Shown here one piece after another: positions 1 through 64,000 of a DNA stretch of 64,000 bases. The notes beneath the pieces were generated by a model. The model did no database searches, had not been told where the DNA came from, and was given only the letters and a program-made list of their open reading frames with translations. The position numbers were made by a program, and so were the translations under genes. The DNA lies in NCBI RefSeq assembly GCF_024298765.1, contig NZ_CP101210.1; one strand, written 5' to 3'. Numbering within the stretch: position 1 is the stretch's first letter; every line of letters begins with the position of its first letter. This DNA comes from Escherichia coli. GTDB taxonomy: Bacteria > Pseudomonadota > Gammaproteobacteria > Enterobacterales > Enterobacteriaceae.

Positions 1-28
1 TCTGAGCCATGATCAAACTCTTCAATTT
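1..28 (-). rRNA. rrsE: 16S rRNA, 5' terminal 28 nt only (gene continues beyond window start)
   Basis: Reverse complement of 1..28 is AAATTGAAGAGTTTGATCATGGCTCAGA, the mature 16S 5' end; same leader as the complete 16S at 38929..40470. Confidence 0.8.
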
Positions 29-360
29 AAAAGTTTGATGCTCAAAGAATTAAACTTCGTAATGAATTACGTGTTCACTCTTGAGACTTGGTATTCATTT
101 TTCGTCTTGCGACGTTAAGAATCCGTATCTTCGAGTGCCCACACAGATTGTCTGATAAATTGTTAAAGAGCAGTTGCGACGCGGCTTTCAGCTCACTGTC
201 GCGAGGTGGCGTATACTACGCTTTCCTCTTTCAGAGTCAACCCTGAATTTCAGGGTTTTTTCTCTTCAACCGAACCGGCTGTTTGTGTGAAGTGATTCAC
301 ATCCGCCGTGTCGATGGAGGCGCATTATAGGGAGTTCTCCGCAGGCCGCAATAGAAAAAT
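29..360 (-). promoter_or_regulatory. rrn operon leader and tandem P2/P1 promoter region with AT-rich UP element
   Basis: Leader 29..177 is near-identical to 40471..40619; minus strand reads CTCCCTATAATGCGCC (P1 -10) near 321..336 and an A/T-rich UP-like tract at 352..372. Confidence 0.6.
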
Positions 361-522
361 TGCAGAAAAATGACTGACTGCTGCATTCCCCAGCAAAACC
401 CCGCTTTATACCTTTTTACGCACAGAGTTATCCACAATCATCAATGTAATTTCTGTATTTTTCCCACGGCAACCACTGTCAAAATTGTGATCACCATTGA
501 AAGAGAAAAATTCGCGAGCGTT

Positions 523-538
523 GCGCAAACGTTTTCGT
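523..538 (+). promoter_or_regulatory. PurR operator (PUR box) at the purHD promoter
   Basis: gcgcaaacgttttcgt matches the PurR 16-bp palindromic consensus (aCGCAAACGTTTnCgT) about 110 bp upstream of purH. Confidence 0.6.
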
Positions 539-575
539 TACAATGCGGGCGAAAAATAAGGATGCCCCGTTAGGG

Positions 576-613
576 GCGTTAGCTGAGTTTTTCGCGAAAA
601 ATTCAGCTAACGC
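576..613. other. 38-bp near-perfect palindrome in the purH 5' leader
   Basis: gcgttagctgagtttttcgcgaaaaattcagctaacgc is self-complementary except one mirrored mismatch; lies between the PUR box and the purH ATG. Confidence 0.5.
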
Positions 614-645
614 TCTCTGTAATAGTCAAATCCAGGGGATTTACC

Positions 646-2235
646 ATGCAACAACGTCGTCCAGTCCGCCGCGCTCTGCTCAGTGTTTCTGACAAAGCCG
701 GTATCGTCGAATTCGCCCAGGCACTTTCCGCACGCGGTGTGGAGCTGCTGTCTACAGGGGGCACTGCCCGTCTGTTAGCAGAAAAAGGTCTGCCGGTAAC
801 CGAAGTTTCCGATTACACCGGTTTCCCAGAGATGATGGATGGACGCGTGAAGACCCTGCATCCGAAAGTACATGGTGGCATTCTGGGTCGTCGCGGCCAG
901 GACGATGCCATTATGGAAGAACATCAGATCCAGCCTATCGATATGGTGGTTGTTAACCTGTATCCGTTCGCCCAGACCGTTGCCCGTGAAGGTTGCTCGC
1001 TGGAAGATGCGGTTGAGAACATCGATATCGGCGGCCCAACGATGGTGCGCTCTGCCGCCAAGAACCATAAAGATGTCGCCATCGTGGTGAAGAGCAGCGA
1101 CTACGACGCCATTATTAAAGAGATAGATGCCAATGAAGGCTCCCTGACTCTGGAAACTCGCTTTGACCTTGCCATTAAAGCCTTCGAACACACCGCCGCC
1201 TACGACAGCATGATTGCCAACTACTTCGGCAGCATGGTTCCGGCTTACCACGGTGAAAGCAAAGAAGCCGCCGGTCGCTTCCCACGCACGCTGAACCTGA
1301 ACTTCATTAAGAAGCAGGATATGCGTTACGGCGAGAACAGCCACCAGCAGGCTGCCTTCTATATAGAAGAGAATGTGAAAGAAGCCTCCGTTGCTACCGC
1401 AACCCAGGTTCAGGGTAAAGCCCTCTCTTATAACAACATCGCCGATACCGATGCGGCGCTGGAGTGCGTGAAAGAGTTCGCCGAGCCGGCATGTGTGATT
1501 GTGAAGCACGCCAACCCTTGCGGCGTGGCTATCGGCCATTCCATTCTTGATGCTTACGATCGCGCGTACAAAACCGACCCAACCTCCGCGTTCGGCGGCA
1601 TTATCGCCTTTAACCGCGAGCTGGATGCGGAAACCGCACAGGCCATCATTTCTCGTCAGTTTGTTGAAGTGATCATTGCGCCATCCGCCAGCGAAGAAGC
1701 CCTGAAAATCACCGCCGCCAAACAGAACGTGCGCGTCCTGACCTGCGGTCAGTGGGGCGAGCGTGTTCCGGGCCTTGATTTCAAACGCGTGAACGGCGGT
1801 CTGCTGGTTCAGGATCGAGACCTGGGGATGGTCGGTGCAGAAGAACTGCGCGTCGTCACCAAACGTCAGCCGACCGAACAGGAACTGCGTGATGCGCTGT
1901 TCTGCTGGAAAGTGGCGAAGTTCGTGAAATCCAATGCTATCGTCTATGCCAAAAACAATATGACCATCGGGATTGGCGCGGGCCAGATGAGCCGCGTGTA
2001 CTCCGCAAAAATCGCCGGTATTAAAGCTGCCGATGAAGGTCTGGAAGTGAAAGGTTCCTCGATGGCTTCTGACGCGTTCTTCCCGTTCCGCGACGGTATT
2101 GATGCCGCCGCCGCTGCGGGCGTGACCTGCGTAATCCAGCCTGGCGGTTCTATCCGTGATGACGAAGTGATTGCCGCCGCCGACGAGCACGGTATTGCAA
2201 TGCTCTTCACCGACATGCGCCACTTCCGCCATTAA
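646..2235 (+). CDS. purH: Bifunctional AICAR transformylase / IMP cyclohydrolase
   Basis: 529-aa ORF; N-terminus [27 protein letters not shown] typical of PurH; followed 11 bp later by purD. Confidence 0.97.
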
Positions 2236-2246
2236 TGGAGCAATAG

Positions 2247-3536
2247 ATGAAAGTATTAGTGATTGGTAACGGCGGGCGCGAGCACGCGCTGGCCTGGAAA
2301 GCGGCCCAGTCGCCGCTGGTTGAAACTGTTTTTGTTGCTCCGGGTAACGCAGGCACTGCGCTGGAGCCTGCACTGCAAAACGTCGCTATCGGCGTAACCG
2401 ATATCCCGGCGCTGCTGGATTTCGCGCAAAACGAAAAGATCGATCTAACCATCGTCGGCCCGGAAGCGCCGCTGGTGAAAGGCGTGGTGGATACCTTCCG
2501 CGCCGCCGGGCTGAAAATCTTCGGCCCAACCGCAGGTGCCGCGCAGCTGGAAGGCTCGAAAGCGTTTACCAAGGATTTCCTGGCCCGCCATCAGATCCCT
2601 ACGGCGGAATACCAGAACTTCACCGAGGTAGAACCTGCGCTGGCGTATCTGCGTGAGAAAGGCGCGCCAATCGTCATTAAAGCTGACGGTCTGGCTGCCG
2701 GGAAAGGCGTTATCGTGGCGATGACGCAGGAAGAAGCGGAAGCGGCTGTTCACGATATGCTGGCGGGCAACGCTTTTGGCGACGCGGGGCATCGCATCGT
2801 TATCGAAGAGTTCCTCGACGGCGAAGAAGCGAGCTTTATCGTGATGGTGGACGGTGAGCATGTGCTGCCGATGGCCACCAGCCAGGATCACAAACGCGTA
2901 GGCGATAAAGATACCGGGCCGAACACCGGCGGGATGGGCGCTTACTCCCCTGCGCCAGTGGTGACCGATGAAGTTCATCAGCGCACGATGGAACGTATCA
3001 TCTGGCCAACCGTGAAAGGCATGGCGGCGGAAGGCAACACCTACACCGGTTTTCTCTACGCGGGCCTGATGATCGACAAACAGGGCAATCCGAAGGTTAT
3101 TGAATTTAACTGCCGCTTTGGCGATCCAGAAACCCAGCCGATTATGCTGCGCATGAAGTCCGATCTGGTTGAGCTTTGCCTGGCGGCCTGTGAAGGCAAG
3201 CTGGACGAGAAAACGTCCGAGTGGGATGAACGCGCTTCTCTCGGCGTGGTGATGGCTGCGGGTGGATATCCGGGCGATTACCACACCGGCGATGTGATCC
3301 ACGGCCTGCCGCTGGAAGAAGTGTCTGACGGCAAAGTGTTCCACGCGGGCACGAAACTGGCGGATGACGAGCAGGTAGTGACCAGCGGCGGGCGCGTACT
3401 GTGCGTCACCGCGCTGGGTCATACCGTGGCAGAAGCGCAGAAACGCGCTTATGCCTTAATGACCGATATCCATTGGGACGACTGCTTCTGCCGGAAAGAT
3501 ATCGGCTGGCGCGCTATCGAACGCGAGCAGAACTAA
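2247..3536 (+). CDS. purD: Phosphoribosylamine-glycine ligase (GAR synthetase)
   Basis: 429-aa ORF MKVLVIGNGGREHALAWK; ATP-grasp fold signature; operon with purH. Confidence 0.97.
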   Translation: MKVLVIGNGGREHALAWKAAQSPLVETVFVAPGNAGTALEPALQNVAIGVTDIPALLDFAQNEKIDLTIVGPEAPLVKGVVDTFRAAGLKIFGPTAGAAQLEGSKAFTKDFLARHQIPTAEYQNFTEVEPALAYLREKGAPIVIKADGLAAGKGVIVAMTQEEAEAAVHDMLAGNAFGDAGHRIVIEEFLDGEEASFIVMVDGEHVLPMATSQDHKRVGDKDTGPNTGGMGAYSPAPVVTDEVHQRTMERIIWPTVKGMAAEGNTYTGFLYAGLMIDKQGNPKVIEFNCRFGDPETQPIMLRMKSDLVELCLAACEGKLDEKTSEWDERASLGVVMAAGGYPGDYHTGDVIHGLPLEEVSDGKVFHAGTKLADDEQVVTSGGRVLCVTALGHTVAEAQKRAYALMTDIHWDDCFCRKDIGWRAIEREQN

Positions 3537-4858
3537 CGCGACAGTTTTGCCAAGAGCGTTTTGCGCGTGATCCCTAACTGACGGGCGGCTTCGGTTTTGT
3601 TGCCGCCCGTTTTCTCCAGTGCCGCAAGAATCACCTCTTTTTCGACTTCCACCAGCGGCTGAATATCCTGACTTTGTACCAGCGGGATCGGCGTACTCGC
3701 AATCGCCAGCGGCAGCTCGCGTTCGGAAATATATTCCCCGGTCAGCAGCACCACCGCCCGTTCCACCGTGTTTTCCAGTTCACGAATATTTCCCGGCCAG
3801 TCGTAGTGAATCAGCAGATCCATCGCCTGGGGCGTAAAACCTTTTACCGCCTTACGATTACGCTCGGCAAAGCGCTGAAGAAAATGGTTTGCCAGCAGAG
3901 GAATATCTTCCCGCCGCTGACGCAGCGACGGAACTTCAATCGCCACCACGTTCAGGCGATAGTAGAGATCCTGGCGAAAACGCCCGGCATTCACCTCTGC
4001 GGCAAGATCGCGATGAGTCGCCGCAATCAGCCGGACATCAACCGAGATGGTCTGGTTGCTGCCGACACGCTGAACTTCGCGCTCCTGAATCGCACGCAGC
4101 AGACGAACCTGCATCATCGGCGAGATATCGCCAATTTCATCGAGAAACAGCGTGCCGCCGTCCGCCTCAACAAAGCGCCCTTCCCGGCGTTTATCGGCTC
4201 CGGTAAACGCCCCTTTTTCGTGACCGAACAATTCAGATTCCAGCAAGGATTCGTTGAGTGCCGCACAGTTGAGCGTTACCAGTGGTTTTTCACTCCGTGC
4301 GCTACTGGCGTGAATCGCCCTTGCGACCAGCTCTTTACCGGTGCCGGAATCGCCGTGGATCAGCACCGTGGCTTCCGATGGCGCGACGAGGGCGATTTCA
4401 CTGAGCAGGTGTTGCATCGCCGGGCTTTTACCGACCATACCGAACTGGCTGGCAGTCACCACAGGCGTTTCAGCATCAATACTGTGCGTATGTGCGAGCG
4501 CCTTTTCCAGCGTCGCCTGCAGGTTATCGAAATCCAGCGGCTTGATGAGATAATCCAGCGCCCCGGTTTTCAACGCTTCTACCGCCGTCTCGACGCTGGA
4601 GTACGCGGTCATAATCAGTACCGGAATCGCCGGATTTAACGCTTTGATCTCTTTTAGCGTGGCAATGCCGTCCATCTCTGCCATTCGCACATCGCAAAGC
4701 ACAAGATCAAAAACCTGTTCCCGCACCTGCTCCAGCGCCTGTCGCCCGCTGTTCGCCAGCGCGACGTTATAGCCCCAGCCGCGCAGCAAAGCCTGCAAAA
4801 TAGTGCAGTGGCTAATGTCATCATCCACCACCAGAATATCGATATTATCGTGCGTCAT
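3533..4858 (-). CDS. zraR: Sigma54-dependent response regulator (NtrC family)
   Basis: 441 aa; receiver domain, AAA+ sigma54 activator motifs ([14 protein letters not shown]), C-terminal HTH; 4-bp overlap with zraS. Confidence 0.95.
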
Positions 4859-6231
4859 CCTTGTGGGTCCTTACGCGTAATAGTGACCGGAAGCCAGAGG
4901 GTGAACGTTGCGCCTTTTCCCTCCTGGCTTACGACCTGAATTGTACCACCGTGTTGTTCAACAATATTATGCACGACCGCCAGCCCCAGTCCGGTGCCTT
5001 CGGCCTTCGTGGTGAAATACGGGGTGAAGATGGCTTCAAGCTGATCCGCCGCAATTCCCTTACCGCTGTCGGTAACGCTGATTTTTACGCCCGCGCCGCT
5101 TTCGCTGGCCGTCACGCTAATCACGCCATGCTGACCAATCGCCTGAATAGCGTTGAGATAGAGATTCAACAGGACCTGAGTCAGCCTGTCCGGATCGGCC
5201 TGAATTTCCGGTAATGTGTCGTTGGCGGTAAAGCGTAACTGGATCTCCCGGCTGTTTGCATCCTGGCTTACCAGCTGTAATGAGTGGCTAATCAGCGTGT
5301 TGAGTTCCACCGCCTGCAAAGCCAGATGCGTTGGCTTAACCAGTTCCAGCAACTCGCTTACCACGCGGTTTAAACGGTCAGCTTCTTTCGCCATCACCTG
5401 CGCCAGTTGATGCGCTTCTCCCCCTGCTGGCGCGCGTTCGGCAAAGTATTTCGCCAGCCCTTTAATCGAGGAAAGTGGGTTACGGATTTCGTGGGCAACG
5501 CCTGCCGCAAGATGCCCCAGTGCCACCAGCTTCTCTTTGCGCTTCATTTCATCCTGCAACAGCTGGCCCGAGCGCAGATATCGGCGATACCAGAAGAATG
5601 ACAACACGCTTGCCAGCAAGACCGTCGCCAGGGCGAAGAGGATAATCAGGGTGTTTCTCTGCTCACGATCTTCGGCACTCACAATGTTACTGGCGTCGAA
5701 AGCGATAAAAATTGCTTGTGGTGTCGCGGCATACTGCTGCATATGGCGCATCCGGTGCATTCCAGCAGCAAACATCGGTTGAAACTGGCGATAAATTTCC
5801 AGAACAGGCTCGCCGTCTGCGCTATCGATCCGCCGCCACGCTTCTTCATCTCCCGGATGTAACTGCTGCATTTCCTGCGGGGAATAAAGCTGTTTTCCCA
5901 CCATGCCGGAGTTGCTATGCATCACGATTGTTCCTTGTTCATCCGTGACCGCAAACCAACGTACACCAGGCTGCCCGGCCATTTCTTCCAGTAATGCCTG
6001 CTGCTGCGCATGATGCATGCGCATCCCCATGCCGACGCGCGAGCCGGATTCGAGAGCACGGATAAGTACACTGCCTTTTTCCAGCAGCGTTTGTCTGGCG
6101 GCTGCAGTCTCGCGCCCGTAATCGCGAATCACTGTCACCGCAAACAGCCCCACCAGCCCAACAATGACCACGGGGAGGATCGCGCTTAACCATTTAGCTA
6201 AGGAGTCTTTAGAACGTTGCATAAAACGCAT
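4855..6231 (-). CDS. zraS: Sensor histidine kinase of the zinc-responsive envelope stress two-component system
   Basis: 458-aa ORF; TM segments, H-box HEIRNPL, HATPase G-boxes; upstream of and overlapping zraR. Confidence 0.9.
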   Translation of the reverse strand: MRFMQRSKDSLAKWLSAILPVVIVGLVGLFAVTVIRDYGRETAAARQTLLEKGSVLIRALESGSRVGMGMRMHHAQQQALLEEMAGQPGVRWFAVTDEQGTIVMHSNSGMVGKQLYSPQEMQQLHPGDEEAWRRIDSADGEPVLEIYRQFQPMFAAGMHRMRHMQQYAATPQAIFIAFDASNIVSAEDREQRNTLIILFALATVLLASVLSFFWYRRYLRSGQLLQDEMKRKEKLVALGHLAAGVAHEIRNPLSSIKGLAKYFAERAPAGGEAHQLAQVMAKEADRLNRVVSELLELVKPTHLALQAVELNTLISHSLQLVSQDANSREIQLRFTANDTLPEIQADPDRLTQVLLNLYLNAIQAIGQHGVISVTASESGAGVKISVTDSGKGIAADQLEAIFTPYFTTKAEGTGLGLAVVHNIVEQHGGTIQVVSQEGKGATFTLWLPVTITRKDPQG

Positions 6232-6329
6232 CTTCTTCTTTGCCTGCTCATCCCTTTCTGACAGCAGAAATCATGCCATCTTTTATCAGCGCTTACCCTG
6301 CGCTGTAACACAAAGGCTTAAGTTTCAAT

Positions 6330-6375
6330 GAGTAAAAATGACTCGCTACCCGCAGCAGGCGAGTCATTTTTACTC
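6330..6375. promoter_or_regulatory. Pair of 17-bp inverted repeats (ZraR enhancer-like sites) in the zraP-zraS divergent region
   Basis: gagtaaaaatgactcgc, 12-bp spacer, then gcgagtcatttttactc: a perfect inverted repeat. Confidence 0.6.
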
Positions 6376-6417
6376 GTTTATCATGCCAGATTACCCGTCA
6401 TATCAGCGTTTCATCGT

Positions 6418-6434
6418 TGGCACGGAAGATGCAA
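6418..6434 (+). promoter_or_regulatory. Sigma54 (-24/-12) promoter of zraP
   Basis: TGGCACggaagaTGCA matches the TGGCAC-N5-TTGCA consensus about 35 bp upstream of the zraP ATG. Confidence 0.6.
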
Positions 6435-6468
6435 TACCCGAAGTAAGACAACCACTGGAGGATTAACC

Positions 6469-6894
6469 ATGAAACGGAACACGAAAATTGCCCTGGTAAT
6501 GATGGCGCTTTCAGCAATGGCGATGGGATCGACATCGGCATTTGCTCACGGCGGACACGGTATGTGGCAGCAAAATGCCGCGCCTTTGACCAGCGAACAA
6601 CAGACAGCGTGGCAGAAAATCCATAATGACTTTTACGCTCAAAGCAGCGCACTGCAACAGCAACTGGTGACGAAGCGTTATGAATACAACGCCCTGTTAG
6701 CCGCGAACCCACCGGATAGCAGCAAAATTAACGCGGTCGCCAAAGAGATGGAGAATTTGCACCAGTCGTTAGATGAATTACGGGTGAAACGAGATATTGC
6801 GATGGCTGAAGCGGGTATTCCGCGCGGTACCGGAATGGGCATGGGCTACGGCGGCTGCGGTGGTGGCAGTCATATGGGTATGGGCCACTGGTAA
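6469..6894 (+). CDS. zraP: Periplasmic zinc-binding envelope stress chaperone
   Basis: 141 aa starting MKRNTKIALVMMALSAMAMG (signal peptide), Gly/Met/His-rich C-terminus; track ORF 6328..6894 is extended upstream across the promoter. Confidence 0.92.
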   Translation: MKRNTKIALVMMALSAMAMGSTSAFAHGGHGMWQQNAAPLTSEQQTAWQKIHNDFYAQSSALQQQLVTKRYEYNALLAANPPDSSKINAVAKEMENLHQSLDELRVKRDIAMAEAGIPRGTGMGMGYGGCGGGSHMGMGHW

Positions 6895-6895
6895 A

Positions 6896-7597
6896 TCAGA
6901 ACGTTTTCTCGTTGGGTTGCCAGCGACAGAAATCAGAGTTTGCCACTAACAGTAATTGCGAACCTTCGGGCGCTTCCAGCCATGCCACGCTGACATCAAC
7001 AGAAGAGCGGCTCTGGCGGCGCTCGATATGCGCTATCGCCTGCGAATCTAAATCAGGTTTAATGGTTTGCCCTTCGCAGGTGGTCACGGTCTGTTCCATC
7101 GCATGCCAGCGCCCCTGGCGCAGCACGACTCTTCCCTGACGTAAGGCATCGCTAATCTGGCGGATCTGATCAGCACGATAACGGTATAAATCGATTTGGT
7201 CGTTAGAAAGCTGCTGCTTTTCCCCATCGGATTCACGTTGCATAAAGCTCAGATCGCCGCGATCGTCAAAACGCGCGCGAATGTTCACCGGCGGTTTGCT
7301 GTAAACATTGATATTGATGAGCGTAAGGTTATCGCCCTGCCAGCGATACTCTCGCGTGGTGGTATCGCCACTGCGCCACGGGCTAAACACGGCAAGCAGA
7401 TGCACATTATCGCCGCTGTCTTTTCGCCAGATGCGTACCGCGCCCTGGTCTTCAGCAAATCCACTGGCGGTAAAGGGAGGAAGTGAAGAGTTGTGGCTAC
7501 AGGCAGTGAGAAACAGCGCACCTGCCAGCATCAATGATCGACGCCAGAAAGACAAAAGGGGTGAAACCACCCCTTCGTTAAAACTGTTCACTGCCAC
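6896..7597 (-). CDS. yjaH: Conserved hypothetical protein (probable lipoprotein)
   Basis: ORF with hydrophobic N-terminus and Cys (LAGALFLTACSHN); synteny between zraP and hupA; track start is probably a GTG, exact start uncertain. Confidence 0.8.
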   Translation of the reverse strand: MAVNSFNEGVVSPLLSFWRRSLMLAGALFLTACSHNSSLPPFTASGFAEDQGAVRIWRKDSGDNVHLLAVFSPWRSGDTTTREYRWQGDNLTLININVYSKPPVNIRARFDDRGDLSFMQRESDGEKQQLSNDQIDLYRYRADQIRQISDALRQGRVVLRQGRWHAMEQTVTTCEGQTIKPDLDSQAIAHIERRQSRSSVDVSVAWLEAPEGSQLLLVANSDFCRWQPNEKTF

Positions 7598-7603
7598 GCA
7601 ATC

Positions 7604-7876
7604 TTACTTAACTGCGTCTTTCAGTGCCTTGCCAGAAACAAATGCCGGTACGTTAGCTGCGGCAATTTTGATTTCTTTACCGGTCTGCGGGTTGCGGCCA
7701 GTACGCTCAGCGCGGTGGTTCACTTTGAAGGTACCGAAACCAACCAGTTGTACAGCATCGCCTTCTTTCAGAGACTCAGTAATTGCAGCCAGAGTGGACT
7801 CCAGAGCAGCTTTAGCCTGGGTTTTGGACAGTTCTGCTTTCTCTGCAATTACATCAATCAGTTGAGTCTTGTTCAT
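7604..7876 (-). CDS. hupA: Nucleoid-associated protein HU alpha subunit
   Basis: 90 aa [73 protein letters not shown]. Confidence 0.98.
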
Positions 7877-7975
7877 AAGTTATCCTTACAATGTGTTTAT
7901 CGCTTGCTAAGCATCGAGTGCGACGGAAATGCCAGAATAGCACTCTCCTGCATACACGCACCGATAGCCACTTTT

Positions 7976-8012
7976 TTTCGCCCCCCAAATGTAGACCAGA
8001 CGGGGGGCGAAA
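7976..8012. other. GC-clamped stem-loop (tttcgcccccc / ggggggcgaaa) in the yjaG-hupA intergenic region
   Basis: 11-bp inverted repeat with a 15-nt loop, preceded by a T7 run on the plus strand. Confidence 0.5.
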
Positions 8013-8062
8013 GGGAAGACTCCAGGTACGACAAATCAGGCGTTAAATCACGTTTTCTGGTC

Positions 8063-8653
8063 TTATTGCTGAAAAATTATACCAATATTGCTCTCACCCG
8101 CCTCACGCAGGTCTGCCCTAAGGCCTTTTATCAGCTCGATATCGCGTTCTTCGCACTCAGCTAAAAGTCGGAATATTTCCCACTGAATGTCCCATTCTTG
8201 CTCTACAGCTGGGTTTTCTTTGAGCTCTTCATCGCTCATTTCGCGACCAGCCTGAGTCATTTCCAGCATCGCAACGGTCGTGATGGAGGTCTTACTCACT
8301 TCCACCGCGTGTTCGAGCGTTTCACCACTCAAACGCGAATGGACCAGTTCACTTAACGCCACGCAGGCATCGATTGCCGGATAAACGCCGTACAGATCGA
8401 AATCGTCGGCTGAAGGAATCGCTTCTTCAAATTTCTCCAGTTGGCTGTCGAAATTTACTTTTGCGTCTTTGACGGTCAGCGTTTCCCAGATGAGATCGAG
8501 AATACGGCGGTAAATTTGCCCATCACCAAAACCAGTTTGCTGACAGAATACGGCGTAATTGGGGTACATGCGTTCGCATAAGCAGGCCATAAAAGTGACG
8601 TGCTGCCAGCTTTCCAGGCGCTCCAGACGCAGATGAATTGGGTTTTGTAACAT
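8063..8653 (-). CDS. yjaG: DUF416-family conserved protein
   Basis: 196-aa ORF in conserved position between hupA and nfi. Confidence 0.88.
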   Translation of the reverse strand: MLQNPIHLRLERLESWQHVTFMACLCERMYPNYAVFCQQTGFGDGQIYRRILDLIWETLTVKDAKVNFDSQLEKFEEAIPSADDFDLYGVYPAIDACVALSELVHSRLSGETLEHAVEVSKTSITTVAMLEMTQAGREMSDEELKENPAVEQEWDIQWEIFRLLAECEERDIELIKGLRADLREAGESNIGIIFQQ

Positions 8654-8695
8654 GTTGAGTTCTCAAATACGGAAATTATCCGCAGTTTACCTGAA

Positions 8696-9367
8696 TTAGG
8701 GCTGATTTGCTGTATAGCGCACGAACGCCGGACGTTCCGAGGCCACCGCGTCCGCCCAGCGCGTTGGCTCCGGCAGACGATAGCCTTTCATGCAGCGTTG
8801 TACCCACGCCAGCGCGCTGTCTACGCTGACCCGATGGCCGGTAGCGATAAACAACGGGTTACAGCGCGCTTTGCTGCGCCAGACCCAGGCCAGCTGCTCG
8901 CCTTTATCCATCAGCGGTGCCAGCGCGCCCGGTTCACTGGAGAGCGGTTCGAATTTACCGCAGAGCCGTTTTTTCGCCACGCCTATCGTTGGCACATCCA
9001 CCAGCAAACCAAAGTGGCTGGCGACGCCAAGACGGCGAGGATGCGAGATCCCGTGACCATCGACAAACACTAAATCCGGCTTTTGCGACAGCATCTCCCA
9101 CGCTGCCAGCAGCGCAGGATATTCGCGGAAGGAGAGAAAACCTGGAATGTAAGGCATGGTGGTGGCGATGCGGGCCACTTTATACTCCACCAGCTCAAGC
9201 GAGGGGTATTTCAGCAGCACCATCGCCGCTCGCGTCACTTCTCCGCCCTGCTCAAATCCGACATCGGCTCCGGCGATCAGATCCGGCGGATCTTTATCGA
9301 GTCGATCCTCGCGGATCACAGAAGAAGCCAGTTCGATTTGTTGAGCGCGTAATGACGCGAGATCCAT
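8696..9367 (-). CDS. nfi: Endonuclease V (deoxyinosine 3' endonuclease)
   Basis: 223 aa [23 protein letters not shown]; RBS aaggag upstream. Confidence 0.95.
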
Positions 9368-9379
9368 AATCGCTCCTTA

Positions 9380-9523
9380 GAGCCTGGTCCACCAGGCGTA
9401 ATTGTTGAAGGCAGTTTGAGGCCGGACAGCGCGGAAAAACCGGAGCGTACACGTAGTACGTGAGGATTTTGAGCACTGCCCGGCCTCAAAATGGCAAATA
9501 AAATAGCCTGATGGACCAGGCTC
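9380..9523. mobile_element. 144-bp MITE-like palindromic element with 18-bp terminal inverted repeats, flanked by TTA direct repeats
   Basis: Left TIR gagcctggtccaccaggc (9380..9397) vs right TIR reverse complement gagcctggtccatcaggc (9506..9523); inner IR ttgaggccgg/ccggcctcaa; central perfect palindrome cacgtagtacgtg; TTA at 9377..9379 and 9524..9526. Confidence 0.6.
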
Positions 9524-10588
9524 TTAGCGGTGATACTGTTCAGATAACCGATGCACTGCCTCCACAAACACGCCAGCATGTTCTGGCGGCACATCCTGAT
9601 GAATGCCGTGACCAAGGTTAAAGACATGACCTTCACCGTGACCGAAACCTGCAAGTATAGTCGCTACTTCTTCTTCAATGCGGGCTGGCGGCGCGTACAG
9701 CATCGACGGATCCATATTGCCCTGCAACGCGACTTTATTGCCCACGCGACGGCGCGCATCGGCGATGTCCGTTGTCCAGTCGAGGCCCAGCGCATCGCAA
9801 CCGGTTTCTGCCATGGCTTCCAGCCACTGTCCGCCGCCTTTGGTAAACAGCGTGACCGGTACGCGGCGACCGTCGTTTTCACGCAGTAAACCATCAACAA
9901 TTTTATGCATGTAATAAAGCGAGAACTGTTGATAATCGCGCCCGGTAAGCACGCCGCCCCAGGTGTCGAAAATCATCACTGCCTGAGCACCGGCTTTAAT
10001 CTGCGCATTCAGATACAAAGTGACGCTTTTCGCCAGTTTATCGAGTAGCGCGTGCAGCGCCTGCGGATCGGCATACATCATTTTTTTGATCACGGTGAAG
10101 GCTTTGCTGCTGCCGCCTTCCACCATATAGGTCGCCAGCGTCCACGGGCTGCCGGAAAAACCAATCAGCGGCACTTCGCCTTTCAGTTCGCGACGAATGG
10201 TACGCACCGCGTTCATCACGTAACCCAGCTCATCTTCCGGGTCCGGAATTGGCAGTTTATCGACGTCGGCTTTGCAGGTGACTGGCGAGGTAAAACGCGG
10301 ACCTTCTCCGGCTTCAAAATAGAGCCCTAACCCCATCGCGTCCGGCACGGTGAGGATATCGGAAAAGAGGATCGCCGCATCCAGCGGGTAGCGACGCAGC
10401 GGTTGCAAAGTCACTTCGCACGCCAGCTCGGCGTTTTTGCACAGCGACATAAAATCGCCCGCCTGGGCGCGCGTGGCTTTATATTCCGGTAGATAGCGAC
10501 CCGCCTGGCGCATCATCCATACTGGAGTGACATCAACGGGCTGGCGCAGCAGCGCCCGCAGATAACGATCGTTTTTAAGTTCGGTCAT
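9524..10588 (-). CDS. hemE: Uroporphyrinogen decarboxylase
   Basis: 354 aa [36 protein letters not shown]. Confidence 0.97.
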
Positions 10589-10627
10589 TTTGGCTGTTCC
10601 TTAGTGCGTCAGGCGGTCAGTGTATCA

Positions 10628-11401
10628 TCACTCATACTCTGCCCGACACATCGCCACCGTATCTTCTATCAGACGGCGCGCTACGGTGCCGGGCGGCGGG
10701 AGTAACGGCAAATCGTCATAGCGATACCAGTTCGCCTCGAGCAATTCTTTCGGGTCGATCACGATGTCGCCGCTGTCATATTCCGCCATAAACGCGGTCA
10801 TTAAAGACTGAGGAAACGGCCACGGCTGGGAAGTCACATAACGCAAGTTTTTAACTTTAATTCCGCTCTCTTCCATCACTTCCCGCGCGACCGCCTGCTC
10901 GAGGGTTTCGCCCACTTCGACGAATCCGGCAAGTACCGTATGGACACCGTTGCGATGGCGGGTATGCTGGGCAAGGAGGATCGAATCATCGCGACGGATG
11001 GCAACAATAATGCAGGGGGCGATTTGCGGGTAGTAACGCTCACGGCAATGGCTGCACAGCATCGCCCATTCGGTTTTGCTTGGATACATTTCATGACCGC
11101 AGTAACCACAGTATTTATGCGATCGGTAAAACTCCGCCAGTTGCACGCCACGTCCGGCCAGTTGAAACAGCCCAACATCGAGATCAATGACCTGACGTAC
11201 CGACCCCATATCGTGACGACGCTGCTGTTGTATTAACCAAACAGGTTCCCCCTGCCATTCGCCGATTTGTAGTGCGCGCTGACCCACAAGATCGAAATTT
11301 GCCGCTTCGCCATATGGCAATTCTCCCTTCGGCAACCATAATTTTTGTTCATGGCTGACGACCCACCAGCCGTGATCTAATTTTTCAATTATACGATCCA
11401 T
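10628..11401 (-). CDS. nudC: NADH pyrophosphatase (Nudix hydrolase)
   Basis: 257 aa; Nudix box ([22 protein letters not shown]), zinc-ribbon Cys motifs. Confidence 0.95.
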
Positions 11402-11495
11402 AGCTCTTGCACTACCTTTGCATCACTGGCATGTTTAACATGGTTTTTACATTTCTCACTGAGCAGTTTTTGAATACAAACTTGCGGAGTCAATC

Positions 11496-11972
11496 ATGCT
11501 TAACCAGCTCGATAACCTGACGGAGCGCGTCAGAGGAAGTAACAAACTGGTTGATCGCTGGCTACATGTACGTAAGCATCTGCTCGTGGCTTACTACAAT
11601 CTGGTTGGCATTAAGCCTGGCAAAGAATCGTACATGAGGCTAAACGAAAAAGCCCTTGATGATTTTTGTCAGAGCCTGGTCGATTACTTGTCTGCCGGGC
11701 ATTTCAGTATTTATGAGCGCATTCTTCATAAGCTGGAAGGCAACGGGCAACTCGCGCGCGCCGCGAAGATTTGGCCGCAACTCGAAGCCAATACCCAACA
11801 GATTATGGATTACTACGATTCCAGCCTGGAAACCGCCATCGATCATGATAATTACCTTGAGTTTCAACAGGTTTTATCTGACATCGGCGAGGCGCTGGAA
11901 GCGCGCTTTGTGCTGGAAGATAAGCTGATTCTGCTGGTGCTTGACGCCGCCCGCGTCAAACATCCTGCTTGA
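11496..11972 (+). CDS. rsd: Regulator of sigma D (anti-sigma70 factor)
   Basis: 158 aa MLNQLDNLTERVRGSNKLVDRWLHVRKHLLVAYYNLVG. Confidence 0.95.
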   Translation: MLNQLDNLTERVRGSNKLVDRWLHVRKHLLVAYYNLVGIKPGKESYMRLNEKALDDFCQSLVDYLSAGHFSIYERILHKLEGNGQLARAAKIWPQLEANTQQIMDYYDSSLETAIDHDNYLEFQQVLSDIGEALEARFVLEDKLILLVLDAARVKHPA

Positions 11973-12009
11973 GTTCTGCGCTGTTAACGCGTAATTTACA
12001 TTCAACGCC

Positions 12010-14099
<2,090 letters not shown>

Positions 14100-14100
<1 letters not shown>

Positions 14101-14735
14101 TGTATCAGCCTGATTTTCCTCCTGTACCTTTTCGTTTAGGACTGTACCCGGTGGTGGACAGCGTACAGTGGATCGAACGTCTGTTGGATGCAGGCGTGCG
14201 TACTCTCCAGCTACGCATCAAAGATCGGCGCGATGAAGAGGTGGAAGCCGATGTCGTGGCGGCAATTGCGCTGGGCCGCCGCTATAACGCGCGATTGTTT
14301 ATCAACGATTACTGGCGGCTGGCGATCAAGCATCAGGCATATGGCGTCCATCTGGGGCAGGAAGATTTGCAAGCCACCGATCTCAGCGCCATCCGCGCGG
14401 CTGGTCTGCGGCTGGGCGTTTCGACACATGATGATATGGAAATCGACGTCGCGCTGGCAGCACGTCCTTCTTATATCGCGCTGGGACATGTGTTCCCGAC
14501 GCAAACCAAACAGATGCCTTCTGCACCGCAGGGGCTGGAACAGCTGGCACGGCATGTTGAGCGCCTGGCGGATTATCCCACCGTGGCGATTGGCGGTATC
14601 AGTCTGCCGCGCGCGCCAGCGGTAATGGCGACGGGTGTCGGCAGTATCGCCGTTGTCAGCGCCATTACTCAAGCCGCAGACTGGCGTTTGGCAACGGCAC
14701 AGTTGCTGGAAATTGCAGGAGTTGGCGATGAATGA
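14100..14735 (+). CDS. thiE: Thiamine-phosphate synthase
   Basis: 211 aa from the ATG overlapping the thiC stop (track ORF starts one codon earlier at GTG). Confidence 0.93.
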
Positions 14736-15483
14736 CCGTGACTTTATGCGTTATAGCCGCCAAATCCTGCTCGACGATATCGCTCTTGACGGGCAGCAAA
14801 AACTGCTCGACAGCCAGGTGCTGATTATCGGTCTTGGCGGGCTGGGTACACCTGCTGCGCTATACCTGGCGGGCGCTGGCGTCGGGACGCTGGTACTGGC
14901 AGATGACGACGATGTGCATTTAAGCAATCTGCAACGACAAATCCTCTTTACCACTGAAGATATCGATCGCCCGAAATCGCAGGTCAGCCATCAGCGACTG
15001 ACACAGTTGAATCCCGATATTCAACTGACAGCATTACAACAACGGTTAACGGGTGAGGCGTTAAAAGATGCGGTTGCACAAGCCGATGTGGTGCTCGACT
15101 GTACCGACAATATGGCGACTCGCCAGGAGATTAATGCCGCCTGCGTGGCACTCAACACACCGCTTATCACCGCCAGCGCGGTCGGATTTGGCGGTCAGTT
15201 GATGGTACTGACGCCGCCCTGGGAGCAGGGGTGTTACCGCTGCCTGTGGCCAGATAACCAGGAGCCAGAACGCAACTGCCGCACGGCGGGCGTGGTTGGC
15301 CCGGTGGTCGGGGTTATGGGCACTTTGCAGGCACTGGAAGCCATTAAGTTATTAAGCGGTATAGAGACGCCTGCGGGAGAACTCCGACTGTTCGACGGTA
15401 AGTCTAGCCAGTGGCGCAGCCTGGCGTTGCGCCGCGCCAGTGGTTGCCCGGTATGCGGAGGAAGCAATGCAGATCCTGTTTAA
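14728..15483 (+). CDS. thiF: ThiS adenylyltransferase (E1-like)
   Basis: 251 aa from [15 protein letters not shown]; Rossmann GLGGLG motif; CxxC pair; track ORF extended upstream. Confidence 0.93.
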
Positions 15484-15667
15484 CGATCAACCGATGCAGT
15501 GCGCCGCCGGGCAAACTGTTCACGAACTACTGGAGCAACTCGACCAACGACAAGCGGGCGCGGCTCTGGCGATTAATCAGCAAATCGTCCCGCGTGATCA
15601 ATGGGCGCAACATATCGTGCAGGATGGCGACCAGATCCTGCTTTTTCAGGTTATTGCAGGGGGTTGA
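15467..15667 (+). CDS. thiS: Sulfur carrier protein ThiS
   Basis: 66 aa [12 protein letters not shown]...ending GG; overlaps thiF 3' end by 17 bp. Confidence 0.93.
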
Positions 15668-15668
15668 G

Positions 15669-16439
15669 ATGTTACGTATTGCGGACAAAACGTTTGATTC
15701 ACATCTGTTTACCGGCACCGGGAAATTCGCTTCTTCACAACTGATGGTGGAGGCGATCCGCGCTTCCGGCAGCCAGCTGGTGACGCTGGCGATGAAACGT
15801 GTCGACTTGCGCCAGCACAACGACGCTATCCTCGAACCGCTTATCGCGGCGGGTGTGACCCTGCTGCCGAATACTTCCGGGGCGAAAACAGCGGAAGAAG
15901 CCATTTTCGCCGCCCATCTGGCACGTGAAGCATTAGGCACAAACTGGCTAAAATTAGAGATTCACCCTGACGCCCGCTGGCTGTTGCCCGATCCCATCGA
16001 AACCCTGAAAGCCGCCGAAACGCTGGTACAACAGGGATTTGTCGTGCTGCCTTACTGCGGGGCCGATCCGGTATTGTGTAAACGTCTGGAAGAAGTCGGC
16101 TGTGCAGCGGTGATGCCGCTCGGCGCGCCGATTGGCTCGAATCAGGGACTGGAAACCCGCGCCATGCTGGAGATTATTATCCAGCAGGCCACGGTTCCGG
16201 TGGTTGTCGATGCTGGCATCGGCGTTCCCAGCCATGCCGCGCAGGCGCTGGAAATGGGGGCCGACGCGGTGTTAGTGAATACGGCGATTGCCGTCGCGGA
16301 CGATCCCGTCAACATGGCGAAGGCATTTCGTCTGGCAGTAGAAGCAGGCCTGCTGGCACGGCAGTCCGGACCGGGCAGCCGCAGTCATTTTGCTCATGCC
16401 ACCAGCCCGCTGACCGGATTTCTGGAGGCATCGGCATGA
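15669..16439 (+). CDS. thiG: Thiazole synthase
   Basis: 256 aa from [20 protein letters not shown]. Confidence 0.95.
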
Positions 16440-17569
16440 AAACCTTCAGCGATCGCTGGCGACAACTGGACTGGGACAACATCCGCCTGCGTATCAACGG
16501 CAAAACGGCTGCTGACGTAGAGCGGGCGCTAAATGTCTCGCAACTCACCCGCGACGATATGATGGCGCTGTTATCGCCAGCCGCCAGTGGCTATCTGGAA
16601 CCACTGGCCCAACGGGCGCAGCGTCTGACCCGTCAGCGATTTGGCAACGTCGTCAGCTTCTACGTCCCGCTTTATCTTTCCAATCTTTGCGCTAACGACT
16701 GCACGTACTGCGGATTCTCTATGAGCAACCGCATCAAGCGCAAAACGCTGGATGAAGCGGATATTGCCAGGGAAAGCGCCGCTATACGGGAGATGGGCTT
16801 TGAACATCTGCTTTTAGTCACTGGTGAACATCAGGCGAAAGTGGGGATGGATTACTTTCGTCGTCATCTCCCTGCCCTGCGTGAACAGTTCTCTTCACTA
16901 CAGATGGAAGTACAGCCGCTGGCGGAGACGGAATACGCCGAGTTAAAGCAACTTGGTCTGGATGGCGTGATGGTTTATCAGGAGACATATCACGAGGCGA
17001 CTTATGCCCGCCATCATCTGAAAGGCAAAAAACAGGACTTCTTCTGGCGGCTGGAAACGCCGGATCGGCTGGGCCGTGCGGGGATTGATAAGATAGGCCT
17101 CGGCGCGCTAATTGGCCTTTCCGACAGCTGGCGCGTTGACTGCTATATGGTTGCAGAACATTTGCTATGGCTGCAACAGCATTACTGGCAAAGCCGCTAC
17201 TCTATCTCCTTCCCACGCCTGCGTCCATGTACTGGCGGCATTGAGCCTGCGTCGATTATGGATGAACGCCAGTTAGTGCAAACCATCTGCGCCTTCCGGC
17301 TGCTTGCACCGGAGATTGAACTGTCACTCTCCACGCGGGAATCACCGTGGTTTCGCGATCGCGTTATTCCGCTGGCAATTAATAACGTCAGCGCTTTTTC
17401 GAAAACGCAGCCAGGTGGCTATGCCGACAATCACCCCGAGCTGGAACAGTTCTCACCGCACGACGATCGCAGACCGGAAGCGGTTGCTGCCGCGTTAACT
17501 GCTCAGGGTTTGCAGCCGGTATGGAAAGACTGGGACAGCTATCTGGGACGCGCCTCGCAAAGGCCATGA
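16436..17569 (+). CDS. thiH: 2-iminoacetate synthase (radical SAM tyrosine lyase)
   Basis: 377 aa; radical [11 protein letters not shown] motif. Confidence 0.95.
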
Positions 17570-17761
17570 GACAGAATGTAAGAACGTAAATTTATTCCGA
17601 GCCGCTACGGAAGATGAAAAACGCAAGGTTGTTGAAAGCGTTGTGTTTTTTTATGGTAGTCCCGTCAGCAGGAATGTTGTCCAGGGCGAAAAGCTTCTTC
17701 CTCGTTTCGCCCTGCCTTTCTTAAAAATTCCGTGAAGAATTGCCCTCTGAATAACACCCAT

Positions 17762-17790
17762 AAAAAAACCCGCCGAAGCGGGTTTTTACG
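17762..17790 (-). terminator. Intrinsic terminator downstream of rpoC (bidirectional geometry)
   Basis: Minus strand reads aaaaacccgcTTCGgcgggttttttt: GC stem, UUCG tetraloop, U-run; A-run on the other side. Confidence 0.8.
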
Positions 17791-17808
17791 TTATTTGCGG
17801 ATTAACGA

Positions 17809-20800
17809 TTACTCGTTATCAGAACCGCCCAGACCTGCGTTCAGCAGTTCTGCCAGGCTGGCAGATGCGTCTTCTGCAGTCACCTGCGGTGCAGCCGGAG
17901 CTTCACCCGCAGCACGGCGACGCATACGATCCTGGTGGTACGCGTAACCGGTACCTGCCGGGATCAGACGACCCACGATAACGTTCTCTTTCAGGCCGCG
18001 CAGTTCGTCGCGTTTGCCCGCAACGGCTGCTTCGGTCAGCACGCGAGTGGTCTCCTGGAACGATGCCGCGGAGATGAAGGACTCGGTTGCCAGAGACGCT
18101 TTGGTGATACCCAGCAGATCGCGGGAGTAAGTTGCACCCACTTTGCCGTTCGCTTCCAGTTCGCGGTTTGCGATCTTGACGCGAGAGTATTCAACCTGTT
18201 CACCTTCCAGGAAGTCGGAGCTGCCCGCGTTAACGATGGTAGCTTTACGCAGCATCTGACGAACGATAACTTCGATGTGTTTATCGTTAATCTTAACGCC
18301 CTGCAGACGGTATACGTCCTGTACTTCGTTAACGATGTAACGAGTAACAGCATGAACACCACGCAGACGCAGAATGTCGTGCGGCGCTTCCGGACCGTCG
18401 GAAATTACGTCACCACGTTCTACACGTTCACCTTCGAACACGTTGAGCTGACGCCATTTTGGAATCATCTCTTCGTACGGATCGCTACCGTCTACCGGGG
18501 TGATAACCAGACGACGTTTACCTTTGGTTTCTTTACCGAAGGAAACGATACCGCTGATTTCAGCCAGGATTGCCGGCTCTTTCGGACGACGTGCTTCGAA
18601 CAGATCCGCAACGCGCGGCAGACCACCGGTGATGTCCTTGGTACCGCCGGATTCCTGCGGAATACGCGCCAGGGTGTCACCAGAGCTGATCTGTACGCCA
18701 TCTTCCAGCTGAACAATCGCTTTACCCGGCAGGAAGTACTGCGCAGGCATATCGGTACCCGGGATCAGTACATCGTTACCCTGAGCATCAACGATTTTCA
18801 GTGCCGGACGCAGATCTTTACCACCTGCGGTACGTTCTGCGGAATCCAGAACCACCAGCGAAGACAGACCGGTCAATTCGTCGGTCTGACGCGTAATGGT
18901 CTGACCGTCGATCATGTCAGTAAAGCGTACAAAACCGCTTACTTCGGTGATAACCGGCATGGTGTGCGGGTCCCAGTTTGCAACGGTTTCGCCGCCAGCA
19001 ACCTGTTCGCCATCGCCTTTTGCCAGTACCGCACCGTAAGGTACTTTGTAGCTTTCTTTGGTACGACCGAATTCGTCGATCAGTTTCAGTTCGGTGTTAC
19101 GGGAAGTGATAACCAGTTTACCGCTGGAGTTCACAACCGACTTCACGTTGCTGAGCTTGATGCTACCTTTGTTTTTCACCTGGATGCTGGATTCAGCAGC
19201 CGCACGAGATGCCGCACCACCGATGTGGAACGTACGCATGGTCAGCTGTGTACCCGGTTCACCGATGGACTGTGCCGCGATAACACCGATTGCTTCACCT
19301 TTGTTGATGATGTGGCCACGCGCCAGGTCACGACCGTAGCAGTGCGCACATACACCAAAGTCGGTGTCACAAGATACAACAGAACGTACTTTAACCGCGT
19401 CGACAGAGTTCTCTTCCAGCAGGTCACACCACTGTTCGTGCAGCAGCGTGTTGCGCGGAACGAGGATATCAGCAGTACCCGGCTTCAGAACGTCTTCAGC
19501 AGTTACACGACCCAGTACGCGATCGCGCAGCGGCTCTTTAACGTCACCACCTTCGATAACCGGAGTCATCATGATACCTTCATGAGTACCACAATCGTCT
19601 TCGGTAACCACTAGGTCCTGCGCCACGTCAACCAGACGACGAGTCAGGTAACCGGAGTTCGCCGTTTTCAGTGCGGTATCCGCCAGACCTTTACGAGCAC
19701 CGTGGGTGGAGATGAAGTACTGGAGTACGTTCAGACCTTCACGGAAGTTCGCGGTGATTGGCGTTTCGATGATGGAGCCATCCGGCTTCGCCATCAGACC
19801 ACGCATACCAGCAAGCTGACGAATCTGTGCCGCAGAACCACGCGCACCGGAGTCGGCCATCATGTAGATGCTGTTGAAGGAAACCTGCTTCTCTTCCTGA
19901 CCGTCACGGTTAATAACGGTTTCAGTTTGCAGGTTATCCATCATCGCTTTGGATACACGATCGTTCGCCGCAGCCCAGATATCGATAACTTTGTTGTAGC
20001 GTTCGCCCGCAGTTACCAGACCAGACTGGAACTGCTCCTGAATTTCAGCAACTTCTGCTTCTGCCTCGGAGATGATTTCGTGTTTCTTCTCCGGGATGAC
20101 CATGTCATCGATACCAACAGATGCACCAGAACGCGCTGCATATGCAAAGCCGGTGTACATGATCTGGTCCGCAAAAATAACGGTCGGTTTCAGACCGAGA
20201 ATGCGGTAGCAGGTGTTCAGCATTTTGGAGATTGCTTTTTTACCCAGCGCCTGGTTGACGATGGAGTAAGGCAGACCTTTCGGTACAATCATCCACAGAA
20301 TGGCACGGCCAACAGTCGTGTCTTTCAGGCTGGTTTTCGCTACTAATTCACCGTTAGCATCTTTTTCATACTCGGTGATACGCACTTTAACGCGCGCATG
20401 CAGAGAGGCCAGACCAGAGCGATACAGACGTTCTGCTTCTTTCGGGCCAGTCAGCACCATGCCTTCGCCTTTGGCGTTAACACAGTCACGGGTCATGTAG
20501 TACAGACCCAGTACAACGTCCTGAGACGGAACGATGATTGGTTCGCCGTTCGCCGGGGACAGGATGTTGTTGGTAGACATCATCAGCGCACGCGCTTCCA
20601 GCTGGGCTTCCAGCGTCAGCGGTACGTGAACTGCCATCTGGTCACCATCGAAGTCGGCGTTATATGCCGCACAAACCAGCGGGTGCAGCTGGATAGCTTT
20701 ACCTTCGATCAGTACCGGTTCAAATGCCTGGATACCCAGACGGTGCAGAGTCGGTGCACGGTTCAGCAGTACCGGGTGTTCGCGGATAACTTCGTCCAGG

Positions 20801-22032
20801 ATATCCCAAACGACAGCTTCTTCGCGCTCAACCATTTTCTTCGCAGCTTTAATGGTGGTAGCAAGACCACGCAGTTCCAGCTTGCCGTAGATGAACGGTT
20901 TGAACAGCTCCAGCGCCATTTTCTTCGGCAGACCGCACTGATGCAGACGCAGGTATGGACCTACGGTGATTACAGAACGACCGGAGTAGTCAACACGCTT
21001 ACCGAGCAGGTTCTGACGGAAACGACCCTGTTTACCTTTGATCATGTCGGCCAAAGATTTCAGAGGACGCTTGTTAGAACCGGTGATCGCACGACCGCGA
21101 CGACCGTTATCCAGCAGGGCGTCTACCGCTTCCTGCAGCATACGTTTTTCGTTACGTACGATGATGTCCGGCGCAGCCAGATCCAGCAGACGTTTCAGAC
21201 GGTTGTTACGGTTAATGACGCGACGATACAGATCGTTCAGGTCAGAAGTCGCGAAACGACCACCATCCAGCGGAACCAGCGGACGCAGATCTGGCGGCAG
21301 TACCGGCAGAACGGTCAGGATCATCCACTCTGGTTTGTTACCAGACTGAACGAACGCTTCCAGCAGTTTGATACGCTTGGTCAGCTTTTTACGCTTGGTT
21401 TCGGAGTTGGTTTCGTTCAGCTCTTCACGCAGCTGTTCGCACTCTTGCTCCAGATCCATGCTCTTCAGCAGGGCCTGGATTGCTTCCGCACCCATTTTCG
21501 CGTCGAATTCGTCACCGAACTCTTCCAGCGCGTCCAGATACTGCTCTTCAGTCAGGATCTGCTGGCGTTCCAGGTTGGTCATACCGCCTTCAATAACCAC
21601 ATAGGATTCGAAGTACAGTACGCGTTCGATATCGCGCAGCGGCATATCGAGCAGCAGGCCGATACGGGACGGCAGCGATTTCAGGAACCAGATGTGCGCA
21701 GTCGGGGAAGCCAGTTCGATGTGGCCCATACGCTCACGGCGTACTTTAGTCTGGGTCACTTCAACGCCGCACTTCTCACAGATGACACCACGGTGTTTCA
21801 GGCGCTTGTACTTACCGCACAGGCACTCGTAATCTTTTACCGGCCCAAAGATACGGGCGCAGAAAAGGCCGTCACGTTCTGGTTTGAACGTACGGTAGTT
21901 GATGGTTTCCGGCTTTTTAACTTCACCGAAAGACCATGAACGGATCATGTCTGGCGAAGCCAGAGCAATTTTGATCGCATCAAACTCTTCGGTTTTAGTC
22001 TGCGCTTTCAGAAACTTTAATAAATCTTTCAC
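17809..22032 (-). CDS. rpoC: DNA-directed RNA polymerase beta' subunit
   Basis: 1407 aa [64 protein letters not shown]. Confidence 0.99.
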
Positions 22033-22108
22033 GGATTTGCTCCCGTCGGAGTTAGCACAATCCGCTGCCGGGTTTTACCCCGACAGCAGTGACCTGTTTG
22101 AGCGAGAA

Positions 22109-25100
22109 TTACTCGTCTTCCAGTTCGATGTTGATACCCAGCGAACGAATCTCTTTCAACAATACGTTGAAGGATTCTGGCATGCCCGGCTCCATCTGAT
22201 GGTTGCCGTCCACGATGTTTTTATACATCTTAGTACGACCGTTCACGTCATCAGACTTAACGGTGAGCATTTCCTGCAGGGTGTATGCTGCGCCGTATGC
22301 TTCCAGCGCCCACACTTCCATCTCCCCGAAACGCTGACCACCGAACTGTGCCTTACCACCCAGCGGCTGCTGAGTAACCAGGCTGTAAGAACCGGTGGAA
22401 CGCGCGTGCATCTTGTCGTCGACCAGGTGGTTCAGTTTCAGCATGTACATGTAACCAACGGTTACCGGACGCTCGAACTGTTCACCAGTGCGGCCGTCGT
22501 ACAGGCGGATCTGACCAGAAGTCGGCAGGTCGCCAAGTTTCAGCAGCTCTTTAATTTCTGCTTCTTTCGCACCGTCGAACACCGGCGTTGCGATTGGCAT
22601 ACCTTTGCGCAGGTTTTCAGCCAGACGCATAACTTCTTCATCGCTGAAGGTACTCAGGTCAACTTTCTGACGAACGTCAGCGCCCAGATCGTACGCACGC
22701 TGGATGAATTCGCGCAGTTTCGCGACTTCTTGCTGCTGTTTCAGCATGGCGTTGATCTTGTCGCCGATACCTTTCGCAGCCATACCCAGGTGGGTTTCGA
22801 GGATCTGACCGATGTTCATACGAGACGGTACGCCCAGCGGGTTCAGTACGATGTCTACCGGCGTACCGTTTTCATCGTAAGGCATATCTTCGATCGGGTT
22901 GATCTTAGAAATTACACCCTTGTTACCATGACGACCTGCCATCTTGTCACCAGGCTGGATACGGCGTTTAACCGCCAGATATACCTTAACAATCTTCAGC
23001 ACGCCCGGTGCCAGATCGTCGCCCTGGGTGATTTTGCGGCGTTTCGCTTCGAGTTTCTTCTCGAACTCGTGTTTCAGTTCGTCATACTGCTCAGCCAGCT
23101 GTTCCAGCTGATTTTGTTTCTCTTCGTCGGTCAGGCCCAGCTCCAGCCAGCGATCGCGCGGCAGTTTGTCGAGCTTCTCAGCTTCAACGCCACCGGCTAC
23201 CAGCACAGCACGGATACGGCTGAACAGACCCGCTTCGAGGATCTGCAGTTCTTCAGACAGGTCTTTCTTCGCCTGTTTGAGCTGCATTTCTTCGATTTCC
23301 AGCGCACGTTTGTCTTTTTCTACGCCATCGCGAGTAAAGACCTGAACGTCGATAACCGTACCGGATACACCGTTTGGTACGCGCAGAGAAGAGTCTTTAA
23401 CGTCAGACGCTTTCTCACCGAAGATCGCACGCAGCAATTTTTCTTCTGGGGTCAGCTGAGTTTCACCTTTCGGCGTAACCTTACCAACCAGAATGTCGCC
23501 ACCGGTCACTTCCGCACCAATGTAAACGATACCGGATTCATCCAGTTTGGAGAGCGCAGCTTCACCCACGTTCGGGATGTCAGCGGTGATCTCTTCTGGC
23601 CCCAGCTTGGTGTCACGGGACACACACGCCAGTTCCTGAATGTGGATGGTGGTGAAACGGTCTTCCTGAACAACACGCTCGGATACGAGGATGGAGTCTT
23701 CGAAGTTGTAACCATTCCACGGCATGAACGCTACGCGCATGTTCTGACCAAGCGCCAGTTCACCGAGGTCGGTGGACGGACCGTCTGCCAGCACGTCGCC
23801 ACGTTCAACCGGTTCACCCAGAGACACACACGGCATCTGGTTGATACAGGTGTTCTGGTTAGAACGGGTGTATTTGGTCAGGTTGTAGATGTCGATACCT
23901 GCTTCACCCGGATACATCTCGTCTTCGTTAACTTTGATAACGATACGGGAAGCATCCACGTACTGAACGACACCACCACGTTTAGCAACCGCCGTTACAC
24001 CGGAGTCAACGGCAACAGCACGTTCCATACCAGTACCAACCAGCGGCTTATCAGCACGCAGAGTCGGAACGGCCTGACGTTGCATGTTCGCACCCATCAA
24101 TGCACGGTTGGCGTCATCGTGTTCCAGGAACGGGATCAGGGACGCACCGACGGATACCACCTGCTGGGTGGATACGTCCATGTAGTCAACCTGGTCACGG
24201 CTGAACAAGCTGGATTCGCCTTTGCTACGGCAAGTTACCAGGTCTTCTACGAAGTGGCCTTCTTCATCCAGGTTGGAGTTCGCCTGGGCGATAACGTAGT
24301 TGCCTTCTTCGATAGCAGACAGGTAGTGAATTTCGTCAGTTACAACACCGTCGGTCACTTTACGATACGGAGTCTCAAGGAAGCCGTATTCGTTAGTCTG
24401 TGCGTACACGGACAGAGAGTTGATCAGACCGATGTTCGGACCTTCAGGGGTTTCGATTGGACATACGCGACCGTAGTGAGTCGGGTGTACGTCTCGAACT
24501 TCGAAGCCTGCACGTTCACGGGTCAGACCACCTGGGCCGAGTGCGGAGATACGACGTTTGTGCGTAATCTCAGACAGCGGGTTGTTCTGGTCCATAAACT
24601 GAGACAGCTGGCTGGAACCGAAGAACTCTTTCACTGCTGCAGAAATCGGCTTGGCGTTGATCATATCCTGAGGCATCAGGGTATCCAGATCGCCCAGAGA
24701 CAGACGCTCTTTCACCGCACGCTCTACACGTACCAGGCCAACGCGGAACTGGTTTTCCGCCATTTCGCCAACGGAACGGATACGACGGTTGCCGAGGTGG
24801 TCTATATCATCGACTTCGCCTTTACCGTTACGGATATCGATGAGCTTTTTCATAACATCAATGATGTCGTCTTTGCTCAGGATACCGGAACCTTCGATTT
24901 CTTCGCGCAGCAGAGAACGGTTGAACTTCATACGACCAACCGCAGACAGGTCATAACGGTCTTCGGAGAAGAACAGATTCTCGAACAGGCTTTCAGCTGC
25001 TTCACGAGTCGGCGGCTCGCCAGGGCGCATCATGCGGTAGATTTCTACCAGTGCGCTCAGACGGTCGTTAGTTGGGTCGACACGTAAGGTTTCAGAGATA

Positions 25101-26137
25101 TACGGGCCGTGATCCAGGTCGTTTGTGAACAGCGTTTCGATACGCTTGTGACCAGACTGGCTCAGCTTAGCCAGCAGATCCAGGCTCAGCTCCATGTTCG
25201 CTGCGCAGATCAGCTCGCCGGTAGACTCATCAATATAGTCTTTAGCAACCACTTTACCTGCGATGTACTCAACCGGGACTTCGATCAGTTTGACGTCGTC
25301 TTTTTCCAGCTGGCGAATGTGGCGCGCAGTGATACGGCGGCCTTTTTCTACGTACACTTTACCGTTAGCTTCGATGTCAAAAGATGCGGTTTCACCACGC
25401 AGGCGTTCCGGCACCAGTTCCATCTGCAGCTTGTTATCACGGATTTCAAAGATAACTTTTTCAAAGAACAGGTCAAGGATCTGCTCTGTGGTGTAGTTCA
25501 GGGCGCGCAGAATGATGGTCGCAGGCAGTTTACGGCGACGGTCGATACGTACGAACAGGTTGTCCTTCGGATCGAATTCGAAGTCCAGCCAGGAACCACG
25601 GTAAGGGATGATGCGCGCGTTATACAGCACTTTACCCGAAGAGTGGGTTTTACCTTTGTCGGAGTCAAAGAAGACGCCCGGACTACGGTGCAGCTGGGAA
25701 ACGATAACACGCTCAGTACCGTTGATAACAAAGGTACCGTTGTCTGTCATGAGCGGAATTTCGCCCATGTAGACTTCTTGTTCTTTAATGTCTTTTACGG
25801 TGCCTTCCGGCGCTTCGCGCTCATAGATCACCAGACGCAGTTTAACGCGCAGCGGTGCGGAATAGGTCACGCCACGGATTTGACATTCCTGGACGTCAAA
25901 CACCGGTTCGCCAAGGCGGTAGCTGACGTATTGCAGCTCGGAATTACCGCTGTAGCTCTGAATCGGGAATACGGAACGGAAAGCAGCTTCCAGACCATAC
26001 TGCCCTTCAGGATCTTGCTCGATAAATTTCTGAAACGAGTCAAGCTGGATAGAAAGGAGATAAGGTACATCCAGAACTTGTGGACGTTTACCAAAATCCT
26101 TACGAATACGTTTTTTCTCGGTATAGGAGTAAACCAT
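22109..26137 (-). CDS. rpoB: DNA-directed RNA polymerase beta subunit
   Basis: 1342 aa from [35 protein letters not shown]; track ORF has 11 extra upstream codons. Confidence 0.99.
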
Positions 26138-26382
26138 AGGGTTCCTCAGCTCGCTGACAAGTCGACCCATCTGTCCATTGAGCGGACAGTTTGTGCAACA
26201 CTATTTTGTTGACCGGAAAATGGAACACTTTCCGCAATGCCTGTTGCTATCACGCTTAAACCATTTCATTGCGATTTACACAGAACGGACGTCCTGTCGC
26301 AGTATATTAAGTCGTCGATAGAAACAAGCATTGAAAGGCACAGCAGTAGTCAAACAGTGTGAAACGCTACTGGCGCCTTACA

Positions 26383-26440
26383 GCGCAAAAAGGCTGGTGA
26401 CTAAAAAGTCACCAGCCATCAGCCTGATTTCTCAGGCTGC
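26383..26440 (-). terminator. rplL-rpoB intergenic attenuator hairpins
   Basis: Minus strand: cagcctgagaaatcaggctg then aggctggtgactttttagtcaccagccttttt (stem-loop plus U-run) between rplL and rpoB. Confidence 0.7.
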
Positions 26441-26456
26441 AACCGGAAGGGTTGGC

Positions 26457-26822
<366 letters not shown>

Positions 26823-26888
26823 TTAAATTGTTCCTGAATATCAGAATAAGTTTATACGTAAGCGAATGCGTTAAAAAGATAACTGCGA

Positions 26889-27386
26889 TTAAGCAGCTTC
26901 TTTCGCATCGCGTACAGCAGCCAGAGTACGAACCAGTTTGCCAGCCGAAGCTTCTTTCATGGTTGCCATCAGGCGTGCAATTGCTTCTTCGTAGGTCGGC
27001 AGAGTTGCCAGGCGGTCGATCTGAGACGCCGGGATCAGCTCACCTTCAAAGGCAGCGGCTTTGACCTCAAATTTTGCATTCGCTTTCGCGAACTCTTTGA
27101 ACAGACGAGCAGCAGCGCCCGGGTGTTCCATAGAGTATGCAATCAGGGTCGGACCAACAAACGCGTCTTTCAGGCACTCGAACGGAGTACCTTCAACAGC
27201 ACGGCGCAGCAGGGTGTTACGAACAACACGCATGTATACGCCAGCTTCGCGACCTGCTTTACGCAGTTCAGTCATTTTATCTACAGTTACGCCACGGGAA
27301 TCCGCAACTACTGCAGACAGCGCGCCTTTGGCTACTTCGCTGACTTCAGCAACAATCGCTTGTTTGTCTTGAAGATTTAAAGCCAT
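26889..27386 (-). CDS. rplJ: 50S ribosomal protein L10
   Basis: 165 aa [64 protein letters not shown]. Confidence 0.98.
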
Positions 27387-27790
27387 TAGCTTTGCTCCTG
27401 GATGTTTGCCAGAGAAAATCTCTGGAACTCACTTCACTCCTCCAAACGGAGAGAGCGTCTTAATTACGGTGAGCAGAAACAAGCCAGAATATAAAAGAAT
27501 AATCTTAGCGTTCTGTCACCGTCTACGCAGGGGATTAAGTTTCTTGCGAAACTCCTGCGGTCTTCGACGGAGGCCTGGATAGGCCAGGCTCCAACGAACA
27601 AATCTTTTCTATCCGTCGCTATTCAGCTTGTGGCGGCGTTGGCTTCCTTCGTTCGCACCAGTCACATAGTTAACTATGCTCCTGGCGACTCGCTCAGTTA
27701 CCGCCTTGCCACAACCCGAATATCTCGGATATACGTCTGCATTAAGCATTATACGTGGGGGTAAGATTGTAGACAAAATCACCGCCCACG
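27387..27790 (-). promoter_or_regulatory. rplJ promoter (PL10) and long 5' leader (L10/L12 autoregulatory region)
   Basis: Minus strand ...ttgtctacaatcttacccccacgTATAATgc... just downstream of the rplA stop; about 370-nt untranslated leader before rplJ. Confidence 0.6.
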
Positions 27791-27798
27791 TAAAGGCA

Positions 27799-28998
<1,200 letters not shown>

Positions 28999-29011
28999 TT
29001 ACGGGCAAGGC

Positions 29012-29056
29012 CCATAAAAACAAAAGGCGCGAAATTGTATTCCAATCTCGCGCCTT
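29012..29056 (-). terminator. Intrinsic terminator downstream of nusG
   Basis: Minus strand aaggcgcgagattggaatacaatttcgcgcctt followed by ttgtttttatggg. Confidence 0.7.
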
Positions 29057-29093
29057 GTGCAACGATTAAATCGCCGCTTTTTTGATCGCTGGG

Positions 29094-29639
29094 TTAAGCT
29101 TTTTCAACCTGGCTGAAGTCCAGCTCTACCGGGGTCGCACGACCGAAGATAGAAACAGACACTTTCAGACGAGATTTCTCGTAATCCACTTCTTCAACAA
29201 CACCGTTGAAGTCAGCGAACGGACCATCATTAACACGGACCATTTCACCCGGTTCAAACAGCGTTTTCGGACGCGGCTTATCACCAACCTGCTGCAGGCG
29301 GTTCATAATCGCATCGACTTCTTTATCGCTGATTGGTGCAGGACGATCGGAAGTACCGCCGATGAAGCCCATCACACGCGGTACGCTGCGCACCAGGTGC
29401 CAGCTCGCGTCGTTCATCACCATCTGAACGAGGACGTAGCCAGGGAAGAATTTACGTTCGCTTTTGCGACGCTGACCGCCACGGATTTCAACCACTTCTT
29501 CGGTTGGTACCATGACTTCACCAAACAAATCTTCCATGTTGTGTAATTTGATATGCTCACGCAGCGACGTTGCTACGCGGCCTTCAAAACCGGAAAACGC
29601 CTGAACGACGTACCAGCGCTTTTTAGGAGCTTCAGACAT
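29094..29639 (-). CDS. nusG: Transcription termination/antitermination factor NusG
   Basis: 181 aa [73 protein letters not shown]. Confidence 0.98.
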
Positions 29640-29640
29640 C

Positions 29641-30024
29641 TCAGAACCTCAGGCCAGTGATAAAGGATACCAGGCGAACCAGAATACCATCCAGTCCCCA
29701 CAGGATCAGTGACATTACTGCGGTAACCGCAGCCACAATCAGCGTGGTGTGCAATGTTTCCTGGCGAGTCGGCCAAATGACCTTACGGACTTCGGTACGC
29801 GCTTCACGGGCAAAAGCAACGGTAGCTTTACCTTTTGTCGTTAACAGCGCGACACCACCCGCTGCAGCAATCAGAATTACTACGGCCAGCGCACGCAGCG
29901 GCAGCATAATGTCGCGATAAAGATAGTTGCCGACAATCGCCACCAGGAGCAATGCCACCACAACGACCCACTTCATCGCTTCCAGGCCGCGCCCGCTTCC
30001 TTGAGCTTCGGTATTCGCACTCAT
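29641..30024 (-). CDS. secE: Preprotein translocase subunit SecE
   Basis: 127 aa [45 protein letters not shown]; three TM segments. Confidence 0.97.
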
Positions 30025-30189
30025 AAACCAACCTGTCAGAAGTATTCTACAAACATTTTCACCCCGCGATCGCGAGGCAAACCAAATCGAAACGCGTATT
30101 AGCTTTTCGGATTATACGCCCTCAACAGAGCCTGTCTCAGCAATGATTATGACAAAGAAAATCACTGATGAGCCAGGTTCTGGTACGAA

Positions 30190-30221
30190 AGCGTGCAAAA
30201 AGGGCATCAAATGATGCCCTT
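30190..30221 (-). terminator. Intrinsic terminator downstream of tufB
   Basis: Minus strand aaaagggcatcatttgatgccctttttgcacg. Confidence 0.7.
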
Positions 30222-30253
30222 TTAGTGCGCATTGCGTCAAATGTTATCGGCAA

Positions 30254-31474
<1,221 letters not shown>

Positions 31475-31552
31475 TCACCACATCAACCAGGCAACATGCC
31501 CGACTTGTTGAATGCAATAAACAGAAGGAAAAAACAGGGAGGAGAAAAGAAG

Positions 31553-31628
31553 TGGTGCTGATAGGCAGATTCGAACTGCCGACCTCACCCTTACCAAGGG
31601 TGCGCTCTACCAACTGAGCTATATCAGC
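31553..31628 (-). tRNA. thrT: tRNA-Thr (anticodon GGU)
   Basis: Reverse complement GCTGATATAGCTCAGTTGGTAGAGCGCACCCTTGGTAAGGGTGAGGTCGGCAGTTCGAATCTGCCTATCAGCACCA. Confidence 0.95.
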
Positions 31629-31634
31629 ACATCT

Positions 31635-31709
<75 letters not shown>

Positions 31710-31825
31710 ATCCTGGAACTCGGCTACCTGATTTTCATTCTGCACTGAATATCGAGAGAAGCTCTCTTTATTCGAGCCGGTAAGCGAACTTATCGTCTCG
31801 GGCTACGCCATCGCGTGGCCGAAAT

Positions 31826-31910
<85 letters not shown>

Positions 31911-31918
31911 GGACTTGA

Positions 31919-31994
<76 letters not shown>

Positions 31995-32004
31995 ATCAAG
32001 TAGC

Positions 32005-32075
32005 GCGCATTCTATGGAGACATGCGAGTTCATGCAACTAAAAAATTGCATAATTTGTTTTATTGGTCACATTTT
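32005..32075 (-). promoter_or_regulatory. Promoter of the thrU-tyrU-glyT-thrT-tufB operon with AT-rich upstream element
   Basis: Minus strand TTGCATgaactcgcatgtctccaTAGAATgcgcgcta (17-bp spacer) preceded by an AT-rich tract. Confidence 0.6.
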
Positions 32076-32355
32076 ATGCGACGCGATGAAGAAACAGCCG
32101 AATGGAGGGCAGATTAGCACACTTTTTCAACATCATTGTGCTCAACAATGCGCTCCTGCTAAACCATAATTCTTTTTATCAGATGGAATATCTGTCACAT
32201 TGCTTTTCAACGATAGCTTCCTGGGAGAGATTTTTTCTTATTATTCCTCCCCATCTGGTGTTACCCTCCTGCCCATTAACCCATTCAACAGAACTGTGGC
32301 GCGCCATGGCAAATATCGCTTTGCCGATAGAGCTATGACCGCCAGAAACATGCTT

Positions 32356-33306
32356 ATGAGTATAAAAGAGCAAACGTTAATGACGCCTTACCTACAGTTT
32401 GACCGCAACCAGTGGGCAGCTCTGCGTGATTCCGTACCTATGACGTTATCGGAAGATGAGATCGCCCGTCTCAAAGGTATTAATGAAGATCTCTCGTTAG
32501 AAGAAGTTGCCGAGATCTATTTACCTCTATCACGTTTGCTGAACTTCTATATAAGCTCGAATCTGCGCCGTCAGGCAGTTCTGGAACAGTTTCTTGGTAC
32601 CAACGGGCAACGCATTCCTTACATTATCAGTATTGCTGGTAGTGTCGCGGTGGGGAAAAGTACAACCGCCCGTGTATTGCAGGCGCTATTAAGCCGTTGG
32701 CCGGAACATCGTCGTGTTGAACTGATCACTACAGATGGCTTCCTTCACCCTAATCAGGTTCTGAAAGAACGTGGTCTGATGAAGAAGAAAGGCTTCCCGG
32801 AATCGTATGATATGCATCGCTTGGTGAAGTTTGTTTCCGATCTCAAATCCGGCGTGCCAAACGTTACAGCACCTGTTTACTCGCATCTTATTTATGATGT
32901 GATCCCGGATGGAGATAAAACGGTTGTTCAGCCTGATATTTTAATTCTTGAAGGGTTAAATGTCTTACAGAGCGGGATGGATTATCCACACGATCCACAT
33001 CATGTATTTGTTTCTGATTTTGTCGATTTTTCGATATATGTTGATGCACCGGAAGACTTACTTCAGACGTGGTATATCAACCGTTTCCTGAAATTCCGCG
33101 AAGGGGCTTTTACAGACCCGGATTCCTATTTTCATAACTACGCGAAATTAACTAAAGAAGAAGCGATTAATACTGCCATGACGTTGTGGAAAGAGATCAA
33201 CTGGCTGAACTTAAAGCAAAATATTCTACCTACTCGCGAGCGCGCCAGTTTAATCCTAACGAAAAGTGCTAATCATGCGGTAGAAGAGGTCAGACTACGC
33301 AAATAA
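32356..33306 (+). CDS. coaA: Pantothenate kinase (type I)
   Basis: 316 aa from [26 protein letters not shown]; P-loop GSVAVGKST; track ORF extended upstream. Confidence 0.95.
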
Positions 33307-33309
33307 TTT

Positions 33310-33333
33310 TCAGGGGAGCTAATGCTCCCCTAT
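33310..33333. terminator. Bidirectional hairpin between convergent coaA and birA
   Basis: aggggagctaatgctcccct flanked by A/T runs on both sides. Confidence 0.5.
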
Positions 33334-33334
33334 C

Positions 33335-34300
33335 TTATTTTTCCGCACTACGCAGGGATATTTCACCGCCCATCCAGGGTTTTATTATTCCATCCTGCTC
33401 AAGCAATAAAGCGCCCTGTTTGTCTATTCCACGTGAAATGCCAAATATTTCTTTATCACCAATGATAAGTTTCACTGGGCGATTAATAAAATTATCCAGC
33501 TTTTCCCAGCGCGAAAGATAAGGTGCCAATCCTTCTTGCTCGAAGAGTTCCAGCGCCGCGCGTAATTCACGTATGAGCATGGCCGCCAACGTATTACGAT
33601 CGAGATTGATTCCCGCTTCCTGCAGCGTGATCCACCCTTGATTAACGACACTCTCTTCAACACGACGCATTGCCATGTTGATCCCGGCTCCAATGACTAT
33701 TTGCGCCGCATCGCCGGTTTTGCCAGTTAGCTCCACAAGAATGCCTGCCAGCTTGCGATCCTGCAGATAGAGGTCATTAGGCCATTTAACACGAACTTTA
33801 TCTGCACCCAGCTTGCGTAATACTTCCGCCATCACGATACCGATAACCAGACTTAAACCAATCGCCGCCGCCGGGCCTTGTTCCAGACGCCAGAACATCG
33901 ACAAATATAAGTTTGCGCCAAAAGGCGAAAACCATTTCCGCCCCCGGCGACCACGGCCAGCCTGCTGGTATTCTGCAACACAGGCATCGCCCGATTTAAG
34001 CTCTCCGATACGATCAAGAAGGTACTGATTCGTGGAGTCAATAACGGGCAGCACAGTTACACTACCGCCATCCAGCTGACCCAATATCTGTTCAGCATTA
34101 AGTAACTGGATAGGCTCAGGCAGGCTGTATCCTTTACCCGGAACGGTAAAGACATCAACGCCCCAGTCACGCAGTGTCTGAATGTGTTTATTAATAGCCG
34201 CCCGGCTCATTCCTAACGTTTCACCCAACTGCTCACCAGAGTGAAATTCGCCATTCGCTAACAGCGCGATTAATTTCAGCGGAACGGTATTATCCTTCAT
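33335..34300 (-). CDS. birA: Biotin-protein ligase / bio operon repressor
   Basis: 321 aa [62 protein letters not shown]. Confidence 0.97.
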
Positions 34301-35325
34301 GAAATCGTCTCCACTGCGCTAACTTCACCTGATGCACCAATAAAGCGAACTTCAGGCTCAAGCCAGACATTAAATTTTTCACCCACTTTTTGTCTTACAT
34401 GATGTGCCAGTTGCACCACATCTTCGCTTTTTGCATTGTCTTCATTAATGAGGACTAACGCCTGTTGACGGTGCACCGCAGCACCACCCATTTGCATCCC
34501 TTTTAGCTGGCACTGATCGATAAGCCAACCTGCTGCCAGTTTTACTGAACCATCCGCCTGGGGATAATTTGGTGCTGTTGGAAATTGTGCCAGTAATGCT
34601 TTAGCCGTTTCGGCAGATACAACAGGGTTTTTGAAGAAACTACCGGCATTGCCATTCACTTTTGGATCAGGGAGTTTGGTGGTGCGCATATGACACACCG
34701 CATTAAATACTTGCTGTGGCGTTACGGTTGTAGGATCCAGACGAGTTAAGTCACCATACGTTAGTACAGGTTGCCACTCTTTTGGCAGACGCAGACCTAC
34801 GGCTACAATGGCGAAGCGGTCCTGGTATTCATGTTTAAAAATACTGTCGCGATAGCCAAAACGGCACTCTTTGGCAGTTAAGCGCACTAGCTTGCCTGTC
34901 GCCAGTTCAACACAGTCAACATAAGCGCAAACTCGCTGTAATTCTACGCCATAAGCACCAATATTCTGGATAGGTGATGAGCCGACACAACCAGGAATTA
35001 ATGCCAGATTTTCCAGACCAGGCATACCTTCCTGCAAAGTGTATTTTACCAGGCGATGCCAGTTTTCTCCGGCTCCTACATGTAAATACCACGCATCAGG
35101 TTCATCATGAATTTCGATACCTTTAATCCGGTTGATGATCACCGTGCCGCGATAGTCTTCCAGAAAAAGTACATTACTTCCTTCACCCAGAATAAGAACG
35201 GGTTGTCCTTCTGCGGTTGCATGCTGCCAGGCATTGAGTAGTTGTTGTTCGTCTTCGGCACATACAATGTGCTGAGCATTATGATCAATGCCAAATGTGT
35301 TCCAGGGTTTTAAGGAGTGGTTCAT
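34297..35325 (-). CDS. murB: UDP-N-acetylenolpyruvoylglucosamine reductase
   Basis: 342 aa [34 protein letters not shown]; 4-bp overlap with birA. Confidence 0.97.
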
Positions 35326-35411
35326 AGCTGCTTTCCTGATGCAAAAACGAGGCTAGTTTACCGTATCTGCGGGGGGATGGCTTGTAGATATGATGACAGG
35401 AAGAGTTTGTA

Positions 35412-35447
35412 GAAACGCAAAAAGGCCCAGTCTTCCGACCGAGCCTT
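35412..35447 (-). terminator. rrn operon terminator (single hairpin)
   Basis: Minus strand aaggctcggtcggaagactgggccTTTTTgcgtttc immediately 3' of the 5S gene. Confidence 0.65.
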
Positions 35448-35459
35448 CTGCTTAATTTG

Positions 35460-35579
35460 ATGCCTGGCAGTTCCCTACTCTCGCATGGGGAGACCCCACA
35501 CTACCATCAGCGCTACGGCGTTTCACTTCTGAGTTCGGCATGGGGTCAGGTGGGACCACCGCGCTAAGGCCGCCAGGCA
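35460..35579 (-). rRNA. rrfB: 5S ribosomal RNA
   Basis: Reverse complement TGCCTGGCGGCC...GGGAACTGCCAGGCAT, 120 nt; two positions differ from the 5S sequence I recall. Confidence 0.9.
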
Positions 35580-35677
35580 AATTCTGTTTTATCAACACGT
35601 CTCGTTATGACCTGTCGATTTAATCTGTATCAGGCTGAAAATCTTCTCTCTATCCGCCAAAACACCTTCGGCGTTGT

Positions 35678-38583
<2,906 letters not shown>

Positions 38584-38767
38584 TCACAACCCGAAGATGT
38601 TTCACTTCAGAGTTGCGAAAATTTGAGAGACTCACGAACAACTTTCGTTGTTCAGTGTTTCAATTTTCAGCTTGATCCAGATTTTTAAAGAGCAAATATC
38701 TCAAACATCACCCGAAGATGAGTTTTGAGATATTAAGGCAGGTGACTTTCACTCACAAACCAGCAAG

Positions 38768-38843
38768 TGGCGTCCCCTAGGGGATTCGAACCCCTGTTAC
38801 CGCCGTGAAAGGGCGGTGTCCTGGGCCTCTAGACGAAGGGGAC
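38768..38843 (-). tRNA. gltT: tRNA-Glu (anticodon UUC) in the 16S-23S spacer
   Basis: Reverse complement GTCCCCTTCGTCTAGAGGCCCAGGACACCGCCCTTTCACGGCGGTAACAGGGGTTCGAATCCCCTAGGGGACGCCA. Confidence 0.93.
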
Positions 38844-38928
38844 GTATCAGTCTGCTTCGCAAGACGCCTTGCTTTTCACTTTCTATCAGACAATCTGTGT
38901 GAGCACTGCAAAGAACGCTTCTTTAAGG

Positions 38929-40470
<1,542 letters not shown>

Positions 40471-40800
40471 AAAAGTTTGATGCTCAAAGAATTAAACTTC
40501 GTAATGAATTACGTGTTCACTCTTGAGACTTGGTATTCATTTTTCGTCTTGCGACGTTAAGAATCCGTATCTTCGAGTGCCCACACAGATTGTCTGATAA
40601 ATTGTTAAAGAGCAGTGCCGCTTCGCTTTTTCTCAGCGGCGCGGGGTGTGCATGATACACTTTCCCGCTACAGAGTCAAGCATTTATTTTTGCTTTCTCT
40701 GCCGGAATTCTCAGGAGAACCCCGCTGACCCGGCGGCGTGTTTGCCGTTGTTCCGTGTCAGTGGTGGCGCATTATAGGGAGTTATTCCGGCCTGACAAGA
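40471..40800 (-). promoter_or_regulatory. rrn leader plus tandem P2 and P1 promoters
   Basis: Minus strand contains CTCCCTATAATGCGCCACCACTG (P1) and GCTTGACTCTGTAGCGGG...(P2 -35); leader conserved with 29..177. Confidence 0.7.
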
Positions 40801-40843
40801 GGAAATTTAAAATAATTTTCTGACCGCGCAACATTCAACCAAA

Positions 40844-41701
40844 TCAGTCTAAAACTGCCAGTTTTTCGAGCGTTTCGAAGCCGTAACGCTGTAAAACGGG
40901 CAATAATTGTTCAGCTTCTGGCGTCATTGCCATACAAAAGGCAATATTCGCATCGGCAGATTTTGCATCCGGGGCTTCATGTTCTAACAGCCAGGCCGTT
41001 CGGCGAGCAATCGCTGCGCCAGAATCCACCAGCCGGGTTCCCTCTGGCAGCACCTGTAACAGTTCTTCTTGTAGTAGAGGGAAATGGGTACACCCCAGTA
41101 CAACGGTATCTGGCGGCTCTTTCATTCTTAACCACGGACGCAAGATACGTTTTAGCGCATCCAGAGAAACATCTTCGCCATGCAGCTTCGCTTCAGCCAA
41201 CTCGACCATCTCTGCCGAGCCCAGCATTTCTATCTGGCATTCATTAGCGAAACGCGCGATCAGCTCATGAGTATAAGAACGTTTAACAGTTCCGCGGGTT
41301 GCCAGTAATCCGACAATGCCATTTGCCGTCAGACGTGCAGCAGGTTTAATCGCCGGCACGACACCAACAACCGGGAAGTCGAACTTTTCGCGTAATGCAG
41401 GAAGTGAAACGGTACTGGCGGTGTTGCAAGCGACCACAGCCAGCGCAAGGGGATAACGTTCTTGCACTGCGGTGACAATTGCCACCACTCGCTCAACAAT
41501 AAACTCTTCGCTTTTTTCGCCATACGGGAAAGCGACGTTATCGAAAGCATAAATGTAATGGAGATCCGGTAAGAGATGCCGGATCTCGTCATAGACCGAC
41601 AACCCACCGACGCCGGAGTCAAACACCAGCACGGTGGGACGTGGTTCAGAAGGTGTAGCTGCCAGACAAGGTGTATTCCCGTCCTGCAGTTTGGTAGCCA
41701 T
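40844..41701 (-). CDS. murI: Glutamate racemase
   Basis: 285 aa from [40 protein letters not shown]; 5' end overlaps btuB 3' end. Confidence 0.95.
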
Positions 41702-43490
41702 AGACTGTCTCATAATCTTTGTCGAACAGGTTGGCTATTTTACCACGAACTGTCAGATGAGAGGTGACCGGATACGCAACCGCAAGATCCCACAAGCTCA
41801 CACCGCCCATTTTGACTGACTTATAGGGCCAGGATGAGTAATCCGAATCGTATCGCGATCCCAGATATTGATAAGTTACACCCCAGTCAAAATCGAACAC
41901 TTGCCAGTCGAGCTGATACTTTACTTGCTGTTTAGGACGACGTTCTAACGGTTTGTCAGTTAAGGCATTTCTGGCATCCGTATAATCGTAGCTAACGGTA
42001 TGCACCAGCGGTCCAGTCTCGAAGTTTGCTGTAGATTCAATACCCTTAATATGCACCTTTGCGTCGTTATAATATCTTTCGCAGTTTTGGGTACAATTAA
42101 TCATATCACTGATATCATTACGGTATCCTGAAATTCGCCAGTTCACTCCTGCTGTTAAGCCTTCAAACGCCCCTTCCCACTGTTTGCTTTTTTCTGGATC
42201 GAGATTCGGATTACCTTTGTAACCATATAACTGACCGAGATTTGGCGCTTTAAATGCAGTTCCATAGGAAGCGATAAAGCGATAGCCTTCAATAAACTCC
42301 CATCCCACACTGGATTGCCATGTTGTGTGGCGATCAAATTGCGAGTTGTCGTCATTACGCACCGCGCCTTCTAACGTAAAATCGCCAACTTTTTGTAATC
42401 CAGTCAGATAAATCCCCGTGTTACGCTGATCGTAACCTTTTGGCAAATATCCAGTTCCAGGAGTAGTGGATTGTTTTTGCCAGTCGATACCAGCTCCAAC
42501 ATCACCGTGACCGACTGTGACGCTATTTGTCCACTGGAGATTGTATTGTTTCATCTCATCCAGGTTAGCTGATGCGTCATAGCGTCCATAATGTGGATCG
42601 TAGTTGTAATCTTTACTATGGCTATAACTGGAAACAAGTTGAGATTGCAGTGTTTCGCCAGCGTAGCGAAGACCCGCATCCCAGCTTTGACTATAAAGTT
42701 TTCGTGTATCAATCAGCGGAGAACCAGGAGAGTACCAGGCGTCATATTTAGTTCGGTTATCATAGCCGTAGCCACGAACAAATCCGCTCCACGTATCAGA
42801 GAAGTTATGTTCAAGTTTGCCGTAGAGTGTTTTACTTAAAAAACCGTCTCTGTCTGACTGTGGCTGCATCCCAGTGTTGCCATAGGCAACGACATCAAAT
42901 CCCCTGGTATAGGCATAATCACCAAGAAGTGTTACTTGAGTATTTTCACCAATTTGTTGCTGAGTGGAAATATCGTAATTTTGATAACTATTACTTCCCC
43001 ATCCGGCTGAAATTTCAGTGCCAGTATTCTCACGGGAGGTAATAATATTTATCACACCGCCAATGGCATCTGAGCCATAAATCGCTGAACGTGGCCCACG
43101 GATATATTCGATACGCTGCACCAAAGCGATCGGAAACTGGCTCAGGTCAGCCGATCCGCTAACACCTGCTAAATTCAGACGTACACCATCAATTAAAACC
43201 AGTGCATGGTTAGAGTTCGTGCCTCGAATAAAAATAGTTGAGAGCTGACCTTCTCCTCCATTTTGTGCAATTGCCACACCAGGCAAACGGCGGAGAACAT
43301 CATTTACAGAGGAAACTTGCCATCGTTCAATATCCTCACGTGTCACGACAGTGACAGGAGCAAGCACGGCACTTAATGGTTCCTGAAAACGGTTAGCAGT
43401 AACAACGAGAGTATCCGGGCTGGTATCCTGTGCCCAAGCAGAAAAAGCTGTGACAGAACACGCCGTCAGCAGCGAAGCTTTTTTAATCAT
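41646..43490 (-). CDS. btuB: TonB-dependent vitamin B12 outer membrane transporter
   Basis: 614 aa from [35 protein letters not shown]; TonB box DTLVVTA; C-terminal F. Confidence 0.97.
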
Positions 43491-43731
43491 TGTAAAGCAT
43501 CCACAATAGAAGAAGGATGCCGCAGGTTTCATCAATATTACGCGATGATGAGAACCAGATGCGACGTTAGCCGGCAGGTCTTCGGGCTTGGAGGGGTATC
43601 TAAGATACTAAGAGATGATGACTTCCCACCGGATGGCAGTGTCCGCATAACGCAATCATCGCACCTTTCCTTACCGCTGCGCGTCAGCTCCAGATTCGCA
43701 CTGGATTCCCTATTAACTCACAGGACCGGCA
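43491..43731 (-). promoter_or_regulatory. Cobalamin (AdoCbl) riboswitch / btuB leader
   Basis: Minus strand matches the btuB leader GCCGGTCCTGTGAGTTAATAGGGAATCCAGTGCGAATCTGGAGCTGACGCGCAGCGGTAAGGAAAGGTGCGATGATTGCG...CTGCCGGC... Confidence 0.85.
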
Positions 43732-43858
43732 AGTGGATGCTACAGGTTGTAACAAGTTACTGTCCAGACGTAGCTCACAAATAGGAATTCATCAAGATCT
43801 GGACATCTGATGAGCAATCCCTACAATCGCCGCGTACTTTAATTTTTCAGGATACATC

Positions 43859-44959
43859 ATGACCCCCGAACACCTTCCAACAGAACAGTATGAAGCGCAG
43901 TTAGCCGAAAAAGTGGTACGTTTGCAAAGTATGATGGCACCGTTTTCTGACCTGGTTCCGGAAGTGTTTCGCTCGCCGGTCAGTCATTATCGGATGCGTG
44001 CGGAGTTCCGCATCTGGCACGATGGCGATGACCTGTACCACATCATTTTCGATCAACAAACCAAAAGTCGTATCCGTGTGGATAGCTTCCCCGCCGCCAG
44101 TGAACTTATCAACCAGTTGATGACGGCGATGATTGCGGGTGTGCGTAATAATCCCATTCTGCGCCACAAGTTGTTCCAGATTGATTACCTCACTACGCTA
44201 AGCAATCAAGCGGTTGTTTCCTTGCTGTACCATAAAAAGCTGGATGATGAGTGGCGTCAGCAGGCGGAAGCCCTGCGCGATGCACTGCGCGCGCAGAATC
44301 TGAATGTGCATCTGATTGGTCGGGCAACGAAAACCAAAATCGAGCTGGACCAGGATTACATCGATGAACGTCTGCCGGTCGCAGGGAAAGAGATGATCTA
44401 CCGTCAGGTAGAAAACAGCTTTACCCAGCCGAACGCGGCGATGAATATTCAGATGCTGGAATGGGCGCTGGACGTAACCAAAGGCTCAAAAGGCGATTTG
44501 CTGGAGCTGTACTGCGGCAACGGTAACTTTTCATTAGCACTGGCGCGCAATTTTGATCGGGTATTAGCCACCGAAATCGCTAAGCCGTCGGTCGCTGCCG
44601 CGCAATACAACATTGCCGCTAACCATATTGATAACGTACAAATTATTCGTATGGCGGCAGAAGAATTTACTCAGGCGATGAATGGCGTACGCGAGTTTAA
44701 CCGCCTGCAAGGAATCGACTTAAAGAGTTATCAGTGCGAAACCATTTTTGTCGACCCACCGCGCAGCGGTCTGGACAGTGAAACCGAGAAAATGGTGCAG
44801 GCGTATCCACGTATTCTGTATATCTCCTGCAATCCGGAAACGTTATGCAAGAATCTGGAAACATTAAGCCAGACGCACAAGGTCGAACGTCTGGCTCTGT
44901 TTGATCAGTTCCCCTACACGCACCATATGGAGTGCGGCGTATTACTGACCGCGAAGTAA
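43859..44959 (+). CDS. trmA: tRNA (uracil54-C5)-methyltransferase
   Basis: 366 aa [29 protein letters not shown]; SAM-MTase motifs. Confidence 0.95.
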
Positions 44960-44964
44960 AACCC

Positions 44965-44990
44965 ATGCCGGATGCACCAGCATCCGGCAT
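44965..44990. terminator. REP-like hairpin between convergent trmA and yijD
   Basis: atgccggatgcaccagcatccggcat perfect inverted repeat. Confidence 0.5.
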
Positions 44991-44998
44991 GATACCGA

Positions 44999-45358
44999 TT
45001 ACTCAGCAACTTCCTGCTTACGGTTACGCATCTTCGCGCCAATCCAGAACACCATAATGACGGAGAGTACTGCCGGGAAGAAGTTAGAGCCGATATCCGG
45101 ATATTCCGCACGAACTACCGTGCTGTACAGCAGTACGCCGAGAATAAAACAGGCAGCTGCCAGACCCGGCAAGCCTACCGGCATGGTGCGATTAAGATAA
45201 CGTTGATGCAGGCAGTAAACCGTCAGCAACAGGGAAATAATCGGGAATACAGAAAATGGCACAATGGAGCTAAACAGCGCTGCGAAAGTACCATTAATCG
45301 ATAAGCCAGCAACCAACGCCAGCAGCAGCGTACCTCTATCTTGATTTGCTTGTTTCAT
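44999..45358 (-). CDS. yijD: DUF1422 inner membrane protein
   Basis: 119-aa hydrophobic ORF immediately downstream of fabR. Confidence 0.88.
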
Positions 45359-46005
45359 TACTCGTCCTTCACATTTCCCGGAATAATTGCGGTTTTCTCT
45401 TGTTCACGGCGATACCAGTAATAAGCCCCTTTAGAAATCATTCGCAGTTGCAGTACCAGTCGCTCTTCTAATTGCCGACGTTGTTCGACGCCGACATCCA
45501 ACGCCTCGGCCCCCGCACTGAAGACAATCGTCACCATTGCTTCGGCTTGCGCTTCAGTAAACGCACGCGGCATATGGTTTTCGAGTTCCAGATAGTCCGC
45601 AAGTTCCGCAATGAAGTGCTGAATTTCACGCGCAACGGCGGCACGAAACGCAGCGGAGGTGCCGGAGCGTTCCCGCAATAATAACCGGAAGGCGTTAGGA
45701 TTATTACCGATGAACTCCATAAATGTGGAGACCGAGGTGCGGATCACACTCCCGCCTTTGGCGATACGCTGACGCGCCTGACGCATGAGTTGGCGTAGCA
45801 TTAAACCGCTCTCATCAACCATGGTCAGACCCAGTTCGTCTACGTCGCGGAAATGCCGATAAAAAGAGGTGGGAGCAATGCCCGCTTCACGCGCCACTTC
45901 ACGCAAACTCAGGCTGGCGAAGCTGCGTTCAGCACTTAATTGGCTAAATGCGGCTTCCACCAGCGAACGGCGGGTTTTTTCTTTTTGTTGCGCTCTTACG
46001 CCCAT
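45358..46005 (-). CDS. fabR: TetR-family repressor of unsaturated fatty acid biosynthesis
   Basis: 215 aa from [52 protein letters not shown] (TetR HTH); track ORF runs 32 codons further upstream. Confidence 0.9.
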
Positions 46006-46339
46006 CACGATGTCTGAATCCTTGCCAAAAGTACTGCTGGCACTATACCAGAGAATGAACATACTGGATTGCTCCAGTATTGTGAATGAACGGTAACGCA
46101 ATAAAACATATTTACTGCAATTCTTTGGCCGGTTCTTTTACGTACAACGGAAACCTGCCGCTTAAACGGAGAGTATCGTCGATAAAAATCCAATAAAACG
46201 TTCAGGTCAAAAGTAAGAAACAGACAAAGCAAAGGCCGCTCACGATATAGCCAGATAAATGACGGGGATCAATTGGCTTACCCGCGATAAAATGTTATCA
46301 TTCTGTTGCTTTTATGTATAAGAACAGGTAAGCCCTACC

Positions 46340-47740
46340 ATGCCACATTCCTACGATTACGATGCCATAGTAATAGGTTCCGGCCCCGGCGGCGAAGGCG
46401 CTGCAATGGGCCTGGTTAAGCAAGGTGCGCGCGTCGCAGTTATCGAGCGTTATCAAAATGTTGGCGGCGGTTGCACCCACTGGGGCACCATCCCGTCGAA
46501 AGCTCTCCGTCACGCCGTCAGCCGCATTATAGAATTTAATCAAAACCCACTTTACAGCGACCATTCGCGACTGCTCCGCTCTTCTTTTGCCGATATCCTT
46601 AACCATGCCGATAACGTGATTAATCAACAAACGCGCATGCGTCAGGGATTTTACGAACGTAATCACTGTGAAATATTGCAGGGGAACGCTCGCTTTGTTG
46701 ACGAGCACACGCTGGCGCTGGATTGCCCGGACGGCAGCGTCGAGACACTAACCGCTGAAAAATTTGTTATTGCTTGCGGCTCTCGTCCATATCATCCAAC
46801 AGATGTTGATTTCACGCATCCACGCATTTACGACAGCGACTCAATTCTTAGCATGCACCACGAACCGCGCCATGTACTTATCTATGGTGCTGGAGTGATC
46901 GGCTGTGAATATGCGTCGATCTTCCGCGGTATGGATGTAAAAGTGGATCTGATCAACACCCGCGATCGCCTGCTGGCATTTCTCGATCAAGAGATGTCAG
47001 ATTCTCTCTCCTATCACTTCTGGAACAGTGGCGTAGTGATTCGTCACAACGAAGAGTACGAGAAGATCGAAGGCTGTGACGACGGTGTGATCATGCATTT
47101 GAAGTCGGGTAAAAAACTGAAAGCTGACTGCCTGCTCTATGCCAACGGTCGCACCGGTAATACCGATTCGCTGGCGTTACAGAACATTGGGCTGGAAACT
47201 GACAGCCGCGGACAGCTGAAGGTCAACAGCATGTATCAGACCGCACAGCCGCACGTTTACGCGGTGGGCGACGTGATTGGTTATCCGAGCCTGGCGTCGG
47301 CGGCCTATGACCAGGGGCGCATTGCCGCGCAGGCGCTGGTGAAAGGTGAAGCCACCGCACATCTGATTGAAGATATCCCTACCGGTATTTACACCATCCC
47401 GGAAATCAGCTCTGTGGGCAAAACCGAACAGCAGCTGACCGCGATGAAAGTGCCATATGAAGTGGGCCGCGCCCAGTTTAAACATCTGGCACGTGCACAA
47501 ATCGTCGGCATGAACGTGGGCACGCTGAAAATTTTGTTCCATCGGGAAACAAAAGAGATTCTGGGTATTCACTGCTTTGGCGAGCGCGCTGCCGAAATTA
47601 TTCATATCGGTCAGGCGATTATGGAACAGAAAGGTGGCGGCAACACTATTGAGTACTTCGTCAACACCACCTTTAACTACCCGACGATGGCGGAAGCCTA
47701 TCGGGTAGCTGCGCTAAATGGCTTAAACCGCCTGTTTTAA
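46340..47740 (+). CDS. sthA: Soluble pyridine nucleotide transhydrogenase
   Basis: 466 aa [38 protein letters not shown]; FAD/NAD Rossmann motifs. Confidence 0.97.
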
Positions 47741-48640
47741 CACTTTATCGAAATGGCCATCCATTCTTGCGCGGATGGCCTCTGCCAGCTGCTCATAGCG
47801 GCTGCGCAGCGGTGAGCCAGGACGATAAACCAGACCAATGGTACGGCGTGGTTCCGGCTTAATACACGGCAAATAAACAACCCCATCGCGTTTGCGCTCC
47901 GGCGGCACAGCCAGCGCAGGCAGTAAAGTGATCCCGCTACCTGCCGCCACCATGTTGCGCAGAGTTTCCAGGCTGGTCGCGCGGAAGTGTGTATCTTCAT
48001 CCGCCCCGGCTTCAAAACAGAAACCCATTGCCTGATCGCGCAAACAGTGACCGTCTTCCAGCATCAGCAGTTTTTCCCCTGCCAGATCGGCCATCGGTAC
48101 GCATTCGCGGTTCGCCCACGGATGGTCTTCATAGATAGCCAGCAACATTGGCTCATCAAACAACGGCACTTCAATGAATGCTTCGCTCTCTTTCACCAGC
48201 GCGAGGATCACGCAATCGAGTTTGCCGCTGTCCAGTTGCGCCAGTAACTGGTGGGTCTGTGCTTCATGCAGATACATTTCCAGCTTTGGAAAGGTCTGGT
48301 GCAGCATCGGGATAATATGCGGTAGCAGGTACGGTCCAACCGTGGGAATCAGACCAATATGCAGCGGTCCGGACATCGTCTCGCCCTGCTGGCTTGCCAT
48401 CTCTTTAAGGACTTTCACCTCACGCAGCACGGTACGCGCCTGATCCACCAGCAGCATTCCCGCCTGGGTGAATAACACTTTACGGCTGGTCCGCTCCAGC
48501 AACATCACACCCAACTCATCTTCCAGCTTACGAATTTGCCCGCTAAGCGTCGGCTGGCTAACGTGGCAGGAATCTGCCGCACGCCGAAAATGGCGGTGTT
48601 CGGCCAATGCCACCAGGTACTCAAGATCACGAATATTCAT
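47723..48640 (-). CDS. oxyR: LysR-family hydrogen peroxide-inducible regulator
   Basis: 305 aa from [44 protein letters not shown]; redox Cys residues present; 3' end overlaps sthA by 18 bp. Confidence 0.97.
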
Positions 48641-48735
48641 TATCCATCCTCCATTGCCACGATAGTTCGCGGCGATAGGTAGCATAGCAACGAACGATTA
48701 TCCCTATCAAGCATTCTGACTGATAATTGCTCACA

Positions 48736-48848
48736 GAAACGGAGCGGCACCTCTTTTAACCCTTGAAGTCACTGCCCGTTTCGAGAGTTTCTCAACTCGA
48801 ATAACTAAAGCCAACGTGAACTTTTGCGGATCTCCAGGATCCGCTTTT
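48736..48848 (+). ncRNA. oxyS: OxyS small regulatory RNA
   Basis: GAAACGGAGCGGCACCTCTTTTAACCCTTGAAGTCACTGCCCGTTTCGAGAGTTTCTCAACTCGAATAACTAAAGCCAACGTGAACTTTTGCGGATCTCCAGGATCCGCTTTTTTTT; divergent from oxyR. Confidence 0.92.
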
Positions 48849-48891
48849 TTTTATTCTACAGGCCCACAGCAAGAGAGCCTGATAGTAACGG

Positions 48892-50175
48892 TTACTCAAT
48901 CCGATCTTTGACAATAAAGAAGTAACACAGCGCCCCGGTGAACGTCACACAGGCCGCGATAACCAGCGCCAGATTAAACGAGTGTGTGGTATCCACGACC
49001 CAACCGGTTACGATCGGAGCAAAGGAAGCAAAAACAAAACTGCCAAAGTTTTGAATCCCGGCGATGGAAGCCACTTTTGTTTCTGACACCATCACCTGCA
49101 CCAGCCCCCATGCAGATGTTCCCGCGAAATGCACGCAGAACAGCGCCATTGAGATAAACGCTACCGCCTGGGCTGGCGAGGAAGATTGCACGACCAGCAA
49201 CGTGCCTAATGCCGACATCATCAAACCGCAGACAATCGCCGTTTTACGCGTCTTCGCCAGGTCATAGCCTTTTTTCGCCAGCCGATCGACAACAATACCG
49301 TTAACCCACATCCCGACCGCCGCCGCGAGGAAAGGAATTGCCGCCACCCAACCGGTTTTCGCCAGACTGAAACCTTGTTCGGCCTGCAAATAACCGGGTA
49401 ACCACGCGATGTAGAGCCAACCGGTATAATTGACGCCAGAGAAACCTAAAATCATCCCCCAGGTTGTCCGATGCTTAAACAGCGCCAGCCACTCGCTAAA
49501 TTGTAACTGTGGACGCGGTTTAACCGGCGCGGAGAGATATGTCCGTTCTTCCTCGGTCAGGACAAACTGCGCCCGGTTGCGATACCACGCGTACCAACAG
49601 ATCCCAACCAGAATCCCTGCTACGCCGATGATGACAAACATCGTCCGCCAGCCCCATGCCAGTTGCATCAATACAAGAGCAGGAGGCGCGATAGCCTGAC
49701 CGATAACGGTAGATGAGTTAAAAATCCCCAGCGCCGTGCCGCGTTCTTTTTGCGCATACCAGTCGGTGATCGACTTTACTCCCGCAGGCATAAATGGCGC
49801 TTCGCCAATACCCAGACCGATACGCATTAAAATAAAGTGGCTAAAAGAATTAACCATTCCTGTTAATGCCTGCATTAATGACCAGAATATTAAGCCTGCG
49901 CCTAACACTATTCGTGGGCCAAAGCGGTCTAGCAAAATACCGGAAGGAAGTTGTGAAAAACCATAAGACAGAGAAAATGCAGAAAGCAAAACACCAAACT
50001 CGGTAGCGGATAATCCTAACTCGCCACGAATTGCTTCACCTGCCACGCTCAATGACGAACGGTCGAGAAAATTAACGATCCCCGCCATAAATAATAAAAC
50101 CAGGGTCACTGTCTGAATACGACGAATCCGTTGCGGTTTATTACCCGCAACACTGGTTGACACATCAACGTCCAT
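48892..50175 (-). CDS. MFS transporter, anion:cation symporter family (hexonate/hexuronate-type)
   Basis: 427-aa ORF; MFS motif A GILLDRFGPRIV; about 12 hydrophobic segments; strong RBS aaggag; resembles the DgoT/ExuT/GudP/RhmT class by eye. Confidence 0.85.
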   Translation of the reverse strand: MDVDVSTSVAGNKPQRIRRIQTVTLVLLFMAGIVNFLDRSSLSVAGEAIRGELGLSATEFGVLLSAFSLSYGFSQLPSGILLDRFGPRIVLGAGLIFWSLMQALTGMVNSFSHFILMRIGLGIGEAPFMPAGVKSITDWYAQKERGTALGIFNSSTVIGQAIAPPALVLMQLAWGWRTMFVIIGVAGILVGICWYAWYRNRAQFVLTEEERTYLSAPVKPRPQLQFSEWLALFKHRTTWGMILGFSGVNYTGWLYIAWLPGYLQAEQGFSLAKTGWVAAIPFLAAAVGMWVNGIVVDRLAKKGYDLAKTRKTAIVCGLMMSALGTLLVVQSSSPAQAVAFISMALFCVHFAGTSAWGLVQVMVSETKVASIAGIQNFGSFVFASFAPIVTGWVVDTTHSFNLALVIAACVTFTGALCYFFIVKDRIE

Positions 50176-50241
50176 TTTTAGCTCCTTGAGCGGAATTAAT
50201 CGATTTGATGAATATTCAGAAAATAATTAAGCGAACCGCTA

Positions 50242-51456
50242 TTACCAGTTCCACAATGTGCCATCTTCCAGTCGTGCGACGGGGAGATACGCCGGGTCAT
50301 ACGGATATTTCGCCGCCAGTTTCTCATCGAAAGAAATACCCAGCCCCGGTTCATCGCCTGGGTGCATATAACCTTCATCGAAGCGCCAGCTATGCGGGAA
50401 GACTTCAAGCATTTGTTCGGAATAGCCCATGTACTCCTGAACGCCAAAGTTTGGCACCCAGAGGTCAAAATGCAGCGCCGCCGCATGGCAAACAGGCGAT
50501 AAATCTGAAGGGCCATGCGAACCGGTACGTACCTGATAAAGCGATGCAAAATCGGCAATCCGTCGCATCCCGGTAATGCCGCCTGCATGGGTAATCGTCG
50601 TGCGAATATAGTCAATCAGCTGCTCTTCGATTAACTGCTTGCAGTCCCAGATACTGTTAAACACTTCACCGACCGCAATCGGCGTCACGGTATGCTGACG
50701 AATCAGACGAAAACATTCCTGATTCTCGGCAGGCGTCGGATCTTCCATCCAGAACAGGCGGTAATCTTCAATGCTCTTCCCAAAGCGCGCCGCTTCGATG
50801 GGGGTCAGGCGATGGTGCATGTCATGCAACAGATGTTCGTTAAAACCGAACTTATTACGCACCGCTTCAAATAACTTCGGCGTAAAATCGAGATACTTTT
50901 CTGAAGACCACAACTGCTCTTCTGGCCACAGGCCTTTGGTTGCTGGTTCATACGCCAGTCCTTTGCCCTTCGCCAGACCATAGGTGGTTTGCATACCCGG
51001 TACACCACACTGCACACGAATCGCCTTAAAGCCCATCTGCTGGTGCTTTGCATAGTCTTCAAGGACTTCATCAATCGTACGCCCGGTGGTGTGGCAATAA
51101 ACCATAACGCCTTCACGAGAAGCACCACCAAGCAGTTGATACAATGGCATATTTGCCGCTTTTGCTTTGATATCCCACAACGCCATATCAATGGCAGAAA
51201 TGGCTGACATCGTGACGGGGCCACGTCGCCAGTAAGCACCTTTATAAAAGAATTGCCAGATATCTTCGATACGGCTGGCATCGCGGCCAATTAGTTGTGG
51301 ACAAAGATGATCTTTCAGATAAGAAGCGACCGACAATTCGCGACCATTTAACGTGGCATCTCCTAATCCACAAAGTCCGCTTGCAGTGGTTATTTTAAGC
51401 GTAACGAAATTACGCCCTGGGCAAGTAACAAAAACATCTGCAGCAATAATTTTCAT
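50242..51456 (-). CDS. Enolase-superfamily dehydratase, D-mannonate dehydratase (ManD/RspA-like) subgroup
   Basis: 404 aa from [24 protein letters not shown]; ManD-type motifs ([25 protein letters not shown]) and metal ligands in HDMHH / WMEDP / GEVF; RBS aggag. Confidence 0.85.
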
Positions 51457-51857
51457 TATTGCAATCTCCTGTGTTGTAAATAGACGTTTCAAACTTAATT
51501 TTGCGCCTACTACCATACAAGAGAGAAAGAGCGATTATTCAACCATGATCACATTAAAAATAAAAATTTCTACCGAGGAGAAAAAACACCCTCAAAAACC
51601 ACCTGAATAATTAGCTATCATCGTTAAAACAACACGTTAAATAATCACATAACAAACTCCATTAATCATTAAAAATGAACACAGCAATAGAAATGAATTA
51701 TATTCAATTAATTAAAGTATGTATTGGCTGATGTATTGAAAATATAATTTTTATGGGGAGAGTGAAGGTAAAGAAGACGCAAGAATAAAAAGGAATGTGA
51801 CAAATAATGGTTCTGGTTGGGCGTTAAATTTAAGGTCACCAGAATACTGACAAATTT

Positions 51858-51912
51858 CTGCCTGATGCGGCGTAAACGCCTTATCCGCCTACGAAGTGTC
51901 GCACTTTGTAGG
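51858..51912. repeat. REP/BIME-type palindromic repeat downstream of argH
   Basis: gcctgatgcggcgtaaacgccttatccgcctac followed by an imperfect palindrome gaagtgtcgcactttgtagg. Confidence 0.6.
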
Positions 51913-51953
51913 CGTGGTAAGCTCCCCATTTTCAGGGGAGCAATATAAACAAA

Positions 51954-53327
51954 CTACTCTAACCGAGCTTGCGCAAAAGCAATCGCCTGCGCCACCTGCT
52001 GCGGTGAGACGCCGCCTTTTGCAGCACGCTTGTCGAGGCACGATTGCAGCGACAGAATCGGATAGACATCTTCGCCAATCACCTGGCTGAATTTCTGCAA
52101 CTCACTGAGCGGCAGATCTTCCAACGCTTTGCCCTGACGAATGGCTTCCACCACAGCTTCACCCACAATATGGTGCGCCTCGCGGAACGGTACGCCTTTC
52201 GCCACCAGATAATCCGCCAGTTCAGTAGCGTTGGCGTAACCCTGCTGCGCCGCTTCCTGGCAACGCGGACGTTTCACCTGAATGCCGTCCAGCACCAGCG
52301 CCGCCATATGCAGGCAGTCCAGCCAGGTATCGAGCGCGTCGAACAGACCTTCTTTGTCTTCCTGCATATCTTTGTTGTAAGCCAGCGGCAAACCTTTCAG
52401 CGTCATCATCATGCCGGTTAACGCCCCCTGCACCCGACCGCATTTACCGCGAATCAGCTCCAGCGCATCCGGGTTTTTCTTCTGCGGCATTAATGATGAA
52501 CCGGAAGTCACACGGTCAGAAAGCTCCACAAACCCCGCTTCGCCGGTGTTAAAGAAAATCAGATCTTCAGCAAAACGCGACAGATGCACCATGCCGATAG
52601 CGGCAGCAGAAAGCAGTTCCAACACATGGTCACGGTCAGAAACGCTGTCGAGACTGTTACGGGTCGCCGAAGCAAAGCCCAGCCAGCCTGCTAACTGTTC
52701 ACGGTCGATTTCATAGGCCGTTCCTGCCAGTGCGCCACAGCCTAGCGGGCTGACATCCAGACGCTTAAGCGCGTCCTGCAAACGGCTTTCATCACGCGCC
52801 AGCATCTCAACGTAGGCCAGGCACCAGTGAGCGAACGTCACCGGCTGGGCGCGTTGCAGGTGAGTGTAACCCGGCATCACCGCGTCCTGATTGTTCTGCG
52901 CGGTCTCGACCAGAGCGGATTGTAACTGCCGGTTAGCCGTCAGCAACTCGCTAACGGTATCTTTGCACCACAGTTTCAGGTCAGTTGCTACCTGATCATT
53001 ACGGCTACGCCCGGTATGCAGTTTTTTGCCTAACTGACCCACTTTGTCGATCAGTTTGCCTTCCACCCAGCTATGGATATCTTCGGCGTCGCTTTCAAGG
53101 ATTTGTTGTGGCCTGGCGCGAACATCTTCCAGCAGCACGTTCAGCGCCTCTTCCAGTTGCGCCTGCTCTTCTGCGGTTAACACGCCGACCGTTACCAGGG
53201 CTTTGGACCAGGCCACAGAGCCAACAATATCCTGCTCCGCCAGACGGTAATCAAAGCGCAGTGAGTCGTTGAATTGTTTGAACCGTTGATCTGCTGCCTG
53301 GGTAAAACGCCCGCCCCAAAGTGCCAT
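51954..53327 (-). CDS. argH: Argininosuccinate lyase
   Basis: 457 aa [44 protein letters not shown]. Confidence 0.97.
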
Positions 53328-53387
53328 AACTCTGTTTCCTTATTTTGAAATTCAATGCCGGAAAGCTGCGCCTCCGGCCAACAAAAC

Positions 53388-54164
53388 TTAAGCTAAAATC
53401 CGCGTACCCATCGGCATACCGTTAAACAGTGCCGGAAGCTGTTCCGCATGACGCCAGGAGGCGATATCTACCGGACGGCCCAACGTGCGCGCAGCATCCA
53501 GCGCCGCGTTCACTTTCACAATCATGCCGTCAGTAATAATGCCCTGCTCAATCAGTTGTTCTGCTTTCGCGGCGGTCATTTCGGCAATACGTTGCCCTTT
53601 GCCGTCGAGAATGCCGCTGACGTCAGAGAGCAAAATCAGATCCGCGCCCAGCGTTGCCGCCAGCGCCGTCGCCGCCTGGTCGGCATTGACATTCATCAGT
53701 TGCCCTTCGTCTGTTACGCCAATGGAGCTGACCACCGGCAGATAACCGTTCTCCAGCAAACTGTTGATAAGCTTAGGCGAACCTGGCTGCGCCAGTCCAA
53801 CATGGCCTAACTCTTCATCAAGCTGGGTCACTTTGACGCTGTCGCCGTCACCGAGAAACAAACCTACGGCCGCAATCTGATGTTTCTTCGCCCATGCCAG
53901 CAGGGTTTTATTTGCCGTTCCCGCCAGTGCTCCGGTGATAATGTCTATCTGATCCGCAGGCGTCACCCGCAGGCCATTTTTCTTTTTCACCGGCAGATTC
54001 AGCCCTTTCATCAGCTCATCCACCACGCAACCGCCGCCGTGCACAATCACCAGCGGACGCTGATGTGACTCGCGATAATTCACCAGTGCGCTAAACAGAC
54101 GTTCCAGCGCCTCTTCACTATCCAGCAGTACGCCACCCAGTTTGATAATTAATGGATTCATCAT
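53388..54164 (-). CDS. argB: Acetylglutamate kinase
   Basis: 258 aa from [24 protein letters not shown]; track ORF extended 11 codons upstream. Confidence 0.95.
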
Positions 54165-54171
54165 TGCACCC

Positions 54172-55176
54172 TTAAATAAGAGACTGCGTTTCCGCATAGC
54201 CGAAACGAATATTGGCGCACTGCACCGCTTGTGCCGCCGCGCCTTTCAGTAAGTTGTCTTCGGTCGCCACAATAATCAGATGCTCGCCCTGAACGGCAAA
54301 ACCGATATCGCAGAATGGCAGTCCAACGACATTTTTCAGCGCCGGAACGCCTTTGTCATACAGCCGCACCAGTGGTTTATGGGCATACGCCTGCTGTAAC
54401 GCTTGCGCCACTTGCACCTGGCTCACACCCGGTTTCAGGCGGCAGGTAATGGTTTCGAGAATGCCGCGCGGGAAATTGCCCAGATGCGGGGTGAAGATAA
54501 CGTCAGCACCGAGGTGTGTGGCGATCTCTGGTTGATGGCGATGGGTAAAGACGCCATACGGTTGCAGGCTAACTTCACAAAAACTATTTGAAATCGCTGC
54601 CTTACGTCCTGCACCGCTCACGCCGCTGGTGGCGTTGATCACCGGCCACTGATTGAGGTCAAGAAGATCGGCATCAATCAACGGTTTCAGCGCCAGCTGT
54701 GCTGCCGTCGGATAACAGCCTGGCACGGCAATCAAGTTCGCTTCTTTTAATTTATTACCGCACCACTCCGCCAGACCGTAGGCTGCCTGTTCCAGCAGTT
54801 CCGGGTATTGATGGGTAAAGCCGTAATATTTTTCATAGAAGGCGACATCGTTAACACGAAACGCGCCGGAAAGGTCGAACACCACACAGCCTGCTTCAAG
54901 AAATTGCGGCGCTAAATCGTGGCTGACTTCATGGGCGGTGGCGAGAAACACCACGTCCACCCCTGGGCTAAACTCGCTGATATCCGACATCGGCTGCAAC
55001 GGCAGATCAACGATGCCTTTTAGCTGCGGATGCAAATCGGAGATTAACTTTCCCGCATCATTGCTTTGCGCTGAAACAGTCAAAGCGGTTATGTTCATAT
55101 GCGGATGGCGATTTACATAGGTCACTAGCTCTGCGCCAGCGTAGCCGCTGGCACCCACAATCAGCGTATTCAACAT
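54172..55176 (-). CDS. argC: N-acetyl-gamma-glutamyl-phosphate reductase
   Basis: 334 aa [37 protein letters not shown]. Confidence 0.97.
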
Positions 55177-55239
55177 CGGGGCTATTCACCTTCTTATGTC
55201 TGGTTGCCAGGTTAAACGTAAAACATTCACCTTACGGCT

Positions 55240-55305
55240 GGTGGGTTTTATTACGCTCAACGTTAGTGTATTTTTATTCATAAATACTGCATGAATATTG
55301 ATACT
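55240..55305. promoter_or_regulatory. Divergent argC / argE control region with ARG-box-like operators
   Basis: AT-rich tgaatA/T-type repeats (ttattcataaatactgcatgaatattgatac) between divergent argC and argE. Confidence 0.55.
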
Positions 55306-55329
55306 ATCATGACCAGAGGTGTGTCAACA

Positions 55330-56481
55330 ATGAAAAACAAATTACCGCCATTTATCGAGATTTACCGTGCTCTGATTGCCACACCTTCAATAAGCGCCAC
55401 GGAAGAGGCACTCGATCAAAGCAATGCAGATTTAATCACTCTGCTGGCGGACTGGTTTAAGGATTTAGGCTTCAATGTGGAAGTACAGCCTGTGCCAGGA
55501 ACTCGCAACAAATTTAATATGCTGGCCAGTTGCGGACAGGGGGCTGGCGGTTTGTTGCTGGCGGGGCATACCGATACGGTGCCATTTGATGACGGACGCT
55601 GGACGCGCGATCCATTTACGTTGACGGAGCATGACGGCAAGCTTTACGGCTTAGGCACCGCCGACATGAAAGGCTTTTTTGCGTTTATCCTTGATGCGCT
55701 ACGCGATGTCGACGTCACGAAACTGAAAAAACCGCTCTACATTCTGGCGACTGCCGATGAAGAAACCAGTATGGCCGGAGCGCGTTATTTTGCCGAAACT
55801 ACCGCCCTGCGCCCGGATTGCGCCATCATTGGCGAACCGACGTCACTACAACCGGTACGCGCACATAAAGGTCATATCTCTAACGCCATCCGTATTCAGG
55901 GCCAGTCGGGGCACTCCAGCGATCCAGCACGCGGAGTTAACGCTATCGAACTAATGCACGACGCCATCGGGCATATTTTGCAATTGCGCGATAACCTGAA
56001 AGAACGTTATCACTACGAAGCGTTTACCGTGCCATACCCCACGCTCAACCTCGGGCATATTCACGGTGGCGACGCTTCTAACCGTATTTGTGCTTGCTGT
56101 GAGTTGCATATGGATATTCGTCCGCTGCCGGGCATGACACTCAATGAACTTAATGGCCTACTCAACGATGCGCTGGCTCCGGTGAGCGAACGCTGGCCGG
56201 GTCGTCTGACGGTCGACGAGCTGCATCCGCCGATCCCTGGCTATGAATGCCCGCCAAATCATCAACTGGTTGAAGTAGTTGAGAAATTGCTCGGAGCAAA
56301 GACCGAAGTGGTGAATTACTGTACCGAAGCGCCGTTTATTCAAACGTTATGCCCGACGCTGGTTCTGGGGCCTGGCTCAATTAATCAGGCTCATCAGCCT
56401 GATGAATATCTGGAGACGCGGTTTATCAAGCCCACCCGTGAGCTGATAACCCAGGTGATTCACCATTTTTGCTGGCATTAA
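55330..56481 (+). CDS. argE: Acetylornithine deacetylase
   Basis: 383 aa from [26 protein letters not shown]; M20 peptidase metal ligands. Confidence 0.95.
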
Positions 56482-56497
56482 AACGTAGGCCAAACAA

Positions 56498-56535
56498 TGT
56501 CGGATGCGATGCTTACGCATCTTATCCGACCTACA
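56498..56535. repeat. REP element in the argE-ppc intergenic region
   Basis: tgtcggatgcgatgcttacgcatcttatccgacctaca (REP-like hairpin). Confidence 0.6.
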
Positions 56536-56782
56536 CCTTTGGTGTTACTCGAGGCGATTTTTTAACATTCCCATAAGTTACGCTTATTTAAAGCGTCGTG
56601 AATTTAATGGCGTAAATTCCTGCTATTTATTCGTTTGCTGAAGCGATTTCGCAGCATTTGACGTCACCGCTTTTACGTGGCTTTATAAAAGACGACGAAA
56701 AGCAAAGCCCGAGCATATTCGCGCCAATGCGACGTGAAGGATACAGGGCTATCAAACGATAAGATGGGGTGTCTGGGGTAAT

Positions 56783-59434
56783 ATGAACGAACAATATTCC
56801 GCATTGCGTAGTAATGTCAGTATGCTCGGCAAAGTGCTGGGAGAAACCATCAAGGATGCGTTAGGAGAACACATTCTTGAACGCGTAGAAACTATCCGTA
56901 AGTTGTCCAAATCTTCACGCGCTGGCAATGATGCTAACCGCCAGGAGTTGCTCACCACCTTACAAAATTTGTCGAACGACGAGCTGCTGCCCGTTGCGCG
57001 TGCGTTTAGTCAGTTTCTGAACCTGGCCAACACCGCCGAGCAATACCACAGCATTTCGCCGAAAGGCGAAGCTGCCAGCAACCCGGAAGTGATCGCCCGC
57101 ACCCTGCGTAAACTGAAAAACCAGCCGGAACTGAGCGAAGACACCATCAAAAAAGCAGTGGAATCGCTGTCGCTGGAACTGGTCCTCACGGCTCACCCAA
57201 CCGAAATTACCCGTCGTACACTGATCCACAAAATGGTGGAAGTGAACGCCTGCTTAAAACAGCTCGATAACAAAGATATCGCCGACTACGAACATAACCA
57301 GCTGATGCGCCGCCTGCGCCAGTTGATCGCCCAGTCATGGCATACAGATGAAATCCGTAAGCTGCGTCCAAGCCCGGTAGATGAAGCCAAATGGGGCTTT
57401 GCCGTAGTAGAAAACAGCCTGTGGCAAGGCGTACCGAATTACCTGCGCGAACTGAACGAACAACTGGAAGAGAACCTCGGCTACAAACTGCCCGTCGAAT
57501 TTGTTCCGGTACGTTTTACCTCGTGGATGGGCGGTGACCGCGACGGCAACCCGAACGTCACTGCCGATATCACCCGCCACGTCCTGCTACTCAGCCGCTG
57601 GAAAGCCACCGATTTGTTCCTGAAAGATATTCAGGTGCTGGTTTCTGAACTGTCGATGGTTGAAGCGACCCCTGAACTGCTGGCGCTGGTTGGCGAAGAA
57701 GGTGCCGCAGAGCCGTATCGCTATCTGATGAAAAACCTGCGCTCTCGCCTGATGGCGACACAGGCATGGCTGGAAGCGCGCCTGAAAGGCGAAGAACTGC
57801 CAAAACCAGAAGGCCTGCTGACACAAAACGAAGAACTGTGGGAACCACTCTACGCTTGCTACCAGTCACTTCAGGCGTGTGGCATGGGTATTATCGCCAA
57901 CGGCGATCTGCTCGACACCCTGCGCCGCGTGAAATGTTTCGGCGTACCGCTGGTCCGTATTGATATCCGTCAGGAGAGCACCCGCCATACCGAAGCGCTG
58001 GGCGAGCTGACCCGCTACCTCGGTATCGGCGACTACGAAAGCTGGTCAGAGGCCGACAAACAGGCGTTCCTGATCCGCGAACTGAACTCCAAACGTCCGC
58101 TTCTGCCGCGCAACTGGCAACCAAGCGCCGAAACGCGCGAAGTGCTCGATACCTGCCAGGTGATTGCCGAAGCGCCGCAAGGCTCCATTGCCGCCTACGT
58201 GATCTCGATGGCGAAAACGCCGTCCGACGTGCTGGCTGTCCACCTGCTGCTGAAAGAAGCGGGTATCGGGTTTGCGATGCCGGTTGCTCCGCTGTTTGAA
58301 ACCCTCGATGACCTGAACAACGCCAACGATGTCATGACTCAGCTACTGAATATCGACTGGTATCGCGGCCTGATTCAGGGCAAACAGATGGTGATGATTG
58401 GCTATTCCGACTCAGCAAAAGATGCGGGCGTGATGGCAGCTTCCTGGGCGCAATATCAGGCACAGGATGCATTAATCAAAACCTGCGAAAAAGCGGGTAT
58501 TGAGCTGACGTTGTTCCACGGTCGCGGCGGTTCCATTGGTCGCGGCGGCGCACCTGCTCATGCGGCGCTGCTGTCACAACCGCCAGGAAGCCTGAAAGGT
58601 GGCCTGCGCGTGACTGAACAGGGCGAGATGATCCGCTTTAAATATGGTCTGCCAGAAATCACCGTCAGCAGCCTGTCGCTGTACACCGGGGCGATTCTGG
58701 AAGCCAACCTGCTGCCACCACCTGAGCCGAAAGAGAGCTGGCGTCGCATTATGGATGAACTGTCAGTCATCTCCTGCGATCTCTACCGTGGCTACGTACG
58801 TGAAAACAAAGATTTTGTGCCTTACTTCCGCTCCGCTACGCCGGAACAAGAACTGGGCAAACTGCCGTTGGGTTCACGTCCGGCGAAACGTCGCCCAACC
58901 GGCGGCGTCGAGTCACTACGCGCCATTCCGTGGATCTTCGCCTGGACGCAAAACCGCCTGATGCTCCCCGCCTGGCTGGGTGCAGGTACGGCGCTGCAAA
59001 AAGTGGTCGAAGATGGCAAACAGAGCGAGCTGGAGGCTATGTGCCGCGATTGGCCATTCTTCTCGACGCGTCTCGGCATGCTGGAGATGGTCTTCGCCAA
59101 AGCAGACCTGTGGCTGGCGGAATACTATGATCAACGTCTGGTAGACAAAGCACTGTGGCCGTTAGGTAAAGAGTTACGCAATCTGCAAGAAGAAGACATC
59201 AAAGTGGTGCTGGCGATTGCCAACGATTCCCATCTGATGGCCGATCTGCCGTGGATTGCAGAGTCTATTCAGCTACGGAATATTTACACCGACCCGCTGA
59301 ACGTATTGCAGGCCGAGTTGCTGCACCGCTCCCGCCAGGCAGAAAAAGAAGGCCATGAGCCGGATCCTCGCGTCGAGCAGGCGTTAATGGTCACTATTGC
59401 CGGGATTGCGGCAGGTATGCGTAATACCGGCTAA
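56783..59434 (+). CDS. ppc: Phosphoenolpyruvate carboxylase
   Basis: 883 aa [43 protein letters not shown]; ends ...GMRNTG. Confidence 0.98.
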
Positions 59435-59448
59435 TCTTCCTCTCCTGC

Positions 59449-59478
59449 AAACCCTCGTGCTTTTGCGCGAGGGTTTTC
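59449..59478 (+). terminator. Intrinsic terminator downstream of ppc
   Basis: aaaccctcgtgcttttgcgcgagggtttt stem-loop plus U-run. Confidence 0.65.
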
Positions 59479-59616
59479 TGAAATACTTCTGTTCTAACAC
59501 CCTCGTTTTCAATATATTTCTGTCTGCATTTTATTCAAATTCTGGATATCCCTTCAGATATCCTTAAGGAATTGTCGGTACATTCGGCGATATTTTTTTC
59601 AAGACAGGTTCTTACT

Positions 59617-61350
59617 ATGCATTCCACAGAAGTCCAGGCTAAACCTCTTTTTAGCTGGAAAGCCCTGGGTTGGGCACTGCTCTACTTTTGGTTTTTCTCT
59701 ACTCTGCTACAGGCCATTATTTACATCAGTGGTTATAGTGGCACTAACGGCATTCGCGACTCGCTGTTATTCAGTTCGCTGTGGTTGATCCCGGTATTCC
59801 TCTTTCCGAAGCGGATTAAAATTATTGCCGCAGTGATCGGCGTGGTGCTATGGGCGGCCTCTCTGGCAGCGTTGTGCTACTACGTCATCTACGGTCAGGA
59901 GTTCTCGCAGAGCGTTCTGTTTGTGATGTTTGAAACCAACACCAACGAAGCCAGCGAGTATTTAAGCCAGTATTTCAGCCTGAAGATTGTGCTTATCGCG
60001 CTGGCCTATACGGCGGTGGCAGTTTTGCTGTGGACGCGCCTGCGCCCGGTCTATATTCCAAAGCCGTGGCGTTATGTTGTCTCTTTTGCCCTACTTTATG
60101 GCTTGATTCTGCATCCGATCGCCATGAATACGTTTATCAAAAACAAGCCATTTGAGAAAACGTTGGATAACCTGGCATCGCGTATGGAGCCTGCCGCACC
60201 GTGGCAATTCCTGACCGGCTATTATCAGTATCGTCAGCAACTAAACTCGCTAACAAAGCTACTGAATGAAAATAATGCCTTGCCGCCGCTGGCGAATTTC
60301 AAAGATGAATCGGGTAACGAACCGCGCACTTTAGTGCTGGTGATTGGCGAGTCGACCCAGCGTGGCCGCATGAGTCTGTACGGTTATCCGCGTGAAACCA
60401 CGCCGGAGCTGGATGCGCTGCATAAAACCGATCCGAATCTGACCGTGTTTAATAACGTGGTGACGTCTCGTCCGTACACCATTGAAATCCTGCAACAGGC
60501 GCTGACCTTTGCCAATGAAAAGAACCCGGATCTGTATCTGACGCAGCCGTCGCTGATGAACATGATGAAACAGGCGGGTTATAAAACCTTCTGGATCACC
60601 AACCAGCAGACGATGACCGCCCGCAATACCATGCTGACGGTATTTTCGCGCCAGACCGACAAGCAGTACTACATGAACCAGCAACGTACGCAGAGTGCGC
60701 GTGAATACGACACCAACGTGCTGAAGCCGTTCCAGGAAGTGCTGAATGACCCTGCGCCGAAGAAACTGATCATCGTTCATCTGCTGGGTACGCATATCAA
60801 ATACAAATACCGCTACCCGGAAAATCAGGGCAAGTTTGATGGCAATACCGATCATGTTCCGCCGGGATTAAGCGCAGAAGAACTGGAGTCATATAACGAT
60901 TATGACAACGCTAACTTGTATAACGATCACGTGGTTGCCAGCCTGATTAAAGACTTTAAAGCGACCGATCCGAACGGTTTCCTGGTTTATTTCTCTGACC
61001 ACGGTGAAGAGGTTTACGACACGCCGCCGCACAAAACTCAGGGGCGTAATGAAGACAACCCGACGCGTCATATGTACACCATTCCGTTCCTGCTGTGGAC
61101 GTCAGAAAAATGGCAAGCGACTCATCCGCGTGATTTCTCACAGGATGTTGATCGTAAATACAGCCTGGCGGAACTGATCCACACCTGGTCAGATTTAGCG
61201 GGCTTATCTTACGACGGTTACGATCCAACCCGTTCAGTGGTGAATCCGCAGTTCAAAGAAACTACCCGCTGGATTGGTAACCCGTACAAGAAAAACGCGC
61301 TGATCGATTACGACACTCTGCCGTATGGCGATCAGGTGGGTAATCAGTAA
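59617..61350 (+). CDS. eptC: Phosphoethanolamine transferase (LPS core modification)
   Basis: 577 aa from MHSTEVQAKPLFSWKALGWALLYFWFFSTLLQAI; N-terminal TM helices plus sulfatase-like domain. Confidence 0.93.
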   Translation: MHSTEVQAKPLFSWKALGWALLYFWFFSTLLQAIIYISGYSGTNGIRDSLLFSSLWLIPVFLFPKRIKIIAAVIGVVLWAASLAALCYYVIYGQEFSQSVLFVMFETNTNEASEYLSQYFSLKIVLIALAYTAVAVLLWTRLRPVYIPKPWRYVVSFALLYGLILHPIAMNTFIKNKPFEKTLDNLASRMEPAAPWQFLTGYYQYRQQLNSLTKLLNENNALPPLANFKDESGNEPRTLVLVIGESTQRGRMSLYGYPRETTPELDALHKTDPNLTVFNNVVTSRPYTIEILQQALTFANEKNPDLYLTQPSLMNMMKQAGYKTFWITNQQTMTARNTMLTVFSRQTDKQYYMNQQRTQSAREYDTNVLKPFQEVLNDPAPKKLIIVHLLGTHIKYKYRYPENQGKFDGNTDHVPPGLSAEELESYNDYDNANLYNDHVVASLIKDFKATDPNGFLVYFSDHGEEVYDTPPHKTQGRNEDNPTRHMYTIPFLLWTSEKWQATHPRDFSQDVDRKYSLAELIHTWSDLAGLSYDGYDPTRSVVNPQFKETTRWIGNPYKKNALIDYDTLPYGDQVGNQ

Positions 61351-61364
61351 TTATCAGCCAGATG

Positions 61365-61462
<98 letters not shown>

Positions 61463-61499
61463 ACTGAAACTGCCGCAATGTTTACATCTCACTCCCATC

Positions 61500-61528
61500 A
61501 GGCCACACTTTTCAGGTGGCCTTTTTTC
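61500..61528 (+). terminator. Hairpin plus T-run (likely eptC terminator)
   Basis: aggccacacttttcaggtggccttttttc. Confidence 0.5.
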
Positions 61529-61574
61529 ATAATGCCAGTTACTGTTTTCCCGTCTACATACCTAAGGGAATAAC

Positions 61575-62426
61575 ATGTATCACGACGTCAGCTATCTGCT
61601 CTCCCGCCTGATCAACGGCCCGCTGTCCCTGCGCCAGATTTACTTTGCCAGCAGCAACGGCCCGGTACCCGATCTTGCGTATCAGGTCGATTTTCCACGG
61701 CTGGAAATTGTGCTGGAAGGTGAGTTTATTGATACCGGCGCTGGAGCAGCGTTAGTTCCCGGCGATGTGCTGTACGTCCCTGCTGGTGGCTGGAATTTTC
61801 CACAATGGCAAGCCCCCGCCACCACCTTTAGCGTGCTGTTTGGCAAACAGCAACTCGGCTTCAGCGTTGTGCAATGGGATGGCAAACAATATCAAAATCT
61901 GGCGAAGCAACACGTCGCCCGACGCGGCCCGCGCATTGGTTCTTTTCTGCTACAAACGCTCAATGAAATGCAAATGCAGTCGCAGGAGCAGCAAACGGCC
62001 AGACTTATCGTCGCCAGCCTGCTTAGCCACTGCCGCGATTTGCTCGGCAGCCAAATCCAGACCGCCTCACGCAGCCAGGCACTGTTCGAAGCTATTCGTG
62101 ATTATATCGACGAACGCTATGCCTCCGCGCTTACCCGCGAATCTGTCGCACAGGCATTCTATATTTCGCCAAATTACCTCTCGCACCTGTTTCAAAAAAC
62201 GGGGGCCATTGGTTTTAACGAATACCTGAATCACACGCGACTGGAGCACGCTAAGACGTTATTGAAAGGCTATGACCTGAAGGTAAAAGAAGTGGCGCAC
62301 GCCTGCGGCTTTGTCGACAGCAACTACTTCTGCCGTCTGTTTCGTAAAAATACCGAACGCTCGCCGTCGGAATATCGTCGGCAGTACCACAGCCAACTGA
62401 CAGAAAAACCGACTACTCCAGAATAA
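61575..62426 (+). CDS. yijO: AraC/XylS-family transcriptional regulator
   Basis: 283 aa; cupin-like N-terminal half and C-terminal AraC HTH. Confidence 0.9.
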   Translation: MYHDVSYLLSRLINGPLSLRQIYFASSNGPVPDLAYQVDFPRLEIVLEGEFIDTGAGAALVPGDVLYVPAGGWNFPQWQAPATTFSVLFGKQQLGFSVVQWDGKQYQNLAKQHVARRGPRIGSFLLQTLNEMQMQSQEQQTARLIVASLLSHCRDLLGSQIQTASRSQALFEAIRDYIDERYASALTRESVAQAFYISPNYLSHLFQKTGAIGFNEYLNHTRLEHAKTLLKGYDLKVKEVAHACGFVDSNYFCRLFRKNTERSPSEYRRQYHSQLTEKPTTPE

Positions 62427-62754
62427 GATGGGTTTGCTGCGGCGCAGAAAGCACTTTGCGCACTGCGCTCATCACCCTCTGCGGCTCACGCAGGAAAGCG
62501 TAGATGCTGCATTGCACGTAGCGACAATGTTCAAATCGCTCAGCACCGGCAAGCTCGATATCCGTAATTAACAGCGCAACATCCGCCCGGCGGATATCCT
62601 CGTCCGCTAAACGATTCTCCGTTCCCAACGCGCCCTGAGTTTCAATGCTAACGCCCCACTTCTCTAACTGGCACAACTTTTCCAGCCGTTCCGCCGCCAT
62701 ATAAGTATGCGCCACGCCGCTTACGCAGGCGGTTACTGCCACCAGGTATGCCAT
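62413..62754 (-). CDS. frwD: PTS fructose-like EIIB component
   Basis: 113 aa from MAYLVAVTACVSGVAHTYMAAERLEKL (active-site Cys); track ORF extended upstream. Confidence 0.9.
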   Translation of the reverse strand: MAYLVAVTACVSGVAHTYMAAERLEKLCQLEKWGVSIETQGALGTENRLADEDIRRADVALLITDIELAGAERFEHCRYVQCSIYAFLREPQRVMSAVRKVLSAPQQTHLILE

Positions 62755-62755
62755 T

Positions 62756-63634
62756 TTAACCTCCCACGGTAACCTGAAATCCGGCCCGTTCTGCCATTTC
62801 ACGCATCGTTGCCACATCGGCTGACGACGGCGCAGCAACCTCTTTCATCGACCATGTTTTCCCCAGCAGGCGGTATTTCGGCTCGCCGTACTGATGAAAC
62901 GGTAACAGATGGATCTGCCTGATATTCAGCGGGATCAGCACGTCCAGCGCCTGCTGCATATTCTCCCGGCTGAGCGTGAAACCAGGGATCAGCGGTAAAC
63001 GCGGGATCACGTTGACACCCTCACTCACCAGCAAACGCAGATTCTCCAGCACGCGTTGCAGGTTCATCTTCACCACATCCCGCGCCTGAGCCGCATCCAT
63101 AATTTTTAAATCGAACAACACTTCATCGCACAATTTCGCCAGCGGTAACAGCTTGCTGGCTGGCGCGTCTCCGGCAGTTTCGATGGCGCATGACACACCC
63201 CATAGCCGCAGTCGCTGTAAAAAACGGGTCGCAAACTCCGCCTGCATTAACACTTCGCCGCCAGAAAGCGTGACGCCACCGCCGGACGTGCGAAAGAAAA
63301 TGTCATCTTTCATCACTTCCCGTTCCAGAGCGTCAAGACTGATATCGCGGCCAATCCGTTCAAATGCCCCGGAGGGGCATTCATCCGCATCACGCAAACA
63401 TTTCGCGCAGTGCAGACATTTCGCCTCTCTGCGCACCGTCTGGATTTTGCCGGAGATCGACTCCGGATTAGCACACCATGGGCAAAGATGCGGACAGCCT
63501 TTAAAAAAGACCACCGTACGAATGCCCTCGCCGTCATTCAGTGAATAACGCTGAATGTTGAAAATGCGCGCCACATCATCGCGGCGCGTTTCCACAACGT
63601 TACAGCTGATGCGCTGTCCGGCGGATGATGTCAT
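62756..63634 (-). CDS. pflC: Glycyl-radical enzyme activating protein (PFL2 activase)
   Basis: 292 aa from MTSSAGQRISCNVVETRRDD; radical-SAM CPHLCPWC plus extra Cys cluster. Confidence 0.93.
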   Translation of the reverse strand: MTSSAGQRISCNVVETRRDDVARIFNIQRYSLNDGEGIRTVVFFKGCPHLCPWCANPESISGKIQTVRREAKCLHCAKCLRDADECPSGAFERIGRDISLDALEREVMKDDIFFRTSGGGVTLSGGEVLMQAEFATRFLQRLRLWGVSCAIETAGDAPASKLLPLAKLCDEVLFDLKIMDAAQARDVVKMNLQRVLENLRLLVSEGVNVIPRLPLIPGFTLSRENMQQALDVLIPLNIRQIHLLPFHQYGEPKYRLLGKTWSMKEVAAPSSADVATMREMAERAGFQVTVGG

Positions 63635-64000
63635 CCTGGATCTCCTTCGACAGTTCGACAAAGAAGGCGCTGTATCCGGCAACGCGCACCACCAGCCCGG
63701 CATAATCTTGTGGGCGCTGTTGCGCTTCCCGCAACGTGTCGGCGTTCACCACGTTAAACTGAATATGCTGCAACTTAAGCTGGGTAAACGCCCGTAAGAA
63801 GTCGGCCAGTTTGCGTAATCCCGCTTCACCTTCCAGGGTCGCCGGAGTGAATTTCACGTTCAGCAACGTACCGTTAGACAGCAGCGTATTATCGAGCTTA
63901 CTGACTGATTTCAGTACCGCCGTTGGCCCTTGTGCATCCTGACCCAGCATGGGTGACAAGCCACCGTCTGCCAGTTGTTCCCCGGCAAAACGACCGTCTG
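63600..64000 (-). CDS. pflD: Formate C-acetyltransferase 2 (glycyl radical enzyme), C-terminal part only; gene continues beyond window end
   Basis: C-terminal glycyl radical motif RVAGYSAFFVEL; overlaps pflC start. Confidence 0.9.
   Translation of the reverse strand, partial: DGRFAGEQLADGGLSPMLGQDAQGPTAVLKSVSKLDNTLLSNGTLLNVKFTPATLEGEAGLRKLADFLRAFTQLKLQHIQFNVVNADTLREAQQRPQDYAGLVVRVAGYSAFFVELSKEIQDDIIRRTAHQL

What the first reader, a model, noticed from the sequence alone, without database searches (positions are those of the whole stretch)
1..177. Direct repeat of the rrn 16S 5' end and leader, about 40 kb apart in the same orientation
Positions 1..177 and 40443..40619 are near-identical and both on the minus strand. 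The window therefore spans the interval between two co-oriented rrn operons, a known substrate for large duplications and deletions that would cover rpoBC, the ribosomal protein operons and the thi operon. Only the leaders are inside the window, but the full operon homology extends beyond it.
Basis: seen in the sequence. Interest (0 to 1): 0.2.

Follow-up and report, generated by a model that had tools for sequence, protein, structure and literature searches.

The report
Two co-oriented ribosomal RNA operons
The repeat is the shared start of two E. coli ribosomal RNA operons (rrnE and rrnB) that lie 40 kb apart and point the same way, a textbook arrangement long known to let the block between them, which includes the RNA polymerase genes, be duplicated or moved.

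Summary
Window 1-174 equals 40443-40616 exactly; 175 and 176 differ and 177 matches. Shuffled windows give at most 17 nt. Both copies are minus-strand: 28 nt of 16S rRNA plus a 146-nt leader with boxA and one strand of the pre-16S processing stem.

The 174 nt is a truncation by the window edge. The window is an E. coli chromosome, 10 mismatches in 64 kb from strain 104. The left copy is rrnE, whose body lies outside the window. In strain 104, rrnE matches this rrnB for 5,049 uninterrupted bases.

The recombination reading is right and already known (Anderson & Roth 1981, as cited in papers read here; Kacar 2017; socru 2020).
- Chicken isolate GPEC1042, 10 mismatches in the ~54 kb of the window compared, carries the predicted tandem duplication with the same 40,442-bp period.
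- K-12 CV601gfp also carries a duplication.
- 19 of 5,426 genomes have the interval missing from its native site, so it must sit elsewhere. In UTI89 and UM146 it sits at tufA.

Simple deletion should be lethal, because rpoBC, nusG, secE and murB lie inside. This is an ordinary, known feature of low interest.

The parts
1..28 (-). First 28 nt of the 16S rRNA of the left operon (rrnE). The rest of the operon lies beyond the window start.
   Evidence: In register with 40443-40470, the 5' end of the Rfam SSU hit 38929-40470. In strain 104 the 16S continues leftwards for 1,542 nt, followed by tRNA-Glu, 23S, 5S and yjaB.
29..174 (-). 146-nt leader shared with rrnB. It contains boxA (160-172, TGCTCTTTAACAA), a boxC-like TGTGTGGG (138-145), and the 5' strand of the pre-16S processing stem (116-174).
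   Evidence: Exact identity and motif positions. The leader nt mapping to 116-174 / 40558-40616 pair with 38851-38924 at -63.8 kcal/mol, against -30.6 +/- 4.3 for shuffles. The repeat finder also reports this inverted repeat (I1/I2). The boxA/boxC names and the RNase III role come from established rrn literature.
175..205 (-). rrnE-specific boxB-type hairpin just upstream of boxA. Identity with rrnB ends here.
   Evidence: Mismatches begin at 175. The segment 173-205 folds at -13.5 kcal/mol (z -2.5). The rrnB counterpart 40615-40645 has a different sequence and also forms a hairpin, at -12.5 kcal/mol.
213..240 (-). rrnE P2 promoter (TTGACT, 16 nt, TAGTAT).
   Evidence: Promoter scan. It aligns with rrnB P2.
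324..351 (-). rrnE P1 promoter core (-35 TTGCGG, 16 nt, -10 TATAAT, GCGCC discriminator).
   Evidence: Read from the sequence and from the alignment with rrnB P1. The scan missed it because the -35 is weak.
175..35415 (.). Unique 35.2-kb interval between the two operons: purHD, zraRSP, yjaH, hupA, yjaG, nfi, hemE, nudC, rsd, thiCEFSGH, rpoCB, rplLJAK, nusG, secE, tufB, thrT-glyT-tyrU-thrU, coaA, birA and murB. This is the block that gets duplicated or moved.
   Evidence: Annotation of the near-identical strain 104 (window position = L001 position - 8000). Rfam TPP riboswitch and tRNAs.
35416..40616 (-). Full rrnB copy of the repeat: terminator-proximal 46 nt, 5S 35462-35577, 23S 35678-38583, tRNA-Glu 38771-38843, 16S 38929-40470 and leader 40471-40616.
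   Evidence: Rfam. The alignment with rrnE of strain 104 shows homology from 35416 to 40616, with 5,049 uninterrupted identical bases at 35568-40616.
40443..40616 (-). Right copy of the part of the repeat that is visible inside the window.
38851..38924 (-). Spacer just 3' of 16S that pairs with the shared leader (3' strand of the pre-16S processing stem).
   Evidence: Duplex prediction and the inverted repeat.
40652..40679 (-). rrnB P2 promoter (TTGACT, 16 nt, TATCAT).
   Evidence: The -10 is TATTAT in strain 104. GPEC1042 matches the window at 40654 and 40659.
40771..40798 (-). rrnB P1 promoter (TTGTCA, 16 nt, TATAAT).

Best explanation
Positions 1-177 are the promoter-proximal edge of the E. 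coli rrnE operon: 28 nt of 16S plus the 146-nt leader. They repeat the same part of rrnB 40,442 bp downstream.

The real repeat is the whole operon, about 5.2 kb, and it is cut to 174 nt by the window start. The identity stops sharply at boxA. Downstream of that point all rrn operons share the leader, which forms the pre-16S processing stem, and the rRNA genes. These are kept alike by function and by gene conversion. Upstream of it each operon has its own boxB hairpin and P2/P1 promoter region.

Because the two operons are direct repeats, unequal homologous exchange between rrnE on one sister chromosome and rrnB on the other has two possible outcomes. One is a tandem duplication of the 40.4-kb unit, with a hybrid operon joining murB to purH. 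The other is intrachromosomal excision of the interval, which survives only if the interval is re-inserted elsewhere.

Shown here: the repeat, its orientation, its true length, and both kinds of product in public assemblies. Inferred from literature: RecA dependence, rates, and selective value (for example tufB dosage). Nothing in the window says whether the source strain itself carries a rearrangement.
For: Identity and anatomy:
- The exact repeat.
- Rfam rRNA, tRNA and riboswitch hits.
- Gene order from the near-identical strain 104 (10 mismatches in 64 kb).
- rrnE of strain 104 against rrnB of the window shows 5,049 identical bases in a row.
- Promoters.
- Processing stem at -63.8 kcal/mol against -30.6 +/- 4.3 for shuffles.
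- boxB hairpins that differ in sequence but both fold.
- The same 146-nt leader in rrnA and rrnC of ST648.
- GC skew is negative on the + strand across the window, so the minus-strand operons run with replication.

Recombination:
- A synthetic murB-rrn-purH junction is present whole in 7 records from 4 strains, out of 5,426 genomes.
- GPEC1042 reads yjaB-rrn-[purH..murB]-rrn-[purH..murB]-rrn-murI. Its 16S ends lie at 4606656, 4647098 and 4687540, so the period is 40,442 twice. The two copies are identical over the 8,713 bp compared. The middle operon is rrnE-type at three 16S sites where rrnB of that strain differs.
- CV601gfp (K-12) reads murI-rrnB-..purH-rrn-murB..-rrnE-yjaA with period 41,488.
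- The reciprocal junction metA-yjaB-rrn-murI-btuB is whole in 19 genomes.

Literature:
- PMC3107234: rrn duplications occur at up to 1e-2.
- PMC4444293: rrnE-to-rrnB gene conversion.
- PMC7478630 (socru): excision and translocation between direct rrn repeats.
Against: Nothing contradicts the identification. The limits are as follows.
- The left operon's body and downstream flank are outside the window. 'rrnE' is inferred from purH linkage and from 5,417 of 5,425 genomes that carry window 1-8000 nearly whole.
- Public assemblies can be wrong around 5-kb repeats. socru flags 62 of 838 E. coli genomes as likely misassemblies, UTI89 and IAI39 among them.
- CV601gfp has many frameshifts and its record ends sit inside the duplicated copy.
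- Rearranged genomes are rare: 4 strains with the duplication-type junction and 19 genomes with the excision-type junction, out of 5,426.
Confidence: 0.96

Rival explanations
1. The source genome itself already carries the tandem duplication. In that case the operon at the window start would be the hybrid rrnE/B operon, with murB rather than yjaB beyond it, as in GPEC1042.
For: The window starts inside the operon, so its left flank is unseen. GPEC1042 differs from the window at 10 positions in the ~54 kb compared and has exactly this structure with the same 40,442-bp period.
Against: Only 2 strains of 5,426 genomes show a tandem duplication. The window carries private SNPs absent from GPEC1042, so it is a different isolate. 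Duplications of this kind are unstable (literature).
Confidence: 0.03
2. The repeat is an assembly or chimera artefact, with a stray rrn fragment joined to purH, rather than a genuine second operon.
For: None specific. rrn operons are classic sites of misjoins (socru).
Against: The purH-rrn linkage is present in 5,417 of 5,425 genomes. The rrnE-specific P1/P2 region at 175-351 is intact, with its own promoters.
Confidence: 0.01
3. The identity is only a functional conservation signal (shared leader, processing stem, boxA) and has no practical consequence for genome structure.
For: The shared block coincides with functional RNA elements. 99.5% or more of complete genomes keep the standard arrangement at this locus.
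Against: Duplication, excision/translocation and conversion products that use these very operons are seen in assemblies and in experiments (PMC5574714, PMC4444293). Functional conservation and recombination are not exclusive.
Confidence: 0.05

Closest known systems
rrnB-rrnE tandem duplication and amplification in E. coli and Salmonella (Anderson & Roth 1981 PNAS 78:3113, cited in PMC5574714 and PMC3107234; Hill et al. 1977, glyT duplications, from my own memory)
   Same: The same two operons, the same direct orientation and the same ~40-kb interval carrying tufB, glyT and rpoBC. The predicted hybrid operon joining murB to purH is found in GPEC1042 and CV601gfp.
   Different: Nothing in kind. 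The period is 40,442 bp in this lineage and 41,488 bp in the K-12 derivative, largely because htrC (yjaZ) is absent between thiH and rpoC.
rrn-mediated excision and translocation of inter-rrn fragments (Salmonella Typhi arrangement types, PMC3107234; socru genome-structure typing, PMC7478630; Hill & Harnish 1982, from memory)
   Same: What I take to be socru's 'fragment 6' is this interval, inferred from the fragment order in the socru table. socru lists ST648 and WB61 with fragment 6 moved, inverted, next to fragment 2. My junction search finds 19 genomes with the interval gone from its native site.
   Different: In UTI89 and UM146 the interval sits at tufA, flanked by tuf genes and circularly permuted, not in another rrn operon. 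socru scores this as invalid, that is, a possible misassembly.
Concerted evolution and gene conversion among rrn operons (ER2796, PMC4444293; conversion rates, PMC8022953)
   Same: rrnB in the window and rrnE in the nearest genome are identical for 5,049 bp, as expected after conversion. ER2796 shows rrnE-to-rrnB conversion directly.
   Different: Here the conversion is inferred from the identity, not observed as an event.

Membership tests
E. coli rrn operon (rrnE on the left, rrnB on the right) | 16S, 23S and 5S rRNA genes in that order on one strand | tested here: met
   For rrnB, the Rfam SSU, LSU and 5S hits are all on the minus strand at 35462-40470. For rrnE, only 16S nt 1-28 is in the window. 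The complete operon is seen in strain 104.
E. coli rrn operon (rrnE on the left, rrnB on the right) | tRNA-Glu in the 16S-23S spacer (the rrnB/C/E/G type) | tested here: met
   tRNA at 38771-38843, annotated tRNA-Glu in both operons of strain 104.
E. coli rrn operon (rrnE on the left, rrnB on the right) | Tandem P1 and P2 promoters, and a leader with boxB-boxA-boxC antitermination signals | tested here: met
   P2 at 213-240 and 40652-40679. P1 at 324-351 and 40771-40798. boxA at 160-172 / 40602-40614 and boxC-like at 138-145. boxB hairpins. Function was not assayed.
E. coli rrn operon (rrnE on the left, rrnB on the right) | Locus-specific flanks: purH upstream of rrnE; murI upstream and murB downstream of rrnB | tested here: met
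   purH starts at window 647 on the + strand, diverging from the operon.
Recombination substrate for rrn-flanked tandem duplication | Long, near-identical repeats in direct orientation | tested here: met
   Both operons are on the minus strand. The homology is 5.2 kb, with 5,049 identical bases in a row against rrnE of the nearest genome.
Recombination substrate for rrn-flanked tandem duplication | Existence of the predicted join-point (hybrid operon between murB and purH) and of copies spaced by the repeat period | tested here: met
   GPEC1042 has three operons spaced 40,442 bp apart. CV601gfp has a period of 41,488. Both rest on assemblies, not on reads.
Recombination substrate for rrn-flanked tandem duplication | RecA-dependent formation and loss; copy-number variation in the source strain | not testable with these tools
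   This needs cultures, reads or qPCR. Only literature is available (PMC5574714, PMC3107234).

The most novel reading that the evidence does not exclude
The excised rrnB x rrnE product, a ~45-kb circle carrying rpoBC, rplKAJL, nusG, secE and one rrn operon, might be rescued through a second repeat family. Re-integration by tufB x tufA would move this essential block across oriC to the other replichore while keeping it co-directional with replication. The UTI89 and UM146 assemblies show exactly this structure: chiA-tuf-thrT..murB-rrn-purH..secE-tuf-fusA, with yjaA-rrn-murI left at the native site. socru scores UTI89 as invalid, and I found no paper holding UTI89, tufA and tufB together. If the structure is real and not an alternative path through the assembly graph, it is a two-repeat cut-and-paste route for a core gene block. 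It would concern those strains, not the window itself.
Probability: 0.3. Interest if true: 0.35.

Novelty: already known. Interest (0 to 1): 0.1.

Why it matters
The finding matters little as a discovery. It is the standard rrnB-rrnE arrangement of E. coli, and its recombination potential has been known since the late 1970s and early 1980s. It does have practical uses.
- The 40-kb interval is a place where copy number can silently vary, changing the dosage of tufB, rpoBC and r-protein genes.
- Short-read assemblies cannot resolve the structure here.
- Complete-genome records sometimes disagree here because of real rearrangement or misassembly.

The survey done here gives a rough rate for public complete genomes. 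About 0.04% carry the tandem duplication, and about 0.35% have the interval removed from its native site.

Tried and rejected
1. I looked for the relocated interval in ST648 by reading the rrnA, rrnC and tufA neighbourhoods. It was not at any of them. The socru table places it, inverted, next to fragment 2.

2. I wondered whether the window was GPEC1042 itself. It is not. The window has private SNPs at 5086, 11096, 34483, 35509, 35567 and 43446.

3. I wondered whether the rrnB P2 -10 TATCAT was a private lesion. It is not. GPEC1042 matches the window at both sites, so it is a natural polymorphism.

4. I tried to use tuf protein identities to tell a real tufA x tufB crossover from a misassembly in UTI89. 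Both scenarios predict the same hybrids, so this was uninformative.

5. The multi-flank junction query mixes event types. The murB-rrn-yieP class in IAI39 is an rrnC x rrnB event, not rrnB x rrnE. I therefore did not count those 11 genomes as products of this repeat pair.

6. A literature search for UTI89 + tufA + tufB found nothing.

7. One region request failed on a size limit, and one script failed on a missing file.

Full report
**1. The observation**

The window contains one long direct repeat. Positions 1-174 and 40443-40616 are 100% identical, with a spacing of 40,442 bp. Extending to 177 adds two mismatches, at 175 and 176. Shuffled copies of the window never give an exact repeat longer than 17 nt. 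Rfam places a complete bacterial 16S rRNA at 38929-40470 on the minus strand.

**2. What the window is**

Megablast against 5,426 complete E. coli genomes finds window 1-8000 nearly whole in 5,417 of them. The window differs from strain 104 (NZ_CP029164.1) at 10 positions in 64 kb. That record's annotation gives the following order:
- to the left of the window: yjaB, then rrnE (5S, 23S, tRNA-Glu, 16S);
- inside the window: purHD, zraRSP, hupA, hemE, thiCEFSGH, rpoCB, rplLJAK, nusG, secE, tufB, four tRNAs, coaA, birA, murB;
- then a complete rrnB (5S 35462-35577, 23S 35678-38583, tRNA-Glu 38771-38843, 16S 38929-40470);
- then murI, btuB, trmA, oxyR/oxyS, the arg genes and ppc.

The left copy is rrnE, cut by the window edge. 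The right copy is a whole rrnB.

The 174 nt is a truncated view of a repeat of about 5.2 kb. When rrnE of strain 104 is aligned with rrnB of the window, homology runs from 35416 to 40616. Positions 35568-40616 are identical for 5,049 bases in a row. GC skew of the + strand is negative throughout. The minus strand is therefore the leading strand, and both operons are transcribed in the direction of replication.

**3. Anatomy of the shared edge**

- The identity ends two bases upstream of boxA (TGCTCTTTAACAA, at 160-172 and 40602-40614).
- A boxC-like TGTGTGGG lies at 138-145.
- The first 59 nt of the shared leader (116-174 / 40558-40616) pair with the spacer just after the 16S 3' end (38851-38924). 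The predicted energy is -63.8 kcal/mol, against -30.6 +/- 4.3 for shuffles (also seen as an inverted repeat). This is the long stem known as the RNase III processing site of pre-16S.
- Upstream of boxA the operons diverge to 57% identity. Each has its own boxB-type hairpin; the sequences differ but both fold.
- Each operon has its own promoters. rrnE has P2 at 213-240 (TTGACT/16/TAGTAT) and P1 at 324-351 (TTGCGG/16/TATAAT). rrnB has P2 at 40652-40679 (TTGACT/16/TATCAT) and P1 at 40771-40798 (TTGTCA/16/TATAAT).
- The same 146-nt leader is present in rrnA and rrnC of another strain.
- The edge of identity is thus the edge of the part that all rrn operons share.

**4. Is the recombination potential real?**

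The literature says yes.
- Kacar et al. [quoted passage not shown] They found the ~40-kb region duplicated or triplicated in 5 of 16 engineered strains.
- Matthews et al. (PMC3107234) quote rrn duplication frequencies of up to 1e-2, and describe tandem duplications and translocations of the small inter-rrn regions in Salmonella Typhi.
- The ER2796 genome paper (PMC4444293) documents gene conversion from rrnE into rrnB.
- Steinrueck & Guet (PMC5526668) list rrnB-rrnE as a repeat-flanked region holding 31 genes.
- socru (PMC7478630) types such arrangements across genomes.

**5. A direct test in public genomes**

I built the join-point that a tandem duplication would create: murB side, then an rrn operon, then the purH side (window 32462-40616 followed by 175-3174). 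I searched it against 5,426 complete genomes. Normal genomes can cover at most 74% of it in one place. Seven records from four strains cover 100%.

*GPEC1042.* This chicken isolate (NZ_CM142795.1) differs from the window at 10 positions in the ~54 kb compared.
- Its order is yjaB-rrn-[purH..murB]-rrn-[purH..murB]-rrn-murI.
- Its 16S 5' ends lie at 4606656, 4647098 and 4687540, so the period is 40,442 bp twice, the same as in the window.
- The two copies are identical over the 8,713 bp compared.
- The middle operon carries the rrnE promoter side and the rrnB terminator side.
- It is rrnE-type at three 16S positions where that strain's rrnB differs. This is what unequal exchange predicts.

*CV601gfp.* This K-12 derivative has the same structure with a period of 41,488 bp. 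However, the record's ends lie inside the second copy, and that part is full of frameshifts. Its quality is therefore doubtful.

**6. The reciprocal product**

A simple deletion would remove rpoB, rpoC, nusG, secE, murB, birA and coaA, and should be lethal (established knowledge). Even so, the deletion-type junction (metA-yjaB-rrn-murI-btuB) is present whole in 19 genomes. Three of them were followed further.

- *UTI89 (four records) and UM146.* The native site reads yjaB-yjaA-rrn-murI (UTI89). The interval sits at the tufA locus, circularly permuted: chiA-tuf-thrT-glyT-tyrU-thrU-coaA-birA-murB-rrn-purH ... rpoCB-rplLJAK-nusG-secE-tuf-fusA-rpsG-rpsL (for UTI89; for the chiA side in UM146). This is what excision by rrnB x rrnE followed by re-integration by tufB x tufA would give. 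It is equally an alternative path through the same repeat graph. socru marks UTI89 as invalid. The other UTI89 records have identical length. UM146 is closely similar to UTI89 here, with matching protein accessions in the interval. I cannot tell a real rearrangement from a misassembly.
- *ST648.* socru lists fragment 6 as moved, inverted, next to fragment 2, and scores this as valid.

A further query found murB joined through an rrn operon to the upstream flank of rrnA in 7 genomes and of rrnC in 4. The IAI39 case is an rrnC x rrnB event, not rrnB x rrnE. I therefore do not count these as products of this repeat pair.

**7. Verdict**

The feature is the standard rrnB-rrnE arrangement, and it is already known. 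The window alone cannot show whether the source strain carries a rearrangement. Interest is low.

Noticed in passing
L004 16793-49157, L008 1-12559, L009 7932-16934 (UTI89 NC_007946.1); L015 (UM146): In UTI89 and UM146 the whole rrnB-rrnE interval is absent from its native site. It sits instead between two tuf genes at the chiA/fusA (tufA) locus on the other side of oriC, circularly permuted, with a single rrn operon left between yjaA and murI. socru flags UTI89 as invalid. It could be a real two-step translocation or a misassembly.
   Followed up: partly
window 40652-40659: The -10 hexamer of rrnB P2 is TATCAT in the window. GPEC1042 matches the window at 40654 and 40659. The hexamer is TATTAT in strain 104, and in rrnA and rrnC of ST648. 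This is a natural polymorphism in a strong rRNA promoter whose effect is unknown.
   Followed up: partly
window 35509 and 35567 (5S rRNA of rrnB); also 5086, 11096, 34483, 43446: The window carries substitutions absent from both of its nearest relatives, strain 104 and GPEC1042. Two of them are inside 5S rRNA. No genome of 5,426 has both 5S changes, and the best match is 160 of 161. All six are G:C to A:T. They may be private mutations or sequencing errors.
   Followed up: partly
window 17570-17808: The htrC (yjaZ) gene that lies between thiH and rpoC in the K-12 derivative CV601gfp (L007 36124-36663) is absent here. This accounts for most of the 1,046-bp difference between the repeat periods (40,442 against 41,488 bp).
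   Followed up: partly
window 48892-51456: An MFS transporter gene and manD (D-mannonate dehydratase) lie between oxyR/oxyS (OxyS RNA at 48736-48845) and argH. In the K-12 derivative CV601gfp, argH and oxyR are adjacent (L017). This looks like a small strain-variable island.
   Followed up: no
L001 2451-3135 against L009 7932-9014 (outside the window, beyond its left end): yjaA, a marker gene used for E. coli phylogroup typing, lies between rrnE and yjaB in UTI89 and K-12. It is absent in strain 104, GPEC1042 and IAI39, so the window's lineage is yjaA-negative.
   Followed up: no
L012 13004-15157 (ST648 NZ_CP008697.1): The tufA locus of ST648 is annotated as two abutting partial tuf pseudogenes (975 + 1,179 bp) between bfd and fusA. 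This is a partial tandem tuf copy or a bad contig join.
   Followed up: no
NZ_CP006834.2 (APEC O2-211): hits H6 and H17: APEC O2-211 matches window 1-8000 and 40617-44000 at about 100%. In it, the purH side and the murI side of rrnB map to opposite strands at 0.49 Mb and 4.77 Mb. socru lists this strain as GS5.99, a valid inverted arrangement. rrnB is a rearrangement endpoint there too.
   Followed up: partly
L013, L014 (IAI39 NC_011750.1): IAI39 reads yieP-rrn-murB...purH-rrnE-yjaB. The ~225 kb normally found between rrnC and rrnB is elsewhere. socru scores this genome as invalid.
   Followed up: partly
NZ_CP043207.1, NZ_CP043209.1, NZ_CP043213.1: Three K-12-type records have neighbouring accession numbers. 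CV601gfp shows the duplication junction, while two mouse-gut isolates (PG20180052 and PG20180053) show the deletion-type junction. This suggests that the interval's arrangement varies within one strain family, or that these assemblies are unreliable at this locus.
   Followed up: no
window 26391-26452 and 38591-38690: There are two Rfam hits on the minus strand: 'P26' in the rplL-rpoB intergenic region, and 'StyR-44' just upstream of 23S in the rrnB spacer. Both sit where these families are usually found.
   Followed up: no

Follow-up and report, generated by a model that had tools for sequence, protein, structure and literature searches.

What is the long, nearly perfect palindrome that lies just in front of purH in Escherichia coli? 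The first operon product, PurH, carries out the last two steps of IMP synthesis, and the second gene of purHD encodes PurD, the GAR synthetase. The palindrome has reportedly been part of the published K-12 sequence since 1989-1990. An earlier note on the DNA analysed here, a 64,000-nt window (one strand) of contig NZ_CP101210.1 from E. coli assembly GCF_024298765.1, pointed to this palindrome (576..613) and to an adjoining small hairpin (564..577), and considered that it could be a protein-binding site, a regulatory structure in the leader, or an insulator between the divergent rrnE promoters and purHD. Both elements have exactly the sequence and the coordinates given there. On the basis of the sequence comparisons described below, we are confident that the 5' untranslated leader of purHD carries a conserved RNA with two hairpins, and that the palindrome is what this RNA looks like in Escherichia. 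The features of the region, with the two hairpins named P1 and P2, are as follows (coordinates are those of the window).

About 1-28, minus strand: 5' end of rrsE, at the left edge of the window.
523..538, + strand: PUR box (PurR operator) GCGCAAACGTTTTCGT, which holds the RbsR/PurR core AAACGTTT at 527-534.
539..544, + strand: predicted -10 hexamer TACAAT, abutting the PUR box.
545-550, + strand: GC-rich discriminator GCGGGC, directly 3' of TACAAT.
551..563, + strand: A-rich 5' leader segment GAAAAAUAAGGAU, predicted to be unpaired, with a GGA motif at 560-562.
564..577, + strand: P1, a GC hairpin (GCCCC / GUUA / GGGGC).
576..613, + strand: P2, the 38-nt palindrome; predicted to form 17 bp (576:613 to 592:597) with a CGCG loop (593-596) and a G587·U602 wobble.
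576..589, + strand: GCGUUAGCUGAGUU, 5' side of the conserved helix at the base of P2.
600..613, + strand: AAUUCAGCUAACGC, 3' side of the conserved helix at the base of P2.
612-622, + strand: weakly boxA-like sequence GCUCUCUGUAA.
614..627, + strand: pyrimidine-rich tail UCUCUGUAAUAGUC, whose UCU (614-616) could pair with GGG (573-575) and so extend P2.
628..642, + strand: ribosome-binding region with a predicted weak hairpin (AAAUCC/AGG/GGAUUU), which holds the Shine-Dalgarno sequence AGGGGA (634-639).
646..2235, + strand: coding sequence of 529 aa, annotated as purH in RefSeq E. coli genomes; it opens the purHD operon.

A repeat search returned the palindrome as an inverted repeat with arms of 19+19 nt (576-594 / 595-613) that are 95% complementary and have no spacer between them; the sole position that does not form a Watson-Crick pair is G587/T602 (G:T). 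It is the longest and most perfect tight palindrome of the 64 kb window. By hand arithmetic, at least 18 of 19 pairs would arise by chance with a probability of about 2e-10 at any one position and of about 1e-5 over the whole window. The earlier note had proposed a search for other copies of the half-site, and within the 64 kb window there is none besides this locus (chance expectation, 0.02 matches). The small hairpin, GCCCC-GTTA-GGGGC, shares G576 and C577 with the palindrome. Folded as RNA, positions 576-613 are predicted to form 17 bp closed by the CGCG loop (-22.5 kcal/mol, z = -6.6), a stability reached by none of 200 shuffled sequences; folded as DNA, the value is -14.8 kcal/mol. The 61-nt segment 560-620 folds into both hairpins, with -29.7 kcal/mol for the + strand versus -24.9 kcal/mol for the minus strand. 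On the minus strand, the G·U pair of the + strand turns into an A·C mismatch.

The palindrome ends 32 nt before the purH start codon (ATG at 646), in agreement with the distance of about 30 nt noted before, and it is indeed situated downstream of the PUR box at 523-538. A PurR ChIP-chip study gives ACGAAAACGTTTGCGC as the motif for purH-purD (PMC3159470). A PUR-like box is present upstream of the leader in nearly all the enterobacterial loci compared, and TACAAT, or its variants TAAAAT and TAGAAT, abuts the PUR box in every one of these enterobacterial loci. Because this arrangement of box plus hexamer is invariant, we infer that transcription starts near position 551. The accessible portions of the text and supplements of PMC7815308, PMC10301672, PMC4782308 and PMC3159470 contain no mapped purH start or leader 3' end. 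Since the palindrome is located downstream of both the PUR box and the invariant -10 hexamer, it almost certainly lies inside the purHD 5' UTR, in which case both hairpins would belong to a leader of ~95 nt. The idea that the palindrome insulates purHD from rrnE does not agree with this position: instead of separating the two promoters, the palindrome follows that of purH, in DNA that is almost certainly transcribed. Moreover, purHD still diverges from an rrn operon in Xenorhabdus, Proteus, Budvicia and Acerihabitans, as matches to the rrn leader indicate, but the motif is absent there.

Within the species the region is highly conserved. It is present in 5419 of 5426 complete E. coli genomes, and 5381 of those 5419 have an identity of at least 99% over the 66 nt that span the palindrome. 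In divergent E. coli lineages, the DNA upstream of about position 505 differs by ~20%, and the promoter and leader are unchanged. The polymorphisms seen in Escherichia (G551A, G560A, C577T and C593T) affect unpaired or loop positions or yield a G·U wobble. When used as a query, the 66 nt matched the purH locus alone across the 5419 genomes, with a median of 2 places per genome, which we read as the palindrome matching both strands at one locus. Because the 66 nt match nowhere else in the genome, this is not a REP-, ERIC- or MITE-type repeat; such repeats occur in many copies per genome, at sites that are not orthologous, and a REP/BIME, ERIC, MITE or other mobile element was rejected on the basis of the single copy in the 5419 genomes together with a single match, in the window, of the covariance model described below.

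Leaders of other species were obtained by scanning one genome per species for the N-terminus of PurH, which gave 80 loci. The alignment set consisted of 34 leaders from Enterobacteriaceae, Erwiniaceae (Pantoea, Erwinia) and Yersiniaceae (Yersinia, Serratia, Rahnella). These 34 leaders share one plan: a PUR box, TACAAT, a short A-rich segment (A-rich in most species), P1, P2, UCU, a tail and the ribosome-binding site. P1 is a GC hairpin of 4-6 bp with a free loop, and P2 abuts it without any gap. The base of P2 comprises 14 bp with the consensus GCGUUA(G/C/U)CUGA(G/A)UU ... AAUUCA(G/C)(C/G/A)UAACGC. Its apex ranges from 10 to 61 nt, is wholly different among genera and usually prolongs the helix; in Erwiniaceae and Yersiniaceae, the helix has internal loops and a length of 30-40 bp. 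The shortest apex is that of E. coli, and because only a few A-U pairs and a CGCG loop are left of it, the E. coli DNA reads as a near-perfect 38-bp palindrome. The UCU at 614-616 is invariant (34/34 species), and its 3' neighbours vary within a pyrimidine- or U-rich tail. Thus, the conservation across Enterobacteriaceae purH upstream regions that the earlier note wished to see checked is indeed found: the layout recurs, and the arms of the P2 base have a mean identity to E. coli of 86%, versus 57% at the four-fold degenerate sites of the 198 purH codons next to the leader, so the P2 base is under purifying selection.

The alignment also contains evidence for base pairing. For the 14 pairs of the P2 base in the 34 species, 91.4% of the cells can pair, compared with 30-36% when the partners are slid; six pairs have changed on both sides, and none of 500 shuffles was as good. 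Pair 582:607, for example, is G-C, C-G, U·G or U-A in 21, 8, 3 and 2 species, respectively, at pair 587:602, 18 species have G·U and 15 have A-U, and pairs 578:611 and 585:604 show the compensatory change from G-C to A-U. Mismatches concentrate at pairs 8-10 of P2, and pair 583:606, C-G in E. coli, is mismatched in 18/34 species. Without any guidance, RNAalifold predicted both hairpins, P2 having an internal loop at pairs 8-10. Single-sequence folding found P1 in ~30/35 species, abutting P2, with 4-6 bp and variable loops, and its changes include CCUC:GAGG and CCCG:CGGG; on a MAFFT alignment, P1 is 89% paired and three of its pairs have changed on both sides. The polarity of the P1 arms is fixed, the 5' arm always being C-rich and the 3' arm G-rich, whereas P2 pairs do flip. 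Finally, G·U-type cells outnumber A·C-type cells by 28 to 10. This tolerance of G·U points to the RNA of the + strand, which is also supported by the greater stability of the + strand fold (-29.7 versus -24.9 kcal/mol).

Taken together, a structured element whose predicted secondary structure is backed by covariation almost certainly lies in the purHD 5' UTR, and a cis-acting role in expression would be its likeliest function. Among the earlier suggestions, that of a leader regulatory structure is the best supported: the palindrome follows the promoter, and compensatory changes have maintained its helix from one family to the next. The regulation is what we propose, conditionally, further below.

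We built a covariance model from the aligned leader sequences. It has one match in the window (77.7 bits) and recognizes the leader of Brenneria, which was outside the training set (E = 9e-6). No significant match was obtained, even with filters off, in Mangrovibacter, Acerihabitans, Rosenbergiella, Morganellaceae, Budviciaceae and Hafniaceae, nor in Vibrionaceae, Aeromonas and Pasteurellaceae. The purH leaders of Vibrionaceae and Photobacterium contain unrelated hairpins of 20-30 bp, which in Vibrio are followed by UUUAUUUU. A search of the E. coli leader against Rfam 15 gave mir-725 as the sole match, a chance hit at 23.8 bits versus a gathering threshold of 76, and the leaders of 18 other species or loci matched no Rfam family, the ZTP, purine and PRPP riboswitches included. 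The leader RNA would thus have been kept throughout the history of Enterobacteriaceae, Erwiniaceae and Yersiniaceae and is missing from Rfam. The full-text literature searched, which did not extend to the purHD sequence papers of 1989-1990, makes no mention of a purHD leader RNA, and it appears that the palindrome has not been catalogued until now as a covarying, family-spanning leader RNA.

The same comparisons bear on the possibility that the palindrome acts as DNA, either as the operator of a dimeric regulator or as a cruciform that absorbs negative supercoiling from the divergent rrnE promoters. The E. coli palindrome is perfect enough to extrude (-14.8 kcal/mol per strand, with an AT-rich centre), and the divergent rrn-purHD synteny is conserved, Pantoea sp. 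IMH included. Operators of the LacI family are palindromes of ~16 bp with a central CG, the core AAACGTTT and half-sites that abut at a fixed spacing. At purH, this RbsR/PurR core is found in the PUR box (527-534), and the arms of the palindrome drift from 10 to 61 nt apart among species, with mismatches and large apical inserts. This variable spacing is compatible with a hairpin and incompatible with a dimeric operator; together with the tolerance of G·U, which is far commoner than A·C, it rules out a dimeric DNA operator. We therefore abandoned the notion of a protein-binding DNA palindrome, and a PurR or RbsR operator at this position was rejected on account of the core in the PUR box and the variable arm spacing. 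Besides PurR, purHD is regulated by RbsR, which represses it (PMC10912719; PMC5601083), and, according to a compiled table, by PhoP (PMC10100675), but no PhoP-box-like match with up to 3 mismatches is present within 413-737, and a PhoP box was likewise rejected as the role of the palindrome. In addition, the element is downstream of the promoter, and lineages exist in which purHD adjoins rrn and the motif is absent. The comparative data largely refute a role at the DNA level already, and we consider it highly improbable.

The regulon papers and reviews consulted describe the control of purHD in E. coli as purely transcriptional, via PurR and RbsR, and do not mention an RNA layer (PMC3159470, PMC10100675, PMC10912719). 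For the leader RNA we propose, tentatively and with rather less than even confidence, that it acts in cis on the mRNA and governs translation initiation by setting or switching the accessibility of the ribosome-binding site. Four runs of nucleotides could engage in alternative pairings: CCCC (565-568), GGGG (573-576), UCU(CU) (614-618) and the Shine-Dalgarno GGGG (635-638). As long as P1 is closed, the C-run would be locked away and the ribosome site would be only weakly structured. If GGG pairs with the invariant UCU, P2 would be extended and P1 would open, and the freed C-run may then mask the Shine-Dalgarno sequence, since its GGGG (635-638) can pair with CCCC (565-568). P2 would be the rigid clamp that brings GGG and UCU together. 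The balance between the two states might either be shifted by a signal (a protein, a metabolite or transcription kinetics) or be fixed so as to give a certain expression level.

Several observations are consistent with this proposal. The masked fold, in which P2 is extended and the C-run pairs with the Shine-Dalgarno sequence, is the predicted minimum free energy structure of the E. coli, Citrobacter, Kluyvera, Pantoea and Serratia leaders, and this topology counts in favour of a switch because it recurs despite the different sequences. Pairing between GGG and UCU is possible in 97% of the cells, although it is about as good when slid by one register, and pairing between the C-run and the G-run of the Shine-Dalgarno sequence is possible in 90% of the cells, with a peak at the exact register. 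The fixed polarity of P1 and the invariance of UCU amid varying 3' neighbours would also support a switch. The weaknesses are that the alternative pairings use G-, C- and pyrimidine runs that are invariant and for this reason display no covariation, and that a C-run and a G-rich Shine-Dalgarno sequence always look complementary. Moreover, P1 is strong (-10 kcal/mol) and would be the first structure to form as the RNA is made, and the leader may consequently never enter the masked state. Few conserved unpaired nucleotides are available for a ligand pocket. The predicted cost of opening the Shine-Dalgarno region is roughly 1-9 kcal/mol, mostly 2-6, and masking would therefore be modest, much like that of ordinary mRNAs.

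A pure clamp would not explain why the sequence at the P2 base (GCGUUA/UAACGC) is so strongly conserved, which hints at a sequence-specific partner. A stronger version of the proposal would be that P1-P2 is a signal-responsive riboregulator specific to Enterobacterales, providing a second, PurR-independent layer of purHD control. Such a regulator would sense the state of the purine/folate pathway, for instance a build-up of ZMP/ZTP, either directly or via an RNA-binding protein, and a protein partner would recognize GCGUUA/UAACGC at the base of P2. We regard this version as quite unlikely; if true, it would fill the niche upstream of purH that the ZTP riboswitch occupies in other phyla, and the hairpins of Vibrionaceae would be analogues.

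The length of P2 raises the question of whether it is an RNase III or stability element like the long leader hairpins of pnp and rnc. In that case, the lifetime of the purHD mRNA would depend on P2, either through cleavage of the helix by RNase III or through protection of the leader against RNase E. RNase III acts on double-stranded RNA of about two helical turns (~20-22 bp). P2 of E. coli has 17 bp and would attain ~22 bp, or two helical turns, if stacked on P1 or extended by GGG:UCU; in Erwiniaceae and Yersiniaceae, the helices of 30-40 bp have internal loops. The clustering of mismatches at pairs 8-10 brings RNase III sites, with their internal loops, to mind, and the unrelated leader hairpins of 20-30 bp in Vibrionaceae and Photobacterium suggest that a long helix is a conserved requirement. 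However, the tables of an RNase III cleavage-site survey, as far as accessible, show no site at the hairpin, and the lone site in the purH-rrsE intergenic region listed there (4207874) was assigned to rrsE by the authors (PMC5371410). A 5'-terminal protective hairpin was rejected because P1 begins ~13 nt inside the inferred 5' end. Furthermore, neither the invariant UCU nor the fixed C-rich/G-rich polarity of P1 would be explained. Altogether, we think it unlikely, though not negligibly so, that P2 serves as such an element.

Intrinsic (Rho-independent) terminators consist of a G+C-rich stem-loop immediately followed by a run of Us. Directly after the stem, Serratia, Rahnella and Pantoea have UCUUUAUUG, UCUUUUAUUG or UCUUAUUUAUUU, and the Vibrio leader hairpins are likewise followed by UUUAUUUU. 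Conceivably, the leader is a transcription attenuator: once extended by GGG:UCU, P2 with a U-rich tail behind it would cause termination or pausing, and P1 would be the structure that competes with it; P1 and the extension of P2 are in fact mutually exclusive. Against this, E. coli and the other Enterobacteriaceae all have the tail UCUCUGUAAU, no more than three G-C pairs are present at the base of P2, and a terminator scan calls P2 on neither strand, as anticipated by the earlier statement that 576-613 is not a canonical terminator. The accessible supplements of an E. coli 3'-end mapping study list no 3' end in the purH 5' UTR (PMC7815308). An intrinsic terminator at 576-613 was accordingly rejected for E. 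coli, given the negative scan of both strands and the tail UCUCUGUAAU; the tails of Serratia and Pantoea are richer in U. We judge an attenuator to be improbable. In a simple scan, P1 is weakly terminator-like on the minus strand.

The sequence at the 3' foot of P2 resembles boxA in some genera. In Pantoea and Erwinia, CGCUCUUA, which is identical to the lambda boxA core, is located directly 3' of P2, and the GCUCUUUA that follows P2 in Serratia and Rahnella matches consensus positions 1-8. A Nus-factor site would have NusB/NusE bind there and modulate the elongation or translation of purHD, as at suhB, and a hairpin with a boxA behind it would have its counterpart in the succession of boxB and boxA in lambda nut and in the rrn leader next to purHD. 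The published boxA consensus is GYTCTTTAANA, and the boxA of suhB, which is the precedent for such a role, is inactivated by two substitutions, one of which is C at position 6 (PMC5725501). The E. coli sequence GCUCUCUGUAA matches 7 of the 10 specified positions and also has C at position 6. A boxA in E. coli was thus rejected, as GCTCTCTGTAA fails the consensus GYTCTTTAANA, of which positions 4 and 6 are critical, with its C at position 6. In addition, purH is absent from the supplementary files of PMC5725501 that were accessible, the list of genes with a predicted boxA included. Across species, GCUCU alone is invariant and the downstream half of the box is not conserved. We consider a Nus-factor site very unlikely.

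Other candidates were considered as well. A CsrA site pair consists of two GGA motifs, typically in loops, one of which overlaps the Shine-Dalgarno sequence. The leader does contain two GGA motifs, in AAGGAUG (558-564) and at 637-639, and by hand reading the upstream GGA is present in only ~13/34 species; this poor conservation makes a CsrA site less likely. Two possible leader peptides were dismissed: the mini-ORF AUG CCC CGU UAG (562-573) has no counterpart in several species, and the start of the ORF at 543-692 falls inside the -10 hexamer. The CUGA/UGAUG of Erwiniaceae could be read as K-turn or C/D-box-like, but the internal loop is symmetric and is missing in E. coli. Pairing of the 5' end GCGAAAAA (549-556) with UUUUUCGC (588-595) is possible in E. 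coli alone, where the local hairpin would outcompete it.

The existence of this leader RNA would imply an uncharacterised post-transcriptional layer in the expression of purHD in the best-studied bacterium. If the leader is responsive, it would show how enteric bacteria tune the consumption of AICAR/ZMP without the ZTP riboswitch that is used elsewhere; if it is static, it would be a well-defined natural structural clamp that shapes the translation-initiation region. The purHD leader matters because the operon is central and its host is E. coli, and engineers who replace or keep the native purH leader should take it into account.

How does the purH leader compare with known systems? Like the operators of PurR and RbsR, the palindrome is palindromic DNA in the purHD control region, and the CGTTA/TAACG of its arms resembles the CGTTT/AAACG of the PUR half-sites. 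It differs from them in that its half-sites are everted and their spacing is variable, and the true operator is 40 bp upstream. In other bacteria, purH is commonly preceded by a ZTP riboswitch (PMC2864571). The ZTP (pfl) riboswitch, RF01750, is different from the RNA described here: the family model matches neither E. coli nor the 18 other loci, and the architectures are unlike, the purH leader being devoid of a conserved junction or pseudoknot.

The leader hairpins of pnp and rnc are RNase III-processed helices in 5' UTRs. They share with P2 that the helix is long and mostly perfect, that it is located in the 5' UTR of an enterobacterial mRNA, and that helix length is conserved more than apex sequence. 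The differences are that P2 of E. coli has 17 bp only and that reported RNase III cleavage at purH was not found in the accessible tables of PMC5371410. As in the rrn leader and lambda nut, the purH hairpin is directly followed by (C)GCUCU(U), and the purH element adjoins the leader of an rrn operon. However, the purH sequence of E. coli fails as a boxA at key positions, and part of this "box" is inside the stem.

In E. coli and Salmonella, the pyrC and pyrD mRNAs have a 5' hairpin that masks the Shine-Dalgarno sequence and thereby confers translational control. Their switch is the choice of the start nucleotide and involves a small hairpin, whereas in purH a pair of conserved hairpins, including the long P2, separates the 5' end from the ribosome site, and there is no sign of alternative starts. 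What the purH leader has in common with those of pyrC and pyrD is that each is the short leader of a nucleotide-biosynthesis mRNA that is also subject to PurR-type repression, and that each contains a C-rich 5' segment that can pair with a G-rich Shine-Dalgarno sequence, an arrangement for which a ligand pocket is not needed.

The Rfam family Ysr197, whose gathering score is 167, gave sub-threshold matches of 63-113 bits at the following places, where L-numbers denote purH loci from other genomes:

Window 150-384, minus strand, Ysr197 match
L022, L026, L027, L029, L033, L040, L043, L054 and L067, Ysr197 matches

These matches lie in front of 16S, on the leader of the rrn operon, and what Ysr197 represents is probably a fragment of an rRNA leader. 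Their position on rrn leaders shows that the divergent rrn-purHD synteny is kept across Enterobacterales. The stretch 440-505, which separates the region upstream of rrnE from the promoter of purH, differs by about 20% between the window and E. coli 2010C-3142 and 23CRST027 (L001, L002); from position ~506 on, both strains are identical to the window. This sharp boundary would be the result of either recombination or selection.

A GC-rich discriminator, which is a signature of stringently controlled promoters, separates the -10 hexamer from the inferred transcription start (GCGGGC, 545-550); in other genera, it reads GCC(A/C)CC or GCCCGC. The direct repeat GCGAAAAAT is present at 549-557 and 594-602, and its 5' copy (549-556) is the perfect complement of 588-595, so that competition with the apex of P2, the long leader stem at 576-613, is possible in principle. 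This repeat pairing is specific to E. coli. P1, the small GC hairpin at 564-577, is overlapped by a mini-ORF of three codons (AUG CCC CGU UAG, 562-573) with GGA immediately 5' of its AUG. Many Enterobacteriaceae and Pantoea have an AUG at this position, and several genera lack it.

The P2 apical inserts of Erwiniaceae and Yersiniaceae (L022-L038) contain recurring small palindromes like CUCUAUAUAGAGAG or UUCUCUUUAUAUAGAUAGAAGAG, which are present twice in some Serratia apices. These palindromes are a recurring sub-motif of these apices. Elsewhere in the window, the second-best tight inverted repeat, AAAGCGTGCAAAAAGGGCATCA / TGATGCCCTTTTAGTGCGCATT at 30188-30233, has 22-nt arms with 82% complementarity and a 2-nt spacer, and may be a bidirectional terminator.

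A distinct, conserved long hairpin is located ~30-130 nt upstream of purH in Vibrionaceae, at these loci:

Vibrio and Aliivibrio: L042, L044, L045, L048-L050, L055, L056, L059, L073
Photobacterium: L066, L070, L075, L079
Grimontia: L053

This hairpin combines a variable apex with the base AAAGGU(C/A)UUUACCAAA...UUUGGCAAAUAUCUUU; apparent covariation is seen between ACC:GGC in Vibrio and GGC:GCC in Grimontia, and UUUAUUUU often lies 3' of the hairpin, which had no match among the Rfam families.

In Morganellaceae (L043, L046, L054: Xenorhabdus, Photorhabdus, Proteus), the leader hairpin AUGUUAUUG...CAAUAACAU is located ~40-100 nt upstream of purH. It shares a GUUA/UAAC core with the P2 base, has neither P1 nor the UCU tail (the pyrimidine-rich stretch 3' of P2), and was not scored by the P1-P2 covariance model. 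This hairpin may be a diverged homologue.

Finally, the Aeromonas loci L052, L058 and L060 contain a CCCC...GGGG hairpin ~60-90 nt upstream of purH, directly followed by CUCUCUGUG. The 8-mer CUCUCUGU within the latter is the same as that following P2 in E. coli (613-620). The Aeromonas layout looks as though P2 had been inserted between P1 and the tail.

What the first reader, a model, noticed from the sequence alone, without database searches (positions are those of the whole stretch)
6232..6468. zraP-zraSR divergent sigma54 control region with perfect 17-bp inverted repeats
The region has two perfect 17-bp inverted half-sites separated by 12 bp, and a TGGCAC-N5-TGCA element in front of zraP. 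This matches the expected ZraR enhancer plus sigma54 promoter architecture. It is described biology, and is noted because the ORF track's extended zraP ORF (6328) runs straight through it and should not be taken as coding.
Basis: partly seen in the sequence, partly recalled or inferred. Interest (0 to 1): 0.2.

Follow-up and report, generated by a model that had tools for sequence, protein, structure and literature searches.

The report
zraP–zraSR divergent sigma-54 control region
This is the well-studied E. coli switch between the zraP and zraSR genes, where a mirrored pair of ZraR activator binding sites sits between two outward-facing sigma-54 promoters; it is real and strongly conserved, but already known.

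Summary
Window 6232-6468 is the 237-bp zraS/zraP intergenic region of E. coli and is 100% identical to K-12 MG1655. It contains a perfect 17-bp inverted repeat (6330-6346 / 6359-6375, 12-bp spacer), where about 1.5e-4 are expected per window. It also contains a full sigma-54 promoter for zraP, TGGCACGGAAGATGCA at 6418-6433.

Published sigma-54 ChIP-seq lists exactly these two motifs. The strongest published ZraR ChIP-exo peak maps to 6339-6371, inside the repeat.

In 28 Enterobacteriaceae, only five islands are conserved: the two promoters, the two repeat cores (GTAAAAATGAC and its mirror, 99-100%) and the ribosome-binding site plus ATG at 6469.

The ATG at 6328 exists only in Escherichia, and the upstream frame closes within 3-18 nt in most genera. 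The 188-aa ORF is therefore an artefact, as is a 42-aa ORF (6338-6466) that some RefSeq records annotate.

Verdict: interpretation supported; already known; low interest.

The parts
3533..4858 (-). zraR: sigma-54-dependent response regulator (bacterial enhancer-binding protein), with receiver, AAA+ and Fis-type HTH domains
   Evidence: ORF. RefSeq annotation of an identical genome. Pfam Response_reg, Sigma54_activat, AAA_lid_14 and HTH_8. PDB 1OJL ZraR, E = 7e-178.
4855..6231 (-). zraS: sensor histidine kinase
   Evidence: ORF. Annotation. Pfam HisKA and HATPase_c.
6263..6279 (-). Sigma-54 promoter of zraSR, ATGGCATGATTTCTGCT. GG at 6277-6276, GC at 6265-6264. Predicted transcription start about 6252, giving a 21-nt leader.
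   Evidence: Pattern match. Identical to sigma-54 ChIP-seq site OS39, with distance 21. Listed by Zhao 2010. 97% conserved across 28 Enterobacteriaceae.
6294..6316 (.). Semi-conserved block (AACCCTG ... ACACAAAC in other genera) between the zraSR promoter and the enhancer. Function unknown.
   Evidence: Alignment. Conservation scores. No IHF consensus.
6329..6345 (.). ZraR site 1 (left dyad), TGAGTAAAAATGACTCG. Core GTAAAAATGAC at 6332-6342, centre 6337.
   Evidence: Sequence. Core 99% conserved. Overlapped by ZraR ChIP-exo peak_9, which maps to 6339-6371.
6346..6359 (.). Variable 14-bp spacer between the two ZraR dyads. Its outermost C and G complete the 17-bp perfect repeat in this strain.
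   Evidence: Only 45% identity to the window across genera. Other Escherichia lineages have 15-16 or 18-bp perfect arms.
6360..6376 (.). ZraR site 2 (right dyad), CGAGTCATTTTTACTCG. Core GTCATTTTTAC at 6363-6373, centre 6368.
   Evidence: Sequence. Core 100% conserved. Overlapped by ChIP-exo peak_9.
6417..6433 (+). Sigma-54 promoter of zraP, TTGGCACGGAAGATGCA. GG at 6419-6420, GC at 6431-6432. Predicted transcription start about 6444, giving a 25-nt leader.
   Evidence: Only zero-mismatch match in the window. Identical to ChIP-seq site OS38, with distance 25. Listed by Zhao 2010. 93% conserved.
6457..6461 (+). Shine-Dalgarno sequence GGAGG of zraP, 7 nt before the ATG at 6469
   Evidence: Sequence. 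GGAG is conserved in orthologues.
6469..6894 (+). zraP coding sequence (141 aa; periplasmic, with a signal peptide MKRNTKIALVMMALSAMAMGSTSAFA)
   Evidence: RefSeq annotation. Pfam Metal_resist. The N-terminus MKRN... is conserved in all genera.
6328..6468 (+). Non-coding 47-codon in-frame 'extension' of zraP: an ORF-caller artefact
   Evidence: The ATG is absent outside Escherichia and the frame closes within 3-18 nt upstream of the true ATG in most genera. No Pfam hit. It lies upstream of the predicted transcription start.
6338..6466 (+). Spurious 42-aa ORF, annotated 'hypothetical protein' in some RefSeq genomes. Its ATG is part of the ZraR core.
   Evidence: Its length (14-51 aa) and stop position are not conserved. 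No Pfam hit.

Best explanation
The 237-bp zraS/zraP intergenic region is a bidirectional sigma-54 control module.

Two outward-facing -24/-12 promoters flank a central enhancer. They are PzraS (6278..6263, minus strand) and PzraP (6418-6433, plus strand). The enhancer consists of two mirror-image 17-bp dyad sites for the response regulator ZraR (6329-6345 and 6360-6376). Their centres are 31 bp apart, about three helical turns. In this strain the two sites together read as a perfect 17-bp inverted repeat.

ZraS senses zinc, lead or envelope stress and phosphorylates ZraR. ZraR dimers on the two sites assemble into the active AAA+ ring. The ring contacts sigma-54 holoenzyme, held in closed complex at either promoter, by DNA looping, and ATP hydrolysis drives open-complex formation. 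The site centres lie at about -76/-107 from the predicted zraP start and -85/-116 from the predicted zraS start. The outcome is induction of the periplasmic chaperone ZraP together with positive autoregulation of zraSR.

Shown by published data on the identical sequence: sigma-54 occupancy at both motifs, ZraR occupancy on the repeat, and dependence of expression on zraR and rpoN.
Shown here: the anatomy, its statistical significance and its deep conservation.
Inferred: one dimer per dyad, looping, the exact transcription starts, and any role of the mirrored A-tracts in bending.

The open frames crossing the region (from 6328 and from 6338) are not genes.
For: - Identity: zraR, zraS and zraP are annotated in a 100%-identical RefSeq genome, and the intergenic region is identical to K-12.
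- Repeat: perfect 17-bp inverted repeat with 1.5e-4 expected per window, the longest in the window.
- Promoters: both motifs equal the sigma-54 ChIP-seq sites OS38 and OS39 of Bonocora 2015, with leaders of 25 and 21 nt. Both genes were lower in an rpoN mutant in Zhao 2010. Sigma-54 holoenzyme binds this spacer in genomic SELEX.
- ZraR occupancy: ChIP-exo peak_9 (signal/noise 73) at NC_000913.3 4201786-4201818 is TGACTCGCTACCCGCAGCAGGCGAGTCATTTTT, which is window 6339-6371. Genomic SELEX found this spacer as the single high-affinity ZraR target, in 81 of 86 clones.
- Expression: in a zraR knockout under ZnCl2, zraP falls by 12.7 log2 units and zraS by 3.2.
- Conservation across 28 Enterobacteriaceae: identity to the window is 0.97 for PzraS, 0.99 and 1.00 for the two cores and 0.93 for PzraP, against 0.42-0.56 for the spacers.
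- Geometry: site-centre spacing is 31-33 bp, and the distance from the left site to the zraS GG is 59-61 bp in all genera.
- Cognate activator: ZraR, encoded next door, has receiver, Sigma54_activat and HTH_8 domains and matches PDB 1OJL.
Against: Leonhartsberger 2001 is not held, so the assignment of one dimer per dyad rests on symmetry, conservation and analogy with NtrC.

The transcription starts are predicted from the -12 element rather than read from primary data.

A second ZraR ChIP-exo peak (window 6459-6484) is not explained by the two-site model.

No IHF consensus lies between the enhancer and the promoters, so how the loop is assisted is unknown.

The conserved cores are asymmetric (AAAAATG), which a purely symmetric dimer model does not explain.
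Confidence: 0.93

Rival explanations
1. The inverted repeat acts as a nucleic-acid structure rather than a protein-binding enhancer: a cruciform in DNA, or a hairpin, terminator or regulatory RNA in a transcript.
For: As a single strand the segment folds into a 21-pair hairpin of -18.8 kcal/mol, z = -8 against shuffles.
Against: - No terminator-like site is present: there is no T-run after the stem.
- No Rfam family reaches threshold. The only hit is a sub-threshold plant miRNA hairpin at E = 0.24.
- Both predicted transcription starts lie outside the repeat and point away from it, so it is not part of either sigma-54 transcript.
- Across genera the conserved parts are the 11-bp cores, at 99-100% sequence identity. 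The inner stem positions vary without keeping pairing, and perfect arm length ranges from 9 to 21. That is the signature of sequence recognition, not of a stem.
Confidence: 0.02
2. The region is protein-coding: either ZraP starts at 6328 (188 aa), or the 42-aa ORF at 6338-6466 is a real small gene.
For: Both frames are open. N-extended ZraP entries of 174-186 aa exist in public protein sets. The 42-aa ORF is annotated 'hypothetical protein' WP_001297563.1 in some RefSeq genomes.
Against: - The ATG at 6328 is present only in Escherichia, and in most other genera a stop closes the frame 3-18 nt upstream of the true ATG.
- The 42-aa ORF varies from 14 to 51 aa with different stop positions, and its ATG is conserved only because it lies inside the ZraR core.
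- Neither has a Pfam hit.
- The spacer it would encode is the least conserved part of the region (0.42) and carries an 11-12-bp indel.
- The predicted sigma-54 transcription start (6444) is downstream of both ATGs.
- A strong GGAGG and a canonical signal peptide sit at 6469. A 47-residue extension would bury that signal peptide.
Confidence: 0.02
3. The repeat, or the adjacent semi-conserved block at 6294-6316, is also used by another regulator. This could be a repressor or an architectural protein that makes the two promoters respond differently.
For: A block conserved at about 0.67-0.9 lies only on the zraS side, at -42 to -64 from the predicted zraS start. zraP and zraS respond very differently to loss of ZraR: -12.7 against -3.2 log2. 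zraP expression also changes in a baeR knockout.
Against: No motif was recognised and there is no IHF consensus. The baeR effect may be indirect. ZraR occupancy alone accounts for the repeat.
Confidence: 0.1

Closest known systems
E. coli K-12 zraP-zraSR (hydHG) intergenic region, bound by ZraR/HydG (Leonhartsberger et al. 2001, J Mol Biol 307:93)
   Same: The 237-bp sequence is identical, and so are the genes, both sigma-54 promoters and the ZraR-bound repeat. As I recall the abstract (from memory; the paper was not readable here), HydG binds 'two inverted repeats separated by a 14 bp spacer'. That fits sites 6329-6345 and 6360-6376, which have 14 bp between them.
   Different: Nothing in the control region. 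The zraP and zraS coding sequences of this strain differ slightly from K-12: ZraP is 96-98% identical to the top E. coli hits, and ZraS is 458 aa against 465 aa.
NtrC enhancer of glnAp2 (two 17-bp dyad sites about three helical turns apart, roughly 100-140 bp upstream of a sigma-54 promoter; from established knowledge)
   Same: Two dyad-symmetric 17-bp sites on the same face of the helix. The activator is a receiver-AAA+-Fis-HTH protein. Activation is phosphorylation-driven oligomerisation followed by looping to a -24/-12 promoter.
   Different: The recognition sequence differs: YGRGTAAAAATGACYCR against TGCACCA-N3-TGGTGCA. The ZraR enhancer serves two divergent promoters from one central position, and it sits closer to them (centres about -76 to -116).
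NorR at the norR-norVW divergent region (three GT-N7-AC enhancer sites; PMC2831303, and PMC4987338 Table 1)
   Same: The activator gene lies next to a divergently transcribed target. The sites are GT...AC-ended dyads; the ZraR core GTAAAAATGAC is itself GT-N7-AC. The promoter is sigma-54-dependent.
   Different: NorR needs three sites, activates only norVW through sigma-54, and senses NO directly. ZraR has two mirrored sites and drives sigma-54 promoters on both sides.
Desulfovibrio zraP-like loci (L037, L036; found here)
   Same: The sequence GTAACTTTTTTAC-N20-GTAAAAAAGTTAC lies about 75 nt upstream of TGGCACGCCGCTTGCT, in front of a ZraP homologue. The GTAA...TTAC arms and the 20-bp inner spacer match the enterobacterial layout.
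   Different: The promoter appears unidirectional, with the long ORF downstream of the zraP-like gene on the same strand. The core sequence is different. No experimental data exist, and the neighbouring genes were not characterised here.

Membership tests
Sigma-54 (-24/-12) promoter | GG and GC doublets exactly 10 bp apart, in a TGGCAC-N5-TTGCW context | tested here: met
   PzraP is TGGCACGGAAGATGCA at 6418-6433, the only zero-mismatch hit in the window. PzraS is TGGCATGATTTCTGCT at 6278..6263, with 2 mismatches and GG-N10-GC intact.
Sigma-54 (-24/-12) promoter | Occupied by sigma-54 holoenzyme, and expression depends on rpoN | not testable with these tools
   Published for the identical K-12 sequence: ChIP-seq sites OS38 and OS39, lower expression in an rpoN mutant, and genomic SELEX with sigma-54 holoenzyme.
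Sigma-54 (-24/-12) promoter | Motif conserved at a fixed distance from the gene start in orthologues | tested here: met
   Both motifs are present in all 28 Enterobacteriaceae loci, at -48 to -54 from the zraP ATG and in the equivalent position for zraS.
Enhancer (upstream activating sequence) of an NtrC-family activator | Dyad-symmetric sites about 70-150 bp upstream of the -24/-12 promoter | tested here: met
   Site centres 6337 and 6368 lie at -107/-76 from the predicted zraP start (6444) and -85/-116 from the predicted zraS start (6252). Each 17-mer is a degenerate palindrome, YGRGTAAAAATGACYCR.
Enhancer (upstream activating sequence) of an NtrC-family activator | Two or more sites phased on one face of the helix | tested here: met
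   Centre-to-centre spacing is 31 bp here and 31-33 bp in all orthologues.
Enhancer (upstream activating sequence) of an NtrC-family activator | A cognate activator with an AAA+ sigma-54 interaction domain and a DNA-binding HTH is present | tested here: met
   ZraR (3533-4858) has Response_reg, Sigma54_activat, AAA_lid_14 and HTH_8 domains. PDB 1OJL, E = 7e-178.
Enhancer (upstream activating sequence) of an NtrC-family activator | The activator physically occupies the sites and is required for activation | not testable with these tools
   Published for the identical sequence. ChIP-exo peak_9 maps to window 6339-6371. Genomic SELEX gave a single target, in 81 of 86 clones. A zraR knockout lowers zraP by 12.7 and zraS by 3.2 log2 units.
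Enhancer (upstream activating sequence) of an NtrC-family activator | IHF or another bending site between enhancer and promoter (common, but not obligatory) | tested here: not met
   No WATCAANNNNTTR match with one mismatch or fewer in the window or in 26 of the 27 other orthologous intergenic regions. The single 1-mismatch hit, in E. whittamii, is not shared with any other species.
Protein-coding sequence (extended ZraP from 6328, or the 42-aa ORF from 6338) | Start codon and reading frame conserved in orthologues | tested here: not met
   The ATG at 6328 is found only in Escherichia, and the frame closes 3-18 nt upstream of the true start in most genera. The 42-aa ORF varies from 14 to 51 aa.
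Protein-coding sequence (extended ZraP from 6328, or the 42-aa ORF from 6338) | Recognisable protein family or domain | tested here: not met
   No Pfam match for either peptide at E of 0.01 or better.
Intrinsic terminator or structured RNA | GC-rich stem followed by a U-run, or a match to a curated RNA family | tested here: not met
   No terminator-like site in 6100-6600. No Rfam hit near any gathering score.

The most novel reading that the evidence does not exclude
The enhancer is not the whole story. The semi-conserved block at 6294-6316 (AACCCTG-N8/9-ACACAAAC, at -42 to -64 from the predicted zraS start) occurs only on the zraS side, and no IHF site is recognisable. It could be the binding site of an undescribed architectural or regulatory protein that sets the very different outputs of the two promoters. 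In addition, the Escherichia lineage has shortened the enhancer-to-PzraP arm by one helical turn (51 bp against 61-63 bp). That would be a natural test of face-of-helix constraints in a bidirectional sigma-54 enhancer.
Probability: 0.15. Interest if true: 0.3.

Novelty: already known. Interest (0 to 1): 0.08.

Why it matters
For a genome scan the practical value is quality control.
- It shows that the 188-aa 'extended zraP' ORF is an ORF-calling artefact laid over an enhancer. The same applies to a 42-aa 'hypothetical protein' that some RefSeq genomes annotate at 6338-6466.
- It supplies exact coordinates for both promoters and both ZraR sites.

Biologically it is a clean textbook example of one enhancer serving two divergent sigma-54 promoters. 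The same element is used in zinc and lead biosensors. The small additions made here are refinements, not discoveries: the cross-genus footprint, the conserved 31-bp site spacing, the one-turn shortening in Escherichia, the unexplained conserved block, and a similar layout in Desulfovibrio.

Tried and rejected
- Terminator or hairpin reading. The hairpin is stable, but there is no T-run, no Rfam family, no transcript predicted across it, and conservation is of sequence rather than pairing. Rejected.
- Coding readings (6328 and 6338 ORFs). Rejected on conservation, absence of domains, and the positions of the transcription start, ribosome-binding site and signal peptide.
- A sigma-70 promoter in the region. 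None was found in 6100-6600.
- An IHF site between enhancer and promoters. No conserved match in the 28 orthologous regions.
- A third sigma-54 promoter at the second ATCATGCCA copy (6380-6388; minus strand TGGCATGAT). Rejected because GA, not GC, sits at the -12 position and the copy is not conserved outside Escherichia.
- Further ZraR sites in the 64-kb window. None with three mismatches or fewer to GAGTAAAAATGACTC apart from the two arms.
- Reading the original footprint paper. Leonhartsberger 2001 is not held, and full-text searches for a quotation of its binding-site description found none. The ChIP-exo coordinates in the supplement of PMC7657598 were used instead.

Full report
**What is in the sequence**

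Window 6232-6468 lies between two divergent ORFs: a 458-aa ORF on the minus strand (4855-6231) and a 141-aa ORF on the plus strand starting at 6469. The segment 6100-6600 matches 5,420 of 5,426 complete E. coli genomes. In a 100%-identical genome the flanking genes are annotated zraR, zraS and zraP, with zraP starting at the position equal to window 6469. The 237-bp intergenic region is identical, base for base, to that of K-12 MG1655. Published K-12 experiments therefore apply directly.

**The observation**

The repeat is as described. GAGTAAAAATGACTCGC (6330-6346) and its exact reverse complement (6359-6375) are separated by 12 bp. It is the longest perfect inverted repeat with a spacer of 40 bp or less in the window. 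About 1.5e-4 such repeats are expected by chance.

The sigma-54 element is TGGCACGGAAGATGCA at 6418-6433. It is the only zero-mismatch match to TGGCAC-N5-WTGCW in the 64 kb. The correct register is TGGCAC-GGAAG-ATGCA, with the canonical GG-N10-GC spacing.

A second sigma-54 promoter faces the other way: TGGCATGATTTCTGCT on the minus strand at 6278..6263. Both motifs are exactly the sequences reported as sigma-54 ChIP-seq sites OS38 (zraP) and OS39 (zraS) by Bonocora et al. 2015. That table gives distances of 25 and 21 nt. These equal the leader lengths if transcription starts 12 nt after the GC doublets, at 6444 and 6252. Zhao et al. 2010 list the same two promoters, and both genes were lower in an rpoN mutant. 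Sigma-54 holoenzyme also selects this spacer in genomic SELEX.

**ZraR binding**

The original footprint paper (Leonhartsberger et al. 2001) is not in the library. The supplement of Choudhary et al. 2020 gives ZraR ChIP-exo peaks in NC_000913.3. The strongest, peak_9 (signal/noise 73), is at 4201786-4201818. I fetched those bases: TGACTCGCTACCCGCAGCAGGCGAGTCATTTTT, which is window 6339-6371 and lies inside the repeat.

In the same data set, a zraR knockout under ZnCl2 lowers zraP by 12.7 log2 units and zraS by 3.2. Shimada et al. 2021 found this spacer as the single high-affinity ZraR target by genomic SELEX, in 81 of 86 clones.

The neighbouring gene product ZraR has receiver, sigma-54-interaction AAA+ and Fis-type HTH domains. 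It matches the solved ZraR structure 1OJL at E = 7e-178.

**Anatomy of the enhancer**

Each arm is itself a near-palindrome. The left site is TGAGTAAAAATGACTCG (6329-6345) and the right site is CGAGTCATTTTTACTCG (6360-6376). There are 14 bp between them, and their centres (6337 and 6368) are 31 bp apart. As I recall the 2001 abstract, it describes 'two inverted repeats separated by a 14 bp spacer'; this is from memory and was not verified here.

The arms are therefore best read as two complete dimer sites about three helical turns apart, as at the NtrC enhancer of glnAp2, rather than as half-sites. The site centres lie at -76/-107 from the predicted zraP start and -85/-116 from the predicted zraS start. 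One central element can thus serve both promoters. One dimer per site, assembly of the AAA+ ring and looping are inferred from the family's established mechanism.

**Comparative test**

A scan of one genome per species with a ZraP alignment returned 36 loci. In every enterobacterial locus both sigma-54 motifs and the repeat cores are present.

Mean identity to the window base across 28 intergenic regions from Escherichia, Citrobacter, Salmonella, Klebsiella, Kosakonia and Phytobacter:

| Element | Identity |
|---|---|
| PzraS | 0.97 |
| Left core GTAAAAATGAC | 0.99 |
| Right core GTCATTTTTAC | 1.00 |
| PzraP | 0.93 |
| Inner spacer of the repeat | 0.45 |
| zraP-side spacer | 0.42 |
| zraS-side spacer | 0.56 |

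- The length of the perfect repeat varies from 9 to 21 bp between species, because only the cores are fixed.
- The outer positions vary as Y-G-R...Y-C-R, which keeps each site's own dyad.
- Site spacing is 31-33 bp everywhere, and the distance from the left site to the zraS GG is 59-61 bp.
- The distance from the right site to the zraP GG is 61-63 bp in other genera but 50-51 bp in Escherichia, one helical turn shorter.
- Within E. coli, 4,355 of 5,419 genomes carry the 62-bp repeat segment at 99% identity or better.

**The open reading frames**

The 188-aa frame from 6328 is open only because no stop happens to intervene.
- Its ATG (CAATGAGT) is replaced by GCGAGT or ACGAGT outside Escherichia.
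- In most genera a stop closes the frame 3-18 nt upstream of the real ATG.
- The 47 extra residues have no Pfam match.
- The predicted transcription start (6444) is downstream of 6328.
- GGAGG sits 7 nt before 6469.
- The conserved N-terminus MKRN... begins a typical signal peptide, which an extension would bury.

Extended versions of 174-186 aa do nevertheless exist in public protein sets.

A second frame, 6338-6466 (42 aa), is annotated 'hypothetical protein' in some RefSeq genomes. Its ATG is the ATG inside the ZraR core. Its length varies from 14 to 51 aa between genera. It is also an artefact.

**Rival readings**

As a single strand the repeat would form a stable hairpin (-18.8 kcal/mol). 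Against a structural role:
- There is no terminator-like tail.
- There is no Rfam family.
- No predicted transcript crosses it.
- The conservation pattern is one of sequence, not pairing.

No sigma-70-like promoter and no conserved IHF consensus were found.

**Loose ends**

- A semi-conserved block at 6294-6316, present only on the zraS side.
- A second ZraR ChIP-exo peak over the zraP start codon (6459-6484).
- The strictly conserved asymmetry of the cores.

**Verdict**

The finding is real, its interpretation is correct apart from small details, and it is described biology. Its value is as an annotation correction. Novelty: already known. Interest is low.

Noticed in passing
window 6338-6466 (+): A 42-aa ORF is annotated 'hypothetical protein' WP_001297563.1 in some RefSeq E. 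coli genomes, e.g. O157:H7 PV15-279. It starts at the ATG inside the conserved ZraR core and is not conserved in length or stop position in other genera, so it is probably a spurious gene call.
   Followed up: yes
window 6294-6316: A semi-conserved block (AACCCTG-N8/9-ACACAAAC in other genera) lies at about -42 to -64 from the predicted zraS start, with no counterpart on the zraP side. It has no IHF consensus and I could not assign it to any known motif.
   Followed up: partly
window 6377-6417; loci L007-L033: The spacer between the right ZraR site and the zraP -24 element is 50-51 bp in Escherichia but 61-63 bp in Citrobacter, Salmonella, Klebsiella, Kosakonia and Phytobacter. The difference is about one helical turn. 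The zraS-side distance is constant at 59-61 bp.
   Followed up: partly
window 6459-6484: A second published ZraR ChIP-exo peak (peak_8, signal/noise 34) maps onto the Shine-Dalgarno sequence and the first codons of zraP, at +15 to +40 from the predicted start. The sequence has only weak similarity (7 of 11) to the ZraR core. It may be a crosslink through looped RNA polymerase.
   Followed up: partly
window 6270-6278 / 6380-6388 and 6284-6294 / 6401-6411: The direct repeats ATCATGCCA and TATCAGCG(C/T)TT occur on both sides of the inverted repeat. The first copy of ATCATGCCA is the -24 element of PzraS. The second copy lacks a -12 GC and is not conserved outside Escherichia. This is possibly chance or a vestige.
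   Followed up: partly
window 6407-6418 / 6465-6476: A 12-nt inverted repeat, 92% complementary (CGTTTCATCGTT / AACCATGAAACG), brackets the zraP promoter and start codon. Only the second arm would be transcribed. Significance unknown.
   Followed up: no
L037 2170-2310; L036: Desulfovibrio zraP-like genes are preceded by GTAACTTTTTTAC-N20-GTAAAAAAGTTAC and, about 75 nt downstream of it, a sigma-54 motif TGGCACGCCGCTTGCT. The two-site layout is the same as in enterobacteria, with a related GTAA...TTAC core.
   Followed up: partly
window 4855-6231 (zraS): ZraS is 458 aa here but 465 aa in K-12 MG1655, with the same intergenic length and the same 4-nt overlap with zraR. This implies an internal 21-nt indel between strains.
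   Followed up: no
hits (H12 NZ_CP035882.1; two plasmid places): Strain WS0115A matches only positions 332-501 of window 6100-6600, so its enhancer and zraS side are missing or interrupted. Two copies of the region lie on plasmids.
   Followed up: no
proteins P0003-P0005: N-terminally extended ZraP entries of 174, 183 and 186 aa are deposited in public protein collections.
   Followed up: yes

What the first reader, a model, noticed from the sequence alone, without database searches (positions are those of the whole stretch)
7972..8012. G6/C6-clamped hairpin with inverted terminator polarity between yjaG and hupA
The 11-bp stem tttcgcccccc/ggggggcgaaa has its T-run before the hairpin on the plus strand and an A-run after it on the minus strand, so it cannot be a standard intrinsic terminator for yjaG (minus strand). 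It lies about 100 bp upstream of the hupA start and could be a structural or protein-binding element in the hupA control region.
Basis: seen in the sequence. Interest (0 to 1): 0.25.

Follow-up and report, generated by a model that had tools for sequence, protein, structure and literature searches.

The report
Inverted repeat spanning the hupA promoter
The G6/C6 "hairpin" is a real 11-bp inverted repeat, but it sits on the mapped core promoter and transcription start of the E. coli HU-alpha gene hupA, was already described in 1994, and is not a terminator or a conserved RNA structure.

Summary
A perfect 11-bp inverted repeat (TTTCGCCCCCC / GGGGGGCGAAA) with a 15-nt spacer lies at 7976-8012. 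The window is E. coli, and yjaG and hupA are both on the minus strand.

The repeat is not upstream of the hupA control region. It is the hupA core promoter. Two independent published mappings (-105 from the ATG; SMRT-Cappable-seq transcript 4200175-4200605) put the start at window 7981, the last G of the G6 run. On that basis:
- the spacer holds the -10 hexamer TACATT (-12..-7);
- the G6 run is a GC-rich discriminator plus +1;
- the A7 run is +4..+10 of the mRNA;
- the C6 arm is promoter spacer (-31..-21).

hupA mRNA therefore carries only half of the 3' arm and cannot form the hairpin.

It is not a yjaG terminator. No U-tract follows it, Term-seq lists no 3' end there, and full-length nudC-hemE-nfi-yjaG-hupA transcripts run across it.

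Across 34 distinct Enterobacteriaceae sequences there are no compensatory changes. Only 2 keep all 11 pairs. The two arms evolve at different rates.

An inverted repeat overlapping the hupA promoter, with a proposed HU-promoted cruciform that occludes it, was published by Kohno et al. 1994. The feature is already known and of low interest.

The parts
8002..8012 (-). 5' arm of the inverted repeat (minus strand 5'-TTTCGCCCCCC-3'). Promoter positions -31..-21: the last base of the putative -35 hexamer plus the upstream part of the spacer.
   Evidence: positions computed from the TSS at 7981
7987..8001 (-). 15-nt spacer ('loop') GTCTGGTCTACATTT. Promoter positions -20..-6. It contains the -10 hexamer.
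   Evidence: invariant in 34 distinct Enterobacteriaceae sequences except two columns, and conserved in Erwinia, Pantoea and Dickeya
7988..7993 (-). -10 hexamer TACATT (-12..-7). It matches TATAAT at 4 of 6 positions, including A-11 and T-7.
   Evidence: Read from the sequence at the canonical distance from the mapped +1; invariant in all orthologues
7976..7986 (-). 3' arm GGGGGGCGAAA. Promoter positions -5..+6: the G-rich discriminator, the start site and the first transcribed bases.
7981..7981 (-). hupA transcription start (+1, G), equal to MG1655 4200176.
   Evidence: Mendoza-Vargas 2009 table: hupA p1 known TSS -105 (Kohno 1990; Claret 1996) and their own mapping -105. SMRT-Cappable-seq primary transcript 4200175-4200605 in two conditions. 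Coordinate mapping.
7972..7978 (-). A7 run, +4..+10 of hupA mRNA.
   Evidence: nearly invariant
8012..8017 (-). Putative weak -35 hexamer TTCCCT (3 of 6 matches, 18-bp spacer). It reads TTCACT (4 of 6) in many other genera.
   Evidence: Inference from the sequence and alignment. No consensus promoter is found by the scan, as expected for an activator-dependent promoter.
7877..7981 (-). 105-nt hupA 5' UTR, almost invariant across Enterobacteriaceae.
   Evidence: pi 0.029 against 0.163 at hupA third codon positions
7604..7876 (-). hupA coding sequence (HU-alpha, 90 aa).
7552..7576 (-). hupA intrinsic terminator (stem-loop 7576-7555 followed by a T-run), with the mapped 3' end at 7552 (MG1655 4200605).
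8063..8653 (-). yjaG coding sequence (DUF416). Its stop codon lies 50 nt upstream of the repeat.

Best explanation
The repeat is the core of the sigma-70 promoter of hupA (HU-alpha), read as a palindrome.

What is shown. RNA polymerase starts at G7981, the last G of the G6 run. The 'loop' carries the -10 hexamer TACATT. The G-run is a GC-rich discriminator plus +1. The C-run lies in the spacer at -26..-21. The A7 run is the start of the 105-nt 5' UTR. The element does not terminate yjaG transcription, because transcripts from nudC/hemE/nfi/yjaG read through it into hupA. hupA's own mRNA cannot form the hairpin.

What is inferred. The sequence is conserved because it is a promoter and a 5' UTR, not because the two arms pair. 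The full 11-bp symmetry is an Escherichia-lineage coincidence layered on an older C5-6 / G5-6 arrangement. The G-rich discriminator probably ties hupA output to growth state and DNA superhelicity, as GC-rich discriminators do at stable-RNA and fis promoters.

The one function proposed for the symmetry itself is HU-favoured cruciform extrusion that hides the promoter (Kohno et al. 1994). This remains possible in E. coli. It is not supported by conservation, and by my estimate it is energetically marginal in vivo.
For: TSS. hupA p1 is at -105 from the ATG in classical mapping and in directed TSS mapping (PMC2760140). SMRT-Cappable-seq lists a full-length primary transcript 4200175-4200605 containing b4000 only, in both growth conditions (PMC6131387). 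The 241-nt region is 100% identical to K-12 DH1, and the coordinate mapping was checked. TACATT then falls exactly at -12..-7.

Not a terminator. A7, not a U-tract, follows the stem on the transcribed strand. The terminator scan finds only the hupA terminator. The Term-seq tables list 3' ends at 4200253, 4200389 and 4200605 but none in 4200094-4200190. An observed operon b3996|b3997|b3998|b3999|b4000 spans the repeat.

No selection for pairing. In 34 distinct Enterobacteriaceae sequences, 0 of 11 pairs show a change on both sides, and 79.1% of cells are paired against 79.4% in shuffles. Only 2 of 34 keep 11 of 11 Watson-Crick pairs, and the DNA hairpin energy falls from -13.7 to between -2 and -6 kcal/mol in Salmonella, Klebsiella/Raoultella, Kluyvera and others. 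The lower 5' arm lies in fast-evolving DNA (pi 0.23), while its partner lies in the near-invariant 5' UTR (pi 0.029). Erwinia, Pantoea and Dickeya keep the -10 hexamer and G-run but have further unpaired positions.

Other checks. The element is single copy per genome, in 5420 of 5426 E. coli genomes. Rfam gives no match.

Prior description. PMC3969353 summarises Kohno et al. 1994 (J Biochem 115:1113) as showing that the hupA promoter overlaps an inverted repeat able to form a cruciform.
Against: The C-run in the spacer is itself well conserved (C60-C65 nearly invariant; 5 of 6 C in Erwinia and Pantoea). Spacer sequence is usually free to vary, so a 5-6 bp C/G symmetry 21 bp apart could be under some selection that I cannot separate from the general invariance of -26..+105.

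hupA is reported as activated by DNA relaxation (PMC8301835). To my knowledge that is opposite to the usual behaviour of GC-rich-discriminator promoters, and it is what a supercoil-driven cruciform occluding the promoter would predict.

I could not read Kohno 1990, Kohno 1994 or Claret 1996. Their -35 assignment, and the identity of their inverted repeat with this one, are inferred. The inference rests on this being the only inverted repeat that overlaps the core promoter.
Confidence: 0.85

Rival explanations
1. Cruciform switch for HU autoregulation (Kohno et al. 1994). Under high negative superhelicity, which HU helps to build or constrain, the repeat extrudes as a cruciform. This places the -10 hexamer in single-stranded loops and splits the -35 from the start site, so RNA polymerase cannot bind. 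Relaxation or low HU reabsorbs the cruciform and turns hupA on.
For: The repeat is perfect and covers -31..+6 of the mapped promoter. The model is published, as summarised. HU binds cruciform DNA with high affinity (titles cited). hupA is listed among genes activated by DNA relaxation. At sigma = -0.06 the supercoil energy released by extruding 37 bp (24-27 kcal/mol) about equals my estimated cost of roughly 27 kcal/mol.
Against: The 15-nt spacer is long for extrusion. At unconstrained in-vivo superhelicity (-0.025 to -0.04) the relief is only 9-18 kcal/mol against a cost of about 27 (a rough nearest-neighbour estimate without a junction term).

The pairing is not conserved. Only 2 of 34 sequence types are perfect, many genera have 6-8 of 11 pairs with hairpin energies of -2 to -6 kcal/mol, and there are no compensatory changes. 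If the mechanism is real, it is lineage-specific. No in-vivo structural evidence was available to me.
Confidence: 0.2
2. RNA hairpin acting on read-through transcripts. In nudC-hemE-nfi-yjaG-hupA transcripts the full 11-bp stem forms. It would serve as a 3'-exonuclease barrier or processing site that defines a stable yjaG 3' end, or would modulate read-through into hupA.
For: Read-through transcripts that contain both arms exist. The RNA stem is strong (-25.8 kcal/mol, z = -4.1) and persists in the fold of the whole intergenic region. To my knowledge, stable stem-loops without a U-tract mark trimmed ends of Rho-terminated transcripts (Dar and Sorek 2018; I saw only the abstract).
Against: No 3' end is listed at or just after the stem in the Term-seq tables. 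No SMRT-Cappable-seq operon ending there was seen in the held tables. There is no covariation, and the stem is frequently disrupted in other genera. Rfam gives no match.
Confidence: 0.08
3. Palindromic operator for a dimeric DNA-binding regulator that recognises CCCCC(C)-N15-(G)GGGGG, with half-sites two helical turns apart, across the core promoter.
For: The C-run and G-run are the best-conserved part of the symmetry and persist into Erwiniaceae and Dickeya. The position is ideal for a repressor.
Against: The whole -26..+105 segment is equally conserved, so nothing singles out the half-sites. G-to-A changes in the G-run are common (13 of 34) without matching change in the C-run. The motif occurs once in the window and once per genome. 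No candidate protein is known to me.
Confidence: 0.04
4. Unconventional or bidirectional intrinsic terminator for yjaG or for an antisense transcript.
For: The stem is GC-rich with a neighbouring homopolymer run.
Against: The T-run precedes the stem on the + strand and the A-run follows it on the - strand, so neither strand has a stem followed by a U-tract. The loop is 15 nt. No 3' end is mapped there. Read-through is documented. The scan does not call it a terminator.
Confidence: 0.02

Closest known systems
hupA promoter inverted repeat / cruciform model of HU autoregulation (Kohno et al. 1994, J Biochem 115:1113-1118; hupA P mapped by Kohno et al. 1990 and Claret & Rouviere-Yaniv 1996)
   Same: Same gene, same promoter, and an inverted repeat overlapping the functional promoter domains. 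This is the only inverted repeat that overlaps the core promoter. The TSS at -105 matches.
   Different: There is nothing demonstrably different. I could not read the original, so identity of the repeat is inferred. New here: the pairing is not conserved outside Escherichia, and a rough energy estimate argues that extrusion is marginal in vivo.
GC-rich discriminator promoters (rrn P1, fis, tRNA promoters) under stringent and supercoiling control
   Same: A G/C-rich block lies between the -10 hexamer and +1 (TGGGGG, then G+1). The -35 is weak. The product is an abundant protein of growing cells.
   Different: Here the non-template strand is a G-run, which to my knowledge favours contacts with sigma region 1.2, rather than the C-containing rrnB P1 type. 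hupA is reported as relaxation-activated, not supercoiling-activated. ppGpp/DksA sensitivity of this promoter was not checked.
Rho-independent (intrinsic) terminators
   Same: GC-rich perfect stem next to a homopolymer run.
   Different: The polarity of the run is wrong on both strands, the loop is 15 nt, there is no mapped 3' end, and read-through is documented.
REP/BIME and other repeated extragenic palindromes of E. coli
   Same: Intergenic GC-rich palindrome.
   Different: It is single copy per genome, has no REP consensus, and overlaps a promoter rather than lying in a 3' UTR.

Membership tests
Intrinsic (Rho-independent) terminator | GC-rich stem with a short loop (about 3-8 nt) | tested here: not met
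   The stem is 11 bp and GC-rich, but the loop is 15 nt. The scan does not call it.
Intrinsic (Rho-independent) terminator | U-tract immediately 3' of the stem on the transcribed strand | tested here: not met
   Minus strand: the stem is followed by AAAAGTGG. Plus strand: the stem is followed by GGGAAGAC.
Intrinsic (Rho-independent) terminator | Mapped RNA 3' end at the U-tract, and loss of downstream transcription | tested here: not met
   No 3' end is listed in 4200094-4200190 in the Term-seq tables. An operon b3996-b4000 is observed as a single transcript.
Sigma-70 core promoter (hupA P) | Experimentally mapped primary 5' end | tested here: met
   -105 from the ATG by classical and directed mapping. 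A capped-5'-end full-length transcript starts at 4200175/6. This maps to window 7981.
Sigma-70 core promoter (hupA P) | -10 hexamer with A-11 and T-7 about 7 nt upstream of +1 | tested here: met
   TACATT lies at 7993-7988, which is -12..-7. It is invariant in all orthologues.
Sigma-70 core promoter (hupA P) | -35 hexamer 16-18 bp upstream of the -10 | tested here: inconclusive
   The best candidate is TTCCCT (3 of 6 matches, 18-bp spacer) and the region is variable. This is consistent with activator dependence, but the published assignment could not be read.
Cruciform-forming inverted repeat | Perfect or near-perfect inverted repeat long enough to form stable arms | tested here: met
   11 of 11 bp pair. 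DNA hairpins are -12.8 and -13.7 kcal/mol.
Cruciform-forming inverted repeat | Short central spacer, and extrusion favourable at physiological superhelicity | tested here: inconclusive
   The spacer is 15 nt. The estimated cost is about 27 kcal/mol, against relief of 9-18 kcal/mol (sigma -0.025 to -0.04) or 24-27 kcal/mol (sigma -0.06). This is a rough estimate.
Cruciform-forming inverted repeat | Extrusion demonstrated in supercoiled DNA or in vivo | not testable with these tools
   Only a second-hand summary of Kohno 1994 was available.
Conserved structured RNA / functional stem | Pairing maintained by compensatory substitutions in relatives | tested here: not met
   0 pairs change on both sides. 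Paired cells are 79.1% against a shuffled 79.4%, and 6 of 11 pairs depart only by unpaired cells. Rfam gives no match.
Repeated extragenic palindrome (REP/BIME-like) | Many copies per genome sharing a consensus | tested here: not met
   The median is one place per genome in 5420 genomes. The motif occurs once in the window.

The most novel reading that the evidence does not exclude
In Escherichia only, completion of the palindrome to 11 bp has turned the hupA core promoter into a supercoil- or HU-sensitive structural switch, either a DNA cruciform or an RNA hairpin in read-through transcripts. Other enterobacteria lack this. It would explain why hupA, despite a GC-rich discriminator, is reported as activated by DNA relaxation. 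The cruciform half of this idea is already published. What would be new is its lineage-specific origin and a demonstration in vivo.
Probability: 0.12. Interest if true: 0.4.

Novelty: already known. Interest (0 to 1): 0.1.

Why it matters
HU is one of the most abundant nucleoid proteins, and the alpha/beta subunit ratio changes with growth phase, so how hupA senses growth state and DNA topology is of real interest. This locus, however, is a classically mapped promoter, and its inverted repeat was already proposed as a cruciform-based autoregulatory device.

This analysis adds three modest points:
- it places the repeat precisely relative to modern TSS, 3'-end and full-length-transcript data;
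- it shows that pairing is not evolutionarily maintained, which weakens the cruciform model as a general enterobacterial mechanism;
- it shows that the core promoter and the entire 105-nt 5' UTR are under much stronger constraint than synonymous sites.

Tried and rejected
Intrinsic terminator. Rejected on polarity, loop size, the absence of a Term-seq 3' end and documented read-through.

Known RNA family. Rfam at E up to 10 gave only two chance-level hits to eukaryotic families.

Repeated element. Rejected, because the motif and the 49-nt segment are single copy.

Variation within E. coli. The few divergent genomes looked like homopolymer sequencing errors, with yjaG and hupA annotated as frameshifted, so they were not used.

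An alternative, larger inverted repeat over the promoter. Only one other pair was found, an 8-bp repeat at 7993-8000 / 8056-8063, and it is not conserved.

My own first guess of a promoter at TGCTATTCT (7942-7934). Abandoned once the mapped TSS at -105 was found.

CRP-site scan. TGTGA-N6-TCACA with up to 3 mismatches was uninformative and did not hit the conserved AAAACGTGA block.

Further 3'-end and TSS datasets. No usable supplementary text was held or found for Dar & Sorek 2018, TERMITe 2025, the multi-study 3'-seq preprint, the Rend-seq annotation paper, Cappable-seq 2016 or Thomason 2015.

Primary papers. Kohno 1994 is not held. The paper cap stopped me from checking ppGpp and discriminator papers that mention hupA.

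Full report
**Observation.** The window is E. coli. A 241-nt segment around the finding is 100% identical to many complete genomes, including K-12 DH1, and lies between yjaG and hupA. In this window nfi, yjaG (8653-8063), hupA (7876-7604) and yjaH are all on the minus strand. The repeat finder confirms a perfect 11-bp inverted repeat with arms 7976-7986 and 8002-8012 and 15 nt between them.

Read in the direction of transcription (minus strand) the sequence is CCC-TTTCGCCCCCC-GTCTGGTCTACATTT-GGGGGGCGAAA-AAAAGTGG. The T-run precedes the stem on the + strand and an A-run follows it on the - strand.

As a single strand it folds strongly: RNA -25.8 kcal/mol with z = -4.1, and DNA about -14 kcal/mol with z = -3.3. 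A perfect 11-bp repeat with a 3-20 nt loop is expected 0.33 times per 64 kb under a first-order Markov model, so P(at least one) = 0.24. The window holds 8 such loci. The repeat is therefore real, but taken alone it is not far beyond chance at genome scale.

**What it sits on.** Mendoza-Vargas et al. 2009 (PMC2760140) list hupA p1 with a known start at -105 from the ATG (Kohno 1990; Claret 1996) and the same position from their own directed mapping. Independently, SMRT-Cappable-seq (Yan et al. 2018, PMC6131387) lists, in two growth conditions, a full-length primary transcript NC_000913.3 4200175-4200605 containing only b4000.

With hupA's ATG at 4200281 equal to window 7876, the start is window 7981, the last G of the G6 run. 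The 4200175 value fits a 0-based start. Its partner 4200605 is exactly the Term-seq 3' end and lies just after the T-run of the predicted terminator at 7576-7555.

The anatomy follows from this:
- TACATT at 7993-7988 is the -10 hexamer at -12..-7, and it lies in the 'loop'.
- T-GGGGG at -6..-1 is a G-rich discriminator.
- G7981 is +1.
- CGAAAAAAAG is +2..+11.
- The 5' arm TTTCGCCCCCC occupies -31..-21. It touches a weak -35 candidate (TTCCCT, 18-bp spacer) and fills the upstream spacer.

The consensus promoter scan finds nothing here. That fits a promoter with a poor -35 that the literature describes as CRP- and Fis-regulated (title of Claret & Rouviere-Yaniv 1996).

The main consequence is that hupA mRNA contains only +1..+6 of the 3' arm and cannot form the hairpin.

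**Not a terminator.** Neither strand has a stem followed by a U-tract, and the loop is 15 nt. The Term-seq tables of Adams et al. 2021 list 3' ends at 4200253, 4200389 and 4200605 on this strand. They list none between the yjaG stop (4200094) and 4200190, and they have no yjaG entry. The SMRT-Cappable-seq operon tables list b3996|b3997|b3998|b3999|b4000 and b3997|...|b4001 as observed transcripts. Transcription from upstream therefore runs through the repeat into hupA. Absence from one Term-seq dataset is weak evidence for a poorly expressed gene. Combined with the polarity and the read-through it is sufficient.

**Conservation.** Eighty Enterobacteriaceae loci were fetched with YjaG as the query. 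In the 78 that include hupA, the yjaG-hupA spacer is 185-187 nt.

Everything from the C-run (-26) through the whole 5' UTR to the ATG is nearly invariant, while the sequence upstream varies. Mean pairwise difference by region is as follows:

| Region | pi |
|---|---|
| C-run to TSS | 0.044 |
| 5' UTR | 0.029 |
| Lower 5' arm and -35 region | 0.23 |
| Rest of the spacer upstream | 0.20 |
| hupA third codon positions | 0.163 |
| yjaG third codon positions | 0.39 |

The two arms thus sit in differently constrained DNA. On 34 distinct sequences, none of the 11 pairs shows a change on both sides. 79.1% of cells are paired against 79.4% in shuffles, and six pairs depart only by unpaired cells. T-to-C at the third stem position breaks the pair in 24 of 34 sequences. 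G-to-A/T at one position of the G-run breaks the pair in 13 of 34 without any change in the C-run.

Only 2 of 34 sequence types keep 11 of 11 Watson-Crick pairs. The DNA hairpin energy drops from -13.7 kcal/mol (E. coli) to -4.8 (Salmonella diarizonae), -5.9 (Raoultella and some Citrobacter) and -2 to -4 in several other genera.

In Erwinia, Pantoea and Dickeya the gene order and the CTGGTCTACATTTGG core persist, but the arms diverge further. The segment is single copy in 5420 of 5426 E. coli genomes. Rfam has no family for it.

**Prior knowledge.** PMC3969353 (PLoS One 2014) summarises Kohno, Yasuzawa, Hirose, Kano, Goshima et al. [quoted passage not shown] The hupA promoter overlaps an inverted repeat able to form a cruciform. 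HU may favour its formation by raising negative superhelicity. The cruciform would then block access of RNA polymerase. The reference is also cited in PMC13010138.

The original is not held. Since 7976-8012 is the only inverted repeat overlapping the core promoter, I infer that it is the same element. The finding is therefore already in the literature, including the 'structural element in the hupA control region' idea.

**How it most likely works.** Three things are shown: this is where RNA polymerase binds and starts hupA transcription, upstream transcription reads through, and the pairing is not maintained in evolution.

The following is inferred. The G-run acts as a GC-rich discriminator, which in stable-RNA and fis promoters couples promoter output to ppGpp/DksA, initiating-NTP levels and superhelicity. 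This rests on established knowledge and was not tested here. The full palindrome is most likely incidental.

The cruciform model remains a live rival for E. coli itself. A nearest-neighbour estimate gives about 27 kcal/mol to convert the 37-bp duplex into two hairpins, with no junction term. The relief is 24-27 kcal/mol at sigma = -0.06 but only 9-18 kcal/mol at -0.025 to -0.04. Extrusion is therefore plausible on purified supercoiled plasmids and marginal in vivo.

In the model's favour, hupA is listed among relaxation-activated genes. That is not what a GC-rich discriminator alone would predict.

An RNA role in read-through transcripts and a palindromic operator are possible but unsupported.

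**Verdict.** It misses that the element is the mapped core promoter and start site. The feature is already known and of low interest.

Noticed in passing
window 7877-7981 (minus strand), hupA 5' UTR: The whole 105-nt 5' UTR is almost invariant across 78 Enterobacteriaceae loci (83 of 104 columns invariant; pi 0.029 against 0.163 at hupA third codon positions and 0.39 at yjaG third positions). It is largely conserved even in Erwinia, Pantoea and Dickeya. Only the last ~30 nt are explained by the published RaiZ/ProQ pairing site, so the constraint on +1..+75 is unexplained.
   Followed up: partly
window 7904 (MG1655 4200253, + strand of MG1655): The Term-seq tables of Adams et al. 2021 list an 'orphan' RNA 3' end inside the hupA 5' UTR at +78, 28 nt upstream of the ATG, at the upstream edge of the ~30-nt region reported to pair with RaiZ. 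It could be a premature termination or a processing product.
   Followed up: no
L083 about 1618-1741 (Dickeya; alignment A2 columns 130-252): Dickeya carries an insertion of about 124 nt in the middle of the otherwise conserved hupA 5' UTR. From memory the sequence (…TTACTTGAGTAAGTCAATGGGGTGAACGAGGAAAGCCAACGCACCTG…) resembles an ERIC/IRU enterobacterial repeat. This was not tested.
   Followed up: no
window 7552-7576 (minus strand): The hupA intrinsic terminator (stem-loop plus T-run, mapped 3' end at 7552) lies inside the first codons of the annotated yjaH coding sequence. yjaH expression therefore needs read-through or its own promoter. Transcripts b3997-b4001 are listed in the SMRT-Cappable-seq tables.
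   Followed up: partly
window 8048-8056 (minus strand AAAACGTGA) and 8031-8037: There are short invariant blocks upstream of the promoter, centred near -62 to -70, that persist in Erwinia, Pantoea and Dickeya. They probably belong to the published CRP and/or Fis sites. A simple CRP-consensus scan with up to 3 mismatches does not hit them.
   Followed up: partly
window 7993-8000 and 8056-8063: A second perfect 8-bp inverted repeat (AGACCAGA / TCTGGTCT) links the promoter spacer to the yjaG stop codon, with 55 nt between the arms. The distal arm is not conserved, so it is probably chance.
   Followed up: yes
window 576-613, 6332-6373, 26392-26417, 30198-30223, 38695-38734, 44964-44991, 61393-61431: There are seven other loci with perfect inverted repeats of at least 11 bp and loops of 3-20 nt, against 0.33 expected per window. 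6332-6373 lies in the zraP-zraS divergent region. 44964-44991 and 61393-61431 contain REP-like GCCGGATG / TTATCCGGCCTAC motifs.
   Followed up: no
L082 (E. coli SCU-124, NZ_CP051706.1): The few E. coli genomes with 90-96% identity over the repeat appear to be homopolymer-length assembly errors. In this record both yjaG and hupA are annotated as frameshifted pseudogenes.
   Followed up: partly

What the first reader, a model, noticed from the sequence alone, without database searches (positions are those of the whole stretch)
9377..9526. 144-bp MITE-like palindromic element inserted exactly at the hemE stop codon, with TTA target-site duplication
The element (9380..9523) has 18-bp terminal inverted repeats (17/18 match), nested internal inverted repeats and a central perfect palindrome, and is flanked by direct TTA repeats. 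One of these TTA copies is the hemE stop codon (TAA on the minus strand). Removing the element plus one TTA recreates a 9-bp hemE-nfi spacer (ggagcgatt), which is the tight operon junction I recall for K-12. The element sits inside the hemE-nfi co-transcript and would form a long RNA hairpin that could affect nfi expression or mRNA stability. I could not assign it to a named family; its size is similar to the RSA/ERIC class.
Basis: partly seen in the sequence, partly recalled or inferred. Interest (0 to 1): 0.55.

Follow-up and report, generated by a model that had tools for sequence, protein, structure and literature searches.

The report
Small mobile palindrome at hemE stop codon
A 144-bp non-coding mobile element of an old, low-copy family found across enteric bacteria sits exactly on the stop codon of hemE in about 6% of E. 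coli strains; it is real but ordinary, because the insertion rebuilds the stop codon and leaves the next gene's ribosome-binding site intact.

Summary
Window 9380-9523 is a 144-bp palindromic element with 17/18 terminal inverted repeats. It is flanked by TTA direct repeats, and one of these is the hemE stop codon. E. coli K-12 and three Salmonella enterica records have the empty site: TAA, a 9-bp spacer, then the nfi ATG. The window has exactly 147 extra bp. Only 305 of 5,426 complete E. coli genomes carry the element here.

It belongs to a family. Every E. coli genome has 1-10 diverged copies (78-88% identity; six in K-12), for example at cysP|ucpA, pheM|pheS, qseG|glrK and glnA|glnL. Copies also occur across the Enterobacterales, on plasmids and in a P2-like phage. 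Thirty-eight distinct sites have perfect TAA/TTA duplications and a biased target, A-Y-TAA-G. About a quarter of copies use the duplication as a gene's stop codon.

The rod hairpin is kept by compensatory changes across the family. The element is not ERIC, not REP, and no Rfam family. It is most probably the "RSA" family, but that name rests on memory only.

No transposase partner was found, and nothing indicates current mobility in E. coli. The effect on nfi is predicted to be small and was not measured.

Verdict: a strain-variable member of a known kind of element; low-to-moderate interest.

The parts
9380..9523 (.). 144-bp palindromic non-autonomous element (MITE), a member of a family found across the Enterobacterales
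   Evidence: Exact 147-bp indel against K-12. Hairpin energy -83 kcal/mol, z -12. Paralogs in E. coli and other genera.
9377..9379 (.). Target-site duplication copy (TTA on +, TAA on -). On the sense strand it lies directly upstream of the nfi Shine-Dalgarno sequence.
   Evidence: Thirty-eight family sites have perfect TAA/TTA duplications.
9524..9526 (-). Second target-site duplication copy, which is also the hemE stop codon (TAA on the minus strand)
   Evidence: ORF 9524..10588 includes its stop codon here. hemE annotation on matching RefSeq records.
9380..9397 (.). Left terminal inverted repeat, GAGCCTGGTCCACCAGGC
   Evidence: 17/18 match to the reverse complement of 9506-9523. Family consensus is GAGCCTRYCCCA..AGGC.
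9506..9523 (.). Right terminal inverted repeat, GCCTGATGGACCAGGCTC
9412..9493 (.). Internal inverted repeat (arms 9412-9441 and 9464-9493) enclosing the central 13-nt palindrome CACGTAGTACGTG (9450-9462)
   Evidence: 30-nt arms, 80% complementary. Folds. Helices 3-6 are supported by covariation.
9495..9522 (-). Terminator-like feature on the sense strand: the terminal-repeat mini-hairpin AGCCUGGUCCAUCAGGCU followed by AUUUUAUUUG, immediately after the hemE stop codon
   Evidence: Consensus scan. Hairpin energy about -8.6 to -9.7 kcal/mol. Probably weak, because the same orientation occurs at entC|entE in Citrobacter.
9368..9376 (-). The original 9-bp hemE-nfi spacer, GGAGCGATT, carrying the nfi Shine-Dalgarno sequence. 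The insertion left it intact.
   Evidence: Predicted accessibility 0.41 with the element and 0.46 without.
8696..9367 (-). nfi (endonuclease V) coding sequence, downstream of the element
9524..10588 (-). hemE (uroporphyrinogen decarboxylase) coding sequence, upstream of the element. Its protein is unchanged by the insertion.

Best explanation
[quoted passage not shown] It belongs to an old, low-copy palindromic family spread across the Enterobacterales, most probably the family published as 'RSA'.

**How it got here (inferred).** A transposase supplied in trans made a staggered 3-bp cut at a TAA and joined the element's ends (GAGCC...GGCTC) to it. The transposase has not been identified. The 3-bp TAA/TTA duplication resembles that of IS5-family or PIF/Harbinger-type enzymes, a comparison made from memory. 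Repair of the staggered cut duplicated the TAA.

**Why this site.** The family prefers the target A-Y-TAA-G. That motif coincides with a TAA stop codon followed by the G of a ribosome-binding site. The hemE-nfi junction, CGC-TAA-GGAG, was therefore a good target.

**Why it is tolerated.** The duplication gives hemE back its own stop codon, and the nfi Shine-Dalgarno sequence stays 3 nt beyond the element. Both genes remain intact and the allele could persist.

**History (shown).** The insertion happened once, in an E. coli sublineage. It is now in about 6% of complete genomes. It is absent from K-12, from most other E. coli and from Salmonella.

**Effect on expression (inferred, not measured).** The element is transcribed within the hemE-nfi message and should fold into a long rod hairpin of about -83 kcal/mol. 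The most likely consequence is small. It could act as an RNA-processing or mRNA-stabilising structure, or as a weak terminator. A change in nfi translation initiation is not predicted.
For: **The insertion at hemE-nfi**
- The filled and empty alleles differ by exactly 147 bp, the element plus TAA.
- 305 of 5,426 E. coli genomes carry a copy at >=95% identity, all sampled ones at hemE-nfi. The other genomes match the flanks over 954 bp instead of 1,101 bp.
- Three Salmonella enterica records show the same 954-bp span and 87% query coverage as empty E. coli, so they were taken to be empty (the junction itself was not read base by base).
- The flanks differ from K-12 by 2.9%, with no cluster of differences at the junction.
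- This copy is the second most stable hairpin of 45 aligned copies, -83 against a median of -63 kcal/mol. That fits a comparatively young copy.

**The family**
- 5,425 of 5,426 E. coli genomes have 1-10 copies (median 5); a K-12 MG1655 genome has 6.
- Identified loci are cysP|ucpA, pheM|pheS, qseG|glrK and glnA|glnL.
- Copies occur in Citrobacter, Klebsiella, Enterobacter, Erwinia, Pantoea, Serratia, Salmonella, Hafnia and other genera, on plasmids and in a P2-like phage.
- A second filled/empty polymorphism exists at glnA|glnL: 993 genomes are filled, and the O157-type allele is 145 bp shorter.

**Target site**
- 38 non-identical sites have perfect TAA/TTA duplications.
- A at -2 occurs in 26/38, Y at -1 in 29/38, and G at +1 in 29/38. 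Against all TAA sites in the same loci, p = 3e-7, 2e-5 and 1e-16.
- In 12 of 49 copies the duplication is the stop codon of an ORF of at least 80 codons. This includes entC|entE in two Citrobacter species. Two Salmonella copies do the same.

**Structure and expression**
- 95.7% of cells in the alignment are base-paired. Thirteen of 35 pairs show compensatory changes. None of 500 shuffles reach the observed values.
- Shine-Dalgarno accessibility is 0.41 with the element and 0.46 without.
- Swapping a glnA 3'UTR that carries a copy of this family into K-12 changed neither GlnA nor NtrC levels (PMC9731577; family membership of that copy shown).
Against: - No autonomous element with matching ends was found. 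The four pairs of matching ends 0.9-2.7 kb apart enclosed ordinary genes or were two neighbouring MITEs. Partial plasmid copies are truncations or remnants.
- No copy more than 89.6% identical was found anywhere else, so the donor copy is unknown.
- There is no sign of ongoing transposition in E. coli.
- The name 'RSA' rests on memory: about 152 bp, six K-12 copies, enterobacterial. No reference RSA sequence could be obtained. [quoted passage not shown]
- Co-transcription of hemE and nfi is recalled from the literature and was not verified here.
- The RNA-level consequences are predictions only.
- Some of the 38 target sites are orthologous between related species, which inflates the counts somewhat.
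Confidence: 0.85

Rival explanations
1. The element is kept at hemE-nfi because it does something useful there. As a long hairpin it could be an RNase III processing site, an mRNA-stabilising 3' structure for hemE, or a partial terminator that uncouples nfi from hemE.
For: - The hairpin is very stable.
- The rod structure is conserved by covariation across genera.
- On the sense strand, the terminal-repeat hairpin followed by AUUUUAUUU looks like a terminator directly after the hemE stop codon.
- The internal sequence is unusually conserved across the family, with 86% mean column identity.
Against: - 94% of E. coli and Salmonella do without it.
- Copies sit in either orientation relative to the upstream gene at stop-codon sites, 7 against 5 (tallied by hand from the oriented table for the stop-codon sites).
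- The same orientation sits inside the entC-entE operon of Citrobacter, which argues against strong termination.
- Swapping in a glnA 3'UTR that carries a family copy had a negligible effect on the flanking genes (PMC9731577).
- Covariation can equally reflect what transposition requires.
Confidence: 0.15
2. The element was ancestral at hemE-nfi and was lost by precise excision in most lineages, rather than gained in one.
For: - Carriers are somewhat diverse: flanks differ by up to 1.5% and the element by up to 1.4%.
- The element is about 11-22% diverged from every other sampled copy.
Against: - Three Salmonella enterica records, including subsp. houtenae, give the same 954-bp span as empty E. 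coli.
- All sampled empty E. coli alleles likewise span 954 bp.
- Only 5.6% of genomes are filled.
- The copy is among the best preserved in the family, with a perfect duplication and the second-best hairpin of 45.
Confidence: 0.04
3. It is a copy of ERIC/IRU or a REP/BIME unit, the two common E. coli palindromic repeat families.
For: Its size (144 bp) is in the ERIC range, and it is intergenic, transcribed and palindromic.
Against: - The ERIC core primer sequences need at least 9 substitutions in 22 to match either strand (the primer sequences were recalled from memory).
- The true REP in the K-12 glnA 3'UTR does not align with it.
- REP units have no terminal inverted repeats and no target duplication.
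- The copy number is about 5 per genome, not tens or hundreds.
Confidence: 0.01
4. The filled allele entered E. coli by homologous recombination from another species or Escherichia clade. On this view it did not arise by transposition inside an E. coli cell.
For: No E. coli-resident copy is more than 88% identical. The closest copy found is in Salmonella, at 89.6%.
Against: - The flanking hemE and nfi sequence shows ordinary E. coli-level divergence from K-12, 2.9%, with no block of foreign sequence at the junction.
- Salmonella appears empty at this site.
- Even on this view, the event in the donor would still have been a transposition.
Confidence: 0.08

Closest known systems
RSA sequences (= 'BEE95'; Bachellier & Hofnung 1996), a low-copy palindromic intergenic repeat family of enterobacteria
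   Same: The copy number matches (six places in K-12, six as I recall from the K-12 genome paper). Both are dispersed, intergenic, palindromic and enterobacterial.
   Different: Identity with RSA could not be tested, because no RSA reference sequence was available. Only the citation was seen. I do not know whether the TAA/TTA duplication, the A-Y-TAA-G target or the stop-codon habit shown here have been described for RSA.
ERIC / IRU elements
   Same: Both are enterobacterial, roughly 130-bp imperfect palindromes. Both sit in transcribed intergenic regions, often inside operons, and behave as MITEs.
   Different: The sequences are unrelated. The copy number in E. coli is lower. This family duplicates TAA/TTA (3 bp), whereas ERIC is reported to duplicate TA (from memory).
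PIF/Harbinger-type 'Tourist' MITEs and the IS5-family subgroups that duplicate 3 bp
   Same: Both have a 3-bp TAA/TTA target duplication with an extended target preference, and short terminal inverted repeats. (The properties of those families are recalled from memory.)
   Different: No cognate transposase was found here, so the relationship is an analogy only.
Neisseria Correia elements (NEMIS) and the Geobacter MITE 'Chunjie'
   Same: These are small MITEs that land between co-transcribed genes and are transcribed into long hairpins. Correia hairpins are RNase III substrates, and Chunjie sits in an operon without breaking it (from memory).
   Different: The sequences, hosts and target duplication (TA for Correia) differ. 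Nothing was measured for the hemE-nfi copy.
Rfam RF02228, Xanthomonas sRNA sX9
   Same: One half of the element, from centre to end on the minus strand, aligns along the whole sX9 model with shared primary sequence in two independent copies. Scores are 31.7 and 32.2 bits. sX9 is listed among the most prevalent, multi-copy Rfam 'sRNAs' (PMC9029176).
   Different: Both scores are below Rfam's gathering score of 44, so the element is not a member. At most it is a distant relative, and I could not examine any Xanthomonas sequence.

Membership tests
Bacterial MITE (non-autonomous class II element) | Small size and no coding capacity | tested here: met
   144 bp. The only ORFs crossing it are frame-shifted overlaps of hemE and nfi. 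No Rfam family reaches its threshold.
Bacterial MITE (non-autonomous class II element) | Terminal inverted repeats | tested here: met
   17/18 match. The repeats are conserved across 45 copies.
Bacterial MITE (non-autonomous class II element) | Target-site duplication of fixed length | tested here: met
   TTA/TTA here. Thirty-eight non-identical family sites have perfect TAA/TTA duplications. The empty sites carry a single copy of the trinucleotide.
Bacterial MITE (non-autonomous class II element) | Multiple dispersed copies and filled/empty site polymorphism | tested here: met
   1-10 copies per E. coli genome. Filled and empty alleles exist at hemE|nfi and at glnA|glnL.
Bacterial MITE (non-autonomous class II element) | A cognate autonomous element whose transposase recognises the same ends | tested here: inconclusive
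   None was found among 134 fetched loci or among partial plasmid copies.
RSA repeat family | About 150-bp palindromic intergenic repeat with about six copies in E. coli K-12, also present in other enterobacteria | tested here: met
   Six places in an MG1655 genome, three of them located. Copies occur in many Enterobacterales. The published figures are recalled from memory.
RSA repeat family | Sequence identity to the published RSA consensus | not testable with these tools
   No paper in the library gives the sequence. Only the Bachellier & Hofnung 1996 citation was found.
ERIC / IRU | The conserved central core matched by the ERIC1R and ERIC2 primer sequences | tested here: not met
   At least 9 substitutions in 22 are needed on either strand.
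REP / BIME | 35-40-nt GC-rich palindromic units, with no terminal inverted repeats and no target duplication | tested here: not met
   No alignment with the REP of the K-12 glnA 3'UTR. This element has terminal inverted repeats and a target duplication.
Rfam sX9 (RF02228) | Score at or above the family's gathering threshold of 44 bits | tested here: not met
   31.7 bits for the window copy and 32.2 bits for a Citrobacter copy.
Intrinsic (Rho-independent) terminator | GC-rich hairpin immediately followed by a U-tract on the transcribed strand | tested here: inconclusive
   The terminal-repeat mini-hairpin (7 pairs, about -9 kcal/mol) plus AUUUUAUUUG matches the consensus scan on the sense strand. 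The whole-element hairpin has no U-tract after it. The same orientation occurs inside the entC-entE operon of Citrobacter.

The most novel reading that the evidence does not exclude
This family may be a distinct class of enterobacterial MITE, of the IS5/Harbinger type that duplicates TAA/TTA. Its extended target, A-Y-TAA-G, would make it a specialist coloniser of TAA stop codons at tight operon junctions. Its rod hairpin, kept by compensatory changes across genera, would have an RNA-level role, such as RNase III processing or setting mRNA ends, in the operons and 3'UTR-derived sRNAs it occupies (hemE-nfi, entC-entE, O111-type GlnZ). It would also have distant relatives outside the Enterobacterales, namely Xanthomonas 'sX9'.
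Probability: 0.15. Interest if true: 0.5.

Novelty: new member of a known kind. Interest (0 to 1): 0.3.

Why it matters
The finding matters mainly as annotation hygiene and as a small natural experiment.

- **A natural isogenic contrast.** The hemE-nfi junction differs by 147 bp between E. coli lineages. That gives a ready-made comparison for testing what a 144-nt hairpin does inside an operon transcript.
- **Why these elements survive inside operons.** The family's habit of landing on TAA stop codons, which rebuilds the stop and spares the next ribosome-binding site, explains how such elements persist inside operons and 3'UTRs.
- **Re-reading a published result.** The 'O111-type' insertion in the GlnZ sRNA locus turns out to be a member of this family.
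- **Unnoticed sequence.** These copies carry no annotation in the records examined and could confound intergenic-region or sRNA comparisons.

None of this overturns current understanding.

Tried and rejected
- **Rfam.** No family reached its threshold. The only notable sub-threshold hit was sX9.
- **ERIC and REP identity.** Both rejected by sequence comparison.
- **Other copies in the 64-kb window.** None found.
- **Literature on RSA/BEE95.** Only a citation turned up, with no sequence or description. MITE surveys and reviews did not name this family.
- **Autonomous partner.**
  - Four pairs of matching ends 0.9-2.7 kb apart were found, in four loci.
  - They enclosed recC-like, endonuclease-like or qseG genes, or were two neighbouring MITEs. 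None enclosed a transposase.
  - Partial plasmid copies were an IS5-truncated copy and a remnant in the colanic-acid cluster.
- **A Citrobacter flank that resembled the hemE-nfi junction.** It proved to be entC|entE, not hemE|nfi.
- **The 'REP insertion' in K-12 GlnZ.** It is a genuine REP, not this family. The O111-type insertion is the family member.
- **The 170-nt insertion after K-12 narK.** Not this family.
- **Import of the allele with foreign flanks.** No divergence cluster at the junction.
- **Strand preference of the hairpin.** None: 23 of 45 copies fold better on the plus strand, Wilcoxon p = 0.66.
- **Sequestration of the nfi Shine-Dalgarno sequence by the hairpin base.** Not predicted.
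- **Literature on hemE-nfi co-transcription.** Nothing usable in the library.
Full report
**1. The observation**

The window is E. coli. A 1.1-kb stretch around the finding is 100% identical to strain 104, and 5,420 of 5,426 complete genomes match it. On the minus strand, ORF 9524..10588 is hemE and ORF 8696..9367 is nfi.

- TTA at 9377-9379;
- a 144-bp element at 9380-9523;
- TTA at 9524-9526, which reads TAA on the minus strand and is the hemE stop codon;
- terminal inverted repeats matching at 17/18 positions;
- 30-nt internal arms that are 80% complementary;
- a small central palindrome, CACGTA-G-TACGTG, at 9450-9462.

The element folds into a single rod hairpin. The energy is -83.1 kcal/mol on the sense (minus) strand and -81.0 on the plus strand. 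Z-scores are about -12, and none of 200 shuffles folds as well.

**2. It is an insertion**

In K-12, hemE ends at 4198780 and nfi starts at 4198790. The alignment reads CACCGC-TAA-GGAGTGATT-ATG in K-12. The window reads CACCGC-TAA-[144 bp]-TAA-GGAGCGATT-ATG, which is exactly 147 extra bases.

- A copy at >=95% identity is present in 305 of 5,426 genomes: 225 at >=99% and 80 at 95-99%. Every copy I inspected lies at hemE-nfi, including a 98.6% variant.
- The other genomes sampled match the flanks as two pieces spanning 954 bp instead of 1,101 bp.
- Three Salmonella enterica records (a serovar Kentucky contig, serovar Infantis, and subsp. houtenae) show the same 954-bp span. I take this to mean the ancestral state is empty, although I did not read the Salmonella junction base by base.
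- The flanks differ from K-12 by 28 of 978 positions, with no cluster at the junction. Nothing suggests a block imported from another species.

**3. It belongs to a family**

A sensitive BLAST search finds 1-10 related places in 5,425 of 5,426 E. coli genomes. The median is 5, a K-12 MG1655 genome has 6, and identities are 78-88%.

The E. coli loci I identified are cysP|ucpA, pheM|pheS, qseG|glrK(qseE) and glnA|glnL. Three of these are confirmed in K-12.

Outside E. coli:
- full-length copies occur on conjugative plasmids of Citrobacter, Klebsiella and Enterobacter and on Pantoea megaplasmids;
- they occur in chromosomes of Citrobacter, Klebsiella, Raoultella, Enterobacter, Kluyvera, Cedecea, Erwinia, Pantoea, Serratia symbiotica, Hafnia, Leminorella, Salmonella and Escherichia whittamii;
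- a P2-like Yersinia phage carries one;
- Photorhabdus has shorter relatives.

Within a genome, copies are mostly 75-92% alike. They are more alike in Enterobacter sp. JUb54, at 93-97%. The closest relative of the hemE copy found anywhere is a Salmonella copy at 89.6%.

The hemE copy is the second most stable hairpin of 45 aligned copies and has a perfect duplication. It is therefore comparatively young, but its donor copy is not among the sequences sampled.

**4. Anatomy of the family**

- **Ends and duplication.** Aligned copies share the ends GAGCCTRYCCCA..AGGC / GCCT..TGGGRYAGGCTC. Thirty-eight non-identical sites have perfect TAA or TTA direct repeats. Both E. coli empty sites carry a single copy of the trinucleotide.
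- **Target bias.** The reconstructed targets are strongly biased: A at -2 (26/38), C or T at -1 (29/38), TAA, then G at +1 (29/38). Against all TAA sites in the same loci, p = 3e-7, 2e-5 and 1e-16. Some of these sites are orthologous between related species, so the counts are somewhat inflated.
- **Orientation.** The element inserts in either orientation relative to this asymmetric target, 24 against 14.
- **Stop-codon habit.**
  - In 12 of 49 copies the duplication is the stop codon of an ORF of at least 80 codons.
  - Examples are entC|entE in two Citrobacter species, again with TAA-GGAG, and two Salmonella genes.
  - One plasmid copy landed just inside an RND pump gene and replaced its last residues.
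  - The hemE-stop insertion is therefore typical of the family, not a curiosity.
- **Covariation.** The hairpin is maintained by compensatory changes. In the alignment 95.7% of cells are paired. Thirteen of 35 pairs have changes on both sides, for example GC/AU/GU at pair 7-142 and AU/CG/GC at pair 60-93. None of 500 shuffles reach the observed values, and slid controls pair at 41% or less.
- **Strand.** Neither strand folds consistently better.

**5. What it most likely does**

*Mobility (inferred from anatomy).* The element was probably moved by a transposase supplied in trans that makes a 3-bp stagger at A-Y-TAA-G. I could not find that transposase. The resemblance of a 3-bp TAA/TTA duplication to IS5-subgroup and PIF/Harbinger elements comes from memory, not from a test. 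There is no evidence of current activity in E. coli. The only high-identity copy is the one at hemE-nfi.

*Expression.* The insertion regenerates the hemE stop codon and leaves the nfi Shine-Dalgarno sequence 3 nt beyond the element.
- Predicted accessibility of that sequence is 0.41 with the element and 0.46 without.
- On the sense strand, the first terminal repeat can form a 7-pair hairpin followed by AUUUUAUUUG. This is terminator-like by a consensus scan.
- The same orientation sits between entC and entE in Citrobacter. Stop-codon copies occur in both orientations, 7 against 5 by my hand tally. Strong termination is therefore unlikely.
- An experiment on a paralogous copy points the same way. 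The 'O111-type' glnA 3'UTR carries a member of this family. Replacing the K-12 3'UTR with it changed GlnA and NtrC levels negligibly (PMC9731577).

My best estimate is a near-neutral passenger that adds a long hairpin to the hemE-nfi message. It might serve as a processing or stabilising structure. That hemE and nfi are co-transcribed is recalled from the literature and was not verified here.

**6. Comparison with known families**

- **ERIC.** Rejected: the core primer sequences need at least 9 changes in 22.
- **REP.** Rejected.
- **Rfam.** No family is matched. One half of the element aligns along the whole Xanthomonas sX9 model at 31.7 and 32.2 bits in two copies, below the threshold of 44. 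sX9 is listed among the most prevalent multi-copy Rfam 'sRNAs' (PMC9029176). It may be a distant relative; this is only a lead.
- **RSA.** This is the best named candidate: dispersed enterobacterial intergenic elements, also called BEE95. The citation exists. The size of about 152 bp and the six K-12 copies that I recall agree with the six places found in MG1655. No reference sequence was available, so the name remains unverified.

**7. Verdict**

The element is a strain-variable member of a known kind of element, an enterobacterial MITE that is probably RSA. It is present at this site in about 6% of E. coli genomes.

The family-level results may not have been described before, but I could not check the older literature. 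These are the TAA/TTA duplication with an A-Y-TAA-G target, frequent capture of stop codons at operon junctions, covariation-supported hairpin conservation, and membership of the O111-type GlnZ insertion. Interest is low to moderate.

Noticed in passing
L009 1198-1340 (E. coli M8, glnA|glnL); empty allele L135 180-390: The 'O111-type' glnA 3'UTR (GlnZ sRNA locus) carries a roughly 142-bp member of this family. It is present in 993 of 5,426 genomes, and the O157-type allele is the empty site, 145 bp shorter. The paper (PMC9731577) describes it as a 98-nt insertion flanked by AGGUUCAAA repeats, which appears to be a mis-parsed boundary. The K-12 type carries a true REP instead.
   Followed up: yes
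L060 1483-1627 (Citrobacter amalonaticus); L114 2460-2603 (Citrobacter sp. On2M): A family copy sits exactly on the entC stop codon TAA, directly before the entE ribosome-binding site (TAA-GGAG). This is the same geometry as hemE-nfi, inside the enterobactin operon.
   Followed up: partly
L011 3001-3145 (Citrobacter plasmid pCFR-4109); L144 2501-2584 (K. pneumoniae plasmid): One copy, identical across dozens of conjugative plasmids of Citrobacter, Klebsiella, Enterobacter and Kluyvera, is inserted just inside the 3' end of an RND efflux pump gene and replaces its last residues. In one K. pneumoniae plasmid an IS5 has truncated that copy.
   Followed up: partly
L138 1501-1619 (Yersinia phage vB_YenM_42.18): A P2-like phage carries a family copy between the terminase gene gpM and the head-completion gene gpL. 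A 31-aa 'hypothetical protein' is annotated inside it. Phages could therefore carry these elements between hosts.
   Followed up: no
window 9410-9461 (-); L134 2154-2220 (-): There is sub-threshold but full-length similarity to Rfam sX9 (Xanthomonas sRNA, RF02228), at 31.7 and 32.2 bits against a threshold of 44. sX9 is reported as one of the most prevalent multi-copy Rfam sRNAs, so it may itself be half of a related palindromic repeat.
   Followed up: partly
L030-L033 (metagenome-assembled genome CTSoil_132); L121-L122 (Candidatus Pantoea varia): A longer variant of about 207 bp, with roughly 63 extra bases near the centre, occurs in many copies that are up to 96.6% alike. Several contigs of the CTSoil_132 assembly end inside it, which suggests a recently amplified subfamily.
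   Followed up: no
L020, L110, L115 and L016, L111, L113 (Photorhabdus species): Shorter relatives of about 95-130 bp share the terminal repeats and sub-terminal sequence, including the AAATAAAATAGCCTAATGG stretch, but have different or reduced internal sequence.
   Followed up: no
Alignment A3, columns 48-102 (window 9426-9480): The central part of the element (ACAGCGCGG..CCGGAGCGTACACG.AGTACGTGAGGAT..GAGCACTGCCC) is nearly invariant from Erwinia to Escherichia, yet it is not perfectly palindromic. This is more conserved than I would expect for a decaying MITE, and I have no explanation for it.
   Followed up: no
L139 138-321 (K-12 narK-narG, NarS sRNA): PMC9731577 mentions a 170-nt insertion after narK in E. 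coli. It is not a member of this family (no BLAST match), and its identity was not pursued.
   Followed up: partly

What the first reader, a model, noticed from the sequence alone, without database searches (positions are those of the whole stretch)
17570..17808. rpoC-thiH interval is only 239 bp with no ORF: htrC/yjaZ appears to be absent
In K-12 the gene between rpoC (b3988) and thiH (b3990) is htrC/yjaZ (b3989, about 179 aa). Here rpoC and thiH are convergent and separated by 239 bp containing only terminator-like hairpins (17612..17654, 17682..17713, 17762..17790). The ORF track shows nothing longer than 71 aa in this interval. This indicates either a strain-specific loss or that htrC is itself a K-12 lineage acquisition.
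Basis: partly seen in the sequence, partly recalled or inferred. Interest (0 to 1): 0.35.

Follow-up and report, generated by a model that had tools for sequence, protein, structure and literature searches.

The report
Common E. coli allele lacking yjaZ/sroH
The short gap between rpoC and thiH is real, but it is an ordinary, already documented gene-content variant shared by about 30% of sequenced E. coli, which lack a small plasmid-related cassette (yjaZ plus the sroH RNA gene) that K-12 carries there.

Summary
Observation confirmed. thiH (16436-17569, +) and rpoC (17809-22032, -) converge on a 239-bp spacer holding three hairpins and no gene. No YjaZ-like coding sequence exists anywhere in the 64 kb.

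Compared with K-12, 23 bp (17734-17756) stand where K-12 has 945 bp.

Neither proposed explanation holds. Of 5,426 complete E. coli genomes, 1,626 (30%) have this short allele, including the type strain ATCC 11775, Nissle 1917, ST131 and E. coli C. Another 3,717 (68.5%) have the cassette, including K-12, O157:H7, O111, 55989 and BL21. A lineage about 7% diverged (E69) also has it, with the same boundaries.

All short alleles share one junction yet sit on different flank haplotypes. That indicates a single origin followed by spread through homologous recombination. The absence of sroH from "B2 + D", E. coli C and some Shigella was published in 2012.

The cassette core belongs to a plasmid-borne family, and 78 other Enterobacteriaceae species lack it at this site. 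Whether the short allele is the original empty site or an ancient deletion is unresolved.

Side observation: yjaZ and sroH travel together across phyla, and sroH shows strong covariation for a multi-helix structure.

The parts
16436..17569 (+). thiH, last gene of thiCEFSGH; left conserved flank of the variable site
   Evidence: ORF; NCBIfam TIGR02351 ThiH 523 bits, cut-off 380; annotated thiH in the identical strain 104
17570..17733 (.). Part of the spacer collinear with K-12 (2 differences in 164 bp); contains hairpins 1 and 2
   Evidence: Base-by-base comparison with K-12 locus L001
17616..17654 (+). Hairpin 1 plus U-run: probable intrinsic terminator of the thi operon (an A-run upstream could make it bidirectional)
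   Evidence: RNA fold -17.5 kcal/mol, z = -5.5, 0 of 200 shuffles as stable. The position is conserved in Citrobacter with changed stem bases. Not detected by the simple pattern scan
17682..17714 (.). Hairpin 2 (CAGGGCGAAA...UUUCGCCCUG): conserved element marking the fixed left edge of the hypervariable segment; function unknown
   Evidence: Folds on both strands, z = -2.9 and -3.5. Its 3' arm is found in more than 40 outgroup loci, and sequence diverges right after it in every lineage. One G-C to A-U compensatory change in Citrobacter
17734..17756 (.). 23-bp allele-specific filler (GAAGAATTGCCCTCTGAATAACA) standing where K-12 has the 945-bp yjaZ-sroH cassette
   Evidence: The same filler, with 1-2-bp variants, is in all eight short alleles examined. 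It is not derived from the cassette. It is weakly similar to the last 27 nt of the cassette allele of E69 (21 of 5,000 shuffles; four comparisons tried)
17764..17787 (-). rpoC (rplKAJL-rpoBC operon) intrinsic terminator, A-run/stem/T-run, so potentially bidirectional; right conserved edge of the variable segment
   Evidence: Terminator scan; fold -17.8 kcal/mol on the - strand; core conserved next to rpoC across Enterobacteriaceae
17809..22032 (-). rpoC, right conserved flank
   Evidence: ORF; NCBIfam TIGR02386 1787 bits; protein identical to WP_000653944.1 as annotated in strain 104 and K-12

Best explanation
The 239-bp rpoC-thiH spacer is the cassette-free ('short') allele of an old presence/absence polymorphism that runs through the whole E. 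coli species.

Shown: the two alleles are collinear up to just past a conserved hairpin (window 17733) and again from just before the rpoC terminator (17757). Between those points this strain has 23 bp, and K-12-type strains have 945 bp carrying yjaZ and the convergent sRNA gene sroH. In this strain the spacer contains only the two converging operons' terminator hairpins plus the conserved hairpin 2, and nothing is encoded.

Inferred: the short allele arose once, because every copy has the same non-cassette junction. It has since moved between genetic backgrounds by homologous recombination through the highly conserved flanks (thiH and hairpin 2 on one side, the rpoC terminator and rpoC on the other). 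That explains why it sits on several different flank haplotypes, including K-12-like ones.

Inferred: the cassette core (yjaZ ORF plus sroH, about 690 bp) is a horizontally acquired module of a plasmid-borne family. It entered this site before E. coli diversified.

Unresolved: whether the short allele is the surviving never-occupied site (my slight preference) or a single ancient deletion.
For: Anatomy and boundaries.

What K-12 has there: yjaZ at L001 2410-2949 (-) and sroH at L001 2248-2408 (+), 201 bits against Rfam's gathering score of 80. The window has neither.

Frequencies: the cassette is in 3,717 of 5,426 genomes. The short junction, in any variant, is in 1,626 of 5,426, including Nissle, ST131 and WG5; E. 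coli C is short. The window's own variant is in 440, including the type strain ATCC 11775. The two classes sum to 98.5% of genomes.

Single origin plus recombination: eight short alleles share the same filler. E. coli C (short) and L099 (long) have identical 648-bp left flanks. L094, L100 and L101 (short) differ from K-12 (long) by only 1-2 bases in that flank.

Age: short alleles differ from one another by up to about 3% in the spacer. The cassette in E69 has identical boundaries and 83 differences in 1,161 bp from K-12, matching the flank divergence (thiH about 93%).

Horizontal origin of the cassette: 78 other Enterobacteriaceae species have no yjaZ or sroH within 4 kb after thiH, and the spacer ranges from about 340 bp to more than 4 kb with other cargo. 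YjaZ-family genes with sroH occur on ColE1-type, IncF and phage-plasmid-like plasmids. Nucleotide homology between chromosome and plasmid is limited to yjaZ plus sroH.

Published: sroH is absent from 'B2 + D, Ec_C_ATCC, Sf, Ss_046' (PMC3318445).
Against: The direction of the original event is not established. Published parsimony favours loss, and a cassette allele in the divergent E69 lineage fits that view.

The 23-bp filler is only weakly similar to the cassette allele's right end: p about 0.004 for the best of four comparisons and not significant against K-12. So neither a clean insertion nor a clean deletion explains the junction.

The 11-bp direct repeat bracketing the cassette in K-12 (AAATTCCGTAA / AAATTCCTTAA, 910 bp apart) is degenerate in E69 and may be chance.

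Phylogroups were not computed here. Calling Nissle, ST131 and ATCC 11775 'B2' rests on general knowledge plus PMC3318445.

E. albertii, E. fergusonii, E. marmotae and E. ruysiae chromosomes were not obtained. I did not check whether this strain carries a yjaZ homolog elsewhere, for example on a plasmid.
Confidence: 0.9

Rival explanations
1. Polarity A: the short allele is the original, never-occupied site. The yjaZ-sroH cassette inserted once into such a spacer in an early Escherichia lineage. The empty allele survived in other lineages and has been exchanged by recombination ever since.
For: The cassette core is a mobile, plasmid-borne module, and all 78 other species lack it at this site. 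A Citrobacter species has a comparably short, cassette-free spacer that aligns with the short allele. The filler is not cassette-derived. The 27 nt next to the rpoC terminator differ by about 26% between K-12 and E69 but by more between the filler and either of them. By that crude measure the short/long split is older than the K-12/E69 split, so no extra event is needed.
Against: It requires the empty allele to persist or be re-imported over a long time. The outgroup sequence right of hairpin 2 is too diverged to show that the filler is ancestral. The clock argument rests on 23-27 low-complexity bases.
Confidence: 0.5
2. Polarity B: a single ancient deletion removed the cassette from an occupied allele. 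The resulting short allele then spread by recombination. This is the 'secondary loss' reading of Skippington and Ragan (2012).
For: The cassette allele is present in the about 7%-diverged E69 lineage with the same boundaries, so it predates E. coli diversification. The published parsimony inference is loss in B2 + D, E. coli C, S. flexneri and S. sonnei 046. Bacterial genomes have a general bias towards deletion (established knowledge). An imperfect 11-bp direct repeat brackets the segment in K-12.
Against: A deletion should leave only long-allele sequence at the junction, yet the filler is at best about 55-60% identical to the long allele's right end while the flanks are 93-99% identical. The independent losses listed in the 2012 paper cannot be independent deletions, because E. 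coli C has the same filler as strains with the window's junction such as the type strain. The repeat is degenerate in E69.
Confidence: 0.4
3. One reading: a loss of htrC/yjaZ specific to this strain.
For: The gene is absent here.
Against: The same allele is in 1,626 complete genomes from many sources and lineages. It is diversified by SNPs and small indels.
Confidence: 0.02
4. One reading: yjaZ is an acquisition of the K-12 lineage.
For: The gene family is plasmid-borne and absent from other genera at this site.
Against: The cassette is in 68.5% of E. coli genomes, including O157:H7, O111:H8, 55989 and BL21, and in the divergent E69 lineage with matching divergence.
Confidence: 0.02
5. Assembly artefact: the cassette was collapsed or dropped in this assembly.
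For: None.
Against: The junction contains 23 bp that are not in the cassette allele. The same junction is present in hundreds of independent complete assemblies, including the type strain.
Confidence: 0.01

Closest known systems
sroH/yjaZ-negative E. coli genomes (phylogroups B2 + D, E. coli C/ATCC 8739, some Shigella) described by Skippington and Ragan 2012 (PMC3318445)
   Same: The same locus and the same absence. My counts find the allele in Nissle 1917, ST131, ATCC 11775 and E. coli C/WG5, matching their list.
   Different: That paper scored only sRNA presence or absence in 27 genomes and inferred several independent losses. Here the junction is defined to the base, yjaZ is shown to go with sroH, and all short alleles are shown to share one junction. 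That means one origin plus recombination, not repeated deletions.
K-12 MG1655 rpoC-yjaZ-sroH-thiH arrangement (b3988-b3990)
   Same: Flanks are collinear and 98-100% identical. Both terminator hairpins and hairpin 2 are conserved.
   Different: K-12 has 945 bp (yjaZ, 179 aa, plus sroH, 161 nt) where the window has 23 bp. O157:H7 has a third state: the cassette with a 71-bp deletion, giving a 147-aa product.
Variable-cargo intergenic sites between conserved core genes, where alleles are exchanged by recombination through the flanks (general concept from E. coli pangenome work; my own knowledge)
   Same: The boundaries are fixed (hairpin 2 and the rpoC terminator). Different lineages carry different cargo: nothing, yjaZ-sroH, a >4-kb island of at least two genes in E. 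whittamii, and PTS IIB/IIA-like and other genes in other genera.
   Different: There is no tRNA, integrase or IS at the site, and the cargo here is under 1 kb. So this is not a classical integrase-mediated genomic island.

Membership tests
E. coli rpoC-thiH short (yjaZ/sroH-negative) allele | thiH and rpoC convergent with a spacer of about 239-241 bp, flanks collinear with the cassette-bearing allele | tested here: met
   the same layout in L002, L004-L007, L094, L100 and L101
E. coli rpoC-thiH short (yjaZ/sroH-negative) allele | Shared junction filler CCGTGAAGA(A/C)(T)TTGCCCTCTGAATAACA directly before the rpoC terminator | tested here: met
   Window 17734-17756. Identical in strain 104 and at the junction of ATCC 11775. 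Variants in the other short alleles
YjaZ family (NCBIfam NF007263; Pfam PF27200) | A protein-coding region matching the family profile or K-12 YjaZ | tested here: not met
   tblastn of K-12 YjaZ against the whole window found no hit at E <= 1e-3. There is no ORF over 71 aa in the spacer. K-12 YjaZ itself scores 430 bits against NF007263
sroH sRNA (Rfam RF00372) | Covariance-model match at or near the gathering score (80 bits) | tested here: not met
   No sroH match at E <= 1 in window 16000-19000. K-12 scores 201 bits with the same search
Rho-independent (intrinsic) terminator | GC-rich stem-loop followed by a U-run, placed just after the stop codon of the upstream operon | tested here: met
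   rpoC terminator 17764-17787. Hairpin 1 with its U-run after thiH is more stable than all 200 shuffles but fails the simple scan's loop rule. Termination itself is not testable here
Integrase- or IS-mediated genomic island | Integrase, transposase or tRNA at the site, with clear direct repeats flanking the insert | tested here: not met
   The K-12 cassette is annotated with yjaZ only, and Rfam adds sroH. The only bracketing repeat is an 11-bp 10/11 match of the kind expected by chance, and it is degenerate in E69. IS2 or IS1 in a few genomes are secondary insertions
RelE/ParE-superfamily toxin (considered for the missing YjaZ protein, not for the window) | Significant structural or sequence match to RelE/ParE/HigB/YoeB toxins | tested here: inconclusive
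   [not shown]
Type III toxin-antitoxin system (considered for yjaZ-sroH) | Antitoxin RNA made of tandem repeats upstream of, and co-transcribed with, an endoribonuclease toxin | tested here: not met
   sroH lies downstream of and convergent to yjaZ. In the alignment it is a single non-repetitive structured unit. No tandem-repeat search was run

The most novel reading that the evidence does not exclude
What this strain lacks may not be just an orphan 'heat-shock' gene. It may be a self-contained mobile module made of a protein and a structured RNA. In the close YjaZ family (47-100% identity), an sroH-like RNA lies convergent and directly after the gene in 9 of 9 loci examined: the E. coli chromosome, a 2.46-kb ColE1-type plasmid where it is the only cargo, IncF plasmids, a phage-plasmid-like replicon, Serratia, an Aeromonas chromosome and a cyanobacterial MAG. 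The RNA has invariant sequence blocks and at least five helices with compensatory changes. The protein model weakly resembles RelE/ParE-type toxins. On this reading the rpoC-thiH polymorphism reflects a selfish or addiction-like element with an RNA partner, for instance an unconventional toxin plus RNA antitoxin or a ribonucleoprotein, and the window shows its empty site.
Probability: 0.25. Interest if true: 0.6.

Novelty: already known. Interest (0 to 1): 0.15.

Why it matters
For the finding itself, very little. It is a routine accessory-gene difference. It does remind annotators that K-12 gene order is not the species default: the E. coli type strain and major pathogenic and probiotic lineages (ST131, Nissle 1917) lack both yjaZ and sroH.

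It has some practical relevance. The 'featureless region between htrC and rpoC' has been used as a neutral marker-insertion site in K-12 (PMC7160681), and it does not exist in this form in about 30% of strains. SroH target studies done in K-12 (for example kbl, PMC6172242) do not carry over to strains without the gene.

The side observation could matter more. An sRNA treated so far as an E. coli base-pairing regulator appears to be the conserved, structured partner of a widely mobile protein family of unknown function.

Tried and rejected
1. Rfam scan of the window spacer. It gave only sub-threshold hits (rsmX 31 bits against 56, Trp and Leu leaders, istR), all driven by the rpoC terminator hairpin. 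The same hits appear in K-12. Rejected as noise.

2. Cryptic yjaZ remnant. tblastn across all 64 kb found nothing. The filler is no more similar to the cassette than shuffled sequence is (score 18-20 against 17.4 +/- 2.4).

3. Using outgroups to polarise the event. Sequence right of hairpin 2 differs in every genus. An apparent 11-of-13 match between the filler and Citrobacter MGH106 is not repeated in other outgroups, so I do not rely on it.

The exact-RpoC look-up returned only E. coli-type contexts, without organism names.

5. Direct repeat as proof of insertion. It is a 10/11 match over 11 bp, is degenerate in E69, and is of chance size.

6. Phage origin of yjaZ: no tblastn hit in 50,697 phage records.

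7. Defence-system assignment: no PADLOC hit. The local Pfam copy has no hit, although a newer family, PF27200, exists in precomputed data.

8. '559 plasmids carry yjaZ' was an over-reading. About 450 of them are a distant subfamily (about 29% identity over residues 3-148). Four such loci show no sroH with Rfam's model. Close-family plasmids number about 100, matching the 103 with blastn-detectable sroH.

9. Literature. No paper was found for 'stationary phase growth adaptation', PRK09717 or PF27200. B. subtilis yjaZ hits are an unrelated gene. The original htrC functional designation is described as retracted (PMC11551758).

Full report
OBSERVATION

The window is E. coli. Positions 17070-18310 are 100% identical to strain 104 (chicken isolate, NZ_CP029164) and match 5,420 of 5,426 complete E. 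coli genomes. thiH occupies 16436-17569 on the + strand and rpoC occupies 17809-22032 on the - strand. Both are confirmed by NCBIfam equivalog models well above their cut-offs. The spacer 17570-17808 is exactly 239 bp. The longest ORF touching it is a 71-aa frame that runs antisense into rpoC.

Hairpin 1 (about 17616-17651, z = -5.5) is followed by a U-run and is the likely thi operon terminator. Hairpin 2 (17682-17714) has z of about -3 on either strand. Hairpin 3 (17764-17787) is the rpoC terminator, an A-run/stem/T-run structure that could act in both directions.

WHAT IS DIFFERENT FROM K-12

Base-by-base comparison shows the two sequences are collinear from thiH to window 17733 (2 differences in 164 bp), and again from 17757 through the rpoC terminator into rpoC. 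Between those points the window has 23 bp (GAAGAATTGCCCTCTGAATAACA) and K-12 has 945 bp.

The 945 bp contain yjaZ and also the sRNA gene sroH. sroH scores 201 bits against Rfam's gathering score of 80. It lies convergent to yjaZ and ends 1-2 nt from its stop codon. The window has no sroH even at E <= 1 and no YjaZ-like coding potential anywhere in 64 kb. So two genes are missing, and the difference is a replacement rather than a clean deletion.

HOW COMMON IT IS

Across 5,426 complete E. coli genomes:
- The 945-bp cassette is present (at least 80% covered) in 3,717 genomes, or 68.5%.
- A junction-spanning probe from a short allele is fully matched in 1,626 genomes, or 30.0%.
- The window's own junction variant is in 440 genomes, including the species type strain ATCC 11775 at 100% identity.
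- The two classes account for 98.5% of genomes. Some of the rest have IS insertions in the spacer.

Short-allele strains include Nissle 1917, O25b:H4-ST131, ATCC 11775, E. coli C and its derivative WG5. Cassette strains include K-12, BL21, 55989, O111:H8 and O157:H7. O157:H7 has a 71-bp internal deletion that gives a 147-aa product.

This pattern has been published for sroH. Skippington and Ragan (2012) list it as absent from 'B2 + D, Ec_C_ATCC, Sf, Ss_046' and interpret it as secondary loss (PMC3318445). Neither 'strain-specific loss' nor 'K-12-lineage acquisition' can therefore stand.

ONE ORIGIN, SPREAD BY RECOMBINATION

Eight short alleles from different backgrounds all have the same structural junction and the same filler. 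They differ only by SNPs and 1-2-bp indels around it. Independent deletions could not regenerate a filler that is absent from the cassette allele, so the short allele arose once.

Yet the flanks do not track the indel. E. coli C (short) and locus L099 (long) have identical 648-bp left flanks. Three short alleles (L094, L100, L101) differ from K-12 (long) by only 1-2 bases there. The window's left flank is closer to O157:H7 (long, 8 differences) than to other short alleles (16-18 differences). The simplest reading is repeated allele exchange by homologous recombination through the conserved flanks. This is an inference.

AGE

Short alleles differ from one another by up to about 3% in the spacer. 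Cassette alleles within E. coli differ by 1.5-2.8%.

The collection holds one genome per species-level cluster. From that, and from the divergence below, I infer that its 'E. coli E69' record represents a lineage outside typical E. coli. Its thiH is about 93% identical to both K-12 and the window, about as distant as E. whittamii. It carries the cassette with exactly the same boundaries and 83 differences in 1,161 bp, matching the flank divergence. The cassette has therefore sat at this site since before E. coli diversified.

WHERE THE CASSETTE COMES FROM

In thiH-anchored loci from 78 other Enterobacteriaceae species, none has a YjaZ homolog or sroH within 4 kb downstream of thiH. The thiH-rpoC distance ranges from about 340 bp to more than 4 kb.

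Hairpin 2 is conserved in more than 40 of these loci, and sequence diverges immediately after it in every lineage. The rpoC terminator core is likewise conserved. Between these two fixed edges different lineages carry different cargo:
- nothing, or little more, in the E. coli short allele and in a Citrobacter species whose spacer aligns with it;
- yjaZ-sroH;
- a different island of more than 4 kb in E. whittamii that starts at the same left breakpoint;
- genes that by sequence look like PTS IIB and IIA components, plus other genes, in many genera. I did not run family searches on these.

YjaZ (NCBIfam NF007263, 430 bits) belongs to a family carried on plasmids. Close relatives (55-78% identical) occur on 2.46-kb ColE1-type plasmids, on IncF plasmids, and on about 90-kb phage-plasmid-like replicons of E. 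coli, E. fergusonii and E. marmotae. None was found in phage records. Nucleotide homology between the chromosomal cassette and the plasmids covers only the yjaZ ORF plus sroH, about 690 bp. The cassette is thus a horizontally acquired accessory module.

DIRECTION OF THE EVENT (UNRESOLVED)

For loss: the cassette allele is trans-specific (E69), and published parsimony favours loss.

For the short allele being the surviving empty site:
- The filler is not cassette-derived.
- The filler is at best weakly homologous to the last 27 nt of the cassette allele. The best case is E69, where 21 of 5,000 shuffles score as well, out of four comparisons tried. Against K-12 it is not significant.
- That small tract differs by about 26% between K-12 and E69, and by more between the filler and either of them. 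This would place the short/long split before the K-12/E69 split.

This argument rests on 23-27 low-complexity bases. An 11-bp imperfect direct repeat brackets the cassette in K-12 but is degenerate in E69. I lean slightly towards the empty-site reading (about 0.5 against 0.4) and give the test that would decide it.

SIDE OBSERVATION

sroH-like RNA lies convergent and directly after the YjaZ-family gene in 9 of 9 close-family loci examined:

| Locus | Host or replicon | sroH score (bits) |
|---|---|---|
| L001 | E. coli K-12 chromosome | 201 |
| L009 | E69 chromosome | 195 |
| L089-L092 | Four plasmids | 99-122 |
| L106 | Serratia | 101 |
| L103 | Aeromonas hydrophila chromosome | 74 |
| L105 | Cyanobacterial MAG | 70 |

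Rfam annotates only a terminator hairpin for this family. The cross-phylum alignment shows invariant blocks (GGAUGCAGCAGAC, GACAUCCC, CCGGUAA, UCUGAAUACCA, UGGCGAA) separated by stems of variable length. On the RNAalifold structure (34 pairs), 98% of cells pair. Thirteen pairs have compensatory changes, against 4.3 +/- 1.5 in shuffles (0 of 500 reach the observed value) and 0-3 in slid-register controls.

A distant YjaZ-like subfamily (about 29% identity), which makes up most of the 559 plasmid matches, shows no sroH with Rfam's model in four loci. I found no paper describing this pairing. The original htrC functional designation is described as retracted (PMC11551758).

VERDICT

The feature is an ordinary and already documented gene-content polymorphism, so I score it low. 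The only thing of wider interest concerns the cassette that this window does not contain.

Noticed in passing
[not shown]
   Followed up: partly
window 17682-17714; L010-L074 about 150-250 nt after thiH: Hairpin 2 (CAGGGCGAAA...UUUCGCCCUG) is conserved in more than 40 Enterobacteriaceae loci, with one compensatory change in Citrobacter. It marks the point after which sequence differs in every lineage. Its function is unknown.
   Followed up: partly
L003 1435-1878 (O157:H7): O157:H7 strains carry the cassette with a 71-bp deletion near the 3' end of yjaZ. This changes the reading frame and gives a 147-aa 'protein HtrC' instead of 179 aa, so there is a third allele at this locus.
   Followed up: no
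L010 5135-9128 (E. whittamii): E. whittamii leaves collinearity with E. coli at almost the same left breakpoint (after CTTAAAA). It carries a different island of more than 4 kb with a 211-aa ORF and an 895-aa ORF. rpoC is not reached within 4 kb.
   Followed up: no
L044 7186-7811; L058 5266-5583: In many other genera a 105-aa ORF, which by sequence looks like a PTS IIA (cellobiose/lactose type) component, ends right at the rpoC terminator. It is often preceded by a IIB-like ORF and, in Lelliottia, by a 513-aa ORF. So the ancestral family-level state of this spacer was probably not empty. No family search was run on these ORFs.
   Followed up: no
L008 3648-4876; hit H91: Some cassette-bearing E. 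coli have IS2 or IS1 inserted in the spacer between thiH and sroH/yjaZ. This accounts for part of the 1.5% of genomes that fit neither main allele.
   Followed up: no
window 16436-17569 versus L001 867-2000: thiH is unusually diverged between this strain and K-12 (96.5% nucleotide identity), while the adjacent 3' end of rpoC differs by only 2 bases in 525. The left-flank haplotypes are mosaic with respect to the indel, which suggests frequent recombination here.
   Followed up: partly
L054 about 5240-5330; L015 about 5130-5180: Two outgroup loci (an Enterobacter MAG and Citrobacter sp. Cu233) have an rpoC-terminator-like hairpin shortly after thiH, but no RpoC C-terminus was detected in the remaining 1.5 kb. 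This is unexplained and could reflect rearrangement or MAG chimerism.
   Followed up: no
L109 783-1340 (K. pneumoniae pSZS128-KPC) and about 450 similar plasmid records: A distant YjaZ-like subfamily (about 29% identity over residues 3-148) is very common on Klebsiella and Enterobacter resistance plasmids. In L109 it lies between IS26 copies, next to a restriction-endonuclease fragment. No sroH was detected beside it.
   Followed up: partly
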